Shown here: in pieces, positions 1-64,000 of the stretch
How positions within the stretch are numbered: the first letter of the stretch is position 1
Layout of the letters: every line of letters starts with the position of its first letter
From: a virus
IMG/VR virus record: IMGVR_UViG_3300045988_072133
Coordinates: 39,171-103,170 of that record
Length of the DNA: 64,000 bases
Direction: 5' to 3' (one strand)
The notes under the pieces: model-generated
Database searches by the model: none
The model's input: only the letters and a program-made list of their open reading frames with translations
Told to the model about the DNA's origin: nothing
Made by a program: the position numbers and the translations under genes

Positions 1-471
1 GTTAATCTGACTTGCAAGACCATCCGTAAGTTCTTTCGACAGAGTAGCAGCTTCAGTTGCAGAACTTGTAGTATATGATACTACTCCAACCATCTGATCT
101 TCCTGTGAGCCAGACATAACTTCACGAATCATAACACGGAGACTATACTCCGTATTAGGAGCAAGTTCAGCCTTATTAACCTTAATAGTTACTGTACGCG
201 GTATGCCTACCTTAAAAGGCCTCTTAGCATATTGTCGAACCTTATCCTTTTCGATAATATCCGACTTCATTATGTCGGTATAAGCATTAGTGTACTGGAT
301 ATAAAATTTCTCCACATCGCTAGCAAGCACCTCACCAGCAGCAGGTTTACCTTGATCCCCAGTACCAACCTTAACAACTTTATTGCCAGTCTTTAGATCA
401 ATAACTTTGATATCGTTTGCAGAGTTTGCAACAATGATCTGCCGAACAGCATTTTCAGTAAAATTTGCCAT
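1..471 (-). CDS. hypothetical virion protein, truncated by window edge (N-terminal 157 aa present)
   Basis: Minus-strand frame stays open from the ATG (plus-strand cat at 469-471) down to position 1. Translation begins MANFTENAVRQIIVANSANDIKVIDLKTG. It is the last gene of the structural operon in this window. Confidence 0.4.
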   Translation of the reverse strand, partial: MANFTENAVRQIIVANSANDIKVIDLKTGNKVVKVGTGDQGKPAAGEVLASDVEKFYIQYTNAYTDIMKSDIIEKDKVRQYAKRPFKVGIPRTVTIKVNKAELAPNTEYSLRVMIREVMSGSQEDQMVGVVSYTTSSATEAATLSKELTDGLASQIN

Positions 472-489
472 ATTATAACATTAATTAAA

Positions 490-1263
490 TTATTCTACTC
501 TGCGATTCAGAGCTATTTGTGTATTCAAACTATTCTCTTTATAATCACGTGTAGCTAACTCTACAGCACGATTTATAATCAACTCCCAAAGGGTGGGGGA
601 GATCTTATTATCTAAATTCCCATCAACATTTGCCTTACGTTCTCCCATGATAGAGAGGTTTCTGATACTAATCCATTCTGCTGAATCTAAGTCTACTAGT
701 ATAATAGGCTCAGGTTCTTTCATGTAAGTATAAATGTATTGAAACTCTTTAGATACAAGATCTTCATTAGATATTAATGTGATTTGACGTACCGTTGTAT
801 CTTCATTGGTAGTCTCATCAACACGCCATACTCTTAGATCTGAAGGTCTCCTAAAAGGATTCCTCATAAGCCTATAGGCTTCATCAATATCAATAGGTTT
901 AACTACTATATTACGAGTCTTTAAAGTGGGGTCATTAGGACCCTTAATACGCTCGGCTAATAGCTGAAGTACGTTAGCATCTAAGTCTATAACATAGGAA
1001 TTAAGCCCCTCAATCTGATTGGGAATAAGTGTTGTAATAACAGCCGTTCCTGTAAGAATATAACGTGGAAGGAGCGATTTAACAGCTTCAGTACTGTCGA
1101 TGGTATCACCACCCATAGTACCGTTATAATAGCCTGAAACAACCTCTCTATGCGCTTGAGTTAAGAATAATGATATTTCATACTCATTAAGACCTGGTGC
1201 AGCTGCACTTAAGATATTATCATAATGTAGATTAAATTTCTGAATCAGTTCCGCTGCAGTCAT
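490..1263 (-). CDS. hypothetical structural-module protein (257 aa)
   Basis: Long minus-strand ORF packed tightly with neighbours downstream of the putative capsid gene. No motif recognised. Confidence 0.4.
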   Translation of the reverse strand: MTAAELIQKFNLHYDNILSAAAPGLNEYEISLFLTQAHREVVSGYYNGTMGGDTIDSTEAVKSLLPRYILTGTAVITTLIPNQIEGLNSYVIDLDANVLQLLAERIKGPNDPTLKTRNIVVKPIDIDEAYRLMRNPFRRPSDLRVWRVDETTNEDTTVRQITLISNEDLVSKEFQYIYTYMKEPEPIILVDLDSAEWISIRNLSIMGERKANVDGNLDNKISPTLWELIINRAVELATRDYKENSLNTQIALNRRVE

Positions 1264-1271
1264 AATGTAAA

Positions 1272-2270
1272 TTATTTCTTAGAAGCCTTGATCTTAGCCT
1301 CAAGCATTAACTTATACTCTTGATTCTTGACAGCGTTGATATACCTAGCAGCATTTGCAATAGTAGGATCATCCATACCTTCACACAAAGGAGTATTGTC
1401 AGCTTTGTAATAAAGGTCTCCTCGCTTCTTAATAAGACCTGCATAAATTGCATCCTTAATCATTACCTTAGTTTCAAGATACGGATCCTGAAGAATCTGT
1501 ATGAACAATTTAGGATTGCTCTGCATATTCTTAAATGCCTGTGCCTGGAGCCAATCAAGAGTACTAGATTCTGAAACAGGCTTACCCTCAAGAGTCTCTA
1601 CTGCAAACCGCAGTACAGGTTTATTCTCTAGGAATTTGCCTAATTCAAAGGATGCTTGCATAGCTACATTCATCTCCTTATTGAGAGTCTTAACCTCTTC
1701 TCCCTCTCTGATAAGCACATACCTATAGGTTGCTTTAGGACTGGTCTTAAGAGTATCAAGACTAGGAGCAATAGTATCAGAATTAGCTAGCAGAATCTTA
1801 TATTTAATATAACCATCAGGAGTGGAAAGATCTAGAATAGTATCCATCTTACCAAGTCTAACAATAGCATTATCAGACTCCCAATAGTTATCTTCTTTTC
1901 GATAGATAGAAAGAGCATTATCCTCAAGACCCATGGTCATTTCTAAGAATTTCTTCTCAGCTTTAGTAAGAGCATTCTTGTATGAACCCGACATCAGAAG
2001 CGGTAGCGTATAGATTTTTACTGCGGTTTCAGCCATTCCTCCATAGAGAGCGTGAGAGGGTTTGTCAATATTACCAGTAGGCTTAAGAATACACCTTACA
2101 ATAACTTTCTCATTCCTGAGACAATTTACTATCGGCTCATCCTCTACAGACGTTGTAGAACTCTTCTTATCTACTTTAGAACTTTTCGTAGGTTTAGGTA
2201 CCTCAACTTTTACTTCCTCAACTGAGGTGTCAATATCAATATCACCAATATTGCTAAAATTTTTATCCAT
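1272..2270 (-). CDS. hypothetical structural-module protein (332 aa), Lys/Glu-rich N-terminus
   Basis: Long ORF immediately downstream of the putative MCP on the same strand. No motif recognised. Confidence 0.4.
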   Translation of the reverse strand: MDKNFSNIGDIDIDTSVEEVKVEVPKPTKSSKVDKKSSTTSVEDEPIVNCLRNEKVIVRCILKPTGNIDKPSHALYGGMAETAVKIYTLPLLMSGSYKNALTKAEKKFLEMTMGLEDNALSIYRKEDNYWESDNAIVRLGKMDTILDLSTPDGYIKYKILLANSDTIAPSLDTLKTSPKATYRYVLIREGEEVKTLNKEMNVAMQASFELGKFLENKPVLRFAVETLEGKPVSESSTLDWLQAQAFKNMQSNPKLFIQILQDPYLETKVMIKDAIYAGLIKKRGDLYYKADNTPLCEGMDDPTIANAARYINAVKNQEYKLMLEAKIKASKK

Positions 2271-2335
2271 AACTTCTCCCTTTATTTAAATGAAGGTAAG
2301 TGGGATTTAACTCCCACCTACCTATAAATGAGTTA

Positions 2336-3850
2336 TTACTCAGTAAGAATATTCGGAATCATACTCATGGTACGAGTAGGATCCAGGATTAATACACCCA
2401 GAGTAGCCATCTTGTGGATCTGTGCAGAATCCTCAGGATACGACATATACGGGTTGTTCATACCACCAGTAAAAGGATTGCGCAGGCCCCACATGTAACC
2501 ACGATACTCTTCCTTACCACGAACCTTAGCTAGCTGAATATTAGGCTCCTCAGTAGTACCAATGCACATAATGTCATAACGGTACGACTCTGCAACACCG
2601 CCATTCGGGTGCATGATCTTGTTACGTACCTGATCGTCGTAGAGAGGATTAACATCAATCTTAATAGTTACACCATTAGGAGCTTTGTACTCTACGAACT
2701 GGAAACCTGCACTCAGAGCATTCTCATGAAGCTTGCTCGAAGTCTTTGAAATAATAGCAGGATTAGCTGCATTACCACCAAGATACTGGAATACAGTCCA
2801 TCCAGATACTACATCAAGAACTGCCTTATGGAACTGTACAGCACCACGAGAACCAGTCTCAATAACAAAGGTACGATCCGAGTAATCAAGCTTCGACTCT
2901 GACAGCTCGAAGAGAGCATCCTCAAGAGTCTTCAGACTAAACTTAGTGTAATAACGAGTATTACCTACAGACATCTGAGCACGGATACCATCGCCCATCT
3001 TAATGACATTACCGGACTTACCAAAGTTCAGATACTCACCGTTCTTATTACGGTTCGAGCGGCCAAACATTATAATGTTCGACTTATATTCTGAGAAGGT
3101 TTCCTCCAGCTTATAGTCTACATGGTGAATCCATGAATTTGCTACTTGCTTGTTACCAGCCTTATCTACAAAAGGTATACCAATAGCCAGCTTCTTATCA
3201 AGAATATTTCCAGGAACCTTAGTCTGGATACGAATGTGTGACCATTCATTACGCATAGCAGTAGAGCTAGTATAACGAACATCACCTACTTCCAGCGACA
3301 TCGTATCCTCAACAGGAGCATATTCCCAGCTGAACCGTTTACCAGCAACAAGCTGACTTACGGGCATGCCATCAAGAACGCCTCCCATAAGTTCTACGGT
3401 ATAAACTGCATTCGAACCTTCAAGTCTCGGCTGACCCAGAATACGCAGGGGATAAACCTCATTAAGTTCACCTACGATTACCTCGCCATCAGCAAACCAG
3501 TCTTCGGGGAAAACAACCTTGAAGGGCTGTCCGTTGGCACCAGCAAAAGTCTCGGTATCCCCAGTATTCTCAAGAACTTGATCACTCATATCACGAGCCT
3601 CTACAAGGGGAATATTACGACGAGAACTGCCAATGACTTCCCAAGTGTACTCATCATCAGTTTCAAAGTACTTAACAGGGAATCTCTGGAGATAACTATC
3701 GAGGCTCTTACCACGATGCTGAGCCAGAAGCTGTACCATAATATTAGTAGCTTTCTGAGGCGCACGACCAAAAATAGCTCCGATGTGGTTATCTCGGGTT
3801 AAGCCTTTCCACGAAGTGAAGGCTTTCATTTGAAATTTACCTAGTTGCAT
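2336..3850 (-). CDS. putative major capsid protein (504 aa)
   Basis: The size fits large HK97-fold capsid proteins of crAss-like phages. It lies directly downstream of an acidic scaffold-like gene and is preceded by an AT-rich promoter-like gap. Function is inferred from position and size only. Confidence 0.45.
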   Translation of the reverse strand: MQLGKFQMKAFTSWKGLTRDNHIGAIFGRAPQKATNIMVQLLAQHRGKSLDSYLQRFPVKYFETDDEYTWEVIGSSRRNIPLVEARDMSDQVLENTGDTETFAGANGQPFKVVFPEDWFADGEVIVGELNEVYPLRILGQPRLEGSNAVYTVELMGGVLDGMPVSQLVAGKRFSWEYAPVEDTMSLEVGDVRYTSSTAMRNEWSHIRIQTKVPGNILDKKLAIGIPFVDKAGNKQVANSWIHHVDYKLEETFSEYKSNIIMFGRSNRNKNGEYLNFGKSGNVIKMGDGIRAQMSVGNTRYYTKFSLKTLEDALFELSESKLDYSDRTFVIETGSRGAVQFHKAVLDVVSGWTVFQYLGGNAANPAIISKTSSKLHENALSAGFQFVEYKAPNGVTIKIDVNPLYDDQVRNKIMHPNGGVAESYRYDIMCIGTTEEPNIQLAKVRGKEEYRGYMWGLRNPFTGGMNNPYMSYPEDSAQIHKMATLGVLILDPTRTMSMIPNILTE

Positions 3851-3865
3851 AATTTATTAATTTAA

Positions 3866-5026
3866 TTAAACGTCAATTCTATCAATGAAGTCAAAGGATT
3901 CTTCCTCAGGCTCCATATTAAAGTTAACGCTACCATCATCCAAAGTTCTAGTATTGTTGAGTTTATGCTCTAATTCTCGTAGAGCACCTTTCTTAGCTTT
4001 AGTTAACTTCTGATTAACTAACTTATCAATATTCTTAAAGCCATCCGTAAGTGTATACATTAGAGAAAGGTAGTATTGAGCATCCAAAGAATTCTCTCTA
4101 ATATACTTCTGAATAGGAGTCATAATATGACCATCCTCATCTTTGTAACTAGCCTTAGTCATATTATTATAGACCTTCTCTCTAGTACCCTTATCAAGGT
4201 TAATACCATCAAAAGGTTTATCAGTATTTAGTACCTTAGCTTTAAACTCTTTAAGCTGTTTTTCCTGAGCAGCTTTTGCAGCAGCAGCAGCAGCTTTTCT
4301 TTCCTCAACAATAGAATGATACTCTTCTTTATAGAAGTCTAAACAGCTTTCAAGAGCTGCCTTAGCATCTTCAATATCTGTACCAGCATTAATAGATCTC
4401 TCTACTTCTCGCTGAGCACGTTCTTTCTTAAATCCACGATTAATATAATCACTATATATAATCTTCTTACGAAGTGTTTCTGCATCATCAGATTCAGCTT
4501 CAAGCTCCTCTTCAGATATATCAGAGAGATACTGAATAGCTCCCTCATAACGCTGAATAACATCAGGTTCCACACCGGCATTAAGCATATCTCGGATACG
4601 TTTCTGCTCAGCATCTAGACCTGCATCTATCTGCTTCTTTAAAGCTGCAGCGAAAGATTCACTATCCTTTATCTCTTTGATTTCATCTTCGCTTAAGTCC
4701 GGGAAAATACCATCTTCGTAACAAGCCAGTGCGACGGAAGCAAGTATTGGTGTATTGGGAGAAGTTTTATCGCTAGGATCCTTGTCCTTAGTGGTATCTT
4801 CCCCGCTTAAGCTAGGATAAGGATCTTCTCCTTCTCCTTCCTCAGCACCTCCGCCCTCTTGCTTACCCTTAAAAATCCCTTTAGGATCAGGGTCCGCATC
4901 TGTACTGGTATCTGTAGGAGGATCATTATCGGGAGCTCCAAACTCCAGATCTTCCTCCTCAATTTTAATATCAATAGCGTCGTCTCCGAACGCATTGAGT
5001 AAATCCATTGATAAAGTTTCTTCCAT
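3866..5026 (-). CDS. acidic coiled-coil protein, putative scaffolding protein (386 aa)
   Basis: Very Asp/Glu-rich N-terminus, an AAAAAKAA linker and predicted coiled-coil segments. Sits immediately upstream of the putative MCP. Confidence 0.35.
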   Translation of the reverse strand: MEETLSMDLLNAFGDDAIDIKIEEEDLEFGAPDNDPPTDTSTDADPDPKGIFKGKQEGGGAEEGEGEDPYPSLSGEDTTKDKDPSDKTSPNTPILASVALACYEDGIFPDLSEDEIKEIKDSESFAAALKKQIDAGLDAEQKRIRDMLNAGVEPDVIQRYEGAIQYLSDISEEELEAESDDAETLRKKIIYSDYINRGFKKERAQREVERSINAGTDIEDAKAALESCLDFYKEEYHSIVEERKAAAAAAKAAQEKQLKEFKAKVLNTDKPFDGINLDKGTREKVYNNMTKASYKDEDGHIMTPIQKYIRENSLDAQYYLSLMYTLTDGFKNIDKLVNQKLTKAKKGALRELEHKLNNTRTLDDGSVNFNMEPEEESFDFIDRIDV

Positions 5027-5079
5027 ACTTCTCCAAAAATTTTAATCTTAATTAGTTAATCTCTTTACATAGATTAATG

Positions 5080-5087
5080 CAAATATA
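5080..5087 (-). promoter_or_regulatory. possible Bacteroidetes-type -7 promoter element (TAnnTTTG) upstream of the scaffold/MCP genes
   Basis: Minus strand reads TATATTTG inside a 135-bp AT-rich intergenic gap, about 55 nt upstream of the ATG at 5026. Confidence 0.2.
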
Positions 5088-5161
5088 TGAATATTTTTTC
5101 ATATATAAAATACTTTTAGAAATTCACTAATAAATTACACCAATAATTACTACTTTATTTC

Positions 5162-5605
5162 CTATTTAACAGTAATCCATATCTGCTCTCCAGCAGCTAC
5201 AGCTTTGTCAAATTTATCTAGTAAAGCTAAGAAAGTTACCTTGCTGTTAGATATTCTTCCACTAAAGTAATTCTTTCCAACTAAGATACAGCCTGACGAA
5301 TCAGCCGCACTGTTACCCCAATGTATTAATATACCGGTAAATGAAGGAACATTATTTAGCAGAGGCATGTTCCTATTATTTACCTTAGGACTAAACTTGG
5401 GAGAGTTTACCAGTGTAATTCTATATCTACCATTAGGTATAGCAGTTTCATGCATAACCTTCTTCTCATCTCCATCAAAAATACCATTAGAATTCTTATC
5501 TCTATCAGTATCTTCAACGGTATCGCACTCGTATACTCCATTTACGTAAAGTTTCCCACCTGTATACGAGCTTTGTCTATCTATACGCTGTAAGAGTAAT
5601 TCCAT
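5162..5605 (-). CDS. protein with YkuD-like (L,D-transpeptidase-fold) His/Ser/Cys motif, putative peptidoglycan-acting enzyme (147 aa)
   Basis: Motif ILIHWGNSAADSSGCILVG resembles the IHxxN...SxGCI catalytic motif of L,D-transpeptidase/YkuD domains. Followed by two small TM/coiled-coil proteins. Confidence 0.35.
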   Translation of the reverse strand: MELLLQRIDRQSSYTGGKLYVNGVYECDTVEDTDRDKNSNGIFDGDEKKVMHETAIPNGRYRITLVNSPKFSPKVNNRNMPLLNNVPSFTGILIHWGNSAADSSGCILVGKNYFSGRISNSKVTFLALLDKFDKAVAAGEQIWITVK

Positions 5606-5607
5606 AA

Positions 5608-5874
5608 CTAAGGGATTTCTGGACGATTAGTAGTCTCCTCCCTAGCCTTTTTAAGCTCCTGTAACAGCTCATTTACTGTTGTATGAAGTTCCTCATTAAC
5701 CTTCAGAAGACGTGCTATTTCATCTCGGTAGAACTCTCGCATTTTAACAAGAGTTTCTATCTCAACAAGAGTTGCATTAGCATCTGAAGTTCTCTTGCCA
5801 CCAAGTTTCCAGGTAACAATTATTGAGAGTAAGTTAGATACTCCTAGAGCGCCCAGCAATGTAAACCAATCCAT
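5608..5874 (-). CDS. small membrane protein with coiled-coil tail (88 aa), holin- or spanin-like
   Basis: N-terminal hydrophobic helix WFTLLGALGVSNLLSIIVTW followed by a charged helical segment. Confidence 0.35.
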   Translation of the reverse strand: MDWFTLLGALGVSNLLSIIVTWKLGGKRTSDANATLVEIETLVKMREFYRDEIARLLKVNEELHTTVNELLQELKKAREETTNRPEIP

Positions 5875-6485
5875 TATTCGATTACTTGAATGTATCTCTC
5901 AGTCTCGGAGTAAATGTAGGGACTCTCCTCAACTACATCGACCAATAGAACCTTATGTTTACGTTGAAACCACCTACACAAGAAGAACTTCTTAGGAGGC
6001 TTAATAGTCTCCTTCTGAAGATGCCCTACAACGGTTCGTTCACTCCTAAACTTAGGTTCTACAACTACCTTATTAGGATATTCTAATCCAAGCCTAAGGC
6101 TGTACCACTTATCCCTAATAGTAGTATCAATCTTAACATCAGGTTGAAATATTGTATCCCGTAAAATCACAGTGTCCTTCTTAGATGCAATACTTAGTTG
6201 ATATTCTAAATATCGAACATCCTTATCTCTAATCTTGAGCTTTTTTTGAACTTCTAATAACTTCCTATTAATAGAATCTTTACTAGATTTAAGCTCTTCA
6301 ATCGTAAACTTAAAGGCTCTTTTCTCGTTAGTAAGAGAATCGTTCTCCGCCGCATACGCTTTTATATTAGTATATGCCGCAGAGACTTCTTCTCGTAAAC
6401 TATTAATTTTATTATAAGCTCCGAAGCATATCCCACCAAGGGCTAGTATTACTAATCCTTGAATTGCTATTATTTTCCATCTCAT
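5874..6485 (-). CDS. membrane-anchored coiled-coil protein (203 aa), spanin-like
   Basis: N-terminal TM helix (IIAIQGLVILALGGICFGA) then a long coiled-coil region. Start overlaps the downstream gene stop (ATGA-type coupling). Confidence 0.35.
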   Translation of the reverse strand: MRWKIIAIQGLVILALGGICFGAYNKINSLREEVSAAYTNIKAYAAENDSLTNEKRAFKFTIEELKSSKDSINRKLLEVQKKLKIRDKDVRYLEYQLSIASKKDTVILRDTIFQPDVKIDTTIRDKWYSLRLGLEYPNKVVVEPKFRSERTVVGHLQKETIKPPKKFFLCRWFQRKHKVLLVDVVEESPYIYSETERYIQVIE

Positions 6486-6492
6486 AATCTCA

Positions 6493-8808
6493 TTACGAAG
6501 TAAGGGCTGTTCTTATAGCTCCTGTAGTATTTTCATTCTGATCCGCTAGCTTAACTAGGGAAGGATATGCTACATAAAACGTACCCCAATATACTTCCTT
6601 ACTGTTTACTGTTAAAGTATTTAAAGGCTTAAAATAATATTCAAAAACGGCTCCGGGAGGTATTAAAATACTTGTCAAGTTTACTGAATGATCTCCCCAT
6701 GTTACTCCACATTTACACACGGAGCTACTATGAATATTCACAGTAATAATAGCACTTCTTGATACATTCAATATAACTCCTCTATAAATAGAAGCATTAT
6801 CTAATACTCCATTTGATTTGGCTATCAATAGCGTAGTTGATGCGTCTGCATCACTTGTGGTATATGCATTAAGGGAGTGAATGTTAGCATCTAATCCTGA
6901 CAAGAAAATCTCTTGTAATTCTTGACGAATATTACCAGTAAGAGAAATATTACTAGCTACTAAATTATCCGCTGTAATATTTCCACTAGCATCAAACCTA
7001 ATTTTACCAGCTGCTAAAAATCCTTCTCCAGTTTTAAAGTTAAATGCTATATTGGGAATAAATACTCCAGCAGTAGGATTAGTAGGCTCAAATGCTTCAT
7101 AATTAGTAGAAATTTGACCACTAGCATCAATACCTTGCTGGCTAAACATCCAATCTCCGGTAAATACAGCAGATCCTATAAGTCCATTAGATATAATACC
7201 AATCTTAGTAAATAATGCTTCAAATGCTTCTAATTTAATCCAACTACCACTCGTGTCAGTACTAGGAGTCTGATTATTATGTGCTGTACCAAGCCAAGTA
7301 CCAACCTTATTTAGGACGTAATAATTATCATCCCCAGAATCATATACATAAGGAGTTTTATTCGCATCACATATATATGTAACAGTTGTAGAATAAATCC
7401 CCTCAGGATATATTATTTGACCTTTAGAACCAGGAGCACCAGGCATGCCAGGAGCTCCTTCTAAACCATTAGTACCACTTAGTTTAGCAGGGATAGACCA
7501 TGCTCCATCTACAGAACCAACTCTGTCAGAATTGTCTACATAGTTAATACGAGCCTGTATAAACCATATATAAGGATTAGCTTCAGTAACAGTAGGAACA
7601 TTAGTACTCCATCCAGTCGGATTCCTATTAGATCCTAAATCTGTACTACCAGTATATGTAGATTCTGTACCAAGACAGTACTGTACTTCAATACCTACTC
7701 CAGGAATTCCTGATACACCATTTTTACCAGCAGGGCCAGGATCACCAGCTGGTCCAGTAGCTCCATCTTTCCCATCTTTTCCCGGAGGACCTTGTGGCCC
7801 TTCTGGACCGGCTTCTCCACTAATAACAGTAGGAGTAGACCAATTGGTATATAAGGTATCATTAGGATTAATAGTAGCTACAATCATCCATATAAACTCC
7901 TGGGTAGCCTTAACGGCAGGGATCATAGACCAGCCTGTAGGAGTCCTCATAGTATTATCAAGAGCAGGAGGAGTAATATTACTGAAGTTTATTGCAAAGC
8001 GAAACTCTGTATATTTGCCATCCTGAGCAGTACCATCACGACCATTTACAGGTAATACTTCAGACCATTCAGATACTAGGCCTGTAGATCCTGTAACAGT
8101 ACCTATACACTGCCACCAATTACCACTGGTAGTAGGATAGTCTTCCCATCCCTCAGGATTGGGATTTGTACTAGTAGGAGGCTCAGGTTTAGAGCTACTT
8201 AACTTATAGACATAAGTCTTGTAGTTGGGAACACTTCCTGCAGGCCCTTTAGGACCTTCAGGCCCAGGTTCTCCTGGGTCACCCTTATCTCCTTTGGTAC
8301 CAGTCATAAGAAGGGGATCACTCCACTCACCTATTAATACTGTATCTTTAAAGGTTGCAGTAATAGACCAAATACTATCTGAAGTAGTATGAATTGGAAC
8401 TACATTTCCCCAGATAGACCCTGGGTTAGGGTTGTCCTTAACAACAATAGGAGGAGTATTTGAAGTGCTAGTTTTCGAATACATTATTCTAATACTAGTA
8501 CCATCAGAGCCCTTTGGTAATCCAAAACAGAATTTAAAGATATTTCCATCTAATGTTACAGAGGCGTCTGCTTGACTAGTAGATTCTACTTGATCTACAG
8601 TAGCTTCGAAATTTTCAGGAGTACTTCCACCCTGACCTCCTACTAAAACCCACTTATCTTGAATACAATCAAAGGCTAGTAGTTCCCACAAAGGAGAACC
8701 ACTAGTTGTAGGATGTAACCAAGTAAGATTAAGAGCTTCTTCAGGGGGGGGCTCAATACCTACCCAAATTTTTCCAAATCCATTTATATAATGATACATA
8801 ATTATCAA
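6493..8808 (-). CDS. tail fibre protein with collagen-like Gly-X-Y repeats (771 aa)
   Basis: Three Gly-X-Y blocks: GTKGDKGDPGEPGPEGPKGPAG, GEAGPEGPQGPPGKDGKDGATGPAGDPGPAGKNGVSGIPG and GLEGAPGMPGAPGSKG. The remainder is S/T/N-rich beta-type sequence. Confidence 0.6.
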   Translation of the reverse strand: MIIMYHYINGFGKIWVGIEPPPEEALNLTWLHPTTSGSPLWELLAFDCIQDKWVLVGGQGGSTPENFEATVDQVESTSQADASVTLDGNIFKFCFGLPKGSDGTSIRIMYSKTSTSNTPPIVVKDNPNPGSIWGNVVPIHTTSDSIWSITATFKDTVLIGEWSDPLLMTGTKGDKGDPGEPGPEGPKGPAGSVPNYKTYVYKLSSSKPEPPTSTNPNPEGWEDYPTTSGNWWQCIGTVTGSTGLVSEWSEVLPVNGRDGTAQDGKYTEFRFAINFSNITPPALDNTMRTPTGWSMIPAVKATQEFIWMIVATINPNDTLYTNWSTPTVISGEAGPEGPQGPPGKDGKDGATGPAGDPGPAGKNGVSGIPGVGIEVQYCLGTESTYTGSTDLGSNRNPTGWSTNVPTVTEANPYIWFIQARINYVDNSDRVGSVDGAWSIPAKLSGTNGLEGAPGMPGAPGSKGQIIYPEGIYSTTVTYICDANKTPYVYDSGDDNYYVLNKVGTWLGTAHNNQTPSTDTSGSWIKLEAFEALFTKIGIISNGLIGSAVFTGDWMFSQQGIDASGQISTNYEAFEPTNPTAGVFIPNIAFNFKTGEGFLAAGKIRFDASGNITADNLVASNISLTGNIRQELQEIFLSGLDANIHSLNAYTTSDADASTTLLIAKSNGVLDNASIYRGVILNVSRSAIITVNIHSSSVCKCGVTWGDHSVNLTSILIPPGAVFEYYFKPLNTLTVNSKEVYWGTFYVAYPSLVKLADQNENTTGAIRTALTS

Positions 8809-9632
8809 ACTTTATTGTGTGCAGATTTGTATATCCTCTTCACCGTTATTCTGCTACCGATAGGATAAGATTCACCACCACTTACTGTCATAGTTAATTT
8901 ACTTTCTGTGCAACTAATAGTCATTACCCCTACATCAGATATTACCTCTGAATTAGACCCGCCAGAATTATAAAACCCACTAAATTTGATATCTGATCGG
9001 GATTCCCCTACTTTGAAATTAAAAGTACGGTTAACGTTAATGCCAGAGACAAAATATGTATTAGGATCACTTGGGTCCATTAAATCATATATTACAGTAA
9101 TTAAATCTCCACTCTGTAAACTTTTAGAAAAGTCAAACATATCCGGAGCGTTGTCACCTAATTGAACGCTTCCTTCCCAAAGAGTAGTTCCAACAGGAAC
9201 ACCTGCCTCATCAGCAGGTAACTTTTGCCATGAAGTATCGTAAAGACTTGTGGACTTAAATACGTACAATGTAGGGGTACCGTTAACCTTGTTATTAAGG
9301 TCCGTACCTATGTATAAAGCCATGAAAGAGCTTATCTTTATAGCGTACCCTTTTAAAGGCACATCGGGGCCGTTTGTTGCTGTCTTAGCACTTTCAAAAG
9401 TAACGAATTCTCCGACTTTTATATCGGAGCTGAATGTTATACTCTGGCCATTTAAAGTCCACGAGTTATTCCTAAAGTTAGTGACAACAACATACTTGAC
9501 TCCTTCAACAGAAGCAAGATCAGCTATTTGTTGGGCAGTAATCTTCTCTGTGGCAGAGACCTGAAATTCCTCGTTACCAGTAGCAGCAGCTTTCTTGATA
9601 AACTCAGAAATATCTTTGTAAACATTTGCCAT
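8805..9632 (-). CDS. hypothetical tail/virion protein (275 aa)
   Basis: ORF overlaps the fibre gene start by 4 nt (translational coupling). S/T/G-rich. Confidence 0.4.
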   Translation of the reverse strand: MANVYKDISEFIKKAAATGNEEFQVSATEKITAQQIADLASVEGVKYVVVTNFRNNSWTLNGQSITFSSDIKVGEFVTFESAKTATNGPDVPLKGYAIKISSFMALYIGTDLNNKVNGTPTLYVFKSTSLYDTSWQKLPADEAGVPVGTTLWEGSVQLGDNAPDMFDFSKSLQSGDLITVIYDLMDPSDPNTYFVSGINVNRTFNFKVGESRSDIKFSGFYNSGGSNSEVISDVGVMTISCTESKLTMTVSGGESYPIGSRITVKRIYKSAHNKV

Positions 9633-9650
9633 ATTTAATAATTATTTTAA

Positions 9651-9947
9651 TTAAAAACCAGCTTTATTTTTAGAGTATGCACTACATATATCTGCATAAG
9701 TGGCTATTACTAAGTTATCAGAGGTCTGAATAACTTTAAGTGTTTTTGATGCTTGAGATCCAGAAGATCCTGTAGTTCTAAACGTAATAGTCTTCTCCCT
9801 ATCTTCTCCAGTGCGGTTATAATCAGAAGTAATTCCTGTAGGGATTATAACTAAATTATCTTCAGTAATCTCACTATCATCCCACTGAAGATAAATAGAA
9901 TCTGAAGCATCTATAGACCAAGGAATTGAAATTGTCTGGATACTCAT
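9651..9947 (-). CDS. hypothetical virion protein (98 aa)
   Basis: ORF in the structural operon. Confidence 0.35.
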   Translation of the reverse strand: MSIQTISIPWSIDASDSIYLQWDDSEITEDNLVIIPTGITSDYNRTGEDREKTITFRTTGSSGSQASKTLKVIQTSDNLVIATYADICSAYSKNKAGF

Positions 9948-9972
9948 AATACAATTTTACTAAGTTAAAATA

Positions 9973-10003
9973 GGGAGGGGTGGCAGTTTCCCCCCCCCCC
10001 TAT
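9973..10003 (-). terminator. intrinsic terminator with homopolymer stem (G11 ... CCCCTCCC + U-tract)
   Basis: Minus-strand RNA reads GGGGGGGGGGGAAACUGCCACCCCUCCCUAUUUUAAC immediately after the stop of the 10020-10643 gene. Confidence 0.45.
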
Positions 10004-10019
10004 TAATAATCCTAATTTA

Positions 10020-10643
10020 CTAGGATACCGTAAACGTTGTGTTGGTTGTAACGTCAATGGTAACAGAACCAGTCTGCGGAACTGTAATGGTAGCGGTAGA
10101 CAGGTTAAGATAAGCATCTCCAGCAGCCTGCTTAAGCTGAATAGTAGCAGTTTTGCTACCTGCAGAAGTAACTGTAATTTGCTGCGTACGTTCGCTAATA
10201 GTTGTATTAGCAGCGGCAGAAAGTGTCAGCTCAAAAGTATACTTAGCTACAGCACCAGGGTCACCAGTAATAGCAACACCATTGGTTACCTCTGTAGATG
10301 TGTTAACCTTATACTTAACCGAAGTAATATCTGCTGTAATAACATTACCAGATCCTTTAGTAAAAGTAAGTTTATCCGAGTTGGAAGTACCTGTAATAAC
10401 TACAGCTCCTCCACCCTTGACAACAGCCATTTCAACTCCATCATCAAATGACACAAATTCAGCTGCAGCTTCAAGAGTTGCAGTGATTGTTTTATTCGGG
10501 GTAACGTCCTGAGCTGTGACTGTGAAGGTTGCATTCTTAGCAACACGATTACCTAAACTAGCGGGGTCTGCTGTAAAAGTCAGAGTAGTATTACCCGAGC
10601 CAGATGTAGGGTTAACAGAAATGTTTTGTTTAGTAACTGCCAT
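10020..10643 (-). CDS. Thr/Ala/Val-rich beta-sandwich (Ig-like) virion protein (207 aa)
   Basis: Composition typical of bacterial Ig-like/decoration domains. Followed directly by a strong terminator, which suggests high expression. Confidence 0.4.
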   Translation of the reverse strand: MAVTKQNISVNPTSGSGNTTLTFTADPASLGNRVAKNATFTVTAQDVTPNKTITATLEAAAEFVSFDDGVEMAVVKGGGAVVITGTSNSDKLTFTKGSGNVITADITSVKYKVNTSTEVTNGVAITGDPGAVAKYTFELTLSAAANTTISERTQQITVTSAGSKTATIQLKQAAGDAYLNLSTATITVPQTGSVTIDVTTNTTFTVS

Positions 10644-10648
10644 AATTG

Positions 10649-11041
10649 TTAATCAATTGTAAATGTTAAATTAGTATATATTGTATTAGTATCAGTATAA
10701 TTATTAAGTGCATTGAGAATAACATGTTCTTTCTCAATAGTTAAATAATCTTTTTCACCTAACCTAGTCCATAGCTCTTCACCATTATATAAAACTCTTC
10801 GTATAGTCCACGAAGGGGAATTAGCTTTTGAAGAAGACTCTTCAGCTAGATGACCTGCCTTAGTCTCGTCATAAAGACTATATACCCCATCATCATAAGT
10901 TGCAACAACTAAGTCTGATGTTACAGGTGGAGAGTAAGGCCATATTACTACTCCATTAAAGATAACTCTCTTAATAAGAGCATTATCCTTTGATGCTATT
11001 GTCTTACCATTAAAAGTAATAGTCTTTATCTTATGCCTCAT
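10649..11041 (-). CDS. hypothetical virion protein (130 aa)
   Basis: ORF in the structural operon. Confidence 0.35.
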   Translation of the reverse strand: MRHKIKTITFNGKTIASKDNALIKRVIFNGVVIWPYSPPVTSDLVVATYDDGVYSLYDETKAGHLAEESSSKANSPSWTIRRVLYNGEELWTRLGEKDYLTIEKEHVILNALNNYTDTNTIYTNLTFTID

Positions 11042-11043
11042 AA

Positions 11044-11922
11044 CTACGTAGTTTCTTCCAACTCTATATATAGGATGTTATCTTGTTGCATGGGAGCTGT
11101 ACCTTGTACTACTTCAACACCTTTGACTGTGTTAGATGCAACACTTTTAAATATGTTTATAGTTCGCCGTAATGTGAGTCCTGTGGGCAATCTATCATTA
11201 TTTACGCTGATTTCATACTCCGAAAGATCCCCAGTAATACTCATTACAGAGAATATATAATCTTCTCTCCAGGCAACTATCTGGTAGACCTTATAAATAA
11301 CAGGGGAGGTTTTACTGTCTGAGTATACCCAGAATACTGGGCTGCTTTTGTCAATTGTACCCATGAATCCTATAAGGTGACTCAGAAAATTATACATTGG
11401 CCCACCTTCAGACATATCATATTGCGAAAAGTCATCATCACCTTGGCCAATATACATGGGAGTTATTACATCATACAAGAAATTATAAAACTCATTGCCG
11501 CTTATAGCATCAATATTAATTCTCGCCTGCATCTTCTGTGCCGTAGATAAGTTTTGCCGGACATATTTAATAGATTGAGCTCCCGAACCACCAAACGAAG
11601 CCCACGAGTTATCAATCCACATTAAAGCGTCATAAGCTACTGGGTCACTTCCTTCATTCTTAACAAGGTAGATTTTATTGGCCTTACCAGTCTCAGGAAG
11701 CATGGCTACAATCTCCACAGATGTAGCATTTTGAAGCGGTTCCGGAAGTAGATCAATAGGTAGCTTACCCTCCTTGTCAAGCTGGGGAGTTGCCTTATTG
11801 ATGTCGGATTGAAACTTTTGTAGCTGTTCGTCGTAAATCTGACCTGTAAATGCAAGTTTACCGTCAGCAGTCTTAGCGAAAAGCAGGCCATAAATATTAA
11901 TATAATCTTCCATGATAATCAA
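11044..11922 (-). CDS. hypothetical virion protein (292 aa)
   Basis: ORF overlapping the next gene by ATGA-type coupling. Confidence 0.4.
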   Translation of the reverse strand: MIIMEDYINIYGLLFAKTADGKLAFTGQIYDEQLQKFQSDINKATPQLDKEGKLPIDLLPEPLQNATSVEIVAMLPETGKANKIYLVKNEGSDPVAYDALMWIDNSWASFGGSGAQSIKYVRQNLSTAQKMQARINIDAISGNEFYNFLYDVITPMYIGQGDDDFSQYDMSEGGPMYNFLSHLIGFMGTIDKSSPVFWVYSDSKTSPVIYKVYQIVAWREDYIFSVMSITGDLSEYEISVNNDRLPTGLTLRRTINIFKSVASNTVKGVEVVQGTAPMQQDNILYIELEETT

Positions 11923-11925
11923 AAA

Positions 11926-12801
11926 TTATGCTATAACACCAACAAAAGTACCAGCTACAAACTTATTAGCACTCCTATAGCACTTATAGTTTCCCTTACC
12001 ATTAACAGCAACTGTTACAGGAGCAGCCATAGGTACATCGAAGCCTCCTGACTTCACGCTATTGATAGTCATATTCGACGGAACACACAGCCAAATATAC
12101 TCATTAGCTTCAACCTCAATAGTAACATTGCCTGAAGGGGACGCTTTAATAGGCTGCTTCGTAAGAGATAGAACCTCGGACGATACTAAAGCATCCTTTA
12201 TGGATGCACCAAAATACATTGGATAGTAGGCATTAACCGTAACTGAAGCGGTCTTGGTGATGCCTTTAATCATAGCCGTCATAGAATATGTTTGGGTATC
12301 CGAAATTGAATCCTTGATAGTCTTGAGCGCTTTATCAGAGGTAAGAACTTGACTACCTTTCTTTACAGAGATAGAATCAGGTTCGATTTCTTGATTATTA
12401 AACTTAGTAGACCAGTTAAGAGTTACCTGCGTTGAGACCCCTTTTTCAAATAAAGTCGGAGTACGGCTCATTGTCAAAGAGGTGTATTGAGTGAATAAAA
12501 TTTGATTAATTTCATTAACATCCTCTGTAAGAGATTGTATTTGATCGTAGAGTACTACTTTTAATTCTTCTAAGGAATCTACCTTCTTCTCAAGTGAATA
12601 TATAAGCTTTAATAATCCTTCTGCAGTAAGAGCTGCACTAGTAAGTACCTCCCATTCTTCTTTATAAATATTGAAAGTCCTAATCTCCCAAAGTACTCTT
12701 TTATCATCAGAAGGTTTTAGCCAAATTATATTAGTACCATGAGAGGGTGGGAGTTTTGTTCCCACCCAAACTTGGCCTAGTCCAGTTCTATATTGATACA
12801 T
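11926..12801 (-). CDS. hypothetical virion protein (291 aa)
   Basis: ORF in the structural operon. Confidence 0.4.
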   Translation of the reverse strand: MYQYRTGLGQVWVGTKLPPSHGTNIIWLKPSDDKRVLWEIRTFNIYKEEWEVLTSAALTAEGLLKLIYSLEKKVDSLEELKVVLYDQIQSLTEDVNEINQILFTQYTSLTMSRTPTLFEKGVSTQVTLNWSTKFNNQEIEPDSISVKKGSQVLTSDKALKTIKDSISDTQTYSMTAMIKGITKTASVTVNAYYPMYFGASIKDALVSSEVLSLTKQPIKASPSGNVTIEVEANEYIWLCVPSNMTINSVKSGGFDVPMAAPVTVAVNGKGNYKCYRSANKFVAGTFVGVIA

Positions 12802-12812
12802 ATATTATTTAA

Positions 12813-15005
12813 TTATATTGTAGGAGTATAAGCATCTATTGCCGTTGCAAGTGCTGTATTAAAAGCTGATTCAGTAGTATATTTAGTACCACCACCTAAT
12901 TTATAAGCATTGAAAGCAGATTGTAAATACACGTCTTGACTATTTAACAAATTAGTGGTAGTATTAAATTGTACTCTGGTAGCTGTTATATTATCAGCAT
13001 TTGCATTTTGTAGATTAAAGAAATAAATCGAATTAGTAGAAACAAATCCTCTAATACATACCTTATAACTATTATTAGTAGAATCTTCAATAATTAGAAT
13101 ATTAGCTTTACTAATACTCTCTCTAATATTTGTATCTGTTATAGTAGTATTTAACAATGAACTATCTATGACATATAAATTATTGTATAAAGTAAGGAAG
13201 CTTTTATTAAAACCAACAGTACTGTTTTTACCTCCCTTACCTATATAATAGGTTGCCGGATCAGCATATGCAACCCTTATGTTACTACACTTTTTTACGT
13301 TTACATCAAAAATAATGCGGTTCATAGTAATACTTCCATCTATACAGGACTCCATATTAAAGAAGTTAAGACTATTTCCTTTTAAAGCTCCCCTATTAAA
13401 CACTAAAATGTTATTTTCTGTAACAACATTAGTAACAATAAGAGTAGTAGCATTTTGAACAGAAGAAGCTTCTGCATCAGTAAGAACAGTATTTAATTTA
13501 GACGAATCTATTACATAAGTATTTTCTGTAAGTTGAGCAACAAGCTCTTTATACATTGAATCTTTATTAGTTCTGGTACCACCTTTTATTCTATAATTAG
13601 TAAACATTATATCATCAAAATAAGCATTTTCAATAGACGACAATATATTAGATTCCAGTCTCAACAAAATATACTTCACTGATCCACTATTATTTATACA
13701 ATTATAGTATATTATAGCAGTAGATTCATAACCTCTTATAAAAATCTTGGTCTTACCATCACCTTCATCCAATATAAGGAAGGTAGCATTCTTAATATTC
13801 TCTAACTTATCACCACTATGTACTTTATTTAAATCAGAAGGAGTGATATAACAAGAATTCATGTTAACTAATCTTGCTACTTCTTGATTAACAGCATCAG
13901 CGTTTTTACCAGTGAAACCAAATTGAGAATAAGCTCCATAAGGTAGAGTATAGTTCTTGGTATTTATTACCCATTTTTTAGTAGAAGTATTTACAGATAG
14001 TTCTTTATAGATTATTTTCTGGTCAGAGCCATCTATAGCCCCAACCATAACAAACTGCAAATATGTATTTGTTTTTGATTTAACAACATAAATAAATTTA
14101 CTATTAGGATAATTAGCATTGTCATTTACTAAAATTATAGATGCTTTTTTTATCTGTTCAATAGTTTCGTCATCTAAAGTTGTCCCTAAAGTACTATAAT
14201 CAAGATATACAAAATCAGGAAATTCCTTAACTTTTACAAGACTATAATTATCATCTTCTTTAAGAACTTTATAGGTTTGTAAGCACCCTTGATTATATAT
14301 CCTAAAACTTCTTTCAACAGGATCTACATCAATTATAGGAGAATCATATTGAACATTATTATAAACCCAAAGTAAGTTAATCAATTGAAATTTATGTCTT
14401 TGATTAAGATAAGTATATAATACATTAGCCTTTGAAGTATTTGTAAATACAGATAAATCAAGAGGATCTGTAATAGTTCCTAAATTTACTGAAAGCGTCT
14501 TTGATTCAAGAAACGTTATTTTATCAGACCAAGTTTTATCTAAATCAACTAAAGTAGTGCCAGTCCAACGATAACTATGGTTTTGAGTAACACCCTCACC
14601 AATTTTTACGTATATCTTACCTTCTTCAGGATTAATAATCGTCCAATCTTCTTCAGAAGTATTAGCTCCAAAGTCTACAAATTTCTTCGTATAATCAATT
14701 GTAGTCCCAAGAATAGCATGTTCAATATACCAAATTTTATTAGTAAAACTTGGTTCATTTAATATCATTTCTACACTTGCACTTCCGGTAGTTATGGAAT
14801 CAAATTCTATAACATCATCTACATAACTCGGTAATTGTTCGGCAGGAACTTTACTTCCTACAAGGTCAGCTTTAGTTCCCATAGCTTCTGTAAACTCTTC
14901 CTTAGTCACTCCATTATTCTCAATGTTCGTAAGTACTTGAGCTAGTTGAGGATTTTTAATATCATAGCCCTTTTCAAGCTGTAAAATAATTTTTTCGTTA
15001 GTCAT
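12813..15005 (-). CDS. Asn-rich large tail protein, putative tail fibre or receptor-binding protein (730 aa)
   Basis: Immediately downstream of portal. Very Asn/Ser/Thr/Tyr-rich, beta-rich composition typical of fibres and tailspikes. Confidence 0.4.
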   Translation of the reverse strand: MTNEKIILQLEKGYDIKNPQLAQVLTNIENNGVTKEEFTEAMGTKADLVGSKVPAEQLPSYVDDVIEFDSITTGSASVEMILNEPSFTNKIWYIEHAILGTTIDYTKKFVDFGANTSEEDWTIINPEEGKIYVKIGEGVTQNHSYRWTGTTLVDLDKTWSDKITFLESKTLSVNLGTITDPLDLSVFTNTSKANVLYTYLNQRHKFQLINLLWVYNNVQYDSPIIDVDPVERSFRIYNQGCLQTYKVLKEDDNYSLVKVKEFPDFVYLDYSTLGTTLDDETIEQIKKASIILVNDNANYPNSKFIYVVKSKTNTYLQFVMVGAIDGSDQKIIYKELSVNTSTKKWVINTKNYTLPYGAYSQFGFTGKNADAVNQEVARLVNMNSCYITPSDLNKVHSGDKLENIKNATFLILDEGDGKTKIFIRGYESTAIIYYNCINNSGSVKYILLRLESNILSSIENAYFDDIMFTNYRIKGGTRTNKDSMYKELVAQLTENTYVIDSSKLNTVLTDAEASSVQNATTLIVTNVVTENNILVFNRGALKGNSLNFFNMESCIDGSITMNRIIFDVNVKKCSNIRVAYADPATYYIGKGGKNSTVGFNKSFLTLYNNLYVIDSSLLNTTITDTNIRESISKANILIIEDSTNNSYKVCIRGFVSTNSIYFFNLQNANADNITATRVQFNTTTNLLNSQDVYLQSAFNAYKLGGGTKYTTESAFNTALATAIDAYTPTI

Positions 15006-15030
15006 AGTTAGGATTAATTATAATAATAAA

Positions 15031-15056
15031 GGGAGGAGCTATTGCCCCCCCCCTAA
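15031..15056 (-). terminator. intrinsic terminator/attenuator with homopolymer stem (G9 ... CCUCCC + U-rich)
   Basis: Minus-strand RNA reads ACAGUUAGGGGGGGGGCAAUAGCUCCUCCCUUUAUUAUUAUAA directly after the portal stop codon. Shares the GGGAGG...C-run architecture with the 9973-10003 element. Confidence 0.4.
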
Positions 15057-15060
15057 CTGT

Positions 15061-17457
15061 TTATTTACTAGTACTAGATGGTTTAGGCTTGGCTTTCTTA
15101 ATAGCAAGATCTTTTTCTTTAATGTCTATCTCCTTTGATAACTTAGTCTTATCAAAAGCTAATCTTTCATTAAACTGCCTTATCTGTTCATCTAACTTCG
15201 CTCGTTCCATAGAGTTGTCTTGAACTTCTGGGACTTCATTCTCTGCATTTCCAGATTGTTTAATATGCTCAATAAGAATCTTAGTGTCATTATCGCGCTG
15301 ATTAAGCATATCTTGGAAATTCATCTCAGCCTGCTTCATTTCCATCTGAGTCTGCATTTGCTGTTGTGCTATTTCTTGTTCCTGCTGAGCTTGTTCAGCT
15401 TGACGTTCTTGAATAGCTTGCTCGTCTTTCTCAATAGTCCTACGAATCTCTGACAGAGATGATGACGTATAAATCTTCATTATTGAAGAGAATGAGAGAG
15501 TTTGATTCTGCAAAGCAGCTTGTGCTAAAGCATCAAGTTTTGAAGCGAGATTCTGAGTTTCAGGAGAGGCATCTACTACAATTCCATAGTCGCTATCTGC
15601 AAAAGTGTCTCCATCAATTTCAAGAGATTTTATAGCTCCATCAGAGGTGATATACTGGAATTTCTTATTTCTACCTCTCATAGCTATTTTAGCTGTCTCT
15701 AAGAAACATTCAAGGGCTCTCCTTTTAACATCATCGTGCATTGTAAATAACCATTCTGTAATATGAGAAGATTGTAAATTTGATCTTTCAACACCACCAA
15801 CAGTTTCACGGTTACTAATCTGACCCTCTCGCTGTCGAGTAATACCAGCAACCTCTCCCATCTCATTTTTAATAAATTCTAGGAGATTAATGTGTTCCTG
15901 AATATAATTACCCTGTTCAGCATCTATAACTCCATTAGACTGAATATTTAGAGCTCCTACAACCTTACCTTGAGCAGCTCCTCCATTTCCCTCCTTAAAG
16001 CTATCTGTAACAGCAACATGATTTACTTTTGCATAGTATAACCACTTGTCTATCTCCCAGCCTTTAGGAACCATAGCAAGATCTAGTTTTACAATTTTAC
16101 CCCAGTTAGCAGCAATAGCTTTATTAAGCCTATCGTAGATAACGTCGTAAAAATAAGCAAAAGGCTTCATCATATCTACTAAAGAGAAAGGTCTAGAATC
16201 ATTAAGGTTATACATAGATCCTACAATACCAAAATGACATCTAGATGGATTAGAAAGTCTATTATACTGTACTATCCTAGGTCTCATATTAACATAAATA
16301 TCTGGACCTATTTTAGTACCTTCCCATGCTTCATTAATCCAAAAGATCTCTTCTTCTTCACCAGCTTCTTTATCTATAATGTAGGTTTCTGGATAAAAAT
16401 CAAAGAGCTCTTCGCCAGTCTCAGGATCATAAGATTTTACCTTCTTGATCTTTCTCTTACTCTTCCAATAAAGTCTTAATACTCTAATATTACCTTGGAG
16501 ATCATAGTAGTTACTCGTTGCTGAAAATCCAGATTGTCCCATCAGTAGAAAATTCTCTATTACAGTACCTCCTGAAATATCTGTGCCATCGATCTCAGCA
16601 GTATTAATAAAGGCATTTCTTTCATCAATGTTGTACATAGAATCACTACTAAAAGTACTAGCTAGTTTATCTATACTATCAACATCTTTTTTAGATAGAA
16701 CATCAAAGTAAGTATCTAAGATTCTACCTGGACTCCAAAAGTCTATAAGTATTATTAGATCTGCATCCTCAACTTTATTAGAAAAACCATTTTTGAAAAT
16801 ATGAACTTTTAAAGGATTAAGTCTTTCAAAAGTAGGCTCGCCCCCAACAATATCACATTGATAGATTTCCTCACCACAAATCATTGCATCCATAAACCCA
16901 TCATTAAATATTCTGGGTATATTTAGCTCTTTCATGTAATGAGAAAGAACAGTACTAGCTCTCATTTCGATAATATCTTGCCATTGATAATCAAAATAGT
17001 AAGATAACTTATCTAGTTCTTTATTAAACTCCTCCTCTGACAAGTTCTCATCTTCTATCATAGCCTGAACTTGTTCTTGGAGCATTGCTAATTTACTATT
17101 CTCTATCTCTGAAATAGAATTGGGATTAGTTACAACAACTTTAAATTCAAATCTTCTCTTCGCTTCTTCTCCTTGGAGAACATGAAGCTTTGAGTTCATA
17201 ATAGGGAAATGCTGAATAGATTCTGGAACATATAGTGCATTGACATTGTCTGGATTAAGAATTAACTCTACATCTCTCATATCTAAAACACCATTTATGA
17301 GATTATAGTTAATTCTCTTCTTCAACAGAGAATTCCGCACCATATTGCCAAAATAGTAAGTTCTTTTGTCGGCCCAATCAAGATGCTGTTTTCTCCACTC
17401 CTTAGTTTTTTTACTATAAGACAACATCTGCGGGGGTAAGTTCTTTAAATCTATCAT
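15061..17457 (-). CDS. portal protein (798 aa)
   Basis: Size and position directly downstream of TerL. Long Lys/Glu/Gln-rich C-terminal coiled-coil tail as in crAss-like portals. Confidence 0.65.
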   Translation of the reverse strand: MIDLKNLPPQMLSYSKKTKEWRKQHLDWADKRTYYFGNMVRNSLLKKRINYNLINGVLDMRDVELILNPDNVNALYVPESIQHFPIMNSKLHVLQGEEAKRRFEFKVVVTNPNSISEIENSKLAMLQEQVQAMIEDENLSEEEFNKELDKLSYYFDYQWQDIIEMRASTVLSHYMKELNIPRIFNDGFMDAMICGEEIYQCDIVGGEPTFERLNPLKVHIFKNGFSNKVEDADLIILIDFWSPGRILDTYFDVLSKKDVDSIDKLASTFSSDSMYNIDERNAFINTAEIDGTDISGGTVIENFLLMGQSGFSATSNYYDLQGNIRVLRLYWKSKRKIKKVKSYDPETGEELFDFYPETYIIDKEAGEEEEIFWINEAWEGTKIGPDIYVNMRPRIVQYNRLSNPSRCHFGIVGSMYNLNDSRPFSLVDMMKPFAYFYDVIYDRLNKAIAANWGKIVKLDLAMVPKGWEIDKWLYYAKVNHVAVTDSFKEGNGGAAQGKVVGALNIQSNGVIDAEQGNYIQEHINLLEFIKNEMGEVAGITRQREGQISNRETVGGVERSNLQSSHITEWLFTMHDDVKRRALECFLETAKIAMRGRNKKFQYITSDGAIKSLEIDGDTFADSDYGIVVDASPETQNLASKLDALAQAALQNQTLSFSSIMKIYTSSSLSEIRRTIEKDEQAIQERQAEQAQQEQEIAQQQMQTQMEMKQAEMNFQDMLNQRDNDTKILIEHIKQSGNAENEVPEVQDNSMERAKLDEQIRQFNERLAFDKTKLSKEIDIKEKDLAIKKAKPKPSSTSK

Positions 17458-17557
17458 AGCATTAACTTAATTACATAATTTGTACAAAGATAAGTAATTA
17501 TCTTCAAATTTCCAAGACGTTCAAAAGTTTACTAATAGTTTTCATAAATATCTACTA

Positions 17558-19861
17558 CTAATTATCCTTATGTAGATATTTAGCAAACCTATAATCATAA
17601 TTCCTAGTAAAGAAATCATCATTACCTAAGTAATCTGCTTGATCTACATTGATAACTTCAGAAGGAGATAAATTACCACAAAGCATGAGTTTTTGCTCTC
17701 GTAGCAACATGAGCATTAATAAGGCATCGTAACGGTCAAAGTTGCTATCGGGATTCCACATAGATAACTCTTTCATGAGAGCTCTATAATAGCACCTATT
17801 AATGTTATTTATAGTGATTTCTGCCTCTTCTTCATGTCCATCTATAGTAACCTTCGTTACAACTTTAAGAGGCTTTAAAAGCCAGTCTCTGATGCGTGTA
17901 CGGCCATATGTTTGAACTGGTTGTGTAGCATTAACTCCTTTAGCCTTATTACCAAAGAAATTTCCCTTAACAATCTCTTTATCTTTTAAAAACTCAGGAA
18001 TGTCAGATAGTAAATACAAACAGTTTGTTTTAGAAAAATATGTGAATAAACCCTTCTTATTATTCTCATAGAGTAATTCAGCATTATAGAATAAACAAAT
18101 ACGTCTACAGGTTTCATAGTAATCCTCTGCAAACATAGGTCTACCTACATATTCACAAACTAGTTCATCAGTAAATAAATCTAGTACATAGATTGATCCA
18201 AGAGACATAGTGTCAGATACATCATCATCATAAGGGTCAGCACCTGCTATATAACGTCCCCAAGGTACTTTGCCATCAGGACCTTTAATGGGCATCTTAT
18301 TAATATGTACAGCTCCTTCAAGCTTGTTATCTTTATGAGGATAATCTAAAATAGGCTTTACATCCGCATCTGGAGTAAATTCAACTTTCCCTTCTTTAGT
18401 CTGAACAAGTCTTCCAACCCACATATCGTCTAAACTCTTAGGATTCTGATCTAATTCTAGAATACGATCATTTAATTTATCAGAAGGAAAAATATTACTA
18501 TCCCTACGCATAATAGCATCTGTGATAGTAAATGCATACTCAGCTTTACGACGTGTGAGCTGAATAGGATCAGATGAGTTATACTTTAGGATTACACGAT
18601 GTTTAATCTCTTCTAAAATAGCTCCTACAACATCAGATACACCATCTTCATTGTAAAAACCTTTAGAATTAAGGTAACTAGGGAAGAAGAATATTGTTCG
18701 CCTAGCTCCTACAGCTCCTTTATCGAAAACATTTGGGAGAGAGTATACTGAATAACCATCCGGATAATTAATCATCTCAAGAGCTCCCATAAAATCTGAA
18801 CCCTCAGAACCTCCTGTACCAAAGGCTATTGCTTGTCCAAAAGCCGCAGCTGCATTCTCCTGAACATTAGGTAAAGCTGTCTGCCATACATCTAGAAATT
18901 TCGGGAAAGTACCAAACTCTTCATAAAGCATTCTATTCGAACGTTTACCACGAATCTTGTCAGGATCATCTTTAACAGCTACCCCTAATACTTCATTTTG
19001 AGAACCCCTAGGAATCATTGAATCCTTATCGATATACCCCGAAATCCACTGCATCTCTGAAAGAGAGTTCTTAAGTCTAGCACGAGGAAATTGAGTGTTT
19101 TTAGCACAGAAATCTATACCATCAATAAATTTGTTAAGAGTACCGTCCTTAATAAGATACTCCTTCTGATATGCCGTTACAAGACATTTAACCTTATCAT
19201 AAGAAATAGAATTCTCTCCTAAGAGGAAGAATTTACATAGAATGGCAGCTGCATAATATGACTTCGATTTACCACGAGAAGCAATCTCAACAGAATGCTT
19301 TCCTCCTACAAAATCATCATATAAACCACCATTACGGGCTTGATATTGATAGTGAGCCCTAAGATAAACACCTTCCCAGCATTCAGGAAAGTCTACAACA
19401 CGATCACCTATGCGAGTACCTTTACGTATCTTAGTCTGAATAATAGGTAAATAATTTAAGTAGAAATAAAAATCTCCAGGAATCCATTCCCCATCTTCAG
19501 GTCTAACCATACCATCTAAGCACCTACGAACTTCTCGTGTTAACCACATACCAAACTCTGATTTAGGATTTGCATCAGGACGAAGCTTAGTATAGCAACC
19601 ATATTTTTGATAGTGTATAGCAGCTGGCCTAAAGTAGTCCATATTCTCTAATATATGTGGCTTACAAATATCTACGATAATCCTGCCAAAAGAGTCACGA
19701 GGTCTATCTTTAGCTCGTTGACGATCTGGTGAGATAAGATTCTTAATAAATTCTACATTAGTGATAATTTCTAAGAAATCATTCCATACTTCTGTAGATA
19801 AAGAATCTCTAAGTTCTTCTGTAATAGGTGTCTGATATTTATTAGTATCTATAAGTACCAT
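17558..19861 (-). CDS. terL: terminase large subunit (767 aa)
   Basis: Walker-A-like SRGKSKS after a long N-terminal region. Large size typical of crAss-like TerL. Adjacent to portal. Confidence 0.75.
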   Translation of the reverse strand: MVLIDTNKYQTPITEELRDSLSTEVWNDFLEIITNVEFIKNLISPDRQRAKDRPRDSFGRIIVDICKPHILENMDYFRPAAIHYQKYGCYTKLRPDANPKSEFGMWLTREVRRCLDGMVRPEDGEWIPGDFYFYLNYLPIIQTKIRKGTRIGDRVVDFPECWEGVYLRAHYQYQARNGGLYDDFVGGKHSVEIASRGKSKSYYAAAILCKFFLLGENSISYDKVKCLVTAYQKEYLIKDGTLNKFIDGIDFCAKNTQFPRARLKNSLSEMQWISGYIDKDSMIPRGSQNEVLGVAVKDDPDKIRGKRSNRMLYEEFGTFPKFLDVWQTALPNVQENAAAAFGQAIAFGTGGSEGSDFMGALEMINYPDGYSVYSLPNVFDKGAVGARRTIFFFPSYLNSKGFYNEDGVSDVVGAILEEIKHRVILKYNSSDPIQLTRRKAEYAFTITDAIMRRDSNIFPSDKLNDRILELDQNPKSLDDMWVGRLVQTKEGKVEFTPDADVKPILDYPHKDNKLEGAVHINKMPIKGPDGKVPWGRYIAGADPYDDDVSDTMSLGSIYVLDLFTDELVCEYVGRPMFAEDYYETCRRICLFYNAELLYENNKKGLFTYFSKTNCLYLLSDIPEFLKDKEIVKGNFFGNKAKGVNATQPVQTYGRTRIRDWLLKPLKVVTKVTIDGHEEEAEITINNINRCYYRALMKELSMWNPDSNFDRYDALLMLMLLREQKLMLCGNLSPSEVINVDQADYLGNDDFFTRNYDYRFAKYLHKDN

Positions 19862-20433
19862 TAATCACCTCCTCCTAAGAATGACTTCATCCCATCTTCA
19901 AGGATCGCCTTTTGCTTCATACCTCTCATAGTACCCATATCTTCAATTTCTTTAGATACAGCTTTTTCAGCATCCGCAAGCTCCTTAACAAGACTAGGGA
20001 CTTGTTTTACTGCGGTCATAACTTGACCTATATTAAACACTAGTTTACCATTAGCGTCTTTCTCTGTTAAATCTATAGATCTAAAAGTATTACGAATATT
20101 ATCAATAATAACTCTTGTATCTTGTAATAGTAAAGAAGAAGATGTTGTAGTTAGGTATTTATAAAGTTCTATAGCTTCTAAAACCTGCTTATCTGGTTTC
20201 CAATCAGCTTCTAATCCTATACTATCTTTAACACGTAAATCTCTGTCTGCCTCTATAATTTCGAAGGAAAAATCTGACCTTGGATCATACATAAAGTATA
20301 AGTAAGCTAACTCTTTCATAGCCCTTGTTTTATCCTTAGTCCTGTCCCTATCTACAAGTTTCTTAAATGGTCTTAGAGCATAAGCCTCTTCAGAAATCTT
20401 TAAATTATAGTCCTTATATGTAAATAGCTTCAT
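19861..20433 (-). CDS. hypothetical protein upstream of TerL (190 aa), possible small terminase subunit
   Basis: Stop overlaps the TerL start (ATGGTAA arrangement). Position only; no motif. Confidence 0.25.
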   Translation of the reverse strand: MKLFTYKDYNLKISEEAYALRPFKKLVDRDRTKDKTRAMKELAYLYFMYDPRSDFSFEIIEADRDLRVKDSIGLEADWKPDKQVLEAIELYKYLTTTSSSLLLQDTRVIIDNIRNTFRSIDLTEKDANGKLVFNIGQVMTAVKQVPSLVKELADAEKAVSKEIEDMGTMRGMKQKAILEDGMKSFLGGGD

Positions 20434-20471
20434 ATCAAAAAAGCTCCCTACTTGTGATAGGGAGCGTTAAA

Positions 20472-20852
20472 TTAACATACTAGTTTCTTAGCCTTCGGAG
20501 GAGTAACTTCTGTTACTTCCCAATCAAAGTCATCCACTTTAAAGAAGATATTGGCACTGTCAATAAGTAGTGCAATCTTACCATCTATCTCAAACATGGG
20601 GATCTCAAAATCTAGAGTTTCATTATAAAACTCATCCGGCATGTCTGCTTTGGTCTCATCTTTAGTGAAACGCTTCCGAGCGTACTTTGAGAAGTCAATC
20701 TGTACCAGATCCCCAGGTTTATATTCTCGTACTCCAGGTCCTACAGCAATAACTTCCTGTACTTCTTTAAGCATACCTACAGAGTCTTTTTCAATAAGAC
20801 CTGCTTCACTTACACACTCTTCCTCAGTGTAAGTATTAGATGTCACTATCAT
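20472..20852 (-). CDS. GroES-like co-chaperonin (Cpn10 fold), about 126 aa from the internal Met
   Basis: Block pattern KMIVTS / EEECVSEAGLIE / QEVIAVGPGV / YKPGDLVQIDF / EIDGKIALLIDSANIFFKV parallels the GroES blocks RVIVKR / ETKSAGGIVL / GEVLAVGNG / VKVGDIVIF / EEVLIMSESDILAIV. The upstream ATG at 20951 lies inside the neighbouring gene, so the start is taken at M34 (plus cat 20850-20852). Confidence 0.45.
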   Translation of the reverse strand: MIVTSNTYTEEECVSEAGLIEKDSVGMLKEVQEVIAVGPGVREYKPGDLVQIDFSKYARKRFTKDETKADMPDEFYNETLDFEIPMFEIDGKIALLIDSANIFFKVDDFDWEVTEVTPPKAKKLVC

Positions 20853-21159
20853 CTTCGTGAATGGAGGTGTCACCTTCTTTATCTTGAACTGCTTTCTTTG
20901 CATATTCTTTAAATCGCTTATTAAGGAATTGAGCTCGGGAATATGTTGCATAAAACTTGCCTAAGCTAGGAACATTAATGCTAGTCTGCATCTTTGTAAA
21001 CTCTTCTTCTGTCATTTCCTCATTTACAGGAACATTTTCCAATGTATTCTTAACCCAATTCCAATATTCTCTATAAGCTATTTCTACTACGTCATCTGGC
21101 ATATCTAATTTCTTAGCAGCAGCCAAAATTATATCTTGGAGAGTCTTATTATTTATCAT
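20836..21159 (-). CDS. hypothetical protein (107 aa)
   Basis: ORF in a dense small-gene block. Confidence 0.35.
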   Translation of the reverse strand: MINNKTLQDIILAAAKKLDMPDDVVEIAYREYWNWVKNTLENVPVNEEMTEEEFTKMQTSINVPSLGKFYATYSRAQFLNKRFKEYAKKAVQDKEGDTSIHEDDSDI

Positions 21160-21562
21160 AACTAATCCTAAAATTTAGTAATAGCCTATAAGAGTCCTCT
21201 TCATATTCTAAAGAGGGAATGTATCTTTTACTAATTGTATTATTAGTAATAACTCCTGCTTTTCGTAGATTTGTTAATACTGACTGAAAGTTTCCCGGAG
21301 ATATGCCTAAGCTTCCTACAATACCTTTTTTAATCTCATCAGTGAACAAAACTTTGTCCAGTATATCATCATCTGTAATTGTTCTAGATAATTCAAATCT
21401 ACGTTGTAATAGTGCTGCTAACACTGCGACTTCCCTACCAGGTAATCTATGTAAAGGCTTAAGAAACTCTAGCCAGAGCTTAAAAAAGTTGAGACTAGAG
21501 GTCTTTAAATTGGTAGAGATAGACACAATGTCAGTATTCTTAGTCATATCCCGCTTACTCAT
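21149..21562 (-). CDS. winged-helix DNA-binding protein (137 aa)
   Basis: Segment GIVGSLGISPGNFQSVLTNLRKAGVI resembles a MarR/wHTH recognition helix. Confidence 0.35.
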   Translation of the reverse strand: MSKRDMTKNTDIVSISTNLKTSSLNFFKLWLEFLKPLHRLPGREVAVLAALLQRRFELSRTITDDDILDKVLFTDEIKKGIVGSLGISPGNFQSVLTNLRKAGVITNNTISKRYIPSLEYEEDSYRLLLNFRISYDK

Positions 21563-21870
21563 TATTCTACATCTTTATCTGCTTCACAAGTTTCACATGA
21601 ATCCGGTTCAGGAATTGTGAGCATATTCTCAATATTAATAACCGCTTTACTTACAAAATCTTCACTAAAGAGATCCTTATACTTAAGGACGTTGAATAAA
21701 CTATCAAGGCGTTTACCCATAACAACTTCCATAGCTCGATTGTACTCTACTAATAGCTGCTGATACTCTTTATGCTTATTCTGTAGCTGTACCTGTAGGT
21801 TATTAGCGATATCCTTAAGTTGCTCATAGTTTAACTTCTCCGGCTGTTTTGCTTCCATAGCTTTAGTCAT
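21562..21870 (-). CDS. hypothetical protein with C-terminal Cys cluster (102 aa)
   Basis: ORF ending in PEPDSCETCEADKDVE. Confidence 0.35.
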   Translation of the reverse strand: MTKAMEAKQPEKLNYEQLKDIANNLQVQLQNKHKEYQQLLVEYNRAMEVVMGKRLDSLFNVLKYKDLFSEDFVSKAVINIENMLTIPEPDSCETCEADKDVE

Positions 21871-21872
21871 AA

Positions 21873-22130
21873 TTAAAATTCTTTACCATATTTAGCTCTG
21901 TAGAGAGCATTCCATTCATTAATAGACGTTGTAGATATATCTGTACTACCACAATCATTACAATATTCAGAGATGCCTGATTCATTATAGGCCATAATTG
22001 CTAAACTAAGGCACTTTTTACAGTAGAATACAGGCTCTCTATTATAGTCCTCTTTACTCCACTTAACCTTCTCAAAATCGGAAGGAGACTCTAAAGGAGG
22101 ACACTTAGGCTTAATTAATTCTCCTTCCAT
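21873..22130 (-). CDS. zinc-ribbon protein (85 aa)
   Basis: CxxC ... CNDC pairs: KPKCPP, YCKKCLS, YCNDCGS. Confidence 0.4.
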   Translation of the reverse strand: MEGELIKPKCPPLESPSDFEKVKWSKEDYNREPVFYCKKCLSLAIMAYNESGISEYCNDCGSTDISTTSINEWNALYRAKYGKEF

Positions 22131-22399
22131 TGTTTAAGATATTGATTAAAATCTATTTTTCTAAAAGCGTCAATAATTCTTAATTCAGTAGAACTAATAT
22201 TTTTCTCTGTCATATCCTCAGATTCATCACTTACTATAAAAAGTGTCTGAAATCCTTTATCATATAAGAGCTGAAGTTCTAGACCAATAGATACTTTATT
22301 ATTTTCAGCTGAGAATGGACCCCATAATATTAACTTATAGGGAGGAGTATAAGCTTCATTAAACGCCTCAATATAAGCTGTTAGATGCTTCATTCTCAT
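22115..22399 (-). CDS. hypothetical protein (94 aa)
   Basis: ORF overlapping the GroEL stop region. Confidence 0.35.
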   Translation of the reverse strand: MRMKHLTAYIEAFNEAYTPPYKLILWGPFSAENNKVSIGLELQLLYDKGFQTLFIVSDESEDMTEKNISSTELRIIDAFRKIDFNQYLKQWKEN

Positions 22400-23882
22400 T
22401 AATTATTACACATTTAGTAGATAAGAACATATATGCTACAGAAAGCGCATTCTCTATAGAGACTCTTGTTACTTTAGCAGGGTCTAAAATATTAGACTCT
22501 AAAGCATCTTCATAATAGATAGGCATAGTGTCAAGAATAAGCTTTCTACATGCCATGAGAGCTTTAGCTAAAATATAATATCCTTTCTTCTCTAAAGTCT
22601 TAGAGATGTCTTCCTGTATAATGCCTGCTCCTACAACTACTCCTTCTTCAATAGCAGCTCTAGTAGCACATACTGCATCCTCAATCCTATCTTTCTTCTC
22701 AGACATTTCAATTTCTGTAGGTGCTCCTACATAAATAACAGCTACTCCACCAGATAATTTAGCAATTCGAGATTTAATATCATCTATAAGATATTTAGGA
22801 TAATCGTTTTTTAATGACTCCTTAAGCATCTCTACTCTTGCTTTAATTGATTCATTAGCTTCAGTTGAACCAATAATAGTAGTATTGTCTGAAGTCACTA
22901 CGACTCTTTTAACTGTACCTAACTTAATATCATCTGTTGATGATGGATATCCCTTTAAAGGTATAATAGGTAGTTTATCATATACTGGAGATCCTGTAAT
23001 TATTGAAATATCTTCTAAAAGATCTTTCTTATATTCACCTACACCAGGCGCTCGAATTGCTGCTATTTTAAGCAATCCTCTTTGGACATTCCTAACTATA
23101 GCATTAATTACTTCAGGTGAGTAGTCATTAGCTATAAGTAGGATTTCTTCATTGTCTTGTACTATATATTCAAGGATTGAGAATAGCTCCTTAATATTAT
23201 TTAGGATACCATTGTAAATTAGTACTCTAGGATTATTTAATACTACTGCTCTATTAGCAGGGTCATTAATAAAATAAGGAGAGATATATCCCTTATTAAT
23301 TTGCATCCCTTCTACGGTTTCGGCATATGTATCAAAGCCATTAGACTCTTCTAGAGTAATAACACCATCATATCCTATCTTTGATATAACATCTGCAATT
23401 AGCGTACCTATAAATTCATCCCCATTAGCAGAAATAGTAGCTATATGCTTGATGCTATCCGGAGTATCACCAACTTTGGTGGCTAGGGATTTAATAACCT
23501 CCCTAGCGACCTCGTTGGATTTCTCTAACTCTGCTCTTATAGCTTTAGGATCTGCACCTGCAACAAGTTGCTGATAGATGAGATTGATTAAAGCTTGAGC
23601 GATGATAGTTGATGTTGTAGTCCCATCTCCTGCCATATCTGCTGTCTTAGCAGCAGCTTCTTTGACAAGCTGTACACCTACATCATATAGTGGCTCTGAA
23701 GAATTTATAGCTCTGGCTACAGTAACACCGTCCTTCGTAACCTTCGGATAGTTATCCTCATATATAACTACTGTATTACCTTTAGGTCCGAAGGTAACCT
23801 TTACAGCATCTGCTAAAAGGTCAACTCCTTTCTTAACCTCAGAAAGAGCATCTAAACCAAATACTATATCCTTACTCTTCAT
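22368..23882 (-). CDS. groEL: GroEL-family chaperonin (Cpn60), 504 aa, lacks the GGM tail
   Basis: Near-canonical GroEL motifs: LADAVKVTFGPKGNTVV (GroEL: LADAVKVTLGPKGRNVV), TKDGVTVARAI, ADMAGDGTTTSTIIAQALI (GroEL: AGDGTTTATVLAQAI), TISANGDEFIG, GYISPYFIND, EKKDRIEDAVCATRAAIEEGVV, ILDPAKVTR. Confidence 0.85.
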   Translation of the reverse strand: MKSKDIVFGLDALSEVKKGVDLLADAVKVTFGPKGNTVVIYEDNYPKVTKDGVTVARAINSSEPLYDVGVQLVKEAAAKTADMAGDGTTTSTIIAQALINLIYQQLVAGADPKAIRAELEKSNEVAREVIKSLATKVGDTPDSIKHIATISANGDEFIGTLIADVISKIGYDGVITLEESNGFDTYAETVEGMQINKGYISPYFINDPANRAVVLNNPRVLIYNGILNNIKELFSILEYIVQDNEEILLIANDYSPEVINAIVRNVQRGLLKIAAIRAPGVGEYKKDLLEDISIITGSPVYDKLPIIPLKGYPSSTDDIKLGTVKRVVVTSDNTTIIGSTEANESIKARVEMLKESLKNDYPKYLIDDIKSRIAKLSGGVAVIYVGAPTEIEMSEKKDRIEDAVCATRAAIEEGVVVGAGIIQEDISKTLEKKGYYILAKALMACRKLILDTMPIYYEDALESNILDPAKVTRVSIENALSVAYMFLSTKCVIINENEASNSLY

Positions 23883-23883
23883 A

Positions 23884-24276
23884 TTAAAGAAGTTTACTAA
23901 TAAGTTTATTCATTTCAGTAATAGCGTCTGCCAGTTCCTTAACTAAGGCTTTTGAATCAGCAGGACTAAATTCATCTTCTGTTAAATCTTCAGGAACTTT
24001 CTCATCCTTTCCCTCATTAATACATTCTCTATGAAGAATAAACCAAGACATACTGTGAATATCCTCTTGTGAGGGAACATATTCTACTGCTCCAATGGGA
24101 GTCACCAACATTAGCAAAGGTTTCTTAGGATACCCATAATCTACATGAGGTAGGACTTCCATAATTACACTGCCATTTGAGGCATATTTGGATTTTGTCA
24201 TGACTAGATTATCAGGATCCTCCATAATTTTACTTAAGGCTTCACCAAAGGTGTAATACTTTCTTCTTGCTTCCAT
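23884..24276 (-). CDS. hypothetical protein (130 aa)
   Basis: ORF immediately upstream of GroEL. Confidence 0.35.
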   Translation of the reverse strand: MEARRKYYTFGEALSKIMEDPDNLVMTKSKYASNGSVIMEVLPHVDYGYPKKPLLMLVTPIGAVEYVPSQEDIHSMSWFILHRECINEGKDEKVPEDLTEDEFSPADSKALVKELADAITEMNKLISKLL

Positions 24277-24289
24277 AATTAATTATTGA

Positions 24290-24472
24290 TTATTTCTCCT
24301 TATTTACTACTTCCTTGCCAAACTTATCAATAGCCCAGTAGGAAGCGATACCTGCAGCATAACTGCACAGACTCAACAATGTCCCATAAAAAGGGACAAT
24401 TTTAATCATTGCGACAATAGCTAAAACAACAGCTGTGCCAATCCCAATTTTAATCCAAGTTTTCTTGCTCAT
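24290..24472 (-). CDS. small membrane protein (60 aa, two predicted TM helices)
   Basis: Hydrophobic segments IGIGTAVVLAIVAMI and LLSLCSYAAGIASYWAI. Confidence 0.35.
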   Translation of the reverse strand: MSKKTWIKIGIGTAVVLAIVAMIKIVPFYGTLLSLCSYAAGIASYWAIDKFGKEVVNKEK

Positions 24473-24491
24473 AAAAGTTAAATTTAATTAG

Positions 24492-24564
24492 CTGGGAGAA
24501 CAGGGTTCGAACCTGCGTTACCTTGATTAACAGTCAAGTGCCTAAACCATTCAGCCATCTCCCA
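24492..24564 (-). tRNA. tRNA-Asn (anticodon GTT)
   Basis: Minus-strand cloverleaf: acceptor TGGGAGA/TCTCCCA, anticodon arm CTTGA-CTGTTAA-TCAAG, T-arm GCAGG-TTCGAAC-CCTGT. 73 nt. Confidence 0.7.
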
Positions 24565-24712
24565 AAGAAAGGGTTTTATGGACTTTGTAAAGAACTTTAC
24601 ATTACCAAGGGTACACCCTTACCCGTGCCAGCAGAGAACCTGCTGCATTTGACATGAATAATAGTATTTATTGACAACTACCCTTGTAGGGTTACACAAG
24701 CTAAAATAATAC

Positions 24713-24961
24713 CTATAAATACAAACTATAGCTTAGTAAACTATTAAAGGCTAGGAATTTAATTAGAAACCCAATACTACCTCCTAGTACTGTTAATATC
24801 CAATCAATCCAATCCCATTTACCTCCATGCTGTTTATCTTTAAATTCCATTCCGCTAGCTACCCCTATAGCTAATCCCAAATCAATAAAGCCTACAGGTA
24901 TAGCATAAATAAAATGCTTTCCTCTATTCGAGGCTTTAAACCATTCTAATATTCTTTTCAT
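24713..24961 (-). CDS. small multi-pass membrane protein, holin-like (82 aa)
   Basis: Two or three hydrophobic helices (FIYAIPVGFIDLGLAIGVASG; WILTVLGGSIGFLIKFLAF). Confidence 0.35.
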   Translation of the reverse strand: MKRILEWFKASNRGKHFIYAIPVGFIDLGLAIGVASGMEFKDKQHGGKWDWIDWILTVLGGSIGFLIKFLAFNSLLSYSLYL

Positions 24962-25016
24962 CTTAAATGTGATACAAAGATAAGTAAAATTTCCTATATT
25001 AGGAATGTTATAAGTA

Positions 25017-25871
25017 TTATTTTAATTTATTCCCAATAAAATCACTTATATTTTTATAAATTTCTGCTGGATAGCATTCAGTTCTACCGTTAAAGTAAAC
25101 TAAAGGCATCTTTCTTATAGGTCTAAACTGTTTATGGATTAATTTCTCTAGGTTATATATTTTTGAAGCATCTCCTTCAAATACATCTATTACTTCTACA
25201 GAATAGATTTTAGGTATTTGAATTAATCTGGTATTAATATTTTTATGAGAAGTGATTCCTACTTTTAAGAACTCCCCTTCTATTTCAGATTTTAACTTTA
25301 CAATATATAACTTTCCTATACCATTATTTTTTGAACACTGCTTCTTAAAAATATGTCGAGAATATCCTTTATATTCTAATGCACACTCTGGACATCCTGA
25401 GTGATTATGAATAGCATTAGAAACACTTACTTCAAAATCACCATGTATAGGACAAGTAATTATTACTTTATCTCTACTAGAGATAGGGTTACATTTTTCA
25501 TAAGTATAGAAATTACCTAAAGAATCTTTAATCTTTTGTAAATACTTAGATTTCTTAGTAGTAAGATTTAAGATAGTCTCTACATTAGGTGAGTACTTTT
25601 GTACTCTACAAAATTGGGCAGTTTCCTTATTTAAGACTACAATTTTAGTTCCTTCCAACTCAATAGCTTCTAAAGAGGTTTCCTTAAAAGTATTTTCATT
25701 AAGATACTTTAGATAAGAACTAGAAATCATACTTTGTACTCCAAAAGTAAATCTACTAACTGAACCTTTTACACATCTGTAAATGTAACCATCTTTCTCT
25801 ATAAGAAACTCTATATCAGATTCTCCTATAACATTGAGATTGTATCTTTCTTTATATAAATTGTAATTCAT
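25017..25871 (-). CDS. T5orf172/GIY-YIG-like domain protein with zinc-finger, putative homing-endonuclease-like protein (284 aa)
   Basis: C-terminal KLYIVKLKSEIEGEFLKVGITSHKNINTRLIQ resembles the T5orf172 core (KIGxT...R). Also CPIHGDF...CPECA Cys/His cluster. Free-standing between a tRNA and a virion gene. Confidence 0.45.
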   Translation of the reverse strand: MNYNLYKERYNLNVIGESDIEFLIEKDGYIYRCVKGSVSRFTFGVQSMISSSYLKYLNENTFKETSLEAIELEGTKIVVLNKETAQFCRVQKYSPNVETILNLTTKKSKYLQKIKDSLGNFYTYEKCNPISSRDKVIITCPIHGDFEVSVSNAIHNHSGCPECALEYKGYSRHIFKKQCSKNNGIGKLYIVKLKSEIEGEFLKVGITSHKNINTRLIQIPKIYSVEVIDVFEGDASKIYNLEKLIHKQFRPIRKMPLVYFNGRTECYPAEIYKNISDFIGNKLK

Positions 25872-25956
25872 AGTATATTGTATTAATTTTTTACAATATA
25901 CTAAAAATATTTGACATTTCCAAATATTTTAGCAGTTATTTTACAAATTTAATAAA

Positions 25957-27681
25957 TTAATAATCAAAAGGATTATAAAATCCTAATCTAACAGAGTCTA
26001 AATCTCTCTCTACACCTTTATTTCTACCAAGTTCTCTCTTATTTAAATATCTCTTAGAATGTCTCTTCATATTAGGAATATCTCCAGAATGTGCTGCCTT
26101 AGTTAAGAATTTATAATCTTTAAGTCCTGGATTATATTGAACATCTCCTAAGACTGACTGAACCTTAAACCCTAAGCTATCAAAGGATCCTTCACTAAAT
26201 CTGCTATCATAAATTTTTCTTGCCTTATCAAGATATACTCCAGCTATACTATCTAAAGTATTATTAACTTGCTCGTCTGTTAAATAACCTTGTTTTTCCA
26301 CAATTTTTTGTAGAGGATCTTTCTTTCCCTTATTAAGTTTAAACCCATATCCTATAGTCTTTTTACCACCTTCTACACTATCGTGAGGATACCAACGATT
26401 AGTCTTTTTATCATACCCATTATTTGATCTATCCTTGCCATTCTCTTCTTCTACAAATCTGCGAGTCATGTCAGCTCTAACTGCACGCTCCTTTTGGATA
26501 TCTCTTCTTTCTACATAGTTAGTCATTGGAAAATCAGTATATTCAACTTTAGGTATAATAGAAATTCCGGTATATCCTCCACTATCAAAATTATTAACTC
26601 TACGAAGTGTAGGTTTATAAGGAGAAGTAGCATATTCCCCAGGTCTGAGAGTATAATATCTCCCTGTAGATGAATCAATATAAAGGCTATAACCATCAGC
26701 CTTATCCTCCCTTATAGCCATACCAAAAGTAGGATGTTTGGGATTTTTAAGAATCATACCAGTTCTCGGGTCTCGCGAAGCCCAATGCTTAGATTTAGGA
26801 TCATACATATCACCTACTTCTTCAGCAGTCCTATAATCATAATACTGGTCAGGATTATCATACTCATCTCTTAAAGGACCTCCAAATGCAGCTAGTTTCC
26901 TACCATCCTTTTCAAGGCTAGACTTTGTAGAAGCTACATTATTAAGCAAGTGTAATAGATATTCATCAGTATAACGATTGACTATATCAGTGTCATCATA
27001 CTTCTCACGCCATTTCTTAATATCTTCTACTGAGTATTTCTTAGTAGGATCAAGCTTATTTAAATACCTAAACTGCATTAAGCGAGAGTAGATCTCATTA
27101 GCAGAATCTTTATAAGAATTATATTGCTTACCCTCTTGCAACTTATCCCCCTCAAAGCCATACCTAATAGCATTAATTTGAGGATCAGCATTTAAAGAGT
27201 GTGTTAACTCATGGACATCAGTACCAGCATAAGGACTAATGTATGATATAGCATGAGTAGAGGGATTATAAGCTCCTCCAGTATGATTAGATAGCTTCTT
27301 TATAGACTCAAATTCTGAGTCAGGAACATGTGGAAACTTCGTATTACCTAGTACATCATATTGCTTAACAGTACGTAAATTCTTTAGCTGATTCTGGTAC
27401 TCTTTAAAAGCAGCTCTATCAGACCAACTCTTAGGCAATATACTATAAGGAATCATTGTAGAACCACTATTTCTAAAGTTCTCACGAAACTGCTCTTGCC
27501 TATTAGATAACCACGAAGCTATGAAATCCTGAGCTTGAGTACTATGAACATTATCTACTTCACCACCATCAGCAAACTTATTGTAATGATCCCTCATAGC
27601 ACTAAGTTGGGTCACTCCATTTTGTAGATAGGTTTTCATTAAATTAGACCTATCTGACATTGATAACTCTTCCCACTTCAT
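25957..27681 (-). CDS. two-domain protein: HExxH zincin-like motif plus C-terminal GH24 lysozyme-like domain (574 aa)
   Basis: GTDVHELTHSL (HExxH) near residue 155. SVEGGKKTIGYGF ... YNPGL near residue 440 resembles the EG...TIGYGH signature of T4/P22-type lysozymes. Confidence 0.45.
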   Translation of the reverse strand: MKWEELSMSDRSNLMKTYLQNGVTQLSAMRDHYNKFADGGEVDNVHSTQAQDFIASWLSNRQEQFRENFRNSGSTMIPYSILPKSWSDRAAFKEYQNQLKNLRTVKQYDVLGNTKFPHVPDSEFESIKKLSNHTGGAYNPSTHAISYISPYAGTDVHELTHSLNADPQINAIRYGFEGDKLQEGKQYNSYKDSANEIYSRLMQFRYLNKLDPTKKYSVEDIKKWREKYDDTDIVNRYTDEYLLHLLNNVASTKSSLEKDGRKLAAFGGPLRDEYDNPDQYYDYRTAEEVGDMYDPKSKHWASRDPRTGMILKNPKHPTFGMAIREDKADGYSLYIDSSTGRYYTLRPGEYATSPYKPTLRRVNNFDSGGYTGISIIPKVEYTDFPMTNYVERRDIQKERAVRADMTRRFVEEENGKDRSNNGYDKKTNRWYPHDSVEGGKKTIGYGFKLNKGKKDPLQKIVEKQGYLTDEQVNNTLDSIAGVYLDKARKIYDSRFSEGSFDSLGFKVQSVLGDVQYNPGLKDYKFLTKAAHSGDIPNMKRHSKRYLNKRELGRNKGVERDLDSVRLGFYNPFDY

Positions 27682-28103
27682 CGTATAACTCCTCCTAATT
27701 TATCAGCAGATTTCTCTACAAAGAACTTGTAATAATCATAACTCTTATGATAATAATCCTTAATTCTACAGAGTATATTATGACATCCACTAAGCAATCC
27801 TACAGTGGGTAAATACAATGGTCCTAACCACTTACTTTGGATCCCATGACCACTCTCATGCTTAATGGAATTCTTTAAACTAAGCCTAATATTCTTGTTA
27901 TTCCAATCGTATCTATTATAGTCTAAAAGTACATAGTATCCTAGGGATATTCCCCCAGGGAATTTATCATAAATGTATACTTGTTGATTACCATACTCAA
28001 AAGTCTTTAACCTTGTAGACTCATAGAAAGGTAGCAATATTGCCCCTAATAAACTCTGGGGAAACTCCCATGTCCATCTCCTAATCTTTACCCATGTGCT
28101 CAT
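27678..28103 (-). CDS. small protein with HExxH motif (141 aa)
   Basis: SIKHESGHGIQ contains H-E-x-x-H. Stop overlaps the start of the 574-aa gene. Confidence 0.3.
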   Translation of the reverse strand: MSTWVKIRRWTWEFPQSLLGAILLPFYESTRLKTFEYGNQQVYIYDKFPGGISLGYYVLLDYNRYDWNNKNIRLSLKNSIKHESGHGIQSKWLGPLYLPTVGLLSGCHNILCRIKDYYHKSYDYYKFFVEKSADKLGGVIR

Positions 28104-28297
28104 CGCTTCTTACGTTTACGCCTCTTACTAGGCTTTACTAAAACTCTATAATCTGTAGATACCTCTACTAAATTACCATCCTCATAGGTTAACCGTAAAT
28201 CTAAAAAATCTTTGGACTTCTTAATCCTTACGTAATCTATCGAAAGATCGTAGTCCTCAACCTTAATCTCTCCTACCTGAATGCTTCTTCTTCGCAT
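28100..28297 (-). CDS. small basic protein (65 aa)
   Basis: ORF ending in KPSKRRKRKKR. Confidence 0.3.
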   Translation of the reverse strand: MRRRSIQVGEIKVEDYDLSIDYVRIKKSKDFLDLRLTYEDGNLVEVSTDYRVLVKPSKRRKRKKR

Positions 28298-28435
28298 ACT
28301 TCATGCCCTCCTTGACATATTCAAAAAACTTATTCAACGTCTCCTCACTTAGAGGATATTCATCAGGACTCTCAATAGGATGATCCCTCAAAAACTCTTC
28401 AAAATCTTCGAAGGTCAACACCTTCTTCTCGTTAC

Positions 28436-28618
28436 TCATAACTTTAGTAAATCATTAATCCTAGCTACTTCATGGATAACCTCACCTAAATGCTCAGCAA
28501 TGCTATCGTAAAAGTAAAACTCACCGTTAGTGGTACTATGACCACATAACTCCCTAGCTCTAGACTGCTCCTTGCGTAAAGCATCTATAACCTTCTCTAA
28601 ACTACTTCTCTTACTCAT
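28436..28618 (-). CDS. first small ORF of the minus-strand arm (60 aa)
   Basis: ORF adjacent to the divergent AT-rich promoter region. Confidence 0.3.
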   Translation of the reverse strand: MSKRSSLEKVIDALRKEQSRARELCGHSTTNGEFYFYDSIAEHLGEVIHEVARINDLLKL

Positions 28619-28883
28619 AAAGATAATTTATAAAACTTTTGCAATATACAAAAAATTTCCCATATTTCCAAATTTTTAAATAATAAAATTTTTTACAAAA
28701 TAAAATTTTTTCCGGAGAAAATGTTTGAGGGTGACATATTCCCCACATTGCCCCCACCCCCGCAACCTTTTGGGGTTCTCCCCCCGTCAGGTTTCTTAGG
28801 AGGGTTAAAGAAGGCGACCCGGCCAGCCTTCGGAGGACCGAACGGTCAGTGCATCTTGCACCGTAGTTACGGAAACCTCTCGG

Positions 28884-28889
28884 TATAAT
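28884..28889 (+). promoter_or_regulatory. sigma70-type -10 hexamer (TATAAT) upstream of the GC-rich gene
   Basis: Exact TATAAT 54 nt upstream of the ATG at 28943, with a possible TTGCAC -35 at non-ideal spacing. Lies inside a GC-rich island unlike the surrounding genome. Confidence 0.3.
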
Positions 28890-28942
28890 CGTAGCCTCAC
28901 CGACACAAAGCAGGTTACAACGTATCATAAACTTATCAAGTT

Positions 28943-29395
28943 ATGACAAAAGCTGATATTCTCGGCAAACTGTATGCGGTGAATCTCCGGAAGGACGAGA
29001 CGGATCTGGACATCGTGATCTCTCGTATCGAGCCGGTCTTCAAGTCCACCGCAAAACTCGATGCCAATGGTGAGCCCACTGGTGATCGTGAGTTCATACG
29101 TGACGAGCAGGGCAATCCCGTTGAGGATCCTCGCCGGCGTCGTATCTTCTTCAAGGTTGAAGGGGATGACGTACCTCGCAGTCAGTTCGTGTTCACCAAC
29201 ACGTTCACCGACGGTAAGGTTCCGACCATCACGGACTACAAGAAGGGTCTGAATGCCCGCATGACTGTCTGGACGGATGACGAGGATCGCATCCAGGTCT
29301 CGATGGTTGCCTACAATCCTGGCGATGCTGTTGTAGTCGCCACCAGCACTCTCGAAGCTCTGAATTCGGGAAAGGTCAACTTCGCTCTGAAGTAG
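28943..29395 (+). CDS. hypothetical protein encoded in a GC-rich island (150 aa), moron-like
   Basis: About 700 bp of visibly high GC (many GGC/CCG/GTC codons) in an otherwise AT-rich genome. Own -10 box upstream and strong terminator downstream. No motif recognised. Confidence 0.55.
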   Translation: MTKADILGKLYAVNLRKDETDLDIVISRIEPVFKSTAKLDANGEPTGDREFIRDEQGNPVEDPRRRRIFFKVEGDDVPRSQFVFTNTFTDGKVPTITDYKKGLNARMTVWTDDEDRIQVSMVAYNPGDAVVVATSTLEALNSGKVNFALK

Positions 29396-29407
29396 GCCAC
29401 TTCTTTC

Positions 29408-29448
29408 TCCTCACACTCATCATTTGGGTGTGGGGAGATATTTTTTTG
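29408..29448 (+). terminator. rho-independent terminator of the GC-rich gene
   Basis: CTCCTCACAC-(11 nt loop)-GTGTGGGGAG gives a 10-bp stem with one G.U wobble, followed by ATATTTTTTT. Confidence 0.6.
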
Positions 29449-29522
29449 AATCTCTCCAAGTATGCATTACCGTAGGCCGAAGGCCAAAGATAGTTTAGTT
29501 TAATGAACATCATTTAAGCTAT

Positions 29523-29616
29523 AAATTACTTGCCTTCCTCCCCCCTTTCTTCCCCCCTCTTTCCTCCCCCTTAACAATCCTCCTCCTATTACCCCCCTAT
29601 AATCCCCCCTCTTTCC
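29523..29616. repeat. about 95-bp polypyrimidine (C/T) tract with C5-C7 runs
   Basis: ttcctcccccctttcttcccccctctttcctccccc...tacccccctataatcccccctctttccccctttctt. Almost purine-free on the plus strand, in the ORF-poor strand-switch region. Confidence 0.6.
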
Positions 29617-29657
29617 CCCTTTCTTTAAATAGGTTTTCCCCATAAATTTACTATGTC

Positions 29658-29849
29658 ATGAGGACTTATGTTATGGTCGGTTGGCCAGAAATTCAATTAG
29701 TCATGGAACATCCCAGGTGGAGTGAATGCAGATTCTGTATTGAAACTAATGCAAACCCTTGCCCTGACTCTACTTATGCTGTACCTGTAGATATCTACAA
29801 GGAAGTATTCAAACTACCCAAATCTCTGCATAAGAAAGCAAAGTTGTGA
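29658..29849 (+). CDS. small hypothetical protein (63 aa)
   Basis: Isolated ORF in an ORF-poor region. Weak. Confidence 0.2.
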   Translation: MRTYVMVGWPEIQLVMEHPRWSECRFCIETNANPCPDSTYAVPVDIYKEVFKLPKSLHKKAKL

Positions 29850-30282
29850 GTTCAGAGTGAGAGATTATCTCCCAATACCCTCTATTTCGCATTTTAAGGG
29901 CCCAAATTTGGACGATCTATATAATTTGGAGTAACTGTCCATTCCCGATATTATCTCAAGTATTTGCTACCTTAAAATCCTTTTCTCGGAAGTCTTATGT
30001 AAATATGCGCTAAAGGATTAGGATATTAATGTATCAGATACCGTTTCACTAACTCTTATTTGCATGTATTACGCCCTAATAATGCATGCAGTTGTTACAT
30101 TTAGCCCAATAGATGTAGCAATCCTAGCCTGGTTGAGGTTGATCCCTTTACCAGGCACTAACACTCATAGACTCTAATGTAGATTATAGGCAAAAGCTTA
30201 TAATTTCTCTGTCCCTATAGATGTATATTACACAATAGAGTCTATGAGTTTTTCACAGAATATTCACATAATAACTTAAGTT

Positions 30283-30693
30283 ATGAACTCATATTTGGTT
30301 GAAACAGATGATTTCACAGCCCCTATAAATTACAATATTTTAGTAGGTGGCATCAGGTCTAAATATGGTCATGGACAATATCAGAAGCGTTACTTTCACA
30401 TCATAGTAACAAGTGGTTCTATGGTCATTGCGAGTACGAATCCTGCTATAAGTAAGACTTATCCTTCACAGGATATTATTGCTTATTATAAGCAGAAGAC
30501 CCTGAAAGATTTACGAATATTTACCTTTGGTAAATACAAGTATAAGACATACTTAGAGGTTATCAAGAGTGATCCTTGGTATGTCAAATGGTGTCTCCGG
30601 AACATAAAAGATTTTAGTCTCACTGCAGATGAGAATACTTATCTTAGTGATGCATACTATCAACGTTCTTTAGACCGTATTTGGCACTTTTAA
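30283..30693 (+). CDS. hypothetical protein with DUF3820-like C-terminal motif (136 aa)
   Basis: FTFGKYKYKTYLEVIKSDPWYVKWC resembles the FGKxKGKTLxEVxxxxxxYxxW motif of DUF3820. Confidence 0.35.
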   Translation: MNSYLVETDDFTAPINYNILVGGIRSKYGHGQYQKRYFHIIVTSGSMVIASTNPAISKTYPSQDIIAYYKQKTLKDLRIFTFGKYKYKTYLEVIKSDPWYVKWCLRNIKDFSLTADENTYLSDAYYQRSLDRIWHF

Positions 30694-30905
30694 CTGTCTC
30701 ACATAGGCGGTATGCACAATCTTATATCATCAAAGGCTGATTATAATGTCTAAGATGAATATTACCTGATAATATTAATAGTTTGCAGATATTAATGATA
30801 AACAGGTAGGCTAACTGCAATAGCTGGGCTTGAAATGCGGTCGGTGTATGACTAATTGTCATAGCTGCCTCATTGCCCGAGGTAATAATTTTGCCTTGAC
30901 ATAAG

Positions 30906-31018
30906 GATTCCTGATAGTTACTCACCCTTAACTTTGAGTAATATAGGAGAATCATGTTATCACATTGTACCTATTTGTGGTAGCATGGACAGGGGAGTTC
31001 GAATCTCCCTACAGGAAC
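30906..31018 (+). ncRNA. tRNA-like element with canonical T-arm (possible degenerate or unusual tRNA)
   Basis: GGGAG-TTCGAAT-CTCCC T-arm followed by ACAGGAA, which can pair with TTCCTGA about 110 nt upstream. No canonical anticodon arm could be folded by eye. Confidence 0.2.
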
Positions 31019-31025
31019 TAATTTA

Positions 31026-31099
31026 GGGCCTTTAGCTCAGTTGGTAAGAGCAGCGAGCTCATAACTCGAAGGTCATCGGTTCAAGCCCGGTAAGGCCCA
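31026..31099 (+). tRNA. tRNA-Met/fMet (anticodon CAT)
   Basis: Acceptor GGGCCTT/AAGGCCC, D-arm GCTC-AGTTGGTAA-GAGC, anticodon loop CTCATAA, T-arm ATCGG-TTCAAGC-CCGGT. Confidence 0.85.
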
Positions 31100-31848
31100 C
31101 TAAATTTTAATTCTAAGATGTTATTATTTCTATTCCTAATGTATTGTATACAGCTATGTGCGTTGATTAATTTAGCCGAGTATAACATACCTGACTGGAT
31201 TAAATTTTGTGCATTTATTCCTGTAATAGGGTTAATAGCAGAAATTATAGCTGTACTATTCTACAGAACTTAATCTCTATTAAGAGATGAAATATTTCAT
31301 TCATCACGGACTTGTATCAAGGATGCAAGAATGTCGGCAGTTAGCCCACTGTCGTATCGAAAAGGGCATCAACCGTAACCATAATGGAACGATTGTGAGC
31401 CATGCGACCTCCTGTTAAGGCTAAATTAGTCTATTCCACAGTCGCAAAAAAGGCTTTGATACTAACCACACTCAGCAAGTATCAGCGAGGTAAGCGCCCT
31501 CGGATCAAAGCTGGTGAATACATCAGAGTCTTTGGCAAATTGGTAAACATCTCAGAGATGCCTGCCTTTTTGAGAAATTAGCAAATTATTACTGTCTAGA
31601 TCCAAATTATTTAAACTTGCTTTGAATGTAGCAGTCCCTGGATAATGGCTCATAAGACATACAATCTGGAGTCAATGTAGAACACAACTCATTAGTCTAT
31701 CAGCTCGGTATACTTCGTGAGATACCAGTGCCAGCGTCACCCCTTTAATGCGGCAGATAGTTCTAATGGGAAGCAGTTAACTAAGTCAGATGCAGTAATT
31801 TTTAATAATTTATCACACAATCGCTAACATTTAATTACACAAATCATT

Positions 31849-32136
31849 ATGCTTACCATTATTCCCAATTCAGGAAAAGCATCGCCGAAGATGCGTTTTG
31901 ACCTCAACATGGACCTTAAAGGTTGTTCTTACAGCCACAAGGTCATCGCCAACCCCAAGACTAAGCAGCCTCTCTTTCAGGAGCTAATTGGCATTGACGA
32001 AACAAATACGGGGTTTCAGCGACTCTCCTACAACTGCAAGTTTTTTGCAGGAAAGAAGCCTATCTCCTACAAGAAATTCATGGAGAAAACATTCAACAAC
32101 TACGTTCTGAACCAGGCCAAGAAGATGGCCAACTAA
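31849..32136 (+). CDS. hypothetical protein (95 aa)
   Basis: First ORF after an 750-bp ORF-poor stretch. Confidence 0.35.
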   Translation: MLTIIPNSGKASPKMRFDLNMDLKGCSYSHKVIANPKTKQPLFQELIGIDETNTGFQRLSYNCKFFAGKKPISYKKFMEKTFNNYVLNQAKKMAN

Positions 32137-32148
32137 ATCATCATTATC

Positions 32149-32340
32149 ATGTCAAAAGCAAGAGGAGCAAGTGCAGCACGATCTGCACGACGTGGTACAA
32201 ATATGTACAAAGTACGCCCCAGTAATGTAGGTAAAGGCAAACGATTCAGCCGTATACAGGTTATTTCCACGTGGGATACTCTGCATCATAAACCTATTAT
32301 TACTAAGATTATCTATCACTTTAACGACCAGCACTATTAG
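32149..32340 (+). CDS. small basic protein (63 aa)
   Basis: Arg/Lys-rich N-terminus. Confidence 0.3.
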   Translation: MSKARGASAARSARRGTNMYKVRPSNVGKGKRFSRIQVISTWDTLHHKPIITKIIYHFNDQHY

Positions 32341-32343
32341 TAT

Positions 32344-32616
32344 ATGACCATTGCTAAAGTAACTAAATACAAGGATTCTTCTGCCCGGAATGTATTCCGG
32401 GTGGGAGACCTTGTACAAAAGATTAACACTGGTGCAATAGTGTTAGTCACTCATCCTACTAACAAGAAGGGTAAATTTGGAGGTGTAGTAATAACTGTCG
32501 AGAACAACAGTAATGCTCTTATTGGAGCTCTTGGAGGTTATTCTCCTCTGGACTATCAACTTTTCTATGGATCTGTAACACTTAAATCTACGAGAGATGA
32601 GCAGAGTAAGTATTAG
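32344..32616 (+). CDS. hypothetical protein (90 aa)
   Basis: ORF in a tight array of small same-strand genes. Confidence 0.35.
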   Translation: MTIAKVTKYKDSSARNVFRVGDLVQKINTGAIVLVTHPTNKKGKFGGVVITVENNSNALIGALGGYSPLDYQLFYGSVTLKSTRDEQSKY

Positions 32617-32845
32617 TCCTCATGATAAACCTAAGTTTAACATAGGAGATATTGTAACCTACAACTCAGCAGTTTTTATGGTTACAGATGAGTGTGAAGG
32701 TAAGGTTGACGTAGATGAAAGTGAGTTTATAGGAGTAGTATTATACACTGGTTATTCGGACTATCAGATCGGAGAAGTTAGTGTATTAGAAAAGAGTGCA
32801 TTCTCTGCCTTTCATGGCACTATCACCATTAATTCTGATTTATAA
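32597..32845 (+). CDS. hypothetical protein (82 aa)
   Basis: ORF in the small-gene array. Confidence 0.35.
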   Translation: MSRVSISPHDKPKFNIGDIVTYNSAVFMVTDECEGKVDVDESEFIGVVLYTGYSDYQIGEVSVLEKSAFSAFHGTITINSDL

Positions 32846-33069
32846 TGATTTGGATCGTTTTACTCCTTGCCCTGGTGGCAACATTTTGCTTCCTGGACAA
32901 CTTGGTACAAACCTTAAACAACCCCAGGGATGTCTATGAACCTGGCTTAGGTACAACAGCAACCTATGAGAAGTACCAAAAGAAGAAGAATGCTCTGGCT
33001 ATAGATCGCATGCTTTACATGTGGGTTGCAGCCTTGTTCTGGATGATATTCGTATGTCTTTCGAATTAG
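32845..33069 (+). CDS. small membrane protein (74 aa)
   Basis: Two hydrophobic helices. ATGA coupling with the upstream gene. Confidence 0.35.
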   Translation: MIWIVLLLALVATFCFLDNLVQTLNNPRDVYEPGLGTTATYEKYQKKKNALAIDRMLYMWVAALFWMIFVCLSN

Positions 33070-33201
33070 TATCCATACTAGCTTTAATTATTATCCCATT
33101 ATTAGTACTATTACTTATGAGAGTAATAGATATTGTGATGGGATGGATTATTGCTTTTATTCTCAATCCTAAGAGTTTAATACTTACTCTTCTCGCTTCA
33201 C

Positions 33202-33462
33202 ATGAAAAAAATTCAGAATTTAGAGATAATGAGCATACCGCTCCTTAGCTCCTATCTAGCGAAGCATAAGAATGTCTTCACTAGAGATTGTGTTCTTCAA
33301 GACATCGGTCGATTTCTGACATTCCGTGAGTTGCAGTTCCTCCATAAGAATCATGGTATCAGTGATGCTGAACTGGGATTCTACATGGATATGAAAGCTC
33401 AAAATTCTTTCACGGAGAATCAGTTCAAGAAGATCCAGGAAATTCACGCAAATCTGAAGTAA
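33202..33462 (+). CDS. hypothetical protein (86 aa; true start may be the Met at 33229)
   Basis: ORF in the small-gene array. Confidence 0.35.
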   Translation: MKKIQNLEIMSIPLLSSYLAKHKNVFTRDCVLQDIGRFLTFRELQFLHKNHGISDAELGFYMDMKAQNSFTENQFKKIQEIHANLK

Positions 33463-33464
33463 TC

Positions 33465-33713
33465 ATGAATCTCACAGATCTCTTACTTTCCTGTCCTGTA
33501 CTCTATCCCAGTACTAAGGATGGTGAAGGTAATATTCTGGTTACTGATGACCAGGATAATGACTATTCAGTTGGTGTAACCCTGGATTACCTGCCTGAAG
33601 ATCACAAGTGGGTTGCATCCTACAGTGATTTTATCGAATCAACACCTACGTCTGACCCTGAAGCTGCTGTAGTAGATCTACAGAATAAGCTGAAGGTTAG
33701 AGGTCTCATGTAG
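33465..33713 (+). CDS. acidic hypothetical protein (82 aa)
   Basis: Asp/Glu-rich ORF. Confidence 0.35.
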   Translation: MNLTDLLLSCPVLYPSTKDGEGNILVTDDQDNDYSVGVTLDYLPEDHKWVASYSDFIESTPTSDPEAAVVDLQNKLKVRGLM

Positions 33714-33895
33714 GTATAAAGAAAGTGGTTGCTTGAAGCGTAACTAAGACAGCAACAGCCATTGGATAAATACGTAATTCATGAATGGCAGGTGAGGTGA
33801 CGTAGCTACTGCAGGAAAATGGCAGAGTAGATTGAAAGAGCTCCTCTTGATAGCAACCTGAGGCAAGAAGCTAAATAGCTATCTTTTTATTAACT

Positions 33896-33980
33896 GGAGA
33901 GTTGTCCGAGTGGTTTATGGTGACAGTCTTGAAAACTGTTGTACGGCAACGTACCGGGGGTTCGAATCCCTCACTCTCCG
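33896..33980 (+). tRNA. tRNA-Ser (anticodon TGA), long variable arm
   Basis: Acceptor GGAGAGT/ACTCTCC, anticodon arm ACAGT-CTTGAAA-ACTGT, variable arm GTACGGCAACGTACC, T-arm GGGGG-TTCGAAT-CCCTC. Confidence 0.85.
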
Positions 33981-34035
33981 CATATTGGGAGAAGTGGAAG
34001 TATTTAGTAATATTAACTATTTAACTTTCACTACT

Positions 34036-34179
34036 ATGAAAACAATTTCTGAAGAATTTGAAAGACTTCTACGTGAAACTGCAAGAATCCAAGAAGAATG
34101 CTTAGCAGTAGCTGAAGAAATTAAGCAGTTACTCAAATCCTACAAGAGTAATTGTAACCACTCTGAGACCGAGGAGTGA
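34036..34179 (+). CDS. small hypothetical protein (47 aa)
   Basis: The listed ORF 33910-34179 begins inside tRNA-Ser. The plausible start is the Met at 34036 (MKTISEEFERLL...). Confidence 0.3.
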   Translation: MKTISEEFERLLRETARIQEECLAVAEEIKQLLKSYKSNCNHSETEE

Positions 34180-34330
34180 AAAACTTGGTGAGTATAAACC
34201 AGTAGGTTTATTGCCTAGTAATGGCAAAGGGTTCCTATATACTATAAATAAAACCCTGAGATAATTACCAGCTAGTAACTGAGGATATATGTCGGTCTTA
34301 TATCCTGAAGCACAAACACTTCCTTTCGAG

Positions 34331-34359
34331 GGGTAGGGTGTGAAAGCCCTACCCTTTTT
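34331..34359 (+). terminator. rho-independent terminator
   Basis: GGGTAGGG-(8 nt loop)-CCCTACCC followed by TTTTT. Confidence 0.6.
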
Positions 34360-34379
34360 AATGAAAAATACTGTAATTT

Positions 34380-34793
34380 ATGAGAAAGATAGGAGAAGTT
34401 TTTAAACCTGCAGGCTGTAATACCTGGCTTAGAGTTGCAGAGGCACATCCAACTCTATGGTGCGTTGCAGCAGAAGATACTACAAATTATTGCATATTTA
34501 GGACAGGCACAGGCTGTATATGTACTGGGAACTATAGGAGAGATGCAGGTGGATGTGGTAGAGCTATAGGAGTAGGTCCTAGTATAATATTCCTAAGGAC
34601 TATAGCTCCTATTGAGGTTACTACACTAGGTCCTCGAAAGTGTATCAAATGTCCTAATTCTGTAACTACAGTAGGTAAGGAATATGAATTAGAAGTTATA
34701 GTAGGAAGCAATAACTTTCGTTATATCGATGATATGGGAGAATATACCTATATTCTAAAAGAGGATATACATCTGTTCTTTGCACAACTTTAA
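34380..34793 (+). CDS. Cys-rich protein, member of the RKIGExF paralogous family (137 aa)
   Basis: N-terminus MRKIGEVF then Cys motif NYCIFR. Shares the RKIGE[VA]F...C..C[IF]F[RY] signature with 42612-43028 and 43031-43639. Confidence 0.45.
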   Translation: MRKIGEVFKPAGCNTWLRVAEAHPTLWCVAAEDTTNYCIFRTGTGCICTGNYRRDAGGCGRAIGVGPSIIFLRTIAPIEVTTLGPRKCIKCPNSVTTVGKEYELEVIVGSNNFRYIDDMGEYTYILKEDIHLFFAQL

Positions 34794-34800
34794 CAATCGG

Positions 34801-34874
34801 GCTCCCTTAGCTCAGTAGGATAGAGCAATGGATTTCTAATCCATGGGTCACAGGTTCGAATCCTGTAGGGAGTA
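34801..34874 (+). tRNA. tRNA-Arg (anticodon TCT)
   Basis: Acceptor GCTCCCT/AGGGAGT (G1.U72), D-arm GCTC-AGTAGGATA-GAGC, anticodon arm ATGGA-TTTCTAA-TCCAT, T-arm ACAGG-TTCGAAT-CCTGT. Confidence 0.85.
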
Positions 34875-34895
34875 CAAACATTCAAATTTTACATT

Positions 34896-35240
34896 ATGGA
34901 ACAATCAATTACATTCCTTTGTAAGGATGCTGAAAAGCACCTTAAGAAATCAGAGATTCTGACTGACGAAGCTCAACAGTTGATTCTGGACTCAATTAAA
35001 GAAGAAGATCTTGCCCCTGACACCGAGTTAATCTTGGAGATTGACCTTAGTTATACATATGGTTGCGTTGCAAGACTTTTCATTAACAGTCCTGATGCAC
35101 ATGATGCACATGATGCATGTGACATAGGATATTACAAACTTCCTGACTGTTGGTATAAGTATTGTTCGAGCCACAATGTGGATCCTGATAACTTTGACTA
35201 TCCTGCTGAATGGGCATCAGTATTTCTTCAACGTAACTAA
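34896..35240 (+). CDS. hypothetical acidic protein (114 aa) with short DAH tandem repeat
   Basis: Contains DAHDAHDACD, encoded by a gatgcacat x2.5 tandem repeat. Confidence 0.35.
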   Translation: MEQSITFLCKDAEKHLKKSEILTDEAQQLILDSIKEEDLAPDTELILEIDLSYTYGCVARLFINSPDAHDAHDACDIGYYKLPDCWYKYCSSHNVDPDNFDYPAEWASVFLQRN

Positions 35241-35409
35241 TATGGAACCTTATTTAGCAGAAGATGAACTTACTGATCAGGAATGTTTAGTATCTCTCGT
35301 TAGTATACTTAACACTCCTATTGGTAAGTGTAAACACAATGAAACTGTGAACTACTGTGTTAAAAGAGTCCTTAAAGCAATTGAAAACGGGGCTGTTTTA
35401 ACTAAATAA
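35176..35409 (+). CDS. hypothetical protein (77 aa; true start probably the internal Met)
   Basis: ORF overlapping the end of the previous gene. Confidence 0.3.
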   Translation: MWILITLTILLNGHQYFFNVTNMEPYLAEDELTDQECLVSLVSILNTPIGKCKHNETVNYCVKRVLKAIENGAVLTK

Positions 35410-35453
35410 ACTCTTATGGGCTCGGATGGTGAAATAGGCAGACACGAGGGACT

Positions 35454-35978
35454 TTGAATTTAAACAAATGGATTATGGTTTATGAAAATTGTAGATTTTA
35501 TGGACCATATTTAAATAAGAAGGATAATAGATTGAGATGTGTTGTAGTATTTCCTGATGGAGTAAAACGCACTATATCTTATCCTAAATATTTAATGGAG
35601 GTCCATTTGGATAGATATTTAGAAGGAGATGAAACTGTTGACCATATTGACGGAAATCCCTTAAATAATGAAATAAGCAATTTACAAATTTTGCCAAGAA
35701 AGTTACACTCATACCTTGACACTAAAAGGTATAGAGATGCAATAGTTACTTGCCAAATGTGTAAAAAGCCTTTTCTTTTAAAGGGATCTAAACTACATGA
35801 TTATAACAGAGGTGACCGCAATCAAAGTGGTTATTTTTGTTCAAAACAATGTGTAGGTCGATATGGAAGGTTAATTCAACTTGGTTTAATAAAACCTACT
35901 ACTGTGGACAGAGTAGTACCTAGTATCTATAAGGTAAAGAGTGCTCAGGAGGAAACTTCTGAAGTAGAAGTGGGCTAA
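35454..35978 (+). CDS. HNH homing-endonuclease-like protein with C-terminal zinc finger (174 aa)
   Basis: VDHIDGNPLNNEISNLQILPRKLH matches the HNH_3 core (H-N-N...H). CQMCKKPF...CSKQC Cys pairs. Free-standing between tRNA genes. Confidence 0.6.
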   Translation: MNLNKWIMVYENCRFYGPYLNKKDNRLRCVVVFPDGVKRTISYPKYLMEVHLDRYLEGDETVDHIDGNPLNNEISNLQILPRKLHSYLDTKRYRDAIVTCQMCKKPFLLKGSKLHDYNRGDRNQSGYFCSKQCVGRYGRLIQLGLIKPTTVDRVVPSIYKVKSAQEETSEVEVG

Positions 35979-36099
35979 AACGGTGAATGTGTCAGCCTTA
36001 TAAATGACAAGAACGCCGTGCTAAATTGAGTAAAACTCATAAATGTGTAGAGACTATATACCCACAACCTAAGTCAAGAGATATGGTTATAACATAGTC

Positions 36100-36180
36100 C
36101 GAGTATTTATATGTCACAATAAATACTTGAAAATCCCTTGATCAGTAATGATCGTGCGGGTTCGATCCCCGCTTCGAGTA
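36100..36180 (+). pseudogene. tRNA 3'-half-like fragment (T-arm plus acceptor 3' strand without matching 5' half)
   Basis: GCGGG-TTCGATC-CCCGC T-arm then TTCGAGTA. No complementary 5' acceptor strand or anticodon arm found upstream. Preceded by a perfect 8-bp hairpin GTATTTAT-atgtcaca-ATAAATAC. Confidence 0.25.
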
Positions 36181-36225
36181 CAACTTATTGTACTATAAGT
36201 TCTGTCAATGTTTCAAATTTCTTAC

Positions 36226-36259
36226 CCTGGGTTAGCTGTGAAGCTTGTCCCAGGTTTTT
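36226..36259 (+). terminator. terminator-like hairpin (two-part stem) plus T5
   Basis: CCTGGG-tt-AGCT-gtga-AGCT-tgt-CCCAGG followed by TTTTT. Confidence 0.4.
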
Positions 36260-36290
36260 AACCAGAAACTCTTTTTAACTTATATAAGTT

Positions 36291-36623
36291 ATGAAAATTT
36301 ATCAAAAGACCAAATTCCACCAGAGTGGAAAGGTAGTAGTCTGTGTCATGACTGCTCACGTAAAGACCATGGGATTGAACTACAGCGCAGGTACTGTACG
36401 TGGTATTGCGCGATGTGCTCCTGAAGATCAATTTGACCTTAAGAAAGGTCAGATGATTGCAGAGTCGAAGGCTACTCAGAAGATGTACAATCGCATCGGT
36501 GCGAACATGAACAAAGCTCTTAAGGTTACTGTCCAAGATCTCGATGAAATCAAGAGTGAACTTGCAAAACTTGCCAGCATGAAGGATGCCGAAGAGCGTC
36601 ATTTCGATGAAATTTGTCACTGA
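36291..36623 (+). CDS. hypothetical protein (110 aa)
   Basis: ORF with locally higher GC. The overlapping antisense ORF 36258-36641 is judged spurious. Confidence 0.4.
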   Translation: MKIYQKTKFHQSGKVVVCVMTAHVKTMGLNYSAGTVRGIARCAPEDQFDLKKGQMIAESKATQKMYNRIGANMNKALKVTVQDLDEIKSELAKLASMKDAEERHFDEICH

Positions 36624-36688
36624 AAAATAACTCTCGAACAATTCTAGTAATAACCACTCTTAGGACAGGAGTATAACTTGTCCTACCT

Positions 36689-36769
36689 GCGGGTGTGGTG
36701 AAATGGCAGCCACGCTAGACTTAGGATCTAGTGGAGAAATCCGTGGAGGTTCGAATCCTCTCACCCGCA
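36689..36769 (+). tRNA. tRNA-Leu (anticodon TAG), long variable arm
   Basis: Acceptor GCGGGTG/CACCCGC, anticodon arm CTAGA-CTTAGGA-TCTAG, variable arm TGGAGAAATCCG, T-arm GGAGG-TTCGAAT-CCTCT. Confidence 0.85.
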
Positions 36770-36791
36770 CTATTATTAACTAACACACAAG

Positions 36792-37043
36792 ATGCATTTA
36801 TATGTAAGAATCATTCTACTCTGGATTATACTCTGGGGTATCCCCTACATTAGCCTTAAAATCCAATGGAAATGTTACAAAGCTAGTGATGGACACATAA
36901 TTTACAAATATTGGAAAGAAGATAAGGCTGCTTATGAGATATTTATAGCTATATTTAGTATAGGTTTAATACTTATAGGTTTAGCTGCATTCATGTTCTT
37001 CCTCCTATGGTTCTTTCCTGAATTTGAAGAGTTCGGCCAATAA
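36792..37043 (+). CDS. small membrane protein (83 aa)
   Basis: Two hydrophobic helices (IILLWIILWGIP; IAIFSIGLILIGLAAFMFFLLWFF). Confidence 0.4.
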   Translation: MHLYVRIILLWIILWGIPYISLKIQWKCYKASDGHIIYKYWKEDKAAYEIFIAIFSIGLILIGLAAFMFFLLWFFPEFEEFGQ

Positions 37044-37269
37044 TATAATTACCTACTTTCGAAGGTACTTACTAATTGAAAGGATTCTCCAGTAATGGGA
37101 GCGAATCCAGGTAGGTGTACATGGTATGACCCGTTAATTAGAGTCTGATTCCACAGACGTTAAGTATTGTAGATTATATCAGAGAGAGAGTTCTTCTACT
37201 ATAGATTACAGGTCTTGAGATATACCAGTTGGAAAATGCTGGAGTGGGTAATTTTTAATAGATCTAATT

Positions 37270-37539
37270 ATGAGAACTTGGTTTTGTAAAGATACACAAA
37301 GATGGGTATCAGAAATTCCGCGTGCCTTTTGGTTAGGAATATACGATTATAAAACTGGAGAGAAATTATATAGTGATGACACTATATACAGTGCTAACCC
37401 ATTTTTGAGAAGTCTCAATAAAGATCTTTACATAAAGGTGACTAATCTTCTAAATGACTATAGTAAGTCAGAATTTGGTAGAGGCAGATTTTACATGCCA
37501 AGACTCACTTTTCCTCCATATACTAAATATAATAAATAG
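37270..37539 (+). CDS. hypothetical protein (89 aa)
   Basis: ORF with no recognised motif. Confidence 0.35.
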   Translation: MRTWFCKDTQRWVSEIPRAFWLGIYDYKTGEKLYSDDTIYSANPFLRSLNKDLYIKVTNLLNDYSKSEFGRGRFYMPRLTFPPYTKYNK

Positions 37540-38047
37540 AAATTATGAAACTAAAAGGAATCGAAATCAAACCAGGAATGGTTATAATCACTAAGAGTGC
37601 AAGGTATGTTACATTCCCTACAGGGATGTCTGACTATCCTATAGCATTCGCTAACATCACAGCAGGAGAATAGACTTATAACATAACTGAGGCACTTGTA
37701 GAGAAGATCTATGATCTTATTACAGATTGGGTGTTAGATTCAGGTAAACTCCTATGGTCACAAAAATGGAACAGGGAGATCACTATGAGCGAGATTGCTG
37801 AGAAGTTCAGTATTCCTGTTGAACACTTACGAATTAAAAAGGAATAAATCTCTCGCTCCTTCTAAATGGAGAGTGAATGCTGAAAGAAGACGTAAGTTGG
37901 GTAATTTTTAAACTAAACAGTTTTATGAAAGTAGATTTTTCGAAAGTAAAGTATGACAATCCGTGTTTGTCATGCTCTCATACAGACATTATGTACTGTC
38001 ACAACTGTATCCACTATCTGGGTAGGTACCGTAAAAAGGTCTAATCT

Positions 38048-38320
38048 ATGAGCAAATTATACGACGCACTTCAAGATCAGTTAAAGACTGAGCATAAGAA
38101 GGAAGCTGAAGATTGTATTAAAATATACAATGTACTGAAAGCTATAAGTAGAGAAAAATATGGTGAGGAACATGTACGGTCTTCAGACTGGAATGTCCTA
38201 ACTACTACTATGCTTGTTGGGAGTTATCCTAATGTAAGAAAGATGTACAAACCAAGCCCTATAGGAAAAGTATTTCTTATTGGAATATTATTCGATGAAT
38301 CAGGAGAAATAAAGCTATGA
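38048..38320 (+). CDS. hypothetical protein (90 aa)
   Basis: ORF with no recognised motif. Confidence 0.35.
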   Translation: MSKLYDALQDQLKTEHKKEAEDCIKIYNVLKAISREKYGEEHVRSSDWNVLTTTMLVGSYPNVRKMYKPSPIGKVFLIGILFDESGEIKL

Positions 38321-38538
38321 AAATGCAAAATACATATAAAGGATATTGGAGTATTGTTAAGGGCAAGACGCGGATTCTTGTACATCCTGGTCAGAGTAAT
38401 CCTTACAAACCCCACATCCTTTATCTACAACACAGATCCTCCTTGCAAGAGTAAAGTAGATTTCTACGAGATTAGGAAAGCTGTTAGATCTCTATATACA
38501 GAAGAATAACTTTTTGAATACTTTTATAGCATTGCACA

Positions 38539-38763
38539 ATGAATCTGGAAACATACGCTAAAGCTACAGAGCTTTTAGAAGAGATTAAAGAGATAGAGCA
38601 TATAGTACGCCTCTTAGAAACTGCAGAAAATCACCGCCTCCTCTGTAATCCACGTGATAAATCAACTATACAAATATCAGTATCAGACAAACTTAGAGAA
38701 GCCTTAACTACACTGCTAACAGGTGAGAAGAAACAGCTTGAGAAAGAGTTTAAAGAATTGTAA
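38539..38763 (+). CDS. hypothetical coiled-coil protein (74 aa)
   Basis: Glu/Leu/Lys-rich heptad-like sequence. Confidence 0.35.
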   Translation: MNLETYAKATELLEEIKEIEHIVRLLETAENHRLLCNPRDKSTIQISVSDKLREALTTLLTGEKKQLEKEFKEL

Positions 38764-38784
38764 TTAAGTCAAAAAAATGTAAAC

Positions 38785-39021
38785 ATGTACTCAATTTATT
38801 ACAAAGGAAAGGAATATGAAGTCTCAGAGAAGCTATTCCTTAATATATGTTTATGTATGCTTCAATTTGAGCAAGCGTCTATCATTGATAAGCCTGACCT
38901 TATCGAAGCTTTCCAAGAAAGATGTGTTCCTGAGATTCTTAAATCTCCTGATTTTGATTACTCAAGATTAGAAGATGAGAGTCTTGAAGGTGTAATTGAT
39001 ACAACCCCAATTTGCGAATGA
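38785..39021 (+). CDS. hypothetical protein (78 aa)
   Basis: ORF; last gene before the 1-kb ORF-free region. Confidence 0.35.
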   Translation: MYSIYYKGKEYEVSEKLFLNICLCMLQFEQASIIDKPDLIEAFQERCVPEILKSPDFDYSRLEDESLEGVIDTTPICE

Positions 39022-40016
39022 AAATCAAGTTCAATAACAACAAGAAATACTGGTATAAACCAGGGAAAATTTAATAGGCATAGAGTATGGTGCTCTACGC
39101 CCTATTATTCAACTCCAGAGTAAACAGGGAGTATAAATAAAGGTTGCCTCGGTAGATAGAGATTATCTATAATAGCTTTCAGGCTTAAGTAAAAGACCAA
39201 GTGAATCTTAGTGAGTAATGATTATTACAAAGCAGCTCAGCCAAAGCATTAAATGAGTAACGATGCTACCAGGTGAGTTAGGTGAAATTCCTACAACAGA
39301 TGATGCTACGAATTGTAATGATATAACCTGGATCATTAAGTACTTGCCCAAATCGAGAGTCATATTTTTCATCTCCTCAATGACTTGGTAAGAGAGGAGA
39401 TTTTTATTACTAAAGTAGTGAGCTTGGAGGTAGCTATCTTTAATGAGTAGATGAGTAGCAGTATGTGGTGAGGTATAAGTTTCACAGTTTACTCCTCAAA
39501 TAAAAACTGTAGGTATACTTAAATAATGGTGAAAGACTAGACTCGAAGTCAGGAATCTGAAATATAAGAGTAAGTAGCTAGTGAAGTCAAGTTAAGAACC
39601 TGAAAAGCCGCAGCTGGATTCCCTACAATGAAGGTAAGTTAATGACTTACGGTACTATAACTAGCAATACTTATAGTACTTCTTTAGGTGTAACAACACG
39701 CTTTAGTAATATCTAGACTATAGGAGTTTGATCGCTCCTATAGTCACCGTTTGCTTCAGAGGCTTAAGTCATACTAAGTAAATCTTGCCTGAATCTAATA
39801 AGCTGGAGTTCGAACCTATTCAATGACTTAGTAAAGAGAATAGGATTTTTATATAGTATATGAAAGAAATCAAAGAATATCAAGTGTTAGGAATAGGATT
39901 TTTAGCGATAGCTATTCTTGCAGGGTTAATCCTAATTCTTATGTAGTTTTTATTTTAGGGCCTATAGTTAAAAGCTTTAAAAAGCTATTTCGTATTATTG
40001 TCAAATTAGATGTATA
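39022..40016. other. about 1-kb ORF-free, stop-codon-dense region with iteron-like GAGTA[AG] repeats and hairpins. Candidate origin or ncRNA locus
   Basis: No ORF of 60 aa or more in any frame. Repeated (A/G)TGAGTA(A/G) units at about 39213, 39253, 39273, 39444, 39452 and 39568. Terminator hairpin at 39371-39406. Perfect 9-bp inverted repeat CTATAGGAG-tttgatcg-CTCCTATAG at about 39719-39744. Confidence 0.4.
39371..39406 (+). terminator. rho-independent terminator inside the ORF-free region
   Basis: ATCTCCTC-(15 nt)-GAGGAGAT followed by TTTTTATT. Confidence 0.5.
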
Positions 40017-40358
40017 ATGGCTAAAGAGTATACAGATCTTTGTGCATTTAAGAGATTCCTTAAATCTCACAAAATTTTTAATGAGTATAAGAAGGAACTA
40101 AGGAAACAGCATCCTCATGGATACTGGTCGAAAGAAATATCTGCACAAAGTAAAAAACATCCTACAGGGCTATATGATATCATCGGCTGTAGCCTAAATT
40201 GGATGAGCATTAGTGAATTCGAGGATCCTCCAAAAATCAATAGAGCGTGGAATAATTACTGGTTAGATCATTGTAGCATACGCTATTGGAAGAAATTCAG
40301 TAGCAGATTCCCTGACTATATGATACGAGAATTACATAACAGAGGAAAAATAAGATGA
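40017..40358 (+). CDS. hypothetical basic protein (113 aa)
   Basis: ORF with no recognised motif. Confidence 0.35.
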   Translation: MAKEYTDLCAFKRFLKSHKIFNEYKKELRKQHPHGYWSKEISAQSKKHPTGLYDIIGCSLNWMSISEFEDPPKINRAWNNYWLDHCSIRYWKKFSSRFPDYMIRELHNRGKIR

Positions 40359-40867
40359 CATCATTTGCAAATCATTTAATCATTGCTACCTATATAGGTA
40401 AAAATGAACATACTTTTAAGGTAGGAAGTAGTTATCTATTGAGGGTAGAATTCAGAGGCACAGGAATGTATCCTATAAATGTCGTCTTAGACTATGCTCA
40501 ACATTATACTTCTGTACCTTACAGGACTATTATAGACTTTTTAAAAGAATGGACTGAGATAGTTACTGTCATAGATCCTAAACTCGTTGAAAAGAGCTCT
40601 AAAGTACTTTATATCGACGATTCTGGGGACTCAGAGCTTCCTTTTGACCAGGAGGATGATGAAATCCTTAAAGACTATCGGAATCCTAAATCTAGCCTGC
40701 CTTCATTAGTTATGGATAAACCTTCCACAGATCTTGTGAGAATTCATGGGAAAATAGTCCTATCTAATGGTGCATGGGTATGTGACAAATGCCGGCAGGT
40801 GAACTTCGATCCCTCAGCTGAAAGGTGCAAATGCTGTGGTGGTAAAAGAATCTTATTCGATGAGTAG
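40355..40867 (+). CDS. protein with C-terminal RanBP2-like zinc ribbon (170 aa)
   Basis: C-terminal WVCDKCRQVNFDPSAERCKCCGGKR matches W-x-C-x2-C-x3-N-x6-C-x2-C. Confidence 0.4.
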   Translation: MTSFANHLIIATYIGKNEHTFKVGSSYLLRVEFRGTGMYPINVVLDYAQHYTSVPYRTIIDFLKEWTEIVTVIDPKLVEKSSKVLYIDDSGDSELPFDQEDDEILKDYRNPKSSLPSLVMDKPSTDLVRIHGKIVLSNGAWVCDKCRQVNFDPSAERCKCCGGKRILFDE

Positions 40868-41372
40868 AGTATTCTTTGCAGCAGATATGCACTTCGGACA
40901 TGATCGCTTAGCTATAAATAGAAGGAGAATGGATCCTACATATCATAATGAACTTATCATTGACAATTGGAATAAGACTGTCAAAAAGAATGATCTTGTG
41001 ATTATGGTAGGAGACCTAACCTTTGAAGCACCTGAGCTTATTCCTATGTATCTATCGAAACTTCACGGAAATAAGCTTCTTGTAGCAGGTAATCACGATA
41101 CAACACAATGCTGTGATGTAGTCCGCAGTTTAGGAATAAGAGTAGTAGGATGTATGAAGTATAAAGGATTTTTTGTATCCCACATACCTATTCATCCCCT
41201 GGAATTTTCATTCAGTCCTAAGGTTCGTGGAAATATACACGGCCATATTCATGATAGAGTTATCATGGATCCGAGATATTTTAATGTATCTATGGACAGA
41301 ATAGATTTTACTCCGATACTCTTTGATGATATAGAACAAGCAATTATTTTAGCCAAATCAAACCTCATTTAA
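40860..41372 (+). CDS. calcineurin-like metallophosphoesterase (about 170 aa)
   Basis: Motifs AADMHFGHD (D-x-H), MVGDLTFE (GDxx) and VAGNHD (GNH[DE]). Start taken at the ATG at 40860, which overlaps the upstream stop. Confidence 0.55.
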   Translation: MSRVFFAADMHFGHDRLAINRRRMDPTYHNELIIDNWNKTVKKNDLVIMVGDLTFEAPELIPMYLSKLHGNKLLVAGNHDTTQCCDVVRSLGIRVVGCMKYKGFFVSHIPIHPLEFSFSPKVRGNIHGHIHDRVIMDPRYFNVSMDRIDFTPILFDDIEQAIILAKSNLI

Positions 41373-41373
41373 A

Positions 41374-41742
41374 ATGTCAGAAATTTACTGGATTTCTCGA
41401 TTAGACTACATTTGTAATCTATTCATTGCGCTCTCCATAATCTTTGGAACAATAGTAGCTGTAGGAGGATTTACTCTCGTAGTTTCGGATAGGTCAGATA
41501 ATGACTATCCTACTATGCTCAAGATAGTAAAGAGATCAACCTTGATATTAGGATTTTCTTTACTTGGAGTTATATTTCTTCCTAACACAAAGCAAGCCTA
41601 TATGATTTGGGGACTTGGAGGAACTATAGATTATATCAAGAGTAACGAAACTGTTCAAAAACTGCCTGATAAAACTATCCAATGTTTGGATAAGTTTCTC
41701 GATAAATACCTCAACGAAGAAGATTCAACTCACAATCGATAG
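41374..41742 (+). CDS. membrane protein (122 aa)
   Basis: Two hydrophobic helices near the N-terminus. Confidence 0.35.
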   Translation: MSEIYWISRLDYICNLFIALSIIFGTIVAVGGFTLVVSDRSDNDYPTMLKIVKRSTLILGFSLLGVIFLPNTKQAYMIWGLGGTIDYIKSNETVQKLPDKTIQCLDKFLDKYLNEEDSTHNR

Positions 41743-41744
41743 TT

Positions 41745-41972
41745 ATGAGCCTCATAGGTAAAATCTTTAAGCTCCCTGCAAATCGTCAGAGAGCTCATGA
41801 TGAGTACTTTAAAGTAGAACGTGAGAACTTTGGTATTCTCGTATGCACAATGTTAGTTCCTGACAGACCTCATCACAAGATAACTAATCTTGTATGTGAT
41901 CCTTCAGAACTTCAGAATGCAGAAGAAATCACTACTAAGGAGTACTTAGAAGCTATGGAGAAGACTGCATAG
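41745..41972 (+). CDS. hypothetical protein (75 aa)
   Basis: ORF with no recognised motif. Confidence 0.35.
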   Translation: MSLIGKIFKLPANRQRAHDEYFKVERENFGILVCTMLVPDRPHHKITNLVCDPSELQNAEEITTKEYLEAMEKTA

Positions 41973-41978
41973 TCAGGA

Positions 41979-42049
41979 TGCGGTGTAGTGTAACGGTAAC
42001 ACACATCACTTTGGATGATGTATTTCAGGTTCAAATCCTGACATCGCAA
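41979..42049 (+). tRNA. tRNA-Gln (anticodon TTG)
   Basis: Acceptor TGCGGTG/CATCGCA, D-arm GTGT-AACGGTA-ACAC, anticodon arm CATCA-CTTTGGA-TGATG, T-arm TCAGG-TTCAAAT-CCTGA. Confidence 0.8.
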
Positions 42050-42076
42050 CAATTATTAACTAATAATAATATTATT

Positions 42077-42421
42077 ATGAAGTACAAGAAATGGACTGAA
42101 AAACGCTGTATTGAGATTATTAAAGTAATGAATCAATTTCCTGATAATCTTACTGCAGGATTTGAAGAATGTGCTAAAAAGTTTGGAGGAACTCCTCTCT
42201 ATTATAACACATCGTGGTACAAAAGTGGGCATGCCCTCTGTAAATTACGCAAGAAAATGAATAGCCTCGTTTGTACAACTCTGTCGACTACGAGCCCGAA
42301 CTACAAGAATTCTCCCAGAGTTAATGGAAAATTTCGCTCCGAGAGAGCTGAACGAATAGTGCCCACTACAGCAGAATTCTTCAAAGGATGGATATCTAGC
42401 TGTACTAAAGTCTTTCAGTAA
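42077..42421 (+). CDS. hypothetical protein (114 aa)
   Basis: The listed ORF 41978-42421 starts inside tRNA-Gln. The start is taken at the Met at 42077 (MKYKKWTEKRC...). Confidence 0.35.
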   Translation: MKYKKWTEKRCIEIIKVMNQFPDNLTAGFEECAKKFGGTPLYYNTSWYKSGHALCKLRKKMNSLVCTTLSTTSPNYKNSPRVNGKFRSERAERIVPTTAEFFKGWISSCTKVFQ

Positions 42422-42611
42422 TGATACCTAAAAAGATTCTTGTAGACCTTACTGAGTATGAATTAACAATACTCATTTGGTGTTTAGAAGAGTGTGGAAG
42501 GGCTTATACTGAAAGTGCAGATACCTTACAGACAAAGCTAAGAAATCTTCGCAGTGTTGTTCAGACACAACCTAACTTAGAGGAATAGCAATACTCTTAA
42601 CATTTATAATT

Positions 42612-43028
42612 ATGGCAATTACACGCAAAATTGGAGAGGTCTTTACGATAACAGACCCTTACTATCCATACAACACAGTATGCCTCAAAGTAAAATTGGG
42701 GAGTAGGTGTGATGAATGCTTCTTTTATAAACATTCTCTTTATAATACTTGTAATAAACCTCTCAAAGGAACAGGCTTCTGTAGTGCATCCTGTAGATCT
42801 GATAACAGAGAAGCTATATTTGTACAAGTTGCAAATAGTGTACCTGAGGATAAGACAACTATATCACAACCGAGCTGTGTCTTTTGTAGAGAAGTAAAGG
42901 AACTGAAGTATGATCTAAGTCGAGGTATTTCAACAATCTGCTCAGTACAAGGTCACCTTCCTGACGAGTTTACTATTCATCGACGATATTACTTCAAATA
43001 TTGTCCAATATGCGGTAAAAAACTGTAA
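42612..43028 (+). CDS. Cys-rich protein, RKIGExF paralogous family (138 aa)
   Basis: ITRKIGEVFTI ... CDECFFYK, plus C-terminal CxxC pairs (CVFCR, CPICGKK). Confidence 0.45.
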   Translation: MAITRKIGEVFTITDPYYPYNTVCLKVKLGSRCDECFFYKHSLYNTCNKPLKGTGFCSASCRSDNREAIFVQVANSVPEDKTTISQPSCVFCREVKELKYDLSRGISTICSVQGHLPDEFTIHRRYYFKYCPICGKKL

Positions 43029-43030
43029 CT

Positions 43031-43639
43031 ATGTCACTATCTATAGTAGAAAGAAAAATTGGGGAAGCATTCACATGTAAAGTACGCGGAACCCCTAAAA
43101 AAATAGTAGTTTACCCAGCTACTAAAGAAGGTGGTTGTGAAGGCTGTATTTTCCGAGGGCACGAGCCTAATCTTCAATGTACCATCTTAGAATATGATAC
43201 AGGACCTTGTGATGCAGATCAGCGAGTAGATCATAAGAATGTCATCTTCAAAGAACTGATTCCTGATCAGTTTGAACTCATGAGGACTATAATTTGCAGG
43301 TTAGCCTTAGAGTGGTGTTTAACTCAAATTAGTAGAAGACAATTCTACCAAGGGGTGTATATAGTGACTAAGAATCTATATCCTATGGAGATGAATATTA
43401 TTCGAAATTCACCTGCAAATATCCTCAGGAATAAGAATAATCTCACTCCTTTCTGGAATAAATTACGTGAATTAATTCAAAAGAAAATGAAGCCTATTAC
43501 TGTCAAGGACATGATTGAGTATCTGGGGACATTAGCTCCAGATTACGAGCTCCATTGCTTCAACGATGGAGAGCCTATCAGAGTTAAAGACTCTACTACT
43601 GACCACGAGAAGAAGATCGTGGAGCTCCAGTTTGAATAG
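43031..43639 (+). CDS. Cys-motif protein, RKIGExF paralogous family (202 aa)
   Basis: ERKIGEAFTCKV ... GGCEGCIFRGH. Confidence 0.45.
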   Translation: MSLSIVERKIGEAFTCKVRGTPKKIVVYPATKEGGCEGCIFRGHEPNLQCTILEYDTGPCDADQRVDHKNVIFKELIPDQFELMRTIICRLALEWCLTQISRRQFYQGVYIVTKNLYPMEMNIIRNSPANILRNKNNLTPFWNKLRELIQKKMKPITVKDMIEYLGTLAPDYELHCFNDGEPIRVKDSTTDHEKKIVELQFE

Positions 43640-43647
43640 GTAAAGGT

Positions 43648-43719
43648 GCTAGTGTAGCTTAATGGCAGAGCAGCTGATTTGTAATCAGCAGGTTGGGGGT
43701 TCGAGTCCCTTCACTAGCT
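43648..43719 (+). tRNA. tRNA-Thr (anticodon TGT)
   Basis: Acceptor GCTAGTG/CACTAGC, anticodon arm GCTGA-TTTGTAA-TCAGC, T-arm GGGGG-TTCGAGT-CCCTT. Confidence 0.8.
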
Positions 43720-43733
43720 CTTCAAATCACCAT

Positions 43734-44225
43734 ATGATGAAAGCTATACCTAAGATCGTAGGAGTAATCCTATTTTGTGGGCTTACAACGAAGCCTGCAA
43801 ACGTTCTCAACAGAGGCAGTACTGATGAGTATTCAGATACCTTAGTGCCTAAGTTTGAGATACCGCAAGAGCTTACAGTATGTGCTGTAAAGCAAGCTTG
43901 TATATACTATAACCTCCTTCATCCAGAGATTGTAGTAGCTCAATCTATATTAGAAACAGGTTATTATACCTCAAGAGTCTGCAAGGATTACAACAATATA
44001 CTTGGACTCTATGATTCTGCCAATAAGGACTATTTCAAGTTCGAAAATTGGTGGGATTCTGTAGAAGGATATAAAAACTTAGTTCAGTATAAATTAGGCA
44101 AAGATTCCTGCACAGTAGAAGAATATTACACTTTTTTAAGAGAACTGCCGTATGCAACGGACCCAGAGTACATTAACAAAATTCATACTATTGTTAGTAG
44201 GCATCAAAACACGGATGAAATATAA
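43734..44225 (+). CDS. FlgJ-type N-acetylglucosaminidase-like peptidoglycan hydrolase with N-terminal TM/signal (163 aa), candidate endolysin
   Basis: VVAQSILETGYYTS...NNILGL matches the glucosaminidase core (AQAALESGWG...NNLFGI). N-terminal hydrophobic IVGVILFCGL. Start taken at the Met after tRNA-Thr. Confidence 0.55.
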   Translation: MMKAIPKIVGVILFCGLTTKPANVLNRGSTDEYSDTLVPKFEIPQELTVCAVKQACIYYNLLHPEIVVAQSILETGYYTSRVCKDYNNILGLYDSANKDYFKFENWWDSVEGYKNLVQYKLGKDSCTVEEYYTFLRELPYATDPEYINKIHTIVSRHQNTDEI

Positions 44226-44397
44226 CTTCACAGCTATGAGATGGTTAATTCATTACTTACGACAGGTATTCTGCAAACATACCTTTGTACAAGTGGAGAC
44301 AGTAGAATACAAGAATCAGAAGGGATTTGTAGTTGTTGAGCATAATAATTACATATGCTCAAAGTGCTTATATGTTCGTCATGTAAAAATTAAGTAA
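44215..44397 (+). CDS. small zinc-finger protein (60 aa)
   Basis: CKHTF ... CSKCLYVRH. Confidence 0.3.
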   Translation: MKYNFTAMRWLIHYLRQVFCKHTFVQVETVEYKNQKGFVVVEHNNYICSKCLYVRHVKIK

Positions 44398-44729
44398 TGA
44401 TTCCACTGATAGTATTTTTAGGAATAGCTTTACTTTGGGTAACAGGAGCTATTATAGCTATGTGTGGAGGAGATCCCTCCCCAAGAAAGCTTAACAAGTG
44501 GTTTCGAAAAGCTCCACATCACCTTAAAGAACAAGCTACTGGGATTTATAGAGGCTACTACAATGCTGGAAATGATTTTGAAGAATGGGACTATGTATGC
44601 CTTATTAAATGGCGCACAATGTCCTATAGAGACAAAATTATAGGCTATAGGAAAGCTATCAAAAGTCAGTCTCTGTCCCAAGTTACTCCTTATCGTAGGG
44701 ATAACTTCAATTCATATGGAAGTGAATAA
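44397..44729 (+). CDS. membrane-anchored hypothetical protein (110 aa)
   Basis: N-terminal TM helix IPLIVFLGIALLWVTGAIIAM. Confidence 0.35.
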   Translation: MIPLIVFLGIALLWVTGAIIAMCGGDPSPRKLNKWFRKAPHHLKEQATGIYRGYYNAGNDFEEWDYVCLIKWRTMSYRDKIIGYRKAIKSQSLSQVTPYRRDNFNSYGSE

Positions 44730-44736
44730 CTGCTGA

Positions 44737-45213
44737 ATGAATAAATTACAAGCAACCTTAGCAGAATTCCAAGGAAAGCTGCTAATTCCCCTCAACTATC
44801 AGACGTACAATTCGTCGCGTGTTGAGATGATACCCCCTGAGGGGTATATGTACATTGTAGTCCAAGTGACTGAAAACTCTGTACAAATCCCGAGTGTCCA
44901 ATTTGAGATTTCTAAAAGAGATCTTATGAGGTCTATGAATCGGGATAAAGACTCTCGAATCCCGCTGGTTATATTTCTGGCAAGATTCATTCAAAGTATC
45001 CCTGAACTTCTTAAAATTTGTAAGTATCACCGCTTAGGTTATGATACCAGCAAGTATGAGAAACAGCCCTCCCTAAGTGAAGGGCCGTGGGTTGATCGTA
45101 AACGAGAGGAAGCGTTTATTATCAAAATTCTAAAGAAGAAACGGGATTGGAAGCACCTCAGAGAATATTTCAATGAGTTGAATGCTAAGAGAATGAAGTT
45201 TAAAAGAAAGTAG
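44737..45213 (+). CDS. hypothetical protein (158 aa)
   Basis: ORF with no recognised motif. Confidence 0.4.
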   Translation: MNKLQATLAEFQGKLLIPLNYQTYNSSRVEMIPPEGYMYIVVQVTENSVQIPSVQFEISKRDLMRSMNRDKDSRIPLVIFLARFIQSIPELLKICKYHRLGYDTSKYEKQPSLSEGPWVDRKREEAFIIKILKKKRDWKHLREYFNELNAKRMKFKRK

Positions 45214-45215
45214 CT

Positions 45216-45464
45216 ATGCAAATTATTGTGACAGTGAACTTGCCTGTAGCATTTAGTTTGGGCAAAGAGGGTAAAGCATGTTATCGAAAAACTATCGTTG
45301 GAGATGATGTGCTAAGATACCAGATGAATAGGTCTGTAGATGATCGCCCTGCATGGATCCTAGACCCTAAAACCTGGAAGAAAATGAGTCCTCAAGATAA
45401 GTTAAGAGCCTTCGTAGAGACTTTTAATTTAGGCTGGGGAGTAAGTTACGAATGTGTAGAGTAA
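45216..45464 (+). CDS. hypothetical protein (82 aa)
   Basis: ORF with no recognised motif. Confidence 0.35.
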   Translation: MQIIVTVNLPVAFSLGKEGKACYRKTIVGDDVLRYQMNRSVDDRPAWILDPKTWKKMSPQDKLRAFVETFNLGWGVSYECVE

Positions 45465-45497
45465 CTGAAGAAACTAATTAGATGATAAGTACATTCA

Positions 45498-46046
45498 ATG
45501 GACATAACTATTAAGGAGAAAGCGTACGAATCACAAAACCTATCCTTTAACCAAACTTGTTACTTATTATCTCTAAGGAATAGAATTACTAAGAGTGAGT
45601 TTCAGGAACTCCTGGATAAGCGTTATATCTTCATTAAGGATCACATGATTCAACTAAATGGTAAGGGATATAATGCTATTACGGAAGCAATGAGACTTTC
45701 TCGTATTGTTACAACCAATGAAGATGATGTCAAGGCTTTAGCTAAACAAATGGCTGAGAAATTTCCTGCGGGAAAGAAAATTGGCACCAACAAATATTGG
45801 AGAAGTAATTCTGCTCTTGTAGTAAAGAAGCTAACTAGCTTTTTGAAGAGATATGGTGAGTTTCCATCGGAAACTATCCTTGAGGCTACTGATGCCTATG
45901 TCAAAAGTTTTGGAATTGATACTTCCCTGATGCGAATTCTACCATATTTCATTGAGAAAGATGGCGAATCTGATCTGTTAACTACTATCGAGAATCTCGA
46001 AAATCGTGGTGATGATGGAACAGCATTTGCTGAAACTATTCTTTAA
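45498..46046 (+). CDS. hypothetical protein (182 aa)
   Basis: Immediately upstream of the helicase with ATGA coupling. Confidence 0.4.
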   Translation: MDITIKEKAYESQNLSFNQTCYLLSLRNRITKSEFQELLDKRYIFIKDHMIQLNGKGYNAITEAMRLSRIVTTNEDDVKALAKQMAEKFPAGKKIGTNKYWRSNSALVVKKLTSFLKRYGEFPSETILEATDAYVKSFGIDTSLMRILPYFIEKDGESDLLTTIENLENRGDDGTAFAETIL

Positions 46047-47263
46047 TGAGCATATTTGATAGAGTATTTCAGGACTTAATACAGCGTAAGGAAAGGATCT
46101 CTAAAGGTCTCCTAAACTGTATACCATGTCCATTTCCAAGATTTAGAGAAGTATTTCCTGGTATTGAACAAGGCAAGTTCTTGTTATTTTCAGCAAATAG
46201 TAAAATTGGGAAAACTCAGATAGCAGATAGTATGTGCTTATATGAACCACTATTTTATGCTATAGAACATGATAACATTCACGTTCGTTGGCATTATTTT
46301 AGCTGGGAGATGTCTGCAGAACAAAAGTATAGGCAATTCATTTGTCATCTTTTATACAGATTATCTGATGGTAACATTCATATAGATACTAAACAATTAC
46401 GTTCTGTAGATATAAATAAACCACTGCCTGATGAAATTTTACAATTATTACAAGAAGATAAATACCAAAAATATATTCGATATTTTGAGGAACATGTAAC
46501 AATTATTGATGATATTCGAAATCCGACTGGAATAAAAATTTACCTTGAGGAATATGCTGAAAAAAATGGTAAGATACATTTTACGACAAAAACTTTTTAT
46601 GATAATCAAGGTACAGAAAAATTCTCACGTAAGATTTTCGATTATTATGAACCTGATGATCCTGAACTTTATAATATAGTAATCTTTGATCATATATCTC
46701 TTATTTCTTTAGAAAAGGGATTAAATCTTAGAGATACTATAGAAATGTTCTCAAATAAGCATCTTGTATATTTACGAAACAGATTTAATTACACTTTCGT
46801 AGTTATCCAGCAGCAAGCAGCATCTCAAGAGTCCAATGAGAATTTTAAAATGGATAAATTGAGACCTACGGCGGATGGATTAGGAGATTGTAAAACAACG
46901 TTTAGGGATGCTGACTTATTCTTTGGATTATATTCTCCGTATAGATACAAGATAGCGGAATATCTAGGTTATGACATCAAATTCTTTAAGGATAATATAA
47001 GATTCTTAGAGCTTATTGGTGGACGTGAGGGTGGAGGAGGAAATGTATGTCCTCTCTACTTTGATGGTGCAGTAAATTTCTTTAAAGAACTTCCTCTCCC
47101 AAAGGATGAGAAAGGTTTAGCAAAGGTATACTCATTATTAAGGTCCCTCAGAGGTGGTGGAGCTTTAGTTGCAACAACTCTTAGCTCTCTTCATTCCAAA
47201 TTTAAACTTTATGGCAAAAGTAGTAGGAATCTTTGGCTTTTCTGGAGATGGAAAGACTACTAG
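46046..47263 (+). CDS. DnaB-like (SF4) replicative DNA helicase, RecA-fold domain (405 aa)
   Basis: Walker A FSANSKIGKTQIA, Walker B VIFDHISLI, FVVIQQQAASQ and ADLFFGLY blocks typical of DnaB/T7 gp4-type helicase cores. Confidence 0.7.
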   Translation: MSIFDRVFQDLIQRKERISKGLLNCIPCPFPRFREVFPGIEQGKFLLFSANSKIGKTQIADSMCLYEPLFYAIEHDNIHVRWHYFSWEMSAEQKYRQFICHLLYRLSDGNIHIDTKQLRSVDINKPLPDEILQLLQEDKYQKYIRYFEEHVTIIDDIRNPTGIKIYLEEYAEKNGKIHFTTKTFYDNQGTEKFSRKIFDYYEPDDPELYNIVIFDHISLISLEKGLNLRDTIEMFSNKHLVYLRNRFNYTFVVIQQQAASQESNENFKMDKLRPTADGLGDCKTTFRDADLFFGLYSPYRYKIAEYLGYDIKFFKDNIRFLELIGGREGGGGNVCPLYFDGAVNFFKELPLPKDEKGLAKVYSLLRSLRGGGALVATTLSSLHSKFKLYGKSSRNLWLFWRWKDY

Positions 47264-47927
47264 TACTATCATTAATCCTGATGGTTCTATAGATCTGTCT
47301 GCTGAAGGTTACAAAGGGATCGATCCTAAGAGTCATGGTATTCTTAATATCGATCAAAAAGCACTCCCCTTCCCTGCATCATTAACAAAACAATGGTGTA
47401 GCGCGAATAAGAACTATAGAGAGACTTGTGATATTGACACAATCATCAAGACTCTTAAAGCATGGGCACAAGATCCCAATATTAAATCTTGTAGTGTTGA
47501 CACTATTAATAGTTATATCACATTTAAGGAAATGCTAGACCGTCGTAAGATGAGTTTTGACGCATGGAGAGACATGGCAATTGATATTGTAGATCTTATC
47601 AATACAGCAAATGTTATTCTACGTGATGACCAGATATGTTATATTATGGGTCATGTAGAATTAATAACTGATATTGATGGAGTAGATCGCAAAGCACTTG
47701 CTACATCAGGTAAAAAGCTGAAGAAGATTTTTCCTGAGTCAATGCTCCCTATAGTATTATTTACTCGTATAGAACCTGGTCTTGAAGGAGATAACAAATA
47801 CTACTTCGAGACTAAGGCAAACCACAGTTCTGGCAAAACTCCTCTCGGAATGTTTAAGGATTTCTTAATCCCCAACTCTCTGAAATTGGTAGATCAAACA
47901 ATTCGGGAATATTATGATATGAAATAG
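47211..47927 (+). CDS. P-loop ATPase, AAA_24/Sak4-like (about 238 aa)
   Basis: N-terminal VVGIFGFSGDGKTTS (Walker A) followed by IDLSAEG (iD.E.G) and SVDTINSYI (Walker-B-like). Start taken at the ATG at 47211. Confidence 0.45.
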   Translation: MAKVVGIFGFSGDGKTTSTIINPDGSIDLSAEGYKGIDPKSHGILNIDQKALPFPASLTKQWCSANKNYRETCDIDTIIKTLKAWAQDPNIKSCSVDTINSYITFKEMLDRRKMSFDAWRDMAIDIVDLINTANVILRDDQICYIMGHVELITDIDGVDRKALATSGKKLKKIFPESMLPIVLFTRIEPGLEGDNKYYFETKANHSSGKTPLGMFKDFLIPNSLKLVDQTIREYYDMK

Positions 47928-47929
47928 CT

Positions 47930-48190
47930 ATGGTTAACATTCAGAAGATGCTTGAAAATTCCAAGAAGCCTTACTTAACTAAGTTAGGTACTTTGGAAAA
48001 GAAGAAAGCTGCATTTCTTGAAAAGATTGATTCTGATATAAAAGAAGTGACAGCTAGACTTGAATCTATAGATAGTGCAATCGAAGCTCTCAATGGCTCA
48101 CTGACTACTAAGATCAAGGAAGCTCCTGAGGAGCAAATTGTGGACCAAGAAATTGATCCTTTCGAAATTAAAGTAGATGACAATGAATAA
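47930..48190 (+). CDS. small coiled-coil protein (86 aa)
   Basis: Lys/Glu/Leu-rich helical ORF. Confidence 0.35.
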   Translation: MVNIQKMLENSKKPYLTKLGTLEKKKAAFLEKIDSDIKEVTARLESIDSAIEALNGSLTTKIKEAPEEQIVDQEIDPFEIKVDDNE

Positions 48191-49094
48191 GAAAGAACTC
48201 GTATTGATGGCTATTGCTGCAGGTAAGCCTGTTGCTGAAGGTAATGCATTTCCTGTGTACACTGGTGTGGTACCGATGAAAATTATTGCTATTAACCCTA
48301 ACAAGAAGGAGTTGGAAGCAATCTATGGAAGACCCTTTGAGAACGATCCTGAGTATCTCGGTGTAGATCCTCGAACTGGTATTAAGCGTCTTCGTATAGA
48401 TTTCATTGGTAAAACTATTCCTGAGAAATGTAATGGTATCGAGATGACTACTCGTATCACTACGTGGGTAAGTGATGCTGTTCAGTATAATGCTGACAAG
48501 TCTAAGGTTAAGGTAATTAATCCGTATGGACAAACAACATGGCTCACTAAGGAAGAATTCAAGGAGAAGCGTTTACCTGATAATGTGCCTGCATCCATGT
48601 TCCTAATGGAGGACCCCCGCCCGTGTCTCATAGGTGAGGAAAGACTTATGCGAATAGTGCAAGCCTCAGTAAATATTCCCAGAGTTGTAGCAGATTTTGC
48701 TACTGGGGAGCTTATCAAGAATAAAGCCGATGCTAGCTGTAGATTTGATACCCTCAAAGATATGATAGGCAAAGGAAACCTTGTTGAGCTGAAGAGTATT
48801 ATTCCGGCTATGAAGCTTTTCAAGATGGGTGCTGGAGCCAGAACTACGGATGATAATCGTGTCTATCAGGACTGGTTCATAGACTATCCTATGAAGGGAG
48901 GATCTAATGACATGAAGTATTATGATGCTGCCCTAAAGAAAGCTAAAGCCAATGGTGCTTATCCCAACACAGACTTTGGTGATATGCCTTATGAAGTTCA
49001 AGAATACGTAGTTAAACCTACGAACTTGAGAGCTGCAGTAGCAGAAGTACCTGTAGCAGTAGGTATGGATGATGACTTAGAAGCTGACTGGTAA
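48177..49094 (+). CDS. hypothetical replication-module protein (305 aa), possible ssDNA-binding or annealing protein
   Basis: Sits between the Sak4-like ATPase and the primase. No diagnostic motif; function guessed from position. Confidence 0.3.
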   Translation: MTMNKKELVLMAIAAGKPVAEGNAFPVYTGVVPMKIIAINPNKKELEAIYGRPFENDPEYLGVDPRTGIKRLRIDFIGKTIPEKCNGIEMTTRITTWVSDAVQYNADKSKVKVINPYGQTTWLTKEEFKEKRLPDNVPASMFLMEDPRPCLIGEERLMRIVQASVNIPRVVADFATGELIKNKADASCRFDTLKDMIGKGNLVELKSIIPAMKLFKMGAGARTTDDNRVYQDWFIDYPMKGGSNDMKYYDAALKKAKANGAYPNTDFGDMPYEVQEYVVKPTNLRAAVAEVPVAVGMDDDLEADW

Positions 49095-50131
49095 TGGCTA
49101 TAGCGAGAGGGAAAGTAGTTGATGTTAAAGAAGAGGTCTTTTCGAAAGTCTCTGAAAGCGATATCCTATATTTCTATCTCGGAATAACACATTTGCCAAT
49201 AGTAATTTGTAGCCCTTTGAGGAAGGATACTAATCCTTCCTTGGGGTTACATTACAACAAAAGTGGTCATATAGTATATAAGGATTTTGCTACTGGGGAA
49301 GGAGGATCTTTGTATACTCTCCTTATGAAAATACTTAATTTATCATTTGGAGAGCTTATGGAGAATATCTATTTAAACCTCGTAGAATCGACTAACTGCA
49401 CTACTAGTACTCCTATATTACAATATGATAGAAAGAGTACTAAATCGGCTAAAAAGCCCTCTGTCGTGGATATTCAGGTTGCCCTTAGACCTTGGAAGTC
49501 TTGGGACAGAGAATACTGGAGTTCTTATGGTATAACCAAAGAATTTCTTAAGTTCGGAAAAGTTTTTCCCGTAAGTCACATCTTCCTAATACGAGAAGAT
49601 GAGTCCTGTACTTCTGTACCAGCAGAAAAACATGCTTATGTATACATTGAAGAGAAAGATAACAAGATTTCTCTGAAAGTTTATCAGCCATTTAGTAAAG
49701 ACTATAAGTGGATAAATAAGCATACTTCTGATGTGTGGGATTTATGGCAACAGTTACCACTGACTGGAGATTACCTTATTATTACTAGCTCCCGAAAAGA
49801 TGCTTTGTGTATATGGTGTAATACAGGAATTCCTGCCTGTAGTCTTCAAGCAGAATCATATCTCCCTAAAGAAAGTGTTATCAATGAGTTAAAAGGTAGG
49901 TTCAAGAATATCTTTATACTCTATGATAATGATTTCAGTAAACCTGTGAATCATGGTAGGGAATATGGTAAAACTCTTGCTAGTACCTTCGGATTACCAC
50001 AGATTGAGCTGCCTGAAGAACTTGGTGCTAAAGATAGCTCTGATCTATATCAGTTACATGGTAGAGAAGTTTTAAGGGACACAATATTTAAATTAACTGG
50101 TTATGAACAAGATCAAACTTGCCCGTTTTGA
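49094..50131 (+). CDS. DnaG-like DNA primase (degenerate zinc-binding region plus TOPRIM), 345 aa
   Basis: N-terminal CSPLRKDTNPSLGLHYNKSGHIVYKDFATGEGGSLYTLLMKI parallels the DnaG zinc-binding region (CPFH.E.TPSF...CFGCG.GG..I.F). TOPRIM-like YLIITSSRKDAL ... ILYDNDFSKPVNHG. Confidence 0.55.
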   Translation: MAIARGKVVDVKEEVFSKVSESDILYFYLGITHLPIVICSPLRKDTNPSLGLHYNKSGHIVYKDFATGEGGSLYTLLMKILNLSFGELMENIYLNLVESTNCTTSTPILQYDRKSTKSAKKPSVVDIQVALRPWKSWDREYWSSYGITKEFLKFGKVFPVSHIFLIREDESCTSVPAEKHAYVYIEEKDNKISLKVYQPFSKDYKWINKHTSDVWDLWQQLPLTGDYLIITSSRKDALCIWCNTGIPACSLQAESYLPKESVINELKGRFKNIFILYDNDFSKPVNHGREYGKTLASTFGLPQIELPEELGAKDSSDLYQLHGREVLRDTIFKLTGYEQDQTCPF

Positions 50132-50345
50132 TGATCCGAAGTGGACATATAAGCAATTGTGTAAGTATGCTCTCAAGTATAGGAAAATGCTTGCTAGCAA
50201 GGCGATTTCTTATCGTAACAAAGATAAACTCGCAGAAGCAATAGAGGTAAATTATGTGTATGAAACTCTTTACCGGTACAATTCAATTCCCCGGTATTTA
50301 CTCATTAAGAGATTAAAAGAAGCTCAAAAGTTGTTGTACAAATAA
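50103..50345 (+). CDS. hypothetical protein (80 aa)
   Basis: ORF overlapping the primase 3' end. Confidence 0.3.
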   Translation: MNKIKLARFDDPKWTYKQLCKYALKYRKMLASKAISYRNKDKLAEAIEVNYVYETLYRYNSIPRYLLIKRLKEAQKLLYK

Positions 50346-50367
50346 AATCTAAGTAGGTATCATTCCT

Positions 50368-51126
50368 ATGTTCTATCTAAAAATTCGTTCTAAAAATCAC
50401 ACTGCGAATGGTCTTCGTAGAGTGATCAGGAGTACTAAAAGAGCCCTTCTGAGGCTTGGAAGCACAACTCCTACAGCGGTAGTTTTCCCGTATTTACGCC
50501 CAGGAACTGAGGTCCTTGAGCTGAACTCTGTAGACGCATGTAAAATCTCAGGTAACAAAACTTTGATGAAGCAAGCTTTTGATGAAGCACAAGTTACCTC
50601 CTCTGAATGGGGCCCTGTAAATGAAGAATGGGATAAATTCCCTGCGATCATTAAACATAACCATTCAAGTAAAGGGAATGGTATCTACTACATCAAAGAT
50701 CAAGAAGCTCTACGAGATTGGTTAGGATCTCATAATCCTGCTAATCACATCATAGAGAAGTATTACACGTACAACCGTGAATACCGACTTCATGTAACTA
50801 AGGATGGGTATTTCTATACCTGTCGGAAGATGCTTCGGAGAGATGCAGAAGAACGTTGGCATCGTCATGATAATAACAGTGTATGGATTGTCGAGGAAAA
50901 TCCTCAATTCGATAAACCTACTAACTGGGATGCTATCGTAGCAGAATGTGTCAAAGCCCTCAACGCTGTAGGATTAGATATTGCTGCTATTGATGTCAAA
51001 GTTCAATCTGCTGATAAAGGTCAGGATCCTAAGTTTATCATCCTGGAAACAAACAGTGCACCCTCGTTGGGTGAAAGAACCACAGAAGAATATATCAACA
51101 AGTTAACACAAATCGTAAATGCCTAA
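50368..51126 (+). CDS. ATP-grasp family ligase (RimK/glutathione-synthetase-like), 252 aa
   Basis: Blocks match the ATP-grasp pattern: SGNKTLMKQAFDEAQV; PAIIKHNHSSKGNGIYYIKDQEAL (P.V.K...GS.G.GV); IIEKYYTYNREYRLHV; AVGLDIAAIDV; FIILETNSAPSLGE (EvN..PG). Confidence 0.65.
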   Translation: MFYLKIRSKNHTANGLRRVIRSTKRALLRLGSTTPTAVVFPYLRPGTEVLELNSVDACKISGNKTLMKQAFDEAQVTSSEWGPVNEEWDKFPAIIKHNHSSKGNGIYYIKDQEALRDWLGSHNPANHIIEKYYTYNREYRLHVTKDGYFYTCRKMLRRDAEERWHRHDNNSVWIVEENPQFDKPTNWDAIVAECVKALNAVGLDIAAIDVKVQSADKGQDPKFIILETNSAPSLGERTTEEYINKLTQIVNA

Positions 51127-52102
51127 TACTATTCTTACAGGTACTGCTCTCTGCTGTGAGGCAGCAATTTCGGTGAAAGTGCTTAAGGGAGATGGGAGCA
51201 AATCCCCTTCGTATAACTACGAGCTACACAATAAGCCTTGCTTTGGAATATATTTTAACAGTGCTCCCAATAGCAATGGTCGAACTAAGACTTTAGTGGA
51301 TATCAAAGCAGATGTCTATCAATATATTGATCAAGACATGTTAGTTAAAAATCATGAAAATAACTACTGTTCTCTGGCTCCTGATCAACTGCATAAGTAC
51401 CACCGAGAGCTCGAATTTGTGTTCGCTAAGTATTCTTCTAAAGAAGATACGGGAGTAAAACTTTCTGTAGAGGAGACTACAAGGTTGTATGATATGGATC
51501 GATGCAAGGACGGAGTTCTTTGTCCTGCTATTAAGATCCATGTAGAAGCTAAGAAGATGAGTGCATATCAGTTTCTGTGTCTTCTTACTCTCATCAGATG
51601 TTCTTCTGAATATCCGAATGCTCTACTACTCAAAGAATGTTTTAACCTTCAAGAGAAAGGGTATTTCAGGGAGTTCTCTATCATGAGTCTCTTTGCTCTG
51701 CTGCAAAATCGTCTGCAATATTCTTACGACCAAGGACCTATACAGTGGGTAGAGGATAGCAGACACTATTTCTACAAACCCTCGTGTCTAGAATTCCTTC
51801 AGAAGAGAATAATGTGTAATTCTGCAGCTTATGTAGATACAAACTACAAGGTTCAGAATTTCTATGAAGTAGTTGAAAGAGGTCCTAGGAATAAGAGCAA
51901 ATTTGTTTTGCCCAAATACACAATGGGCGGAGGTGATGCGACTGGTAAAGAAAAGCTCTTTGATACGAATGCAATCATCACAACTATCTTTGATGGAGAC
52001 GTTCCAGAAGATCATGTAGAATGTTTTAAGAATATTCTAGCAGCTATCAAAGGCCAGTTTCCTAAACTGAAAGTGGACTATCCTCAAGAGTTAAAATCTT
52101 AG
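51119..52102 (+). CDS. hypothetical protein within the ligase cluster (327 aa)
   Basis: Cys-rich ORF between the ATP-grasp and GATase genes. No motif recognised. Confidence 0.4.
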   Translation: MPNTILTGTALCCEAAISVKVLKGDGSKSPSYNYELHNKPCFGIYFNSAPNSNGRTKTLVDIKADVYQYIDQDMLVKNHENNYCSLAPDQLHKYHRELEFVFAKYSSKEDTGVKLSVEETTRLYDMDRCKDGVLCPAIKIHVEAKKMSAYQFLCLLTLIRCSSEYPNALLLKECFNLQEKGYFREFSIMSLFALLQNRLQYSYDQGPIQWVEDSRHYFYKPSCLEFLQKRIMCNSAAYVDTNYKVQNFYEVVERGPRNKSKFVLPKYTMGGGDATGKEKLFDTNAIITTIFDGDVPEDHVECFKNILAAIKGQFPKLKVDYPQELKS

Positions 52103-52105
52103 TAT

Positions 52106-53077
52106 ATGACCTTAGAAGAAATCCAAAGGCTTAATGTAGGATTACTGAATTTGAGGGCAAATTATTCTGTAGTTCTAGTAAAGGATAACAAACTATGTCG
52201 TAGAACCTTTAAGAATAGCGATGCTTGCTTCTCAAGTTCGTGGGCCTATATAAAAAACTCAAACTCTCCCAAAGAGTATGATAAGGTTAGAATACGCATT
52301 AGTGCTTGTACGGATGCTAATATTAATATATTATTTGAGCAGGATAACCTAGTGTGCCTTAAGGAAGTTCAAGTTATAGAGTGGCTAGATCACCTGTGTG
52401 AAATATTTAGTAAATATAGTTTAACGTATAAAATTATACCAGCTACTATATATACAGGCTATGAGTATCATACAGGTGATGCTCTTAAAGGGATACACAT
52501 AGTAGTTAAAGCTCAAAATATTCCAGGATTCTATGTCAAATGGATAATGAGCTATGTCAGACTAATATATGAAAGTTCGACTTCGCTAGTGTTAAGAGAA
52601 ACTTTTACTCTGCGAAATCTTATTCCAGAGTTAAAATATCTCCCACTTCTATCAGCATTCATGTTTGTGAATACAACAGGAAGGGATACTCATGCGTTTA
52701 CTGCAATGGTAACACGAACAGCTATGCAGCCCAAAACATGCATATTTACTCCCAGAACGTTGAAGAGTATCCAAAAAGTAGTAAATGCACATAACTTTCC
52801 TGATCCTACTGTATACATAGATAAATGGCATGAGGAAGTATTTCTTCCTAGAAGCGTCTCTTATGAATCCGCTGAAAACCTAAGCTTTAGGGAAATGGCA
52901 AATAAGATATGGTACACTATATCACATACTGATGCACCTAAAACGAATGAGCTAGGACACTTTAGATTCAACGAGCCAATATATGTCAGAAAGTATGTAT
53001 TTCAGGATAAGATTCCTGAATCTATTGTAGATCTCTACAAAGCAATGTACAAAAAAATTTGTCCTTACATCAATTAG
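52106..53077 (+). CDS. hypothetical protein within the ligase cluster (323 aa)
   Basis: ORF with no recognised motif. Confidence 0.4.
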   Translation: MTLEEIQRLNVGLLNLRANYSVVLVKDNKLCRRTFKNSDACFSSSWAYIKNSNSPKEYDKVRIRISACTDANINILFEQDNLVCLKEVQVIEWLDHLCEIFSKYSLTYKIIPATIYTGYEYHTGDALKGIHIVVKAQNIPGFYVKWIMSYVRLIYESSTSLVLRETFTLRNLIPELKYLPLLSAFMFVNTTGRDTHAFTAMVTRTAMQPKTCIFTPRTLKSIQKVVNAHNFPDPTVYIDKWHEEVFLPRSVSYESAENLSFREMANKIWYTISHTDAPKTNELGHFRFNEPIYVRKYVFQDKIPESIVDLYKAMYKKICPYIN

Positions 53078-53081
53078 TTAC

Positions 53082-53714
53082 ATGAGAAAACCTATCAAAG
53101 TTTATGTTGTTGGCCATGATTGGTGCAACATCACAAGCTTTTTATTGTTTGACTTCGAGAAAGTTGATAATATTAAAGAAGCTGATATCGTAATGTTTAC
53201 GGGAGGAGAGGATATTAATCCTGCCCTTTATGGAGATGTTCCTCACCCCACAACTCATTTCTCGAACAGAGATGACATGGAGGTATTAGCTTTCAAAGAT
53301 GCTCCTAAAGAAGCCCTGCTTATTGGAGGCTGTAGAGGTGCTCAACTTTTAACAGCCCTCAGTGGTGGTAAGCTTTTCCAGCACGTTACTGGCCATAGTG
53401 GAAGTACTGGAGTTCATAATATTACAGCATCTGATAATCGCACAGTGAGGATTACCTCCTGTCATCATCAGATGATGAATCCCTATGATCTTCCTGAAGA
53501 AGACTATGAGCTGCTAGCCTGGTCTACTGTAAACCTGAGCTCAGCATATTGTATCGGAGCAGGTCCGGTAGAAGTTCCGCAAAACTTCAAAGAACCTGAG
53601 ATTGTCTATTATCCTAAGACACGTGCTTTATGCATTCAAGGACATCCCGAATGGATGCCTAAGGATCAACCTGTAATTGCATATATTAACGAACTTATTG
53701 AAAAGTATCTGTAA
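53082..53714 (+). CDS. class I glutamine amidotransferase-like / peptidase C26 (gamma-glutamyl hydrolase, PuuD-like), 210 aa
   Basis: FTGGEDINPALYG, nucleophile elbow LIGGCRGAQLL (G-x-C-R-G-x-Q) and SCHHQMM (HHQ), as in the PuuD/C26 family. Confidence 0.6.
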   Translation: MRKPIKVYVVGHDWCNITSFLLFDFEKVDNIKEADIVMFTGGEDINPALYGDVPHPTTHFSNRDDMEVLAFKDAPKEALLIGGCRGAQLLTALSGGKLFQHVTGHSGSTGVHNITASDNRTVRITSCHHQMMNPYDLPEEDYELLAWSTVNLSSAYCIGAGPVEVPQNFKEPEIVYYPKTRALCIQGHPEWMPKDQPVIAYINELIEKYL

Positions 53715-54517
53715 TGAAAATTAAAGAATTTTTAATCGGCTCAGATCCTGAGCTGTTCATCGTAGACAAATCTAAGGATAATAAGATTATCTCTTCCATT
53801 GGGTTGATTCCCGGTGTTAAGGGACATGCCTACAAACCTGCAGAGCTTCCTGAAGGATTTGGCCTGCAGATTGACAATATCCTCGCGGAGTTTAATATTC
53901 CTCCTACGTGTTATAAGGAGGATTTTATAGCTCACATGATGGTCATGAAAGACTATATTCGAGACTATGTGAAATCTAAGAATCCGAATTATGATATCTG
54001 TTGCAAAGCATCTGCTTTAGTAGATGAGGATCAACTCCAGAGTGATGAGGCAAAATTGTTTGGATGTTCACCAGATTACAATGCATGGCTGGGAGAGCAG
54101 AACCCTCGTCCCCAGGGAGATACTACAAATTTAAGAACGACGGGTTGTCATTTCCATATCGGATATGAGGGTCATGATCGTGACACTTCAATGGAATTAG
54201 TTCGCATTCTGGATTTGTTCCTTGGAGTGCCTTCAATTCTCATCGATGAGGATGATCGAAGACGACAGCTTTATGGTAAGGCAGGATGTTTCCGATTCAC
54301 TTCGTATGGTGTAGAATATCGAGTTATGTCCGGATACTTCATCAACTCCCCCAGGCTTATTGGATGGTGCTTTGATCAGATCCTGGCAGCTATTGAATTC
54401 CTGAACAACGGAGATTCAGTAGATGAAGATGCTGCAGATATTGTGGATGCTATTAACAATAACAACCGCAAAGCTGCAGAAGATTTAATTAAGAAGTATA
54501 AAATTAATTTAGTCTAA
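53714..54517 (+). CDS. glutamine-synthetase-fold amidoligase (GCS2/Amidoligase_2-like COOH-NH2 ligase), 267 aa
   Basis: LIGSDPELF (G.D.E), GCHFHIGYEG (H.H) and YGVEYRVMSG (E.R). These are the three catalytic-core signatures of YbdK/amidoligase-type carboxylate-amine ligases. Confidence 0.55.
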   Translation: MKIKEFLIGSDPELFIVDKSKDNKIISSIGLIPGVKGHAYKPAELPEGFGLQIDNILAEFNIPPTCYKEDFIAHMMVMKDYIRDYVKSKNPNYDICCKASALVDEDQLQSDEAKLFGCSPDYNAWLGEQNPRPQGDTTNLRTTGCHFHIGYEGHDRDTSMELVRILDLFLGVPSILIDEDDRRRQLYGKAGCFRFTSYGVEYRVMSGYFINSPRLIGWCFDQILAAIEFLNNGDSVDEDAADIVDAINNNNRKAAEDLIKKYKINLV

Positions 54518-54522
54518 GAATA

Positions 54523-56013
54523 ATGTGTGGAATATTTGGATTTGCTGGTAAACTCGGCAATCACGAATTTAATATTCTTAAGTTCTCTATACTTGGAGCA
54601 ATTAACGATAGCAGAGGGGGTGATTCTGCAGGAGCGTTTATTGATGGTAAATGTGAATGGGGTATCAGCGATGAGAAACTCTTTGCTAATTTTGCTACCA
54701 AGAATAAGTTTCTAAAGGGTTACAGAGGAGTATCAGTACAACACGCACTTGGTCATTGTAGGAAAGCATCTGTGGGAGCTAAAACCATCAAGGAAGCTCA
54801 GCCTGTATGTATTCCTAATGATGAGGATTCGAAGATCGACTTCGCAATGATTCATAATGGTACTCTTTTGAATCATAACGAACTGAAGAATAAGTATCTC
54901 GCAAAGGTGCCTGATCATTTTACTGACTCCCAAATATTCGCCAATGTGGTTTACTATCATGGCTTCAAAGTATTAGAGGAGTATGATGGTGCAGGAGCTT
55001 TTGCATTCGTAGATTACAGGAAGAAAATTCCTACATTCTACTTATTCAAGGGAGAGAGTCCTCAGTACAGAAGTAGTGTTACTTCATCTGAGGAACGTCC
55101 TCTTTTCTGGGTTAAGACTCCTGAAGGAATATGGTTTTCTTCAATTAAGGAATCTCTTGAACTCATAACCTACGGAGATTATGACATTGAAAGTGTTCCT
55201 GGGAATACCCTTATCATTATCCAGAACGGTCGTGTTATATCTACAAGAAAGTATGATCGTAGTGGCCGATTTCAGGTCAGTTATGGCTCGAAATACTATG
55301 CTAAAGACTACGATAGGGAAGACTACTATGGATATGGGTCATATGGCTACAAGAACACATCGGCGGGGGCGACGACTCCGAAGAAGAACGAAGAGGAGCC
55401 GTGGTTCAAGGTAGGAGATACTAAAACTTTCGAAGCTACAAGTATTGTAGCAGGTGAAGCAGAGGCCCGCTATGATTATGTCAATAGCAATAAGGTTATC
55501 TTCAAACCTGATGGACGTTATTATAAGGGCAAAGTCCTTATGAGTGGTCCCTACAGAATTTCAGAATACGGCTTCGAGAATACCTACTCGAATCTCGGAA
55601 CTGATGTTGTAGCACGTCCCAAGACATTCTATTTCTTCCAGGGCTTCCTGATGAAAGATGCTCTTTGCATGCATATAGCACGCAGAATCTATGAAATGGC
55701 TGGGGACAAGTTTAAGGATACTATGCTTCGGAAGTTAACTATGGGATGTTTCTATGATCCTGAGTTAAAGAAGTTCTACACTCGGAAAGGTAAGTTATTT
55801 ACAGGAACTTATCCTGTATATTTCACTCTTACCAATCGGGTATACAAGATTCAGCGTGGAGAGATTTATCAATACACAGAGTCTTATAATCCGAATTCCT
55901 GTAGTGTATGGAAAACGTACTGTCCACAGTATGAGGGTCCGGAGGTTCCGGTAAAGTTCGCTAACTTGATTGAAAAGTCAGCTAAGAAGATCATGTCTAT
56001 TTACAACGTTTAA
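54523..56013 (+). CDS. class II (Ntn-type) glutamine amidotransferase domain protein with unknown C-terminal domain (496 aa)
   Basis: N-terminus MCGIFGFAG is the canonical Cys1 nucleophile start of GAT-II enzymes (AsnB MCGIFG, GlmS MCGIVG). DSRGGDSAGA follows. No asparagine-synthetase PP-loop seen in the C-terminus. Confidence 0.6.
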   Translation: MCGIFGFAGKLGNHEFNILKFSILGAINDSRGGDSAGAFIDGKCEWGISDEKLFANFATKNKFLKGYRGVSVQHALGHCRKASVGAKTIKEAQPVCIPNDEDSKIDFAMIHNGTLLNHNELKNKYLAKVPDHFTDSQIFANVVYYHGFKVLEEYDGAGAFAFVDYRKKIPTFYLFKGESPQYRSSVTSSEERPLFWVKTPEGIWFSSIKESLELITYGDYDIESVPGNTLIIIQNGRVISTRKYDRSGRFQVSYGSKYYAKDYDREDYYGYGSYGYKNTSAGATTPKKNEEEPWFKVGDTKTFEATSIVAGEAEARYDYVNSNKVIFKPDGRYYKGKVLMSGPYRISEYGFENTYSNLGTDVVARPKTFYFFQGFLMKDALCMHIARRIYEMAGDKFKDTMLRKLTMGCFYDPELKKFYTRKGKLFTGTYPVYFTLTNRVYKIQRGEIYQYTESYNPNSCSVWKTYCPQYEGPEVPVKFANLIEKSAKKIMSIYNV

Positions 56014-56021
56014 CATTAGTA

Positions 56022-57488
56022 ATGTTACAGAGAACAACTCGTATTACAACGGCTTCAGGTAAAAGAGTTCTGAAGTCGAACTGTTGCACCATCAATGGTG
56101 AGTACTACATCAAAGAAGAGGAAGCTGTTAAGATCGGAACATCATGGTATCTGAAGCAGGATCCGAGAATCTTCTATGATTATGGCTCACGATCCTGGAG
56201 GAAGACTCGTGGTGTTAACATCTGCAAGGGAGTTGTAGGATGGGATTCATCAAATACTCGTCCTATAATTGGAGCTTTTGAAGTAGACCACACTCGCAAC
56301 ATTGATGTTGCTAAGCTAGATTCCTGTGGTAATATTCAAAATATGGTTACGTATATGGATCGGTCTCTTCTCCAAGGGCTGGTCCATTATAACAAAAACC
56401 TGGGAATCTACGAAGACACTACTGCACTCAGTCCTATCCTTAAGAAGGTAGAAGGTGTTTTAGCTAACACTATAGGACAGGGTGTATACAACTATTCTTT
56501 TAATCAGGAGTATTCTTCAAGTAAACACATGGAGAAGTTCCTCAAATATCCCCGCGATATGAGAATTGATAACCCTATCAATATCCCTGATGTAAAAGAA
56601 TTTGGAGAGTTCTCCTTTGGTCTAGAGTTCGAAACTGCTGCTGGAAAGTTGAGCCAAGCACAATGTTTTAACTTAGGACTTATTCCTCTGCGAGATGGTT
56701 CTATCTCAGGTATTGAGTATACTACTATACCTATGAAAGGACCTGAGGGATTTAATCTCTTAATCAATCAGGTGAAGACTCTACAAAAGAGTACTACCTT
56801 TGATAAGGATTGTTCCCTTCACGTACATTTAGGAGGCTTTCCTGTCGAGGCGAAAACTATCTGGGCCCTTTATAAGCTCCTAGTGATTATAGAGCCTCAA
56901 ATCGCTCGTATTATGCCTTATTTCGCATTTAACACAGGTAAGTTCAAGTCAAAGGGTAAAGACTACTGTACAAAGTTGCGTAGGTATTCTTCTTTTGAGG
57001 AATACTATATCTATTGTTCGGGAGATCGCATGCGCTTTGATGGTAACCTGACATATCCTCATCCTATGGATGAAGAAGACCGTGCTAAGTGGAATATTCA
57101 TGCGCGCTATGTATGGGCGAATCTTATCAACATGCTTTTCAAGAAGCAAGGTAAGACTGTAGAGTTCCGAATTCACGCTCCGACGTTTAACATTCAGAAG
57201 ATTATAAACTGGATGTTTATTTGCTCAGGTATACTCCAGTTCGCTATTAAGAATAAAGATCAGTTGCTGAAGAGTAGCATAGGAGCTACAGCGATTACTT
57301 TAGAGGATATCATCTCAAATGTTTATTCTCGTCGTGTTTCGCTGCAGCTTACTGACTATATTCAGTATCGAGAAATATTCTTTAGACAGCTGGCTAATAA
57401 GTACAGTGATCCAGCAGGATTAATTGACTTACGTATTGACCAAGAGCAAGACTTCGGGACTAACTTAGTTACTACAGTACGACACTAA
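56022..57488 (+). CDS. second GS-fold amidoligase-like protein (Amidoligase_2-like), 488 aa
   Basis: FSFGLEFETAAG (G.E.E), CSLHVHLGGF (H.H) and KTVEFRIHAP (E.R), with the same motif order as the 53714-54517 paralogue. Confidence 0.5.
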   Translation: MLQRTTRITTASGKRVLKSNCCTINGEYYIKEEEAVKIGTSWYLKQDPRIFYDYGSRSWRKTRGVNICKGVVGWDSSNTRPIIGAFEVDHTRNIDVAKLDSCGNIQNMVTYMDRSLLQGLVHYNKNLGIYEDTTALSPILKKVEGVLANTIGQGVYNYSFNQEYSSSKHMEKFLKYPRDMRIDNPINIPDVKEFGEFSFGLEFETAAGKLSQAQCFNLGLIPLRDGSISGIEYTTIPMKGPEGFNLLINQVKTLQKSTTFDKDCSLHVHLGGFPVEAKTIWALYKLLVIIEPQIARIMPYFAFNTGKFKSKGKDYCTKLRRYSSFEEYYIYCSGDRMRFDGNLTYPHPMDEEDRAKWNIHARYVWANLINMLFKKQGKTVEFRIHAPTFNIQKIINWMFICSGILQFAIKNKDQLLKSSIGATAITLEDIISNVYSRRVSLQLTDYIQYREIFFRQLANKYSDPAGLIDLRIDQEQDFGTNLVTTVRH

Positions 57489-57492
57489 ATGA

Positions 57493-58131
57493 ATGTTTGG
57501 TAGTTGGAATAAGTTACTAAATGTTGACGCTGTTAAACCTATTCTGTCGGTACTCAATGAAGAGTACCGGCAGTATGAGGTTTATCCACCCAAAAAGTGT
57601 GTTTTTGAAGCTTTTAGACAGTGCCCTTATGAGAAAGTAAGGGTAGTTGTTATTGGTCAAGACCCATATCCTCAAAAAGGATTCGCTACAGGTATAGCTT
57701 TTGCAAATCCTGTAGAAGTAAAGAACATTAGCCCTTCTTTAACAATTCTTAGAGATCGAGTCTTTAGAGATTTTGGAAGGCGTAATGATGAGTTTGACCA
57801 AACTCTTATATCCTGGGAACAACAAGGAGTGTTGTTACTTAATGCAGCACTAACTGTAAGAGCCCATCAGCCTGAAAGCCACACACATTACTGGCATCCC
57901 TTTATACGAGATCTTATCCTGGCGCTTAATCAATATAATCCAGGATTAATCTATGTATTGTTAGGAAAAGTTGCAGAAACATTTAGGAAATACGTAGGTC
58001 CTAATAACCACGTATTAACATATCCTCACCCAGCCTACTTCTGTAGGTTAGGATGTGGATTTGAAGCCACCATGTTTACGGATATCAATAAGATACTTCG
58101 TGATCTTAATGGTGACGAAATTAAGTTCTAG
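57493..58131 (+). CDS. ung: uracil-DNA glycosylase (family 1), 212 aa
   Basis: VVVIGQDPYPQKGFATGIAF (E. coli Ung [21 protein letters not shown]) and GVLLLNAALTVRAHQPESH (Ung GVLLLNTVLTVRAGQAHSH). Confidence 0.8.
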   Translation: MFGSWNKLLNVDAVKPILSVLNEEYRQYEVYPPKKCVFEAFRQCPYEKVRVVVIGQDPYPQKGFATGIAFANPVEVKNISPSLTILRDRVFRDFGRRNDEFDQTLISWEQQGVLLLNAALTVRAHQPESHTHYWHPFIRDLILALNQYNPGLIYVLLGKVAETFRKYVGPNNHVLTYPHPAYFCRLGCGFEATMFTDINKILRDLNGDEIKF

Positions 58132-58586
58132 TGGCTGAGAATAAGAAAGTAAAAAATGCTCAAGGTGTCAGTTATGATGGTATTAACTTCAAAAGTCGCT
58201 TAGAATATAACTGTTATAGGCTACTCAAAGATGCAGGATTTGACCCAGCCTATGAGCCAGTTAGATATAAGTTACTTCCTTCCTCAAAATTAGAAGTTGG
58301 TAGTATCTATGCTCCCCGAAAGAAGATTCTAATTGAGTACAAAAGTTATCGAGAGATTACTTATACACCAGATTTTGAATTCTTTATAGGTGGAACACAT
58401 GTATATTTTGACACTAAAGGCAAACCTAACGATGCTTATCCTCTTAAGAAGAAATTATTTCTCCACTACTTAGAAAGCGTAGGAGAGCCCTACGTATTCT
58501 TTGAACCTCACAACATTGCTCAAATAGAGCAATCTATAAGGATTTTATTAGATGAATTACGTAAGCAAAATCACCGAACTGTCTAA
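58131..58586 (+). CDS. DUF1064-family PD-(D/E)XK nuclease (putative resolvase/endonuclease), 151 aa
   Basis: FKSRLEYNCYRLLKDAGF ... YTPDFEF ... YFDTKGK ... LKKKLF follows the DUF1064 pattern (SK.EA.RY.L...G.I ... Y.ADF ... DVKG ... LK.KLF). Confidence 0.5.
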   Translation: MAENKKVKNAQGVSYDGINFKSRLEYNCYRLLKDAGFDPAYEPVRYKLLPSSKLEVGSIYAPRKKILIEYKSYREITYTPDFEFFIGGTHVYFDTKGKPNDAYPLKKKLFLHYLESVGEPYVFFEPHNIAQIEQSIRILLDELRKQNHRTV

Positions 58587-58842
58587 GCAATGCCTGAAAG
58601 ATTCAGATGCTATCAGAGTCAAAAGTTGGCTTGAGCGTCGGAATCTGATGTCTATCAAGGAAATAGTTACTTCAGAATTTATTAAGTTTAAATCTAAGAA
58701 ACCCGGGAGTTTGGAAGATAAACCAATGTATGACGAGATGTTCGCCATCTTTGCAGAGTTAGAATCAACGATCGTGGAATACCTTAGACTTAATGATTAC
58801 GAAGAGGATGAACTCAACATCCCTTATGATGAAGAGTATTAA
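58552..58842 (+). CDS. hypothetical acidic protein (96 aa)
   Basis: ORF overlapping neighbours at both ends. Confidence 0.3.
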   Translation: MNYVSKITELSKQCLKDSDAIRVKSWLERRNLMSIKEIVTSEFIKFKSKKPGSLEDKPMYDEMFAIFAELESTIVEYLRLNDYEEDELNIPYDEEY

Positions 58843-59878
58843 AGAACTATCCCTCAACATTAGTGAGCCGGAATATCGAAAGCTAGGAGGCTTCTCGTAT
58901 TCTATGCTTGCTAAGTTCCTTCGCTCTGGAGATCCCAAAGTATTAGTTACTCCCTCTCACGATGAGTCGGATGCACTAAGATTTGGATCATTAGTAGATT
59001 GCTTGATGACTGAACCAGATCTTTTAGAAGACAGGTTCTTCATTACATCTATGAAAACTCCTTCTCCAACAATCACTTCCGTAATGTTGTATATCTACAA
59101 AAAAGTTCCTAATGCCAAAAGCTTTACCTTTGTACCTAACGAAGTAAAGCTAGAAGCTCTAGATAATTTTGATTATGCAACATCTTGGAGTAGTAAAACA
59201 AGATTAGATCGCTTAGATAAGCAATCATTCTATTATACATTGTTGCAAAGAAGTGAAGGAAAGATTGTCATGTCTGAAGAAGATCTTACACTAGCAACCC
59301 TATGTGTTAAGATTCTTAAGACTCATCCCTTTACTGAGAAGTATATGGGAGATGAAGATCCTTTCAATCCTAAGATTGAGAAGATTAATCAGTTAAAATT
59401 CTCATCTACATATCATGGGAATCTTATTAGATGTATGTTTGATAGAATTATAGTAGACCATGATGCCAAAACAATACAGCCTATTGATCTCAAAACCTCT
59501 GGTAAGAAAGAGGAGAAGTTTGAGCTCTCAGCATTGGAATGGGATTATTATATCCAAGCATCTATGTATACTCAGATTCTATTAGATGTAATTTCTGAAG
59601 ACGAGTACTTCAAGGATTTCACAATTCTTCCTTTCAAATTTGTTGTCATTAACAGGTTCGAAAGAACTCCTATGGTATGGTCATACCCGTTTAGTCGTCT
59701 AAATAGAAATATTATAGATGATCAGCAAACTTTGTTGCAGAAGAATGGGTATAAGAGTTGGCGTGAGCTTATTAAAGAAGCCGCGTGGCACATTGAGAAC
59801 AATAAGTTTGATTATTCTTACGAGACTTATATGTCTGGAGGAGAACGAACTATTGATTTCTCTAAATATCTTCGTTAA
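58793..59878 (+). CDS. PD-(D/E)XK-type exonuclease-like protein (361 aa)
   Basis: DRIIVDHDAKTIQPIDLKTSGKK ... YYIQASMYTQI resembles D...(I/V)D(L)K(T/S) ... Q.Y nuclease cores of RecB/Cas4/YqaJ-like proteins. Confidence 0.4.
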   Translation: MITKRMNSTSLMMKSIKELSLNISEPEYRKLGGFSYSMLAKFLRSGDPKVLVTPSHDESDALRFGSLVDCLMTEPDLLEDRFFITSMKTPSPTITSVMLYIYKKVPNAKSFTFVPNEVKLEALDNFDYATSWSSKTRLDRLDKQSFYYTLLQRSEGKIVMSEEDLTLATLCVKILKTHPFTEKYMGDEDPFNPKIEKINQLKFSSTYHGNLIRCMFDRIIVDHDAKTIQPIDLKTSGKKEEKFELSALEWDYYIQASMYTQILLDVISEDEYFKDFTILPFKFVVINRFERTPMVWSYPFSRLNRNIIDDQQTLLQKNGYKSWRELIKEAAWHIENNKFDYSYETYMSGGERTIDFSKYLR

Positions 59879-62409
59879 TGAGAAATATCGATGCGTTAAC
59901 GTATTTTAAAGGAGATGATTTGGCAGCTAAAGTTTGGACTGATAAATATGCTCTCCGTAATGAGAAGGGCGAGATTGTTGAGTCTAATCCCGATCAAATG
60001 CATCTTCGCATGGCAAAAGAATTTGCTAGAATAGAAGCTAATTATGGTGGTCCCAATAAGCTTAGTGAAGAGCAGATTCTTGGACTTTTCCAAGACTTTC
60101 GTTATATAGTTCCTGGTGGATCAGTAATGGCAGGACTTGGAAGTACTGCTGTGGGATCTCTCTCCAATTGCTTCGTAATTGGGCAGCCCGAGGATTCGTA
60201 CTCGGGTATTATGAAACTTAGAGAAGAGCAAGCTCACCTTATGAAACGACGTGGTGGTGTGGGAAAGGACCTTTCAACACTTCGTCCTTCAGGTGCTGCT
60301 GTTAAGAACGCAGCTAAGAGTTCTACTGGTGCTGCATCTTTTATGGATGTAGATTCTGCAATAACTACAGAGGTTGCTCAGCGAGGAAGACGAGGAGCTC
60401 TGATGTTAACATTAGATATTCGTCATCCTGATGTTGAAGAGTTTATTACTCGGAAGCAAGATCTAACAAAAGTTACTGGGGCTAACATTAGTGTTAAGGT
60501 CACAGATGACTTTATGGAAGCAGTTAAGAATGATCATGATTACATTCTTCGCTGGCCTGTAACTATAAGAGCAGAAAATACTGCCTTTAAAGATCTTGAA
60601 TATGGTAAGCTATTATGCCTAGAGCATCCTCGCAAGGATACATGTTGTTACTACAAGAAGGTAAGAGCTCGTAAACTCTGGGAACTATTAATTCATTGTG
60701 CATGGAATACTGCTGAACCTGGAATCATGTTCGAGGACCGTCACGTTGAATTTAGTCCTGATGGAGTTTATCCTCAATATCGAGGTGTATCCACGAATCC
60801 TTGTGGTGAAATCTTTATGCAACCGTATGATAGCTGTAGATTGATTCATATTAATCTCACATCGTTTGTTAAACGAGCTTATTATCCCGATGCTTCTTTA
60901 GATCTGGATAACCTGTATAGGGTTGCAAAAATCGCAATCAGGCTGGGAGATGATCTTATAGACCTAGAAGTAGAGGCTATAGATCGTATATTAGGGCATA
61001 TAACATCTTCTAAAGGTAATAACAGTCGAGAGTTTAATCTCTGGATGTCTGTTAGAGATGCTGCATTATCTAGTAGAAGATGTGGAATAGGATTCACAGG
61101 GCTTGCAGATACTCTTGCAATGCTTAAGACAGGGTTTAATGATGATGGCATCGGCACAGTTGATGTTATCATGAACACTATCTTTAAAGCAGAACTTGAG
61201 AGTACTATAGATCTAGCCGAAGAGAGAGGTACTTTTGTAGGTTGGGATAAGGAGAGAGAACTTGCTCATGTAGAAGGCAATGAATGGTATCAAATGGTGG
61301 CTAAAACATTCCCCGAACTCTATGATCGGATGATGAAAGTAGGTCGCCGTAATGTATCATTCTCTACTGTTGCTCCTACAGGAACTGTAAGTATTCTTAC
61401 TCAGACGTCTTCAGGTATTGAACCCGTATTCTCCCTATATTATACACGTCGTAAGAAGTGTGTAGAAGGAGAACCTCACAATTTTGTAGATCAGAATGGT
61501 GAGAAATTCCAAGAGTTCAAGGTATTTCATAGACCCTTCCTAGAATGGGCAAGGTTAAAGCTAGACCTTCCTACTATAGAAGTAACATTGGAATGCATTG
61601 AGAAGATGTCTGCTGAAGAACTATCTCGCTTTATCACTTGGTCTCCCTGGTATAAGAATACTGCCCCTGAGATCGACTGGGATACTCGTCTTAGAATGCA
61701 ATCAGTAGTTCAATACTATACTACTCATAGTATTTCTAGTACCCTAAATCTTCCCAGTAGTACTACAGAAGGAGAAATTAGCAAGATCTATTTCAAGGCT
61801 TGGGAATATAATCTTAAAGGAGTAACAGTTTATCGAGATGGCTGTAGAGCTGGTGTGCTGGTAACAGATACTAAGCCTAAACAAGTCTTCGAGCAACATA
61901 GTGCTCCTAAGAGACCAAAAGTTCTCAATGCTGAACTTCATGTAGTTAAAGTTAAGAAAGTTAAGTATGCAGTAATTGTAGGCTTAATGGAAGGCAAACC
62001 TTATGAAACTTTCGCATTTGAGTTAGGAGAAGGAAATTTCTTACCTCAAACTGGTAAGATCATTAAGGTTAAACGCGGATGCTATAATTTTGTAGGTGAT
62101 CACGACCTCATTATTGAGAATATTCATCTTGCCAATGATAAGCTAGAGGAGAGGTCAAGTTCGATCTATATCTCTATGCTTCTACGACACGGTGCACCTA
62201 TAGAATATGTCATAGCTACCGCAAAGAAAGTGAATGCAAACATTGCTTCTTTCACATCAGCTGTATGTCGTGTGCTAATGAAGTACTGTACCAAGGATAT
62301 TGAAGAAGATACATGTCCTGAGTGTGGTACTAAGCTATCACGTGAAGCTGGATGTAAGAAATGTAACAATTGTGGTTATTCACTGTGTTTATTAATGTTA
62401 GTAAAATGA
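59878..62409 (+). CDS. nrdJ: ribonucleotide reductase catalytic subunit, class II (B12-dependent NrdJ)-like, with C-terminal zinc ribbon (843 aa)
   Basis: N-terminal VWTDKYALRNEKGE...RMAKE, active-site TNPCGEI and LSNCFV/YDSCRLIHINL blocks. C-terminal CPECG...CKKCNNCG ribbon. No NrdB-like small subunit is visible in the window. Confidence 0.65.
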   Translation: MRNIDALTYFKGDDLAAKVWTDKYALRNEKGEIVESNPDQMHLRMAKEFARIEANYGGPNKLSEEQILGLFQDFRYIVPGGSVMAGLGSTAVGSLSNCFVIGQPEDSYSGIMKLREEQAHLMKRRGGVGKDLSTLRPSGAAVKNAAKSSTGAASFMDVDSAITTEVAQRGRRGALMLTLDIRHPDVEEFITRKQDLTKVTGANISVKVTDDFMEAVKNDHDYILRWPVTIRAENTAFKDLEYGKLLCLEHPRKDTCCYYKKVRARKLWELLIHCAWNTAEPGIMFEDRHVEFSPDGVYPQYRGVSTNPCGEIFMQPYDSCRLIHINLTSFVKRAYYPDASLDLDNLYRVAKIAIRLGDDLIDLEVEAIDRILGHITSSKGNNSREFNLWMSVRDAALSSRRCGIGFTGLADTLAMLKTGFNDDGIGTVDVIMNTIFKAELESTIDLAEERGTFVGWDKERELAHVEGNEWYQMVAKTFPELYDRMMKVGRRNVSFSTVAPTGTVSILTQTSSGIEPVFSLYYTRRKKCVEGEPHNFVDQNGEKFQEFKVFHRPFLEWARLKLDLPTIEVTLECIEKMSAEELSRFITWSPWYKNTAPEIDWDTRLRMQSVVQYYTTHSISSTLNLPSSTTEGEISKIYFKAWEYNLKGVTVYRDGCRAGVLVTDTKPKQVFEQHSAPKRPKVLNAELHVVKVKKVKYAVIVGLMEGKPYETFAFELGEGNFLPQTGKIIKVKRGCYNFVGDHDLIIENIHLANDKLEERSSSIYISMLLRHGAPIEYVIATAKKVNANIASFTSAVCRVLMKYCTKDIEEDTCPECGTKLSREAGCKKCNNCGYSLCLLMLVK

Positions 62410-62921
62410 AGTTAGTAGTTAATTATCGCTCAGTAGATCCTATGATCAAACCTGTAATTACTAAGAATGGTGAGTGGTTTGATCTAATGGCTGCAGAAAA
62501 TGTAGAATTCGCAGCTCCCCATAATGCATATAATACTCGTATTACAGAGTATGATGCAAAGAAAGTATCTTTAGGTATTGCTATGGCTTTACCTAAGGGG
62601 ATTGAAGCTGTAATGGTTCCTCGCAGCAGTCTTTATGGAACTAAGGGCGTAACATTAGTAAATAGTCAAGGTGTAATTGATTCCTCATATAGTGGCAGCG
62701 ATGATATTTGGTCTGCTTATCTTAAGGCAGATCGAGTTAGTACCATTCATGTGGGAGAAAGAATCGTTCAGTTCAGACTACAACCTTCTCAGAGAGCTTC
62801 TATCTGGACTAAGATTAAGTGGCTCTTTATATCTAAGATTGAGTTTAATAAGGTAGGATGCCTTAATAATCCTAATCGAGGAGGATATGGCATGTCTGGA
62901 GGATATAAAGAAGTAAAGTAG
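62406..62921 (+). CDS. dut: dUTPase (trimeric dUTP pyrophosphatase-like), about 171 aa
   Basis: VPRSSLYGTKGV (motif II RSG-like) and GVIDSSYSGSDD (motif III G.ID.DYRG-like). ATGA overlap with the RNR stop. Confidence 0.6.
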   Translation: MKLVVNYRSVDPMIKPVITKNGEWFDLMAAENVEFAAPHNAYNTRITEYDAKKVSLGIAMALPKGIEAVMVPRSSLYGTKGVTLVNSQGVIDSSYSGSDDIWSAYLKADRVSTIHVGERIVQFRLQPSQRASIWTKIKWLFISKIEFNKVGCLNNPNRGGYGMSGGYKEVK

Positions 62922-63478
62922 TGAGTGTATTAAGTACTGCAATCGGTATAATTGTAGGGGGTATGGTTTTAGCCTCCGTAGGTAAGATTTATTTGGGAAT
63001 CTATCAAACTATTAAGCAACAGAATCTTGCTGCTAATAAGTATAAAGTTTCATTTAAGAAGCACTTTAAGAAAGTCAAAGTTCCTCTTATCAAGATGAAA
63101 GTAGGTGAAGGACTTCATTATTTCTTAGTAGATAGTGGAGCTACTGATAATGTAATCACTAAGAGTTTCTTTGATACCGTAGATCACAAATATTTCAACG
63201 ACCTGCATTATGCAAAGCATATAGTGTCAACTAATGGCACAACGAAGAAATGTCCCTACATGGAAACAACATTGTCTTTTAAGCGAGATTACTTTGAAGA
63301 CATCCCATTCCTAATAACAGATATAAAAGATGCTGTTGATTTTATTAAAGAAAAGTCTAATATTACTATTGTAGGAATATTGGGCTCAACATTCTTTGAT
63401 AAATATCGTTGGGCTATAGATTTTGACGAACGTTGTATTTGGATTAACCCATTAGAAACAACTCAGAAGAATGAATAA
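62921..63478 (+). CDS. membrane-anchored retropepsin-like (clan AA) aspartic protease, 185 aa
   Basis: N-terminal TM helix LSTAIGIIVGGMVLASVG. Catalytic-type motif HYFLVDSGATDNVI (hydrophobic-hydrophobic-D-S/T-G-A). Confidence 0.5.
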   Translation: MSVLSTAIGIIVGGMVLASVGKIYLGIYQTIKQQNLAANKYKVSFKKHFKKVKVPLIKMKVGEGLHYFLVDSGATDNVITKSFFDTVDHKYFNDLHYAKHIVSTNGTTKKCPYMETTLSFKRDYFEDIPFLITDIKDAVDFIKEKSNITIVGILGSTFFDKYRWAIDFDERCIWINPLETTQKNE

Positions 63479-63773
63479 ATTTAGGTATGGTAGAGGTAAC
63501 AAACACTTCTTCACTATCCTAACTCCTCTTTCTAAGAATGTTTCTAATATAATAGCTAAATTACATTACGAGAATTTTTTAGGTGTAAGTTATAAGGATT
63601 TTACTAGACTTTGTGTTTCCTGTGATAAGGGACCCGAAGTATGTGAAGGAGAATTGTTACCTGCCATTAACGTAACTACCGGAGAACGAACTTTATTTAG
63701 GGTTAAGAAAATTAATCACAATGATGAAGTAGACATCTGGACAGTAGAACTAGAGTATGATAATACGCAATAA
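63471..63773 (+). CDS. hypothetical protein (100 aa)
   Basis: ORF with CxxC...C cluster (CVSCDKGPEVCEGE). Confidence 0.35.
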   Translation: MNKFRYGRGNKHFFTILTPLSKNVSNIIAKLHYENFLGVSYKDFTRLCVSCDKGPEVCEGELLPAINVTTGERTLFRVKKINHNDEVDIWTVELEYDNTQ

Positions 63774-64000
63774 AATTGTGTATGTCTATGATATTGAGGT
63801 ATTCCCCAATGTATTTCATTGTGCAGTTAAAAACACTGAAACTGGGGAATATCTCTTTTTTGAAATATCATCGAGGAGAAATGACGTAGAGAAACTCATT
63901 AATTTTTTTTGGCAAATCAAAGAAGATCAGAGAGGTATTTGGAGTAGTAATTATACTACTGCTAAGCAATTTGATACAGATAAAATTTTTTGTGGCTATA
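63757..64000 (+). CDS. DNA polymerase I family (T7-like PolA), N-terminal 3'-5' exonuclease region, truncated by window end
   Basis: Open frame to the window end reads ...VYVYDIEVFPNVFHCAVKNTETGEYLFF..., paralleling T7 gp5 IVSDIEANAL...FHCGVIYD (Exo I D-x-E). Start may be the ATG at 63757 or the GTG at 63778. Confidence 0.5.
   Translation, partial: MIIRNKIVYVYDIEVFPNVFHCAVKNTETGEYLFFEISSRRNDVEKLINFFWQIKEDQRGIWSSNYTTAKQFDTDKIFCGY

Follow-up and report, generated by a model that had tools for sequence, protein, structure and literature searches.

The co-chaperonin gp31 of phage T4 acts with the GroEL of its host. Among chaperonins encoded by phages, EL gp146, OBP gp246 and AR9 gp228 act without a co-chaperonin; those of OBP and AR9 are single rings and that of EL splits into single rings with ATP, the ring-ring interfaces being altered, and the substrate-binding cleft of EL gp146 is altered by many insertions and deletions (PMC9598537, PMC7185714). 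In one marine virome, GroES was also found on 40% of GroEL-bearing contigs (133/337) (PMC5649160). A GroES>GroEL operon is annotated in Flavobacterium phage immuto, while in Bacteroides phage DAC16 an 87-aa GroES-like ORF lies directly upstream of GroEL. Of the crAss-like phages, cr108_1 has an annotated GroEL and cr111_1 has both genes annotated; a literature search combining crAss-like phages with chaperonin, GroEL or GroES found no paper that discusses these genes.

The window analyzed here, a stretch of 64,000 nucleotides from IMG/VR record IMGVR_UViG_3300045988_072133, derives from a crAss-like gut phage (Steigviridae, Asinivirinae, near Pipoluvirus). An earlier note on this DNA had proposed a GroEL, of a kind it called rare in phages, and a probable GroES-like partner. 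Both homology calls stand, while the rarity does not, and phage pairs are documented (PMC5649160). As both genes are already annotated among related phage genomes, the addition made here is modest, namely the conservation of a divergent GroES-like lid gene in a subfamily of these phages, to which some lineages add their own trimmed GroEL. Taken as a whole, the locus is probably best read as a catalytically competent phage GroEL with a very divergent T4 gp31-like lid, the lid being the older of the two and both lying in one apparent transcription unit.

Organization of the locus

The features of the locus are as follows, with the evidence for each in brackets.

22368..23882, minus strand: phage GroEL/Cpn60, 504 aa (Pfam Cpn60_TCP1, phrog_5725, PDB GroELs, residue mapping, dN/dS)
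22115-22399, minus strand: orf94, between GroEL and the Cpn10-like gene
21873-22130, minus strand: zinc-finger-type protein, homolog of crAss001 gp11 (synteny, tblastn)
21562-21870, minus strand: orf102, between GroEL and the Cpn10-like gene
21149-21562, minus strand: VpsT-like regulator, homolog of crAss001 gp13 (synteny, tblastn, cr108_1 annotation for the block)
20836-21159, minus strand: HU-like protein, homolog of crAss001 gp14 (synteny, tblastn)
20472..20903, minus strand: Cpn10/GroES-like co-chaperonin, 143 aa, ortholog of crAss001 gp15
20443..20465, minus strand: intrinsic-terminator-like hairpin (9-bp stem with 5 GC pairs, then TTTTTT)
17558-19861: TerL (phrog_6681, E 7e-89)
15061-17457: portal (P22_portal)
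2336-3850: crassvirus major capsid protein, 504 aa (Crass_capsid, E 2.9e-214)

The Cpn10-like gene lies about 1.5 kb downstream of GroEL on the same strand, as first described, with five ORFs between them (the block 20836..22399, minus strand). Profile matches bore out the claim that TerL, portal and major capsid genes follow downstream, with one ORF, a homolog of crAss001 gp16, intervening between the small ORF and TerL. The order of GroEL and the Cpn10-like gene is unchanged in all related full-length IMG/VR loci (14/14).

A co-chaperonin role was also considered for orf94, which at 94 aa is GroES-sized and lies directly downstream of GroEL as in the marine ‘GroEL>GroES’ arrangement. This was rejected: orf94 showed no match to Pfam, PHROG or the Cpn10-like HMM, and it has no relation to the ORFs that take its place in cr111_1 and phi14:2. 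The ORFs flanking GroEL in general differ between lineages, are unrelated and are none of them Cpn10-like.

The terminator-like hairpin follows the stop codon of the Cpn10-like gene and precedes the gp16-like start. It is the sole minus-strand site of this kind in 19500-25500, the scan finding none between GroEL and the Cpn10-like gene. A hairpin with a T-run is also present at this intergenic position in cr108_1, L015, L016, crAss001, cr85_1, cr111_1 and cr106_1 with unrelated stem sequences. The two genes thus lie in one apparent transcription unit ending at the predicted terminator. The pair had been placed within the packaging and morphogenesis arm; however, this conserved terminator parts the Cpn10-like gene from the packaging genes, and the gene therefore closes the upstream unit, outside the packaging arm proper. 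A scan for sigma-70 promoters performed no better than chance, with 21 found against 24 expected from shuffled sequence.

The GroEL homolog

ORF 22368-23882 encodes a clear GroEL, as the earlier note had stated. It matches Pfam Cpn60_TCP1 (PF00118) with E 2.6e-48 and 165.4 bits (profile cut-off 34.3) and phrog_5725 ‘chaperonin groEL’ with E 1.4e-126, and its best solved-structure matches are GroELs (PDB, E 1e-116 to 1e-105), the alignment running in two segments, residues 3-431 and then 459-494. The motifs AVKVTFGPKG, DGTTTSTIIAQA, GYISPYF and EDAVCATRAAIEEGVV are all present. The C-terminus reads ...NEASNSLY (IINENEASNSLY), with the GGM repeat absent. This tail is common among GroEL/Cpn60 proteins, yet membership does not depend on it; Bacteroidota GroELs have GMGGMM-type ends, in MM, and of the phage GroELs, those of DAC16 and immuto retain only a final MM or FM.

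Residue mapping (E. coli numbering) found T30, G32, P33, D52, D87, T89-T91 (‘GDGTTT’), I150, D398 and D495 retained. Changes at the nucleotide site comprise L31F and G415A, while N479 and A480, which border the second deletion described below, align to D and T. The ATPase residues D87 and D398, whose loss had been named as an argument against catalysis, are intact together with D52, and the site as mapped is that of a protein which should be catalytically competent. In the apical groove five of eight positions are identical (Y199, Y203, F204, L237, V263), L234F and L259I are conservative and V264 is replaced by Arg; S201 and N265 are also conserved. In E. coli GroEL, V264 contacts both GroES and substrate, as established by mutagenesis.

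The E. coli GroEL double ring is held by equatorial contacts K105/A109/E434 and R452/E461/S463/V464. Relative to that protein the window GroEL has two equatorial deletions, at about residues 426-434 and 456-478, through which E434, E461, S463 and V464 are lost. Of the other ring-ring positions, K105 is Gln, A109 is kept and the residue at R452 varies with the alignment between Arg and Lys, so that at the sequence level the back-to-back contact residues are mostly not retained. A double heptameric ring is typical but not required of the family, since single-ring Hsp60 and phage chaperonins are members.

The Cpn10-like protein

The small ORF lies in a stop-to-stop frame at 20472-20951 and contains the QEVIAVGPGV block. 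Its start had been put at 20852, a position also annotated in cr108_1, which is 51 nt too far downstream: homologs across the family keep a ‘KIKK(V/I)xPxFT’ strand preceded by some 8-12 residues, and because this N-terminal strand is conserved upstream of 20852 the first fitting Met is that at 20903, giving 143 aa. The protein so defined has the N-terminal strand KIKKVTPPFTKMIVT, the QEVIAVGPG hairpin, an insertion of about 27 aa found across the family (about 70-97 in 143-aa numbering) and a C-terminal tail of about 20 aa. The roof β-hairpin is missing, with a gap of about nine residues opposite GroES residues 45-57 in the profile alignment. It is likewise absent from T4 gp31 and some marine viral GroES clusters (PMC5649160), and its loss does not therefore exclude function.

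A mobile-loop-like segment (residues about 22-47) lies between strand 1 and the QEVIAVG strand. Within it, G35-L36-I37-E38 aligns to GroES G24-I25-V26-L27 in the profile alignment, and G35 is invariant in the family alignment (A3). The third mobile-loop position is charged in 23% of viral GroES sequences (PMC5649160). The loop thus has the Gly followed by hydrophobic residues expected of a co-chaperonin, its docking being putative.

Similarity to known co-chaperonins was detectable only by profiles or with closer phage GroES (DAC16_261). The window protein alone did not match Pfam Cpn10 (PF00166) at E up to 1, a single-sequence search against the PDB found nothing relevant, and E. coli GroES as query did not detect the ORF within the window (E 2.4). 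The protein does match phrog_931 (E 1.3e-4) and phrog_3188 ‘co-chaperonin GroES’ (E 1.5e-3), and the family profile matches PDB GroES chains with E 2.3e-4 to 1e-3. Of 131 family members, 24 match PF00166 with E 0.01 or lower (best E 9.8e-8). An AlphaFold2 model of the 159-aa frame with 14 close homologs only was unusable (pLDDT 45.6), and a 127-sequence alignment took the place of this input for modeling. The GroES β-barrel fold, whose absence had been named as refuting the call, was found. In agreement with the original proposal, the small ORF thus encodes a protein of the Cpn10/GroES fold that includes a mobile-loop-like segment. Clustered at 50% identity, the family has 323 representatives, and at 90% it has 701 clusters.

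For both genes, dN/dS against orthologs is 0.05-0.11; strong purifying selection acts on them and both are maintained.

Distribution and history of the two genes

In crAss001, cr85_1 and cr106_1, Cpn10-like orthologs annotated as ‘putative 10kDa chaperonin’ occupy the syntenic position, and DAC17 carries an unannotated ortholog there. In these four and in 25 PhiCrAssBcn isolates the lid gene is present with no GroEL at this locus, the shared order being VpsT-like, HU-like, Cpn10-like, gp16, TerL and portal. A tblastn search of the whole crAss001 genome did not find a GroEL (best E 0.13). The lid gene is ancestral and older than GroEL, because the same position is occupied in relatives lacking GroEL there. 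A dedicated folding system had been suggested earlier, but the two genes are not a dedicated pair acquired together, and the arrangement is not that of an adjacent groES-groEL operon inherited jointly, with five ORFs between the genes and the lid without GroEL in sister genera. The positional ortholog crAss001 gp15 is 32% identical to the window lid and shares its length class, insertion, lack of a roof hairpin and downstream hairpin with T-run, but its genome lacks the GroEL that the window phage has.

GroEL is patchy, occurring in three Asinivirinae genera: the lineage of the window and its nearest relative cr108_1, cr111_1 (Lahndsivirus) and Cellulophaga phage phi14:2 (Akihdevirus). In the latter two it lies a few small genes upstream of Cpn10-like, gp16, TerL and portal genes, and phi14:2 g096 matches the Cpn10-like family HMM with E 2e-11. 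The three GroELs have in common the loss of about 10 aa around E. coli E434, a shorter pre-GILDP segment and the lack of a GGM tail; the second deletion is largest in the window clade (about 23-27 aa). They are only 28-36% identical to one another, each being closer to bacterial Bacteroidota GroELs (32-46%). The window clade comprises about 15 clusters with 63-99% identity and lengths of 487-505 aa, found on contigs of 94-105 kb, with both deletions kept throughout. As to one or several captures, the neighbor-joining GroEL tree had bootstraps of 38-57% at key nodes (its Vibrio phage phiTY18 entry is a wrong ORF and is to be disregarded).

The view that phage GroELs are rare and mainly found in large Pseudomonas phages is out of date, as tblastn found GroEL in 287 phage records, including Vibrio, Flavobacterium, Aeromonas, Staphylococcus, Bacteroides and other phages. 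At about 40-45% identity, the window GroEL is much nearer to bacterial GroEL than are those of EL, OBP and AR9; its apical groove is mostly retained, and its genome also has a lid gene. In the marine, immuto and DAC16 pairs the genes are adjacent, GroES is of canonical size (87-101 aa) and the full-length GroELs (540-544 aa) keep V264 and the 461-464 segment, whereas in the window 1.5 kb separates the two genes, their histories differ and the GroEL is trimmed. T4 gp31 and RB49 CocO, co-chaperonins that use host GroEL, are unrelated in sequence to the window lid beyond fold motifs; the lid has in addition the insertion and C-terminal tail, and its phage also encodes GroEL.

Possible joint action of GroEL and lid

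The phage GroEL would be an ATP-driven folding ring without the GGM tail and the E. coli-type ring-joining equatorial residues, and the lid a Cpn10 β-barrel with a long mobile loop bearing a Gly-Leu-Ile motif, no roof hairpin, an extra insertion and a C-terminal tail. Where no phage GroEL exists, the lid could cap only host GroEL, as T4 gp31 does. As the most likely mechanism in the window phage, the lid would cap the phage GroEL ring late in infection, and possibly host GroEL too, to enclose and fold phage proteins, with the 504-aa major capsid protein as prime candidate substrate by analogy with T4 gp23. The gene order shared with cr111_1 and phi14:2 favors such a joint role, for which T4 gp31 with host GroEL and viral GroEL-GroES pairs (PMC5649160) provide a precedent. 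The partnership, including mutual binding, is putative. It should also be noted that the five-ORF spacing, as against adjacent bacterial and marine-virus operons, and the distribution of the lid independently of GroEL count against it.

It is possible, if unlikely, that the two proteins have separate roles, the phage GroEL being lid-independent and probably single-ring like EL gp146, OBP gp246 and AR9 gp228, with the lid retuning host GroEL only, for the folding of phage capsid protein in the manner of T4 gp31. The occurrence of the lid in relatives without phage GroEL (at the locus, and genome-wide for crAss001) and the non-adjacent genes fit this account, as does the fact that characterized phage chaperonins need no lid (PMC9598537, PMC7185714). 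V264 is replaced in all three crAss GroELs (Arg in the window, polar in the other two; Arg, Thr or Gln overall), which could weaken or alter lid binding, and ring-ring contact residues are deleted. The mobile-loop G-L-I-(D/E) is identical in GroEL-bearing and GroEL-less lineages and so gives no sign of retuning toward phage GroEL. On the other hand, the window GroEL retains its five apical groove residues and the helix H/I region, unlike the indel-altered cleft of EL gp146, so that it probably still has a groove to which a mobile loop could bind. Furthermore, the genes share an apparent transcription unit, and a GroEL-type ring has no built-in lid, enclosure of a substrate requiring a cap.

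Relative rates were also compared. The window Cpn10-like protein is 29-37% identical to those of GroEL-less genera and its HU-like and VpsT-like neighbors 33-43%, and with neighbors equally divergent this comparison showed no specific co-adaptation of the lid in the window lineage. In cr111_1 the values are 32-36% for the Cpn10-like protein against mostly 52-70% for HU and VpsT, which is only suggestive of co-adaptation to the phage GroEL.

A more doubtful proposal, offered tentatively, is that the crAss-type GroELs of the window/cr108_1 lineage, cr111_1 and phi14:2 make up a group I chaperonin class of their own, single-ring by nature and, unlike the lid-independent chaperonins of EL, OBP and AR9, cycling with a phage gp31-like lid, which could dock on phage or host GroEL. 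It builds on the loss of the interface between rings (E434, 461-464), of the GGM tail and of V264. That the acidic third mobile-loop residue of the lid, E38, might pair with the Arg newly present at position 264 of GroEL is speculative.

That the small ORF is a GroES-like barrel but no chaperonin lid, with a head-morphogenesis, structural or regulatory role (compare the alcohol dehydrogenase N-terminal domain), is considered very improbable. A misassembled bacterial gene or recent, decaying host-derived passenger, as might be suspected from the Bacteroidota GroELs being the nearest non-phage relatives and from the routine use of cpn60 to mark bacterial contamination in viromes, is effectively refuted by the identity of only 43-45% to any bacterial GroEL, the separate clade with its clade-wide deletions, the phage synteny conserved in cr108_1 and 14 IMG/VR contigs, and the low dN/dS.

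Significance

Crassvirales are the most abundant human gut phages and, to our knowledge, the folding of their large capsid and cargo proteins has not been studied so far. Lid orthologs of the cr108_1 type are mis-annotated, that of cr108_1 being labeled ‘hypothetical protein’ with a truncated start. As cpn60 genes occur in abundant gut phages, they can inflate cpn60-based estimates of bacterial contamination in virome studies. The crAss-type GroELs are single-ring candidates still accompanied by a putative partner lid and, if the single-ring class is real, they would amount to a minimal phage version of mitochondrial Hsp60/Hsp10. Since one lid occurs both alone and beside a phage GroEL, these phages offer a natural comparison for how phages take over or replace host chaperonins.

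Phage Identity of the Region

By its sequence relationships, the window is DNA of a crAss-like gut phage. Positions 20000–24500 show 82.6% nucleotide identity to the uncultured phage cr108_1 (MT774385; Crassvirales, Steigviridae, Asinivirinae, Pipoluvirus rarus), and proteins of this block are up to 97–100% identical to those encoded on IMG/VR contigs of 69–108 kb. The major capsid protein (2336–3850) was placed in the crassvirus capsid family (E 2.9e-214).

The Phage GroEL

22368–23882, minus strand: GroEL, 504 aa, matching Cpn60_TCP1, PHROG and PDB GroEL entries

An earlier note, made from the sequence alone, had identified this ORF as a GroEL homologue, and all of the motifs it quoted were found there. 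The identification was borne out by matches to Pfam Cpn60_TCP1 (E 2.6e-48) and the PHROG family "chaperonin groEL" (E 1.4e-126), and GroELs of known structure matched at E 1e-116 to 1e-105. Residues were compared with an E. coli GroEL sequence whose length and D87/D398 numbering were self-consistent. In this alignment the nucleotide-binding and catalytic residues T30, G32, P33, D52, D87, T89–T91, I150, D398 and D495 are kept, with L31F and G415A as exceptions; the equivalents of D87 and D398, whose loss the note had considered as a sign of a non-catalytic paralogue, are thus intact. The apical groove retains Y199, S201, Y203, F204, L237, V263 and N265, with conservative changes at L234F and L259I and replacement of V264 by arginine.

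The protein is approximately 40 residues shorter than bacterial GroELs because the GGM tail is absent and residues ~426–434 and ~456–478 are deleted. Missing with these two deletions are E434, E461, S463 and V464, which, as established by structural and mutational work, belong to the ring-ring interface of E. coli GroEL. In that protein K105/A109–E434 is a ring-ring contact, and the single-ring mutant SR1 carries R452E/E461A/S463A/V464A. Since both deletions were found throughout the clade of the window GroEL, down to 64% identity, and dN/dS against orthologues is 0.05–0.11, the trimmed protein appears to be a maintained, functional form and not a product of decay. A database-wide search found approximately 15 clusters of this type (63–99% identity, 487–505 aa, contigs up to 105 kb), beyond which identity dropped sharply to 43–45% with Bacteroidota bacterial GroELs of 540–549 aa.

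The Cpn10-like Lid Protein

20472–20951, minus strand: open frame of the Cpn10-like lid, start Met at 20903, 143 aa

The small GroES-like ORF proposed in the earlier note is present on the same strand as GroEL, approximately 1.5 kb downstream, and was the only Cpn10-like ORF found in the 64-kb window. The start at 20852 given in the note, and also used at the equivalent position in the cr108_1 annotation, had to be revised, as it removes a conserved strand lying upstream within the open frame. Several hundred homologues keep this "KIKK(I/V)xPxFT" strand with only ~8–12 residues before it, and the segment is modeled with pLDDT 84–95; the methionine at 20903 fits as the start.

Searched as a single sequence, the lid gave weak matches to phrog_931 "head morphogenesis" (E 1.3e-4) and phrog_3188 "co-chaperonin GroES" (E 1.5e-3), and no match to Pfam Cpn10 or to PDB sequences. 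Close homologues formed only 13 clusters; a profile search widened the family to 323 representatives at 50% identity (701 clusters at 90%). Among 131 diverse members, 24 matched Pfam Cpn10 at E ≤0.01 (best 9.8e-8), 41 matched phrog_931 and 36 phrog_3188. The best PDB matches of the family profile were all GroES/Cpn10 (E 2.3e-4 to 1e-3), aligned over the N-terminal half (strand 1, mobile loop, "VvavG" hairpin and "vkvGD") and the C-terminal strands. With 127 sequences AlphaFold2 reached pLDDT 82.5 and pTM 0.69 (pLDDT 45.6 with 14 sequences), and the model had the Cpn10 fold that the note had anticipated: its top 27 Foldseek matches in the PDB were all Cpn10, and those in BFVD almost all viral GroES proteins. 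In contrast to GroES, the lid is without the roof hairpin, an absence common to it and T4 gp31, and it carries a ~27-residue insertion after the "GDLVxI" strand (pLDDT 61–65) and an additional ~20-residue tail. Lid residues G35-L36-I37-E38 align to the GroES mobile-loop residues G24-I25-V26-L27.

Apparent Transcription Unit and Distribution of the Two Genes

20465–20443, minus strand: terminator-like hairpin, 9-bp GC-rich stem followed by T6, between the lid stop codon and the start of the gp16 homologue

This hairpin was the only terminator-like site on the minus strand within 19500–25500. Seven relatives, representing six genera (L001, L015–L017, L020–L022), have a hairpin with a T-run at the equivalent intergenic position, and since the position is kept while the stem sequences are unrelated, this argues for a real, conserved terminator and an operon boundary immediately ahead of the packaging genes. 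The lid gene would thus be the last of the upstream unit, to which GroEL belongs here, and not the first of the packaging operon; the earlier placing of the lid in the packaging arm does not agree with a terminator that parts it from gp16 and TerL. As no terminator-like site lies between GroEL and the lid, the two are probably co-transcribed.

Lid homologues were found in 50 records of an annotated phage collection, many labeled "putative 10kDa chaperonin", such as crAss001 gp15. The window, crAss001, cr85_1, cr106_1, DAC17 and cr111_1 share the order zinc-finger protein, VpsT-like regulator, HU-like protein, Cpn10-like protein, gp16, TerL and portal; the window portal gene is at 15061–17457. 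No GroEL was found in the whole crAss001 genome (best tblastn E 0.13), nor at the lid locus of cr85_1, cr106_1 and DAC17. Within this phage group the lid gene is thus ancestral.

4129–5661 of L021: GroEL of cr111_1, equivalent position, Asinivirinae, 28.5% identity to the window GroEL
44553–46025 of L025: GroEL of phi14:2, equivalent position, Asinivirinae, 36% identity to the window GroEL

GroEL has a patchy distribution, being found in the window/cr108_1 lineage, cr111_1 and Cellulophaga phage phi14:2 (g105), in each case separated from the downstream lid gene by a few small genes. The unannotated gene g096 of phi14:2 is a match to the lid family (E 2e-11). Among the GroEL matches there were at most seven "Bacteroides" records, the six listed being 167–179 kb phages of the DAC16 type; the 25 PhiCrAssBcn isolates among the lid records therefore cannot all carry the gene. 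The dedicated GroEL/GroES-like pair proposed earlier is not what this distribution suggests, as the lid predates GroEL and is kept in relatives that lack it.

The three crAss-type GroELs are mutually 28–36% identical and each is nearer to Bacteroidota GroELs (32–46%). All three have lost the GGM tail and the residues around E434, have a polar residue in place of V264, and are shortened ahead of the GILDP motif. The GroEL tree is compatible with one ancient capture or with repeated capture. The arrangement differs in Flavobacterium phage immuto and in DAC16, where GroEL is directly preceded by a canonical GroES gene; their GroELs keep the equatorial segments and V264, which the window GroEL has lost, but have no full GGM repeat.

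It should also be noted that the 87-aa "hypothetical protein" DAC16_261 of Bacteroides phage DAC16 (L026 3721–3984), encoded immediately before an unannotated 540-aa GroEL (DAC16_262), reads as a canonical GroES (MNVKPLKDLVLIEP...GIIIPD...KVVAIGP). Together the two genes would make up a GroES>GroEL operon that the annotation of this cultured 178-kb phage does not show.

Neighboring Genes

25017–25871, minus strand: homing-endonuclease-like ORF, 284 aa, weak matches to DUF723 (E 1.6e-5) and T5orf172 (E 6.9e-4)
24491–24564, minus strand, and 31026–43720, plus strand: seven tRNA genes

The ORF at 25017–25871, for which these matches suggest a homing-endonuclease-like mobile gene, lies between tRNA-Asn with two small ORFs and a "morphogenesis protein" homologue (25957–27681); no gene is annotated at the equivalent position in cr108_1. 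Of these seven tRNA genes, tRNA-Asn alone is upstream of the GroEL block, where crAss001, cr85_1 and cr111_1 have arrays of ~20 tRNAs, and the window/cr108_1 lineage has far fewer in this array.

The window TerL (17558–19861) is uninterrupted. In the closely related loci L002, L007–L009, L011 and L016 the TerL match begins at residue 199, ~1.6 kb further downstream than expected, which implies a probable insertion of ~1 kb of the intron, intein or homing-endonuclease type splitting the gene. The terminase CDSs of cr111_1 (L021 8280–11579) and DAC17 (L023 8362–11694) are 3.3 kb versus 2.3 kb.

Possible Function and Significance

Judged by sequence, GroEL and the lid are intact members of their families under purifying selection, the lid being the older of the two in this phage group. 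Most likely, the phage produces its own GroEL ring together with a gp31-like lid shortly before or while the head genes are expressed; this lid would close the ring, and perhaps that of host GroEL as well, and phage proteins, for example the 504-aa capsid protein, would be folded inside. The retained apical groove and the apparent common transcription unit speak for such pairing, and against a separate action of the two proteins, in which the phage GroEL would be lid-independent, probably single-ring like the chaperonins of phages EL, OBP and AR9, with the lid serving host GroEL only. Separate action, the main alternative, is favored by the independent distribution of the lid, its unchanged mobile-loop motif and V264R in GroEL; we regard it as less likely than pairing. 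In most members of the group, the predicted lid could only act on host GroEL, as T4 gp31 does.

Phage GroELs, described as rare in the earlier note, are common, with 287 phage records matched, and viral GroEL-GroES pairs are documented (PMC5649160). GroEL is already annotated in the closest relative cr108_1, and both genes in cr111_1; a literature search on crAss-like phage chaperonin genes found no paper discussing them. New here are the corrected start and Cpn10 assignment of the cr108_1-type protein, the ancestral lid with a patchy GroEL, the trimming of the ring-ring interface common to crAss-type GroELs and the conserved terminator after the lid. Read counts of cpn60 serve as an estimate of bacterial contamination in gut viromes (bioRxiv 10.1101/657528), and the crAss-like phage cpn60 (22368–23882) could inflate this slightly, with few reads expected to cross-map at 43–45% protein identity between phage and bacterial GroEL. 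A natural single-ring GroEL which still uses a lid would be an interesting possibility.

Follow-up and report, generated by a model that had tools for sequence, protein, structure and literature searches.

The locus and its genomic setting

Positions 39022-40016 of the 64-kb window (the whole stretch of DNA that was analyzed) form a modular + strand RNA island, a string of modules that are predicted to fold. In order along the + strand it carries a micro-ORF of 18 aa, a spacer, module A, a variable domain, hairpin H, module B, a micro-ORF of 28 aa and a truncated tRNA-Met gene (Table 1), and all of its neighboring genes are on the + strand. With 995 nt it is the longest gap without an ORF of at least 60 aa in the window, the second longest being 893 nt (30956-31848). 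The original prediction that the region is free of such ORFs and saturated with stop codons is confirmed: no ORF of at least 60 aa overlaps it, and it contains 174 stops per kb over six frames compared to a window mean of 138 (sd 17), which ranks second among 253 sliding windows, with 96 stops on the + strand versus 66 ± 10. The region is not coding-free, because two conserved micro-ORFs (18 and 28 aa) lie inside it.

On the basis of 79% nucleotide identity of the replication block to cr108_1 and patchy matches of cr108_1 and cr111_1 to positions 39022-40016, the window is assigned to an Asinivirinae-like crAss-like phage. The genes that flank the island have no match to cr108_1 by megablast, and no PHROGs family was found for the proteins that flank it. 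The nearest replication gene found is that of a DnaB-like helicase, which starts at 46046, approximately 6 kb away; thus, the region does not adjoin the replication block as had been supposed.

Table 1. Positions of features in the RNA island (numbering of the 64-kb window).
Feature	Position	Strand	Description
Micro-ORF1	39018..39074	+	18 aa, basic (MKIKFNNNKKYWYKPGKI); ATG overlaps stop of upstream gene (ATGA)
Spacer V0	39075..39174	+	Variable filler between micro-ORF1 and module A; small hairpins, e.g. 39076-39102
Module A	39175..39405	+	P1-P2-P2a, P3 insertion, predicted terminator hairpin P4
Module A, P1	39175-39180 with 39355-39360
Module A, P2	39182-39184 with 39346-39348		GGC with GCC
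Module A, P2a	39187-39191 with 39341-39345		AAGTA with TACTT
Module A, kissing contact	39196-39202 with 39383-39389		Strand ACCAAGT with loop ACTTGGT
Module A, P3	39206-39340		Variable domain
Module A, P4 stem	39371-39378 with 39394-39401		ATCTCCTC/GAGGAGAT; 15-nt loop; T5 ends at 39405
Exact RTGAGTAR copies	39211, 39253, 39443, 39451
Variable domain V2 ("module C")	39405..39714	+	Approximately 308 nt, closed by a perfect 11-nt inverted repeat
V2 closing repeat	39405-39415 and 39701-39711		TATTACTAAAG/CTTTAGTAATA
Hairpin H	39716..39745	+	Perfect 11-bp stem GACTATAGGAG/CTCCTATAGTC, loop TTTGATCG
Module B	39751..39850	+	Compact paralogue of A without P3
Module B, P1	39753-39759 with 39803-39809		GCTTCAG with CTGGAGT
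Module B, P2	39760-39763 with 39787-39790		AGGC with GCCT
Module B, P2a	39766-39768 with 39784-39786		AAG with CTT
Module B, kissing contact	39772-39779 with 39826-39833		Strand TACTAAGT with loop ACTTAGTA
Module B, terminator hairpin	39815-39821 with 39838-39844		CCTATTC with GAATAGG; T5 at 39846-39850
Micro-ORF2	39860..39946	+	28 aa, hydrophobic (MKEIKEYQVLGIGFLAIAILAGLILILM)
tRNA-Met(CAT) remnant	39958..39981	+	Acceptor 5' strand and D arm only

In most relatives for which enough upstream sequence is available, micro-ORF1 lies 13-742 nt 5' of module A. Its changes are chiefly K/R or synonymous, with 4, 6 and 11 variable sites at the three codon positions. Spacer V0, of 13-742 nt in relatives, is missing or swapped in cr111_1 and cr108_1; a terminator scan picked up one of its hairpins on the - strand. 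Micro-ORF2 keeps its frame and length across ten nucleotide variants, with I/V/L/F/A/T substitutions and 10, 2 and 10 variable sites per codon position, and has no PHROG family match. Because it starts 9 nt past the T run of module B, its expression would require read-through. The tRNA-Met remnant aligns with the initial ~25 nt of tRNA-Met genes that are intact and occupy the same position in two relatives (L013, L014); ARAGORN finds no tRNA or tmRNA in the region.

Architecture of modules A and B

Comparison of the two modules shows A and B to be paralogues, each predicted to be a hairpin-plus-terminator element: an irregular hairpin consisting of P1, P2, a UU bulge and P2a is followed ~30-40 nt downstream by a terminator hairpin, the 15-16-nt loop of which pairs over 7-8 bp with the apical loop of the irregular hairpin (in B) or with a junction strand at the same place (in A), forming a kissing-loop or pseudoknot contact. 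The loop motifs ACUUAGU and ACUUGGU, as read off the sequence, are nearly self-complementary. A and B were not found to pair with each other over long range. A natural variant, L060, is without the terminator loop and consequently without the kissing contact.

The conserved 5' and 3' parts of module A are 97-100% identical among more than 25 unique sequences, whereas its P3 domain occurs as eight unrelated sequence types of 28-135 nt; seven of the eight types were folded, and each of the seven is closed by its own helix abutting the conserved flanks. Module B varies almost not at all across ~40 contigs, and RNAalifold, unaided, predicts the same helices in it. The covariance model R1 matches module A and scores 84 bits on module B.

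The terminator stems of A and B have 7-8 bp, of which 4-5 are G-C pairs, followed by T runs that are short (5) and kept in relatives. The terminator-like hairpin that had been placed at 39371-39406 is present, with an 8-bp stem and T5 that end one position earlier (39371-39405). A stem and T run characteristic of intrinsic terminators are found there and at 39815-39850, but the short loop of 3-8 nt is not; a consensus terminator scan missed both hairpins because their loops are 15 and 16 nt.

Evidence for structure at the RNA level

Because MAFFT on its own puts P1 of the two modules out of register, 32 A and B sequences were aligned by hand with N as gap filler, and this alignment leans towards the proposed structure. 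In it, 92.7% of cells pair, compared to 26-48% with the partners slid; the pairs were counted on the very sequences from which the structure had been worked out, and one of the controls can be surpassed by related sequences even if they have no structure. Two-sided changes occur in eight pairs of the same alignment; the family is narrow and nearly invariant, and the independent covariation events are few (~6-8). The kissing contact changes from C-G in A to U-A in B and, within A, from G-C to A-U in cr108_1 (box CCAAAT, loop ATTTGG); P2 changes from G-C to A-U in L052; P1 changes from A.C to G-C in L005; and the terminator stems of A and B differ at most positions while both still pair. Complementarity of the loops is rare by chance, with 32 and 19 occurrences per 20000 loop shuffles. 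An apparent covariation in module B of GTTTG/GATAG with GTTCGAAC/GTACGAGC was rejected: the segments look linked, but they form no pairs and L011 breaks the linkage. These comparisons show a predicted structure at the RNA level together with conservation above that of the neighboring genes; module B is ~95% identical to its counterpart in cr108_1, against 79% for the replication genes.

Assignment of the structures to the + strand is supported by the T runs that follow both hairpins, by the + strand neighbors and by the U-G/G-U pairs of P1, which are invariant and would be A-C on the opposite strand. The fold z-score of module B is -2.7 on the + strand and -2.4 on the - strand; the two strands fold alike, and thermodynamics therefore does not decide between them.

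A scan of Rfam 15 had been proposed as a check, and at gathering thresholds it gives no match in the region to any family, including tRNA, tmRNA, GOLLD, ROOL, HEARO, riboswitches, self-cleaving ribozymes, group I and II introns and CRISPR repeats. Permissive filters (E up to 10) add three sub-threshold matches at chance level, all on the - strand. One of these, to PhotoRC-II (E 0.57), was rejected because it is on the - strand and covers just a hairpin. The A and B elements match no catalogued RNA family.

Interchangeable domains and hairpin H

The order of the conserved blocks is the same in all relatives, and the fillers between them are swapped. Within V2 are a tandem of two copies of ATGAGTAG and a hairpin, GTAAGT-TAATG-ACTTAC. 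The slot is occupied in relatives by alternatives of 28, 68-70, 95, 154 or 437 nt; the size classes that were folded, 28, 68-70 and 95 nt, all form a hairpin or closing helix of their own. Three adjacent compensatory pairs distinguish L019 from L039 in this slot, and V2 differs from the L059 version at 16 positions, including one T-A to C-G change that is read as compensated. The repeat that closes V2 is an 11-nt terminal inverted repeat, and V2 (39405-39711) was considered as a miniature inverted-repeat element; this was rejected because it is found only in the slot between A and H at all loci and because the other fillers are also closed by helices.

Hairpin H is the inverted repeat of the original prediction, which was correct in calling it perfect and too short in giving it 9 bp; the stem has 11 bp (39716-39726 with 39735-39745). 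Its compensatory changes are G-C to A-T (L034, L039 and L041) and, additionally in L042, T-A to C-G. It has G-T wobbles in L018 and L060 and, in others, A-C mismatches that are just as numerous; H alone therefore cannot decide the strand and could equally be a DNA palindrome. Some relatives keep A and H without module B and the intervening domain, and where B is missing a protein gene begins ~25 nt past H.

Distribution among phages

The modules are carried by ~60 contigs of phage and human-gut origin. Two pattern scans of bacterial genomes returned no copies of A or B, a metagenome scan returned near-identical human-gut copies and nothing else, and a search for distant family members by nhmmer and covariance model R1, over ~0.8 Mb of syntenic crAss-like loci anchored on a phosphoesterase gene, returned only close relatives. 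The A and B modules are thus shown to be limited to one lineage of human-gut crAss-like phages. In relatives, the island lies beside or within arrays of 10-12 tRNAs, and the genes 3' of it vary: small proteins of unknown function, tRNA-Met or, in cr111_1, NAD-salvage genes.

Predicted function in cis and its alternatives

The reading that best accommodates these comparisons, to which we give a probability of about one half, is that the region is a + strand RNA island and not a DNA-level origin, and that modules A and B would work in cis, as conditional terminators (attenuators) of a rightward early/middle transcript. The amount of transcription that continues into micro-ORF2, the tRNA gene(s) and the genes further on would depend on the loop-loop contact, on which a factor may act, and termination at A or B would also set free structured RNAs whose 3' ends are defined. 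Module A accepts P3 as an interchangeable structured insertion, and a second interchangeable structured domain and the conserved 11-bp H separate A from B. The structured noncoding RNA that had been offered as an alternative to an origin thus stands in substance, as a series of linked + strand RNA structures that show compensatory changes and include two paralogous modules, each with a predicted terminator at its end; it does not stand as a single transcript of about 350 nt.

Action in cis is consistent with the position of P1-P2-P2a directly before P4 in the 5' leader of same-strand genes, and with conservation that begins sharply at P1 or H, the sequence 5' of it being unrelated among relatives. 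The + strand between 38700 and 40100 contains no TAnnTTTG box, the Bacteroides-type -7 consensus; the RNA polymerases of crAss-like phages may use other promoters, and internal ones may exist. Two other promoter candidates were set aside: AGACTATARG as a general promoter motif has 25 matches versus 17.6 expected, scattered on both strands, and the likeness of the 5' arm of H to the T7 promoter core (ACTATAGG-AG) was judged coincidental because the motif occurs once and no T7-like polymerase is known in crAss-like phages. A convincing antiterminator pairing was not found; by eye there are weak alternatives: GAGA of P1 3' could pair with a UCUC in the P4 5' strand, and the MFE structure pairs CAAGUG with UACUUG. 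Of the features of type I toxin-antitoxin loci, the hydrophobic 28-aa micro-ORF2 is present, and a convergent or antisense RNA gene or a - strand terminator is not evident.

A and B could instead be genes for stable small RNAs of ~230 nt (A) and ~100-135 nt (B, in which H would be a 5' stem-loop that protects the RNA), each ending at its own terminator; acting in trans, these RNAs would have targets in the host or the phage or would bind a protein, as may the stable RNAs of the T4 tRNA cluster. The strong conservation of structured, terminator-ended modules among tRNA genes, in relatives at or in arrays of 10-12 of them, would suit such RNAs, and the near-invariance of B would suit an RNA that touches its partner along most of its length. 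The proposal is nonetheless rather doubtful, since no conserved promoter-like sequence precedes A or H (5' ends made by processing being still possible), sites complementary to both terminator loops are at chance level in the 64-kb window, and the best partner of each loop is within its own module. The modules would most likely function as conditional terminators or as stable phage RNAs.

It is unlikely that the whole stretch from A to B (~560-830 nt, perhaps with the spacer) is one large multi-domain RNA resembling GOLLD or ROOL, with near-palindromic loops that mediate intramolecular or intermolecular assembly. Every segment from 39175 to 39850, interchangeable domains included, has helices with compensatory or wobble changes, the loops are almost self-complementary, and the setting near phage tRNA genes resembles that of GOLLD and ROOL; but module A ends in a hairpin and T run that should stop a bacterial polymerase, A and H persist in relatives that are without B and the domain between, and neither A-B pairing over long range nor a match to the Rfam models of GOLLD and ROOL was found. 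Similarly unlikely, its two versions taken jointly, is an unrecognized phage RNA or RNA-peptide device, in which either the loops of A and B would assemble into a higher-order particle of the ROOL/GOLLD kind linked to the tRNA cluster, or the basic 18-aa peptide would bind the kissing complex and switch both terminators, as a minimal antitermination system like N/nut.

The mosaic junctions are sharp at the edges of the conserved blocks, and identity far above that of the surrounding genome could also come from recent exchange, as would be expected if the blocks were plain intrinsic terminators and boundary sequences that are kept alike by frequent recombination between co-circulating phages and do nothing more than end transcription. 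Such terminators would have no need of a conserved 15-16-nt loop, an upstream strand that co-varies with it, or a helix-closed insertion site shared by unrelated inserts, and we consider this explanation distinctly improbable.

The iteron-type origin of replication that was originally predicted now appears very improbable. It was suggested by an inverted repeat and repeated words in a noncoding stretch upstream of replication genes, and the words are locally enriched: GAGTA occurs eight times (1.8 expected) and RTGAGTAR four times (0.11 expected at the window rate), although the motif count over the window is that of chance (13 versus 12.1 expected). Of the six copies that were claimed, four are exact and the other two are looser. 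They do not form an array: a repeat search and TRF found in the region nothing more than one 8-nt tandem (the two copies of ATGAGTAG, the sole tandem) and scattered words of 2-3 copies ~300 nt apart, whereas an iteron array would have at least three evenly spaced direct repeats, each ~17-22 bp long. The GAGTA copies are in P3 of A and in module C, both of which are swapped for unrelated sequence in close relatives. GC content is 0.31-0.37 across the region, the same as in the flanks, with no AT-rich dip, and cumulative GC skew has its minimum at ~30-32 kb, at a strand switch, with no inflection at 39-40 kb. The helicase gene is 6 kb off, and the G-U pairs of the pairing pattern make sense in one RNA strand alone.

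Least credible is a decayed or recoded protein gene, for which a stop-dense gap in a gene-dense genome and the stop-codon reassignment for which crAss-like phages are known (PMC7886860) might speak: no single stop reassignment opens a + strand frame of more than 59 codons, there is no suppressor tRNA in the 64-kb window, conservation is block-wise with compensatory changes of RNA type, and in place of the intact gene that would imply a pseudogene here, the genomes of cr108_1 and cr111_1 are without annotation at this site and hold the same RNA modules.

Comparison with known RNA systems

Like intrinsic terminators, attenuators and riboswitch platforms, A and B end in a hairpin that contains G+C, with a T run after it on the coding strand; like terminator-based attenuators they occupy an untranslated stretch upstream of genes of the same orientation, and like some riboswitches they form a tandem pair. 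They differ from intrinsic terminators in that their 15-16-nt loops (the usual length is 3-8 nt) are conserved and pair with a strand that lies further upstream in the module, and from attenuators and riboswitches in having no identified ligand, leader-peptide coupling, clear antiterminator or Rfam riboswitch or leader match. A riboswitch-type link to the genes of one pathway across lineages is not seen, the downstream genes being different and the lineage being one.

Termination is controlled by RNA-RNA pairing in an untranslated leader in the immunity of satellite phage P4 (CI RNA, seqA/seqB/seqC) and by the c4 RNA of P1 and P7. The island shares with these systems short complementary sequences on the same strand and terminators, in a noncoding leader upstream of early or replication genes. 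No homology of sequence or structure to those systems is known, and in A and B each complementary pair is confined to a single compact module, with the terminator loop as one partner. No temperate lifestyle is known for crAss-like phages.

The tRNA cluster of phage T4 encodes stable RNAs of unknown function, species 1 and 2 (rnaC/rnaD), which are processed from tRNA precursors. A and B resemble them as structured phage RNAs of ~100-200 nt among phage tRNA genes, and differ in having their own terminator hairpins and no detectable similarity. Kissing-loop RNAs such as the guanidine-II riboswitch, fst/RNA II of pAD1 par and the HIV-1 DIS require Watson-Crick loop-loop pairing for function, and in pAD1 par, as here, the contact involves terminator loops; the predicted contact of A and B differs in its 7-8 bp, its much larger loops, its formation by two hairpins of the same transcript and the lack of an antisense partner gene. 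Micro-ORF2 is hydrophobic like type I toxins, but the antitoxin RNA arrangement is not seen.

GOLLD and ROOL are phage-associated RNAs that often lie beside tRNA genes. The island is likewise phage-associated, often tRNA-adjacent and multi-domain, with variable parts and predicted loop-loop contacts; it differs from them in giving no Rfam match at E up to 10, in its core of just ~100 nt, which is duplicated, in the terminator hairpin between its parts and in its restriction to one crAss-like lineage. The assemblies of GOLLD and ROOL are the subject of PMC12286853.

Implications for crAss-like phages

The locus is a concrete, testable RNA element in a crAss-like phage. It offers a duplicated core of ~100 nt that is conserved beyond the replication genes, a defined predicted loop-loop contact with a terminator loop together with a natural variant that has lost the loop, and natural insertion sites that take unrelated structured domains. 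A literature search on structured RNAs in crAss-like phages found no account. These phages belong to the most abundant viruses in the human gut, and to our knowledge almost nothing is known of how their genes are regulated or of their RNA biology. Should the contact tune termination, the modules would be a new attenuator design; if the RNAs are stable products, they would be additions to the unexplained structured RNAs that phages keep by their tRNA genes; and if the peptide-switch version is true, it would be an antitermination system like N/nut in the phage lineage that is most abundant in the human gut. For annotation, the island is a warning that "empty" kilobases of crAss-like genomes can be packed with micro-ORFs, RNA modules and remnants of tRNA genes.

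Structured RNA in place of an origin or a dead gene

As originally predicted, positions 39022-40016 lack any ORF of at least 60 aa and are dense in stop codons. No other such gap in the window is as long, and its stop density is among the highest there. Of the two functions then proposed, the ncRNA locus is upheld in a richer form, as an island in which structured RNA modules occur together with micro-ORFs, and the iteron-type replication origin is rejected. There is no family of iteron-like repeats at the locus, where the sole tandem is ATGAGTAG in two copies, and no AT-rich dip at 39-40 kb. The purine-rich word on which the origin was based is locally enriched (four exact copies of RTGAGTAR versus 0.1 expected from the window rate, and eight of GAGTA versus 1.8), with four exact copies rather than six and a count over the whole window that is at chance; the GAGTA copies are confined to two sub-domains, replaceable in that close relatives carry unrelated sequence there. 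The cumulative GC skew does not change at 39-40 kb and has its minimum at ~30-32 kb, coincident with the switch in gene orientation, and the locus is not immediately upstream of replication genes, the first recognizable one being a DnaB-like helicase gene that starts at 46046. The second-longest ORF-free gap (30956-31848, 893 nt), which holds a tRNA-Met (31026-31100) and lies at both the switch from - to + strand genes and the skew minimum, is a stronger candidate than 39-40 kb for an origin or a divergent promoter region. A dead gene is also rejected: no single stop-codon reassignment extends any + strand frame beyond 59 codons, and the relatives, in which an intact gene had been considered, show no gene at this place.

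Phage and genome setting

The region is matched by only four phage-collection records, which represent two genomes with two accessions each, the uncultured human-faecal crAss-like phages cr108_1 (Pipoluvirus) and cr111_1 (Lahndsivirus), both placed in Steigviridae, Asinivirinae. Because of these matches and the 79% identity of the downstream replication block (44-64 kb) to cr108_1, the window is assigned to a distinct but related Asinivirinae phage. By megablast, its flanking protein genes have no match in cr108_1 or cr111_1. Genes lie on the + strand from ~31 kb onward, including a phosphoesterase at 40836, and seven tRNA genes are scattered across the window. A 147-aa mechanical ORF (41978-42421) starts one base before tRNA-Gln (41979-42050) and covers all of it with its 5' end, so its true start, if it is a gene, must be further downstream. 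In cr111_1 (L001, 5179-7874), genes of nicotinate phosphoribosyltransferase and ribose-phosphate pyrophosphokinase, which are NAD salvage and PRPP functions, begin within ~600 nt past the island; they were not found at the same position in the window.

Layout of the island

Approximately 60 related loci were gathered from IMG/VR and human-gut metagenomes, and the order of conserved blocks is identical in all of them, with replaceable fillers between the blocks.

Features of the island in order, followed by the pairing elements of its two modules
Feature	Position	Strand	Description
Micro-ORF1	39018-39074	+	Block 1; 18-aa basic peptide
Spacer V0		+	Block 2; between micro-ORF1 and module A
Module A	39175-39405	+	Block 3
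Variable domain V2	39405-39714	+	Block 4
Hairpin H	39716-39745	+	Block 5
Module B	39751-39850	+	Block 6
Micro-ORF2	39860-39946	+	Block 7; 28-aa hydrophobic peptide
Truncated tRNA-Met(CAT)	39958-39981	+	Block 8; first ~25 nt, acceptor 5' strand and D arm only
P1			A: (G)GCUUUC with GAGAG(UC); B: GCUUCAG with CUGGAGU
P2			GGC with GCC
UU bulge			A and B; between P2 and P2a
P2a			A: AAGUA with UACUU; B: AAG with CUU
P4, terminator hairpin			A: AUCUCCUC with GAGGAGAU; B: CCUAUUC with GAAUAGG

Both micro-ORFs look translated, given that their frame and length are preserved, their substitutions are conservative, and changes are depleted at codon position 2 (micro-ORF2) or positions 1-2 (micro-ORF1). 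Micro-ORF1 is 13-742 nt upstream of module A in most loci with enough upstream sequence. Both are shorter than the usual gene-calling length, and the equivalent stretches of cr108_1 and cr111_1 are unannotated. The tRNA-Met gene that is truncated in the window is intact in several relatives; a tRNA-Met(CAT) is found just 3' of the island in loci L008, L013, L014, L015, L032, L039 and L042, and by alignment those of L013 and L014 are at exactly the position of the remnant. In L008, L015 and L032 (contigs of 109-172 kb) the island adjoins or sits within arrays of 10-12 tRNAs. In L015, ARAGORN also calls an odd tRNA at 383-456 that has a two-base anticodon.

A duplicated terminator with a kissing loop

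The two modules, A and B, are paralogous and fold alike. Both start with ...CUU(U)CAG(AG)GCUUAAGU...CYAAGU.AA and end with ...UCAAUGACUURGUAA(A)GAG, which lies within a hairpin and is followed by U5; the terminator of the original prediction is that of module A (39371-39401, T run to 39405). The terminator loop is complementary to the strand (box) just inside P2a, as ACCAAGU/ACUUGGU in A and UACUAAGU/ACUUAGUA in B, a match that arises by chance in 32 and 19 per 20000 loop shuffles. The contact has a C-G pair in A that is U-A in B, and in module A of cr108_1 another contact pair changes on both sides from G-C to A-U (box CCAAAT, loop ATTTGG). Locus L052 likewise replaces a G-C pair of P2 by A-U, L005 replaces an A.C opposition of P1 by G-C, and the P4 stems of A and B both pair despite almost no common sequence. 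In an alignment of 32 sequences that was fitted manually to the structure, 92.7% of cells pair versus 26-48% with slid partners, and two-sided changes occur at eight pairs; independent compensatory events are few because the family has a narrow range and hardly varies. RNAalifold recovers the helices of B unaided from natural B sequences. The structure is assigned to + strand RNA on account of invariant U-G/G-U pairs in P1, the T runs and gene orientation, folding energy alone leaving the strand undecided.

The 8-mer AATGACTT has five + strand copies in the window, of which the three in this kilobase (39379, 39641, 39822) are the two terminator loops and one hairpin of the 308-nt domain V2. 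In locus L060 (IMGVR_UViG_3300029243_000008, ~3020-3066) the terminator loop of module A has shrunk to CTCCTC-AAT-GAGGAG and its kissing partner is deleted; either the contact is dispensable there or the copy is decaying.

With a covariance model of A and B, exactly two matches were obtained in the window; in ~0.8 Mb of syntenic DNA of crAss-like phages that are more distantly related there were none, in agreement with nhmmer. Matches in a metagenome scan are human-gut contigs only, with near-identical B modules, and 185,579 genomes of bacteria and archaea gave no match in two pattern scans. The modules of the window are 92-100% identical to their counterparts in cr108_1 and cr111_1, versus no megablast match for the flanking protein genes and 79% identity to cr108_1 for the replication genes. 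Rfam 15 gives no matching family, and no account of structured RNAs from crAss-like phages came up in full-text literature searches. The duplicated kissing-loop element, with its linked terminators, has no counterpart among catalogued families, and the island that holds it is phage-specific.

Interchangeable domains and hairpin H

The site in module A between ...AAGUGAA and UACUUGC... is occupied by eight unrelated sequence types of the insertion domain P3, which is absent from module B. Seven of the eight were folded (28-135 nt), each with its own closing helix abutting the conserved flanks; the eighth, that of L060, was observed as sequence only. The slot between the A terminator and H has alternatives of 28, 68-70, 95, 154, ~308 and 437 nt, and in each of those folded (28, 68-70 and 95 nt) there is either a hairpin or an extended closing helix. 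Three adjacent compensatory pairs (L019 versus L039) and one U-G wobble (L065) occur in the 68-70-nt type. In the window, a perfect inverted repeat of 11 nt closes the 308-nt version, which differs from that of locus L059 at 16 sites; by our reading these include a compensated pair in the hairpin GUACUAUAA/UUAUAGUAC.

H is the inverted repeat of the original prediction, perfect as stated and of 11 bp rather than 9 (39716-39726/39735-39745). It has two compensated pairs in other lineages, and A-C mismatches as numerous as G-U wobbles, so that H by itself fits a DNA palindrome as well as an RNA hairpin. H seems to be an element in its own right, for example a 5' stabilizer, processing site or operator, because it also occurs without module B before a protein gene: in L019, L052, L064 and L065 it is ~70-100 nt past the module A terminator, with the start codon ~25 nt 3' of it.

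Proposed working

Conservation begins abruptly at P1 for module A and at H for module B, and the sequences further upstream are unrelated; the + strand of the locus shows no -7 box of the Bacteroides type; micro-ORF2 starts 9 nt 3' of the T run of B; and sites complementary to the loops are not in excess elsewhere in the window. Together these observations suggest that the modules are transcribed as part of a rightward early/middle transcript and act in cis. A sigma-70-like TTGCCT-18-TATAAT (39144-39173) ends 2 nt short of module A; only the window-type spacer has it, and it is not conserved in relatives. Bacteroidales promoters have a different consensus.

The modules could instead be stand-alone stable sRNAs, in a context comparable to that of the T4 tRNA-cluster RNAs, or domains of one large RNA akin to GOLLD or ROOL, or plain terminators of which the similarity is maintained by recombination. 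Most likely, judging from sequence comparison, they are conditional terminators acting in cis: each would be a terminator with an oversized loop that is captured by the preceding hairpin, and what fraction of polymerases goes on to micro-ORF2, the tRNA gene(s) and the genes further downstream would depend on the contact, either by itself or under modulation by a factor. Terminated products would be structured RNAs with defined 3' ends.

Follow-up and report, generated by a model that had tools for sequence, protein, structure and literature searches.

The window, that is, the whole 64-kb stretch of DNA analyzed here, belongs to a gut crAss-like phage whose nearest relative is cr108_1 (Pipoluvirus). 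Seven tightly packed genes, g1 to g7 (Table 1), lie between a primase gene on one side and a uracil-DNA glycosylase (UDG) gene on the other, with RNR and dUTPase genes downstream. Their coordinates in the ORF list of the window were the same as in the preliminary description, which had also correctly placed this codirectional group within the replication module. The successive junctions from g1 to g7 measure -8, +3, +4, -1, +5, and +8 nt, and that from g7 to the UDG gene measures +4 nt. Junctions of -8 to +8 nt leave no space for internal promoters or terminators, and a scan for consensus sequences gave no excess over the shuffled expectation. When the N termini of the cassette proteins were inspected by eye, no evident signal peptide was seen.

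A small ORF in front of g1 overlaps the end of the primase gene by 29 nt. The same position is occupied in 13 of 13 related IMG/VR loci with fast divergence (55 to 99% identity), and in the loci L027 and L029 the 70- to 71-aa ORF found there is not similar in sequence. No Pfam family was matched by the 80-aa product in the profile search. It was tested as a remnant of a GGACT gene and rejected as such, and its membership in the cassette is uncertain.

Table 1. Positions and assignments of the genes and domains of the cluster in the window
Feature	Position	Strand	Length or residues	Assignment
Small ORF	50103-50345	+	80 aa	Between primase and ATP-grasp gene
g1	50368-51126	+	252 aa	RimK-like ATP-grasp carboxylate-amine ligase
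g2	51119-52102	+	327 aa	First of two paralogs, narrow fast-evolving family
g3	52106-53077	+	323 aa	Paralog of g2, fastest-evolving gene of the cluster
g4	53082-53714	+	210 aa	Class-I glutamine amidotransferase-fold/peptidase C26 gamma-glutamyl amide hydrolase
g5	53714-54517	+	267 aa	phiEco32-type COOH-NH2 ligase type 2, GS-superfamily amidoligase
g6	54523-56013	+	496 aa	Class-II GATase, linker, C-terminal domain
g6 N-terminal domain	54523-55257	+	aa 1-245	Class-II (Ntn) glutamine amidotransferase/amidohydrolase
g6 linker	55285-55404	+	aa 255-294	Tyr/Gly/Asp-rich, predicted disordered
g6 C-terminal domain	55405-56013	+	aa 295-496	Mixed beta/alpha fold
g7	56022-57488	+	488 aa	Amidoligase_2 family GS-superfamily ligase

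The earlier assignment of g1 to the ATP-grasp enzymes was supported by a match to PHROG 2599 (2.5e-30), by an NCBIfam best match to the RimK family (1.3e-5, followed by cyanophycin synthetase, PylC, and MptN), and by conserved residues, even though the Pfam scores were subthreshold (RimK, 18 bits versus a cutoff of 21; TTL and R2K_2 likewise). Against TIGR00768, g1 scored 24.7 bits versus a family cutoff of 143.4, and the sequence search found no solved relative. It carries the motifs GNGIY (103), REYR (137), and ETNS (227). In a 10-sequence alignment covering several phage lineages, R140 was invariant, and the nearly invariant residues included H99, G103, G105, E138, H142, K154, D209, E227, and N229.

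Both predicted cysteine amidohydrolases kept their nucleophiles. The product of g4 matched Pfam Peptidase_C26 (1e-12, 48.7 bits versus a cutoff of 20.5) and PHROG 7218 (5.7e-33). It contains GCRG at 83 (Cys84), HHQ at 128-130, and GHPE at 187 (His188/Glu190), a Cys-His-Glu set in agreement with the PuuD/C26-like reading that had been based on GCRG.Q and HHQ. The nearest solved chains were 3fij (1.4e-5) and 7d4r (3.7e-3, "probable glutamine amidotransferase"), and a weak NCBIfam match was to gamma-glutamyl-CDP-amidate hydrolase. In g6, the MCGIFG start with Cys1 reported earlier was accompanied by HCRKAS (78), HNGT (111), and TDSQ (134), which complete the Cys1/Arg/Asn-Gly/Asp set, by Pfam matches to GATase_6 (46.2 bits versus 27) and GATase_7 (29.5 versus 25), and by a GAT-II fold of the domain. 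The 300-aa C-terminal domain once ascribed to this protein exists as a region, but it consists of a disordered linker of ~40 to 50 aa and a folded domain of ~200 aa. Residues 255-294, of low complexity (YYAKDYDREDYYGYGSYGYK...), had a pLDDT of <50 in the predicted model. No polar residue of the folded domain is conserved, in keeping with docking rather than catalysis, and the domain probably serves for docking or binding and not as a synthase. Structure comparison gave a weak likeness to the DNA-binding little-finger domain of Y-family polymerases.

The preliminary description had presented g5 and g7 as paralogous amidoligases. Each matched an amidoligase Pfam family above its curated cutoff, but the two families are different and the proteins are not close paralogs. 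The g5 protein matched COOH-NH2_lig (PF14395; 1.2e-9, 38.3 bits versus 25) and, over its full length, PHROG 3815 (9.4e-71), with the motifs GSDPE (9), CHFHIG (145), and VEYRV (200). In four relatives, this gene is split by a LAGLIDADG homing-endonuclease insert, which targets the codons directly before the H.H motif. The g7 protein matched Amidoligase_2 (PF12224) at residues 237-404 (6.8e-6, 26.6 bits versus 22) and PHROG 2443 at residues 225-415 (1.9e-17), with GLEFE (200), LHVHLG (266), and VEFRI (380) following an N-terminal extension of ~195 aa. It is 25.6% identical to phi14:2 g041 over the full length, and no solved relative was found by sequence search. Between g5 and g7, neither BLASTP nor hhalign detected similarity; in a broader profile comparison, their H.H and E.R motifs lined up at a nonsignificant level.

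The two proteins encoded between 51119 and 53077, previously noted as unknowns, are indeed present, but that they form a paralogous, fast-evolving core component had been missed. The products of g2 and g3 are paralogs of one narrow family (BLASTP, 20% identity over 289 aa, E of 1e-3; hhalign, probability 96.7%, E of 3e-10, 260 columns), and the g2 model matched the BFVD model of the cr108_1 g3 ortholog (E of 6.5e-14, TM of 0.65-0.70). The family is a fixed part of the crAss-type cassette, usually in single copy. The confident predicted model of g2 weakly resembles the glutamine-synthetase/glutamate-cysteine ligase/Pup-ligase fold, with PafA, a protein ligase, as the top match. In the family alignment, only C41, F42, N82, L86, R160, and E164 are invariant, and the GS-type metal-binding glutamates show no conservation. 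In relatives whose enzymes are 74-87% identical, g3 is just 31-38% identical. Its dN/dS is 0.57-0.92, and the values for the enzyme genes are mostly 0.02-0.26 (0.37 for g6, from one near-identical pair); judged from these substitution rates and from the site of the endonuclease insert in g5, the enzymes are under functional constraint. The rapid evolution of g2 and g3 suggests a protein partner and is awkward for a conserved small-molecule substrate. They would serve as noncanonical subunits for the binding of a variable partner and may be pseudo-ligases.

The earlier statement that the unit recurs in other phages held. The identical seven genes in identical order were present in cr108_1 and in 11 of 13 IMG/VR loci, these 11 being the loci that span the entire cluster, and this synteny is far beyond chance. 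The constant order in related crAss-like genomes is primase, small ORF, ATP-grasp, g2/g3 family, C26, PF14395, GAT-II, and PF12224, with UDG next in most. A tblastn search with g5 found PF14395 ligase homologs in 317 of 50,697 phage records, including LUZ24-like, phiEco32-like, and 7-11-like phages, CW02, and phi14:2; the hosts named among these records were Gram-negative genera (Pseudomonas, Escherichia, Vibrio, Aeromonas, Proteus, Salmonella, and others). The enzyme set adjoins primase/helicase or polymerase genes in Kuravirus-like and LUZ24-like phages, Privateervirus, Zobellviridae, Lahexavirus, Vibrio phages, and one 287-kb contig.

A gamma-glutamyl cyclotransferase (GGCT/GGACT) gene is usual in the cassette and is present in phi14:2, KBNP1711, Clew-10, CW02, LAh_9, and the loci L018 and L028. 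None was found in the 64-kb window, an absence that the preliminary description had overlooked and that removes a gene supporting a gamma-glutamyl theme in other phages.

As reported previously, such cassettes had been predicted by comparative genomics. This one was first recognized in phiEco32- and LUZ24-type phages, the prediction goes back to Iyer et al. in 2009, as cited in PMC10580990, and the genes are now widely annotated. Duhaime et al. (2017) called the set a hypothetical "peptidoglycan modification cassette" (PMC5498523); modification of peptidoglycan side chains or exclusion of superinfection has been proposed as its role (PMC5498523 and PMC10580990). In agreement with what had been stated earlier, full-text literature searches gave predictions only, and no experimental test of cassette function was found. 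Here, we add the paralogy of g2 and g3, their fixed membership and fast evolution, their weak GS/Pup-ligase-like fold, the linker and C-terminal layout of g6, and the lack of a cyclotransferase gene in the window.

Three predicted ligases (RimK-like ATP-grasp, PF14395 COOH-NH2 ligase, and PF12224 amidoligase) and two predicted cysteine amidohydrolases (C26 class-I and Ntn class-II with Cys1) are encoded together. Families, motifs, the GAT-II fold, and synteny agree with the toolkit of ATP-dependent ligases and glutamine-amide/gamma-glutamyl hydrolases described before. A set of three ligases and two or three hydrolases has the appearance of a pathway rather than of a tag-and-remove pair. We consider the chances about even that the cassette is a cytoplasmic pathway for making, amidating, and trimming gamma-glutamyl-type amides, which would be active during phage replication. 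The GS-type ligases would activate carboxylates as acyl-phosphates and then couple them to amines, most plausibly forming gamma-glutamyl or isopeptide-type bonds, and g1 would add an amino acid, probably glutamate. With no recognizable synthase domain, g6 would supply glutamine-derived ammonia to a neighboring ligase, thereby amidating a carboxylate, or might instead act as an EgtC-like gamma-glutamyl amidohydrolase. Gamma-glutamyl groups would be removed by g4, a role that the GGACT cyclotransferase would share in relatives. We infer that the acceptor is most likely a small cytoplasmic amine or peptide, such as a peptidoglycan-precursor stem peptide, in line with the published proposal, or a polyamine-like amine; protein or DNA is less likely. 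To our knowledge, the characterized relatives of the C26 (PuuD/SpuA-type, gamma-glutamyl-CDP-amidate hydrolase), GGACT, and class-II GATase (PurF, GlmS, AsnB, EgtC) enzymes all have small-molecule substrates. The peptidoglycan reading is drawn by analogy; neither a Mur-ligase nor a transglycosylase or export function was linked to the cassette, and its proteins look cytoplasmic.

The PafA match of g2 and the protein C-terminal ligases among the RimK/TTL/R2K families near g1 stand against a small-molecule pathway. The ligases may instead put glutamate, other residues, or a small tag on side chains or C termini of host or phage proteins, with the C26 and Ntn enzymes preparing or removing the tag, as Dop does for Pup, and with g2 and g3 as PafA/Dop-like target-recognition subunits in an arms race. 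RimK, TTL, and R2K modify protein C termini (PMC4431377), g2 and g3 evolve far faster than the enzymes, as expected of protein-protein interfaces in conflict, and the cassette of Salinivibrio phage CW02 has four small paralogs ending in LEENV, LEENL, or LEDNV that are possible tags or carriers. However, a small Pup-like or LysW-like protein whose acidic/Gln C terminus is conserved is missing from the cassette in the window, the g2/g3 family lacks conserved GS-type metal-binding glutamates, the hydrolase relatives act on small molecules, and three different ligases meet no obvious need. We regard such protein modification as doubtful, yet it is the more credible of the alternatives.

Attachment of an amino acid or amide to a phage base or nucleotide precursor, which would evade restriction, appears improbable. 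The cassette always lies inside a replication/nucleotide-metabolism module, here flanked by primase and UDG and followed by RNR and dUTPase, and amidoligase/amidotransferase Pfam domains occur beside 5-HMUDK/aGPT-Pplase genes in metagenomic viral contigs (Lee et al. 2021; PMC8989533). The little-finger likeness of g6 points the same way. However, neither a 5-hmU DNA kinase, aGPT-Pplase, dUMP/dCMP hydroxymethylase, TET/JBP, nor DpdA was present among the scanned + strand ORFs of the window, and the inspected stretch of cr108_1, which has ordinary ThyX, dUTPase, and UDG, has no hallmark gene annotated. We also know of no report of base modification in LUZ24- or phiEco32-type phages. Equally little weight is given to a set of auxiliary metabolic genes that boosts host glutamine/glutamate, polyamine, or glutathione-type metabolism for replication, through gamma-glutamylation and release of amines or nitrogen mobilization, with no specific new product. 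The genes are listed as auxiliary metabolic genes in marine-phage work (PMC10580990) and lie among nucleotide-metabolism genes. C26/PuuD-type hydrolases and GS-like ligases also make up bacterial gamma-glutamyl polyamine utilization (compare the nearest solved chains of g4), but six or seven genes strictly occur together and in order across phage families that are unrelated to each other, which argues for one coupled function. Typical auxiliary metabolic genes closely resemble their host homologs, whereas four of the seven proteins had no NCBIfam match and the rest scored far under the family cutoffs, very distant from host housekeeping enzymes. A phage-specific, fast-evolving nonenzyme component would also be unexpected in plain metabolism.

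The proposed pathway for gamma-glutamyl-type amides can be set beside several known systems. MurT/GatD, AsnB1/LtsA-type class-II amidotransferases, and the ATP-grasp D-aspartate ligase act on carboxylates and amines of the cytoplasmic peptidoglycan precursor. Both GATase classes and an ATP-grasp ligase are shared with this stem-peptide amidation, the chemistry invoked in the literature for the phage cassette, but the cassette has neither a Mur-ligase-fold partner nor an asparagine-synthetase (PP-loop) domain on its GAT-II, and sequence and structure comparison gave no homology beyond the superfamily level. In PuuA/PuuD and SpuA-type polyamine utilization, as with the ATP-grasp enzyme BtrJ and the cyclotransferase BtrG of butirosin, an ATP-dependent ligase of the GS-fold or ATP-grasp type makes a gamma-glutamyl amide and a C26 hydrolase or GGCT-type cyclotransferase removes it. 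PuuD/SpuA-type proteins are the nearest solved relatives of g4, though remote (E of 1e-5 at best); the phage cassette differs in its three ligases, class-II GATase, and phage-specific family and in the lack of a linked oxidase/dehydrogenase catabolic step. Pupylation, with PafA (Pup ligase) and Dop (depupylase/deamidase), is among the closest systems through the g2 model. Among families, g1 comes nearest to RimK (ribosomal protein S6 poly-alpha-L-glutamate ligase), MptN, cyanophycin synthetase, and PylC; g1 keeps the ATP-grasp Mg/ATP-binding residues but is shorter than RimK and scores far under the family cutoffs.

The cassette of podoviruses (phiEco32, LUZ24/PaP3, 7-11, RIO-1, and CW02) has in common with the cluster the PF14395 ligase (31-37% identity to g5), PF12224, a Cys1 class-II GATase, and a RimK-like ATP-grasp, as well as a position near primase/helicase in the early/replication module of short-tailed phages of Gram-negative hosts. 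The order differs, with ATP-grasp first and GAT-II between both amidoligases here. The C26 protein is recognizable in the window, whereas its positional counterpart in other lineages, a gene of ~175 to 205 aa, matched no Pfam family, and the C-terminal region of GAT-II is not alignable between lineages. A podovirus pair of ~300 aa upstream of the ligase shows borderline similarity to g2 and g3. The cluster is the crAss-like version of a cassette known in many short-tailed phages since 2009 rather than a new kind of system.

Seven open reading frames (ORFs), all on the plus strand, were recovered at exactly the coordinates assigned to them in the preliminary description, which had read the cluster as a ligase/amidotransferase toolkit, an interpretation that the analysis supports. 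The genes, designated g1 to g7, are tightly packed, with successive junctions of -8, +3, +4, -1, +5, and +8 nt. A bacterial-type primase gene lies upstream and a uracil-DNA glycosylase (UDG) gene downstream, the latter followed by genes for a DUF1064 endonuclease, a PD-(D/E)XK exonuclease, ribonucleotide reductase, and dUTPase. This early, replication-module position beside primase/helicase genes is the one characteristic of the phiEco32/LUZ24-type cassette. A scan of the cluster for promoters and terminators yielded none above shuffled expectation; Bacteroidota promoters lay outside the models used.

Features of the cassette, the window, and comparison loci. Positions refer to the window unless a comparison locus (L-number) from another phage is named.
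Feature	Location	Strand	Remark
Seven tRNA genes (Asn, Met, Ser, Arg, Leu, Gln, Thr)	24491-24564, 31026-31100, 33896-33981, 34801-34875, 36689-36770, 41979-42050, 43648-43720		
Protein with ExoX-like C-terminal domain	30283-30693	+	early region
HNH endonuclease	35454-35978	+	early region
ORF overlapped by tRNA-Gln	41978-42421		
Glucosaminidase-domain protein	43662-44225	+	early region; E 2e-17
Primase, bacterial type	49094-50131		
80-aa ORF	50103-50345	+	between primase and g1
g1	50368-51126	+	RimK-like ATP-grasp
g2	51119-52102	+	phage-specific family
g3	52106-53077	+	phage-specific family
g4	53082-53714	+	Peptidase_C26
g5	53714-54517	+	PF14395 ligase
g6	54523-56013	+	class-II GATase (GAT-II)
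g7	56022-57488	+	Amidoligase_2
Uracil-DNA glycosylase	57493-58131		
Ribonucleotide reductase	59878-62409		intact, 843 aa
Aspartyl protease-like ORF	62921-63478	+	185 aa, next to dUTPase gene; Asp_protease_2 E 4e-6, above cut-off
Post-GAT-II small protein	L003 12632-12865; L021 12787-13008; L023 13285-13506		about 73-77 aa
CW02 small paralogues	L022 2206-2400, 3209-3442, 3442-3675, 5511-5726		64-77 aa
Insert in COOH-NH2 ligase gene	L007 11028-12162		about 1.14 kb; also L005, L013, L014
LAGLIDADG ORF of the insert	L007 11180-12001		273 aa, double motif
Fragmentary C26 gene and extra ORFs	L027 6240-7210; L028 4861-6740		fragment 84-89 aa
Split ribonucleotide reductase, cr108_1	L001 15432-17870		inserted ORF
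Intein and HNH domains, ribonucleotide reductase	L018 16490-16957		
GMP reductase/IMP dehydrogenase-like protein, cr108_1	L026 21626-22657 (record 66625-67656)	-	outside window; beside ThyX; E 1e-32, below family cut-offs

Among 50,697 phage records, the sole near DNA matches over the cluster were the GenBank and RefSeq copies of cr108_1 (75.7% identity), an uncultured phage (Crassvirales, Steigviridae, Asinivirinae, Pipoluvirus) with the identical seven genes in identical order. Relatives of g2 were present in 13 IMG/VR contigs, and all 11 contigs spanning the cluster kept the full gene order. In Asinivirinae-type crAss-like phages the cassette forms a stable module, and purifying selection keeps its six or seven genes together, a block of about 7 kb or 7% of a crAss-like genome.

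Three of the products are predicted ligases. The g1 product is a RimK-like ATP-grasp protein (PHROG 2599, E 2.5e-30; NCBIfam RimK family, E 1.3e-5), with weak matches under the cut-offs to Pfam RimK, TTL, and R2K. It is 40% identical to g038 of phi14:2 and matches the ATP-grasp proteins of KBNP1711 (E 4e-8) and Clew-10 (E 7e-7), and its ATP-grasp positions for nucleotide and Mg binding are conserved across the six phage lineages aligned. Both putative amidoligases scored above their Pfam cut-offs. The g5 product belongs to PF14395, "phage phiEco32-like COOH-NH2 ligase type 2" (38.3 bits against a cut-off of 25, E 1.2e-9; PHROG 3815, E 9.4e-71), and is 31 to 37% identical to the KBNP1711, Clew-10, and phi14:2 proteins. 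The g7 product, the second GS-superfamily ligase of the cluster, belongs to PF12224, Amidoligase_2 (26.6 bits against a cut-off of 22; PHROG 2443, E 1.9e-17); its domain spans residues ~225 to 415, and the ~195-residue N-terminal part before it has no family assignment.

Read from the sequence, the G-x-[DE]-x-E, H-x-H, and E-x-R motifs follow one another in the same order in both proteins, as had been noted; they start at 9/145/200 in g5 and at 200/266/380 in g7. The two had also been called paralogous. By BLASTP and hhalign they show no detectable similarity to each other (hhalign E 0.02-0.04), and thus the term is valid at the superfamily level only. A profile alignment of the two families placed H.H over H.H and E.R over E.R, without statistical significance.

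The remaining two enzymes are a hydrolase and an amidotransferase. The g4 product is a Peptidase_C26 protein (48.7 bits against a cut-off of 20.5, E 1e-12) whose nearest solved relatives are 3fij and 7d4r. The GCRG nucleophile and HHQ motif described earlier are present (Cys84; position 128), and with His188 and Glu190 in GHPE a Cys-His-Glu set is in place. In g6, all class-II (Ntn) residues were found: Cys1, the Arg that binds the glutamine carboxylate, the Asn-Gly of the oxyanion hole, and the Asp that binds the alpha-amino group. As in its counterparts in the phiEco32/LUZ24-type cassette, a class-II GATase that begins with Cys is joined to a C-terminal region of non-canonical type. The structural model of g6 has a disordered Tyr/Gly/Asp-rich linker (residues 255 to 294) followed by a confident domain of ~200 residues, which matched no sequence family or PDB entry and resembled known folds only weakly. 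Conservation in this domain is confined to glycines and aromatics, without conserved polar residues, a pattern that suggests a docking or binding domain rather than a synthase domain. The GAT-II protein may partner with g5 or g7, which would be the synthase that receives ammonia through a channel. The window data narrow the plausible roles of this protein.

The g2 and g3 proteins are paralogues (BLASTP, 20% identity over 289 residues; hhalign probability 96.7%, E 3e-10) of a narrow family, with 17 clusters in a search of 5.8 billion proteins and 20 representatives when 1.84 billion were searched exhaustively with a profile. A single member lies between the ATP-grasp and C26 genes in the crAss-like contigs L018, L027, L028, and L029, and one member precedes the C26 gene in the 287-kb contig L025 (HMM E-values for the five, 5e-71 to 1e-19). 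Thus, the duplication is specific to the Pipoluvirus-like branch, and the family is a fixed component of the cassette despite its narrowness.

Only C41, F42, N82, L86, R160, and E164 are invariant among 29 family members. Active GS/GCL/PafA ligases have glutamates that bind metal and an arginine that binds phosphate, and these are not conserved across the 29; only some members of the g2 branch have E-x-E on strand 1, and the strand equivalent to H.H is variable. The matches listed for g2/g3 were glutamate-cysteine ligases (4.8, 4.6, 3.6, and 3.3), Dop (4.3), a YbdK-like protein (4.1), GshAB (4.0), a GS homologue (3.5), and two guanido kinases. A sequence link to the two amidoligases was not found (hhalign E 0.17-0.55), a null result that is uninformative because the comparison of g5 with g7 likewise fails. 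Against relatives whose enzymes are 82 to 87% identical, g2 is 62% and g3 38% identical. Among close relatives, dN/dS is 0.57 to 0.92 for g3, 0.25 to 0.49 for g2, and 0.02 to 0.37, mostly below 0.26, for the five enzymes. By these measures the five enzymes are clearly functional, and the g2/g3 proteins are either weakly constrained or diversifying. The family is a previously unannotated, fast-evolving core component, newly defined through the window.

In other lineages, two hypothetical proteins of ~300 aa are encoded directly upstream of the PF14395 ligase gene, and the pair is paralogous in LAh_9 (E 2e-4). Neither BLASTP nor hhalign linked g2/g3 to these pairs in Kuravirus-like, LUZ24-like, Privateervirus, and Lahexavirus phages. 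With the g2/g3 HMM, three such proteins were the top 3 of 229 ORFs, yet at E-values of 0.03 to 0.46, and Foldseek returned a 319-aa PaP4 protein (E 0.013, TM 0.25); 319 aa is the length of the PaP4 orthologue of LUZ24 gp14. For the Privateervirus protein, a homologue search gave two close relatives only, too few for a profile. A kinship with g2/g3 is suggestive only.

Mobile insertions concentrate in the replication genes of this phage group. In four relatives, an insert splits the COOH-NH2 ligase gene immediately ahead of its catalytic CHFHIG motif, at a site corresponding to window position ~54145, between g5 codons 144 and 145, and encodes a LAGLIDADG homing endonuclease. The ligase halves are in different frames, so the insert looks like an intron or free-standing endonuclease insertion rather than an intein; a group I intron was sought and had no Rfam match. 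In L027 and L028, the C26 gene is only a short fragment followed by extra ORFs and is probably interrupted by another mobile insertion or decaying. Ribonucleotide reductase, intact in the window, is split by an inserted ORF in cr108_1 and carries intein and HNH domains in L018, and the NrdD genes of L027 and L029 are interrupted by HNH or GIY-YIG endonuclease genes. Elsewhere in the window, the ORF that matches retroviral-type aspartyl protease domains is an unusual neighbor in the replication module. Transcription switches direction at ~29000-30300, from the minus strand (up to ~28.9 kb) to the plus strand (from ~28.9-30.3 kb), where the GC skew also changes sign. Two tRNA genes overlap ORF starts, tRNA-Gln that of ORF 41978-42421 and tRNA-Thr that of the glucosaminidase ORF; therefore, both starts probably lie downstream, or ORF 41978-42421 is spurious.

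When 50,697 phage records were searched by tblastn with g5, the PF14395 ligase was found in 317, mostly phages of Pseudomonas (121), Escherichia (94), Vibrio (22), and Aeromonas (11), with further carriers among Proteus, Salmonella, Cronobacter, Pseudoalteromonas, and Klebsiella phages and the Cellulophaga phage phi14:2. Seven annotated loci were compared, from KBNP1711 (Kuravirus-like), Clew-10 (LUZ24-like), vB_CsaP_009 (Privateervirus), LAh_9 (Lahexavirus), CW02 (Zobellviridae), WD615 (Vibrio), and phi14:2. In all seven, the ligase is accompanied by an amidoligase, a class-II GATase, and an ATP-grasp protein, usually also by a gamma-glutamyl cyclotransferase (GGCT/GGACT), and the cluster adjoins primase/helicase genes or sits amid nucleotide-metabolism genes. 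UFV-P2 has the same arrangement (PMC3890496).

The prediction of this cassette is traced to Iyer et al. 2009 (PMC10580990). Duhaime et al. 2017 described a seven-gene "peptidoglycan modification cassette" in RIO-1, phiEco32, 7-11, PA11, tf, MR299-2, LUZ24, PaP3, and CW02 and hypothesized a cell-surface change against superinfection (PMC5498523). A full-text literature search found no experimental characterization of its product or purpose, and a paper on Klebsiella CfmP proved irrelevant to it. Closest to functional data is a directed-evolution study of a Bruynoghevirus, in which missense changes arose in the genes for the amidoligase and GAT-II in both evolved lines (PMC11450229).

Packed as one unit amid replication genes, the cassette has three genes for predicted ATP-dependent carboxylate-amine ligases, two for Cys amidohydrolases of the glutamine/gamma-glutamyl type, and those of a phage-specific protein family. 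We infer a cytoplasmic pathway that would form amide bonds via acyl-phosphate intermediates: the RimK-like enzyme would add an amino acid, a carboxylate would be amidated with glutamine-derived ammonia (or the Ntn enzyme would work as an EgtC-like hydrolase), and the C26 enzyme would take off gamma-glutamyl groups. A small cytoplasmic molecule, for instance the stem peptide of a peptidoglycan precursor or an amine of the polyamine kind, is favored as the acceptor, because small molecules are the substrates of all characterized relatives of C26, GGACT, and class-II GATase and because a set of three ligases and two or three hydrolases looks more like a pathway than like a pair that adds and removes a tag. 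Modification of a protein is the main rival, to which the fast-evolving g2/g3 proteins, the PafA-like fold match, and the RimK/TTL affinity of g1 point. However, no ORF for a small tag protein with a C-terminal Gln/Glu, as in pupylation-like tagging, was found in or beside the window's cassette, and the 80-aa ORF lacks a conserved acidic or Gln C terminus and resembles none of the small proteins in other cassettes. Candidates whose acidic tails are conserved were seen in CW02 only, where four small paralogues interspersed in the cassette all end in LEENV, LEENL, or LEDNV; no equivalent was seen in the window. These four may serve the ligases as carriers, tags, or precursors.

The genomic position of the cassette and co-occurrence reported in metagenomic contigs (PMC8989533) also suggest hypermodification of DNA or nucleotides, but 5-hmU DNA kinase, aGPT-Pplase, dUMP hydroxymethylase, and TET/JBP were found in none of the 40 larger plus-strand window ORFs scanned with Pfam, and the closest relative, cr108_1, makes dTMP by ordinary ThyX and has ordinary replication genes. 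We consider improbable a phage-encoded conjugation system in which g2/g3 and their podovirus counterparts, with a putative degenerate GS/PafA fold, would act as rapidly evolving target-recognition subunits, guiding the three ligases in the attachment, amidation, and trimming of a gamma-glutamyl-type adduct on a host macromolecule (for example, a defense or translation protein) or on the phage's own DNA; if true, it would be a Pup-like or RimK-like modification machine in phage-host conflict. Once the product is identified, whether as a modified cell-wall precursor, a gamma-glutamyl metabolite, or an adduct on a protein, a conserved step in the infection cycle of podoviruses would be explained. 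Such knowledge could matter for phage-therapy strain design; the cassette occurs in about 0.6% of sequenced phage genomes, among them those of therapeutic phages of Pseudomonas (Bruynoghevirus) and E. coli (Kuravirus) and of several lineages of abundant gut crAss-like phages.

The window's cassette differs from the classical phiEco32/LUZ24-type cassette in gene order. GGACT, encoded just after the primase in phi14:2 and in the crAss-like contigs L018 and L028, is absent from the window: four phage GGCT/GGACT proteins gave no tblastn match below E 0.1 against the whole 64 kb, and the 80-aa ORF that occupies its place does not resemble it. Whereas g4 is a clear C26 enzyme, the gene of ~175 to 205 aa that stands in its position in other lineages matches no Pfam family, and the C-terminal regions of the GAT-II proteins cannot be aligned between lineages. 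A conserved, unannotated protein of ~73 to 77 aa follows GAT-II in Kuravirus-like, Privateervirus, and Lahexavirus cassettes (37 to 54% identical, E 1e-13 to 1e-27) and is missing from the crAss-like version. The window's cluster is no new kind of system but the crAss-like-lineage member of a cassette known by prediction since 2009; its value is in the predicted function and in the g2/g3 family that it newly defines.
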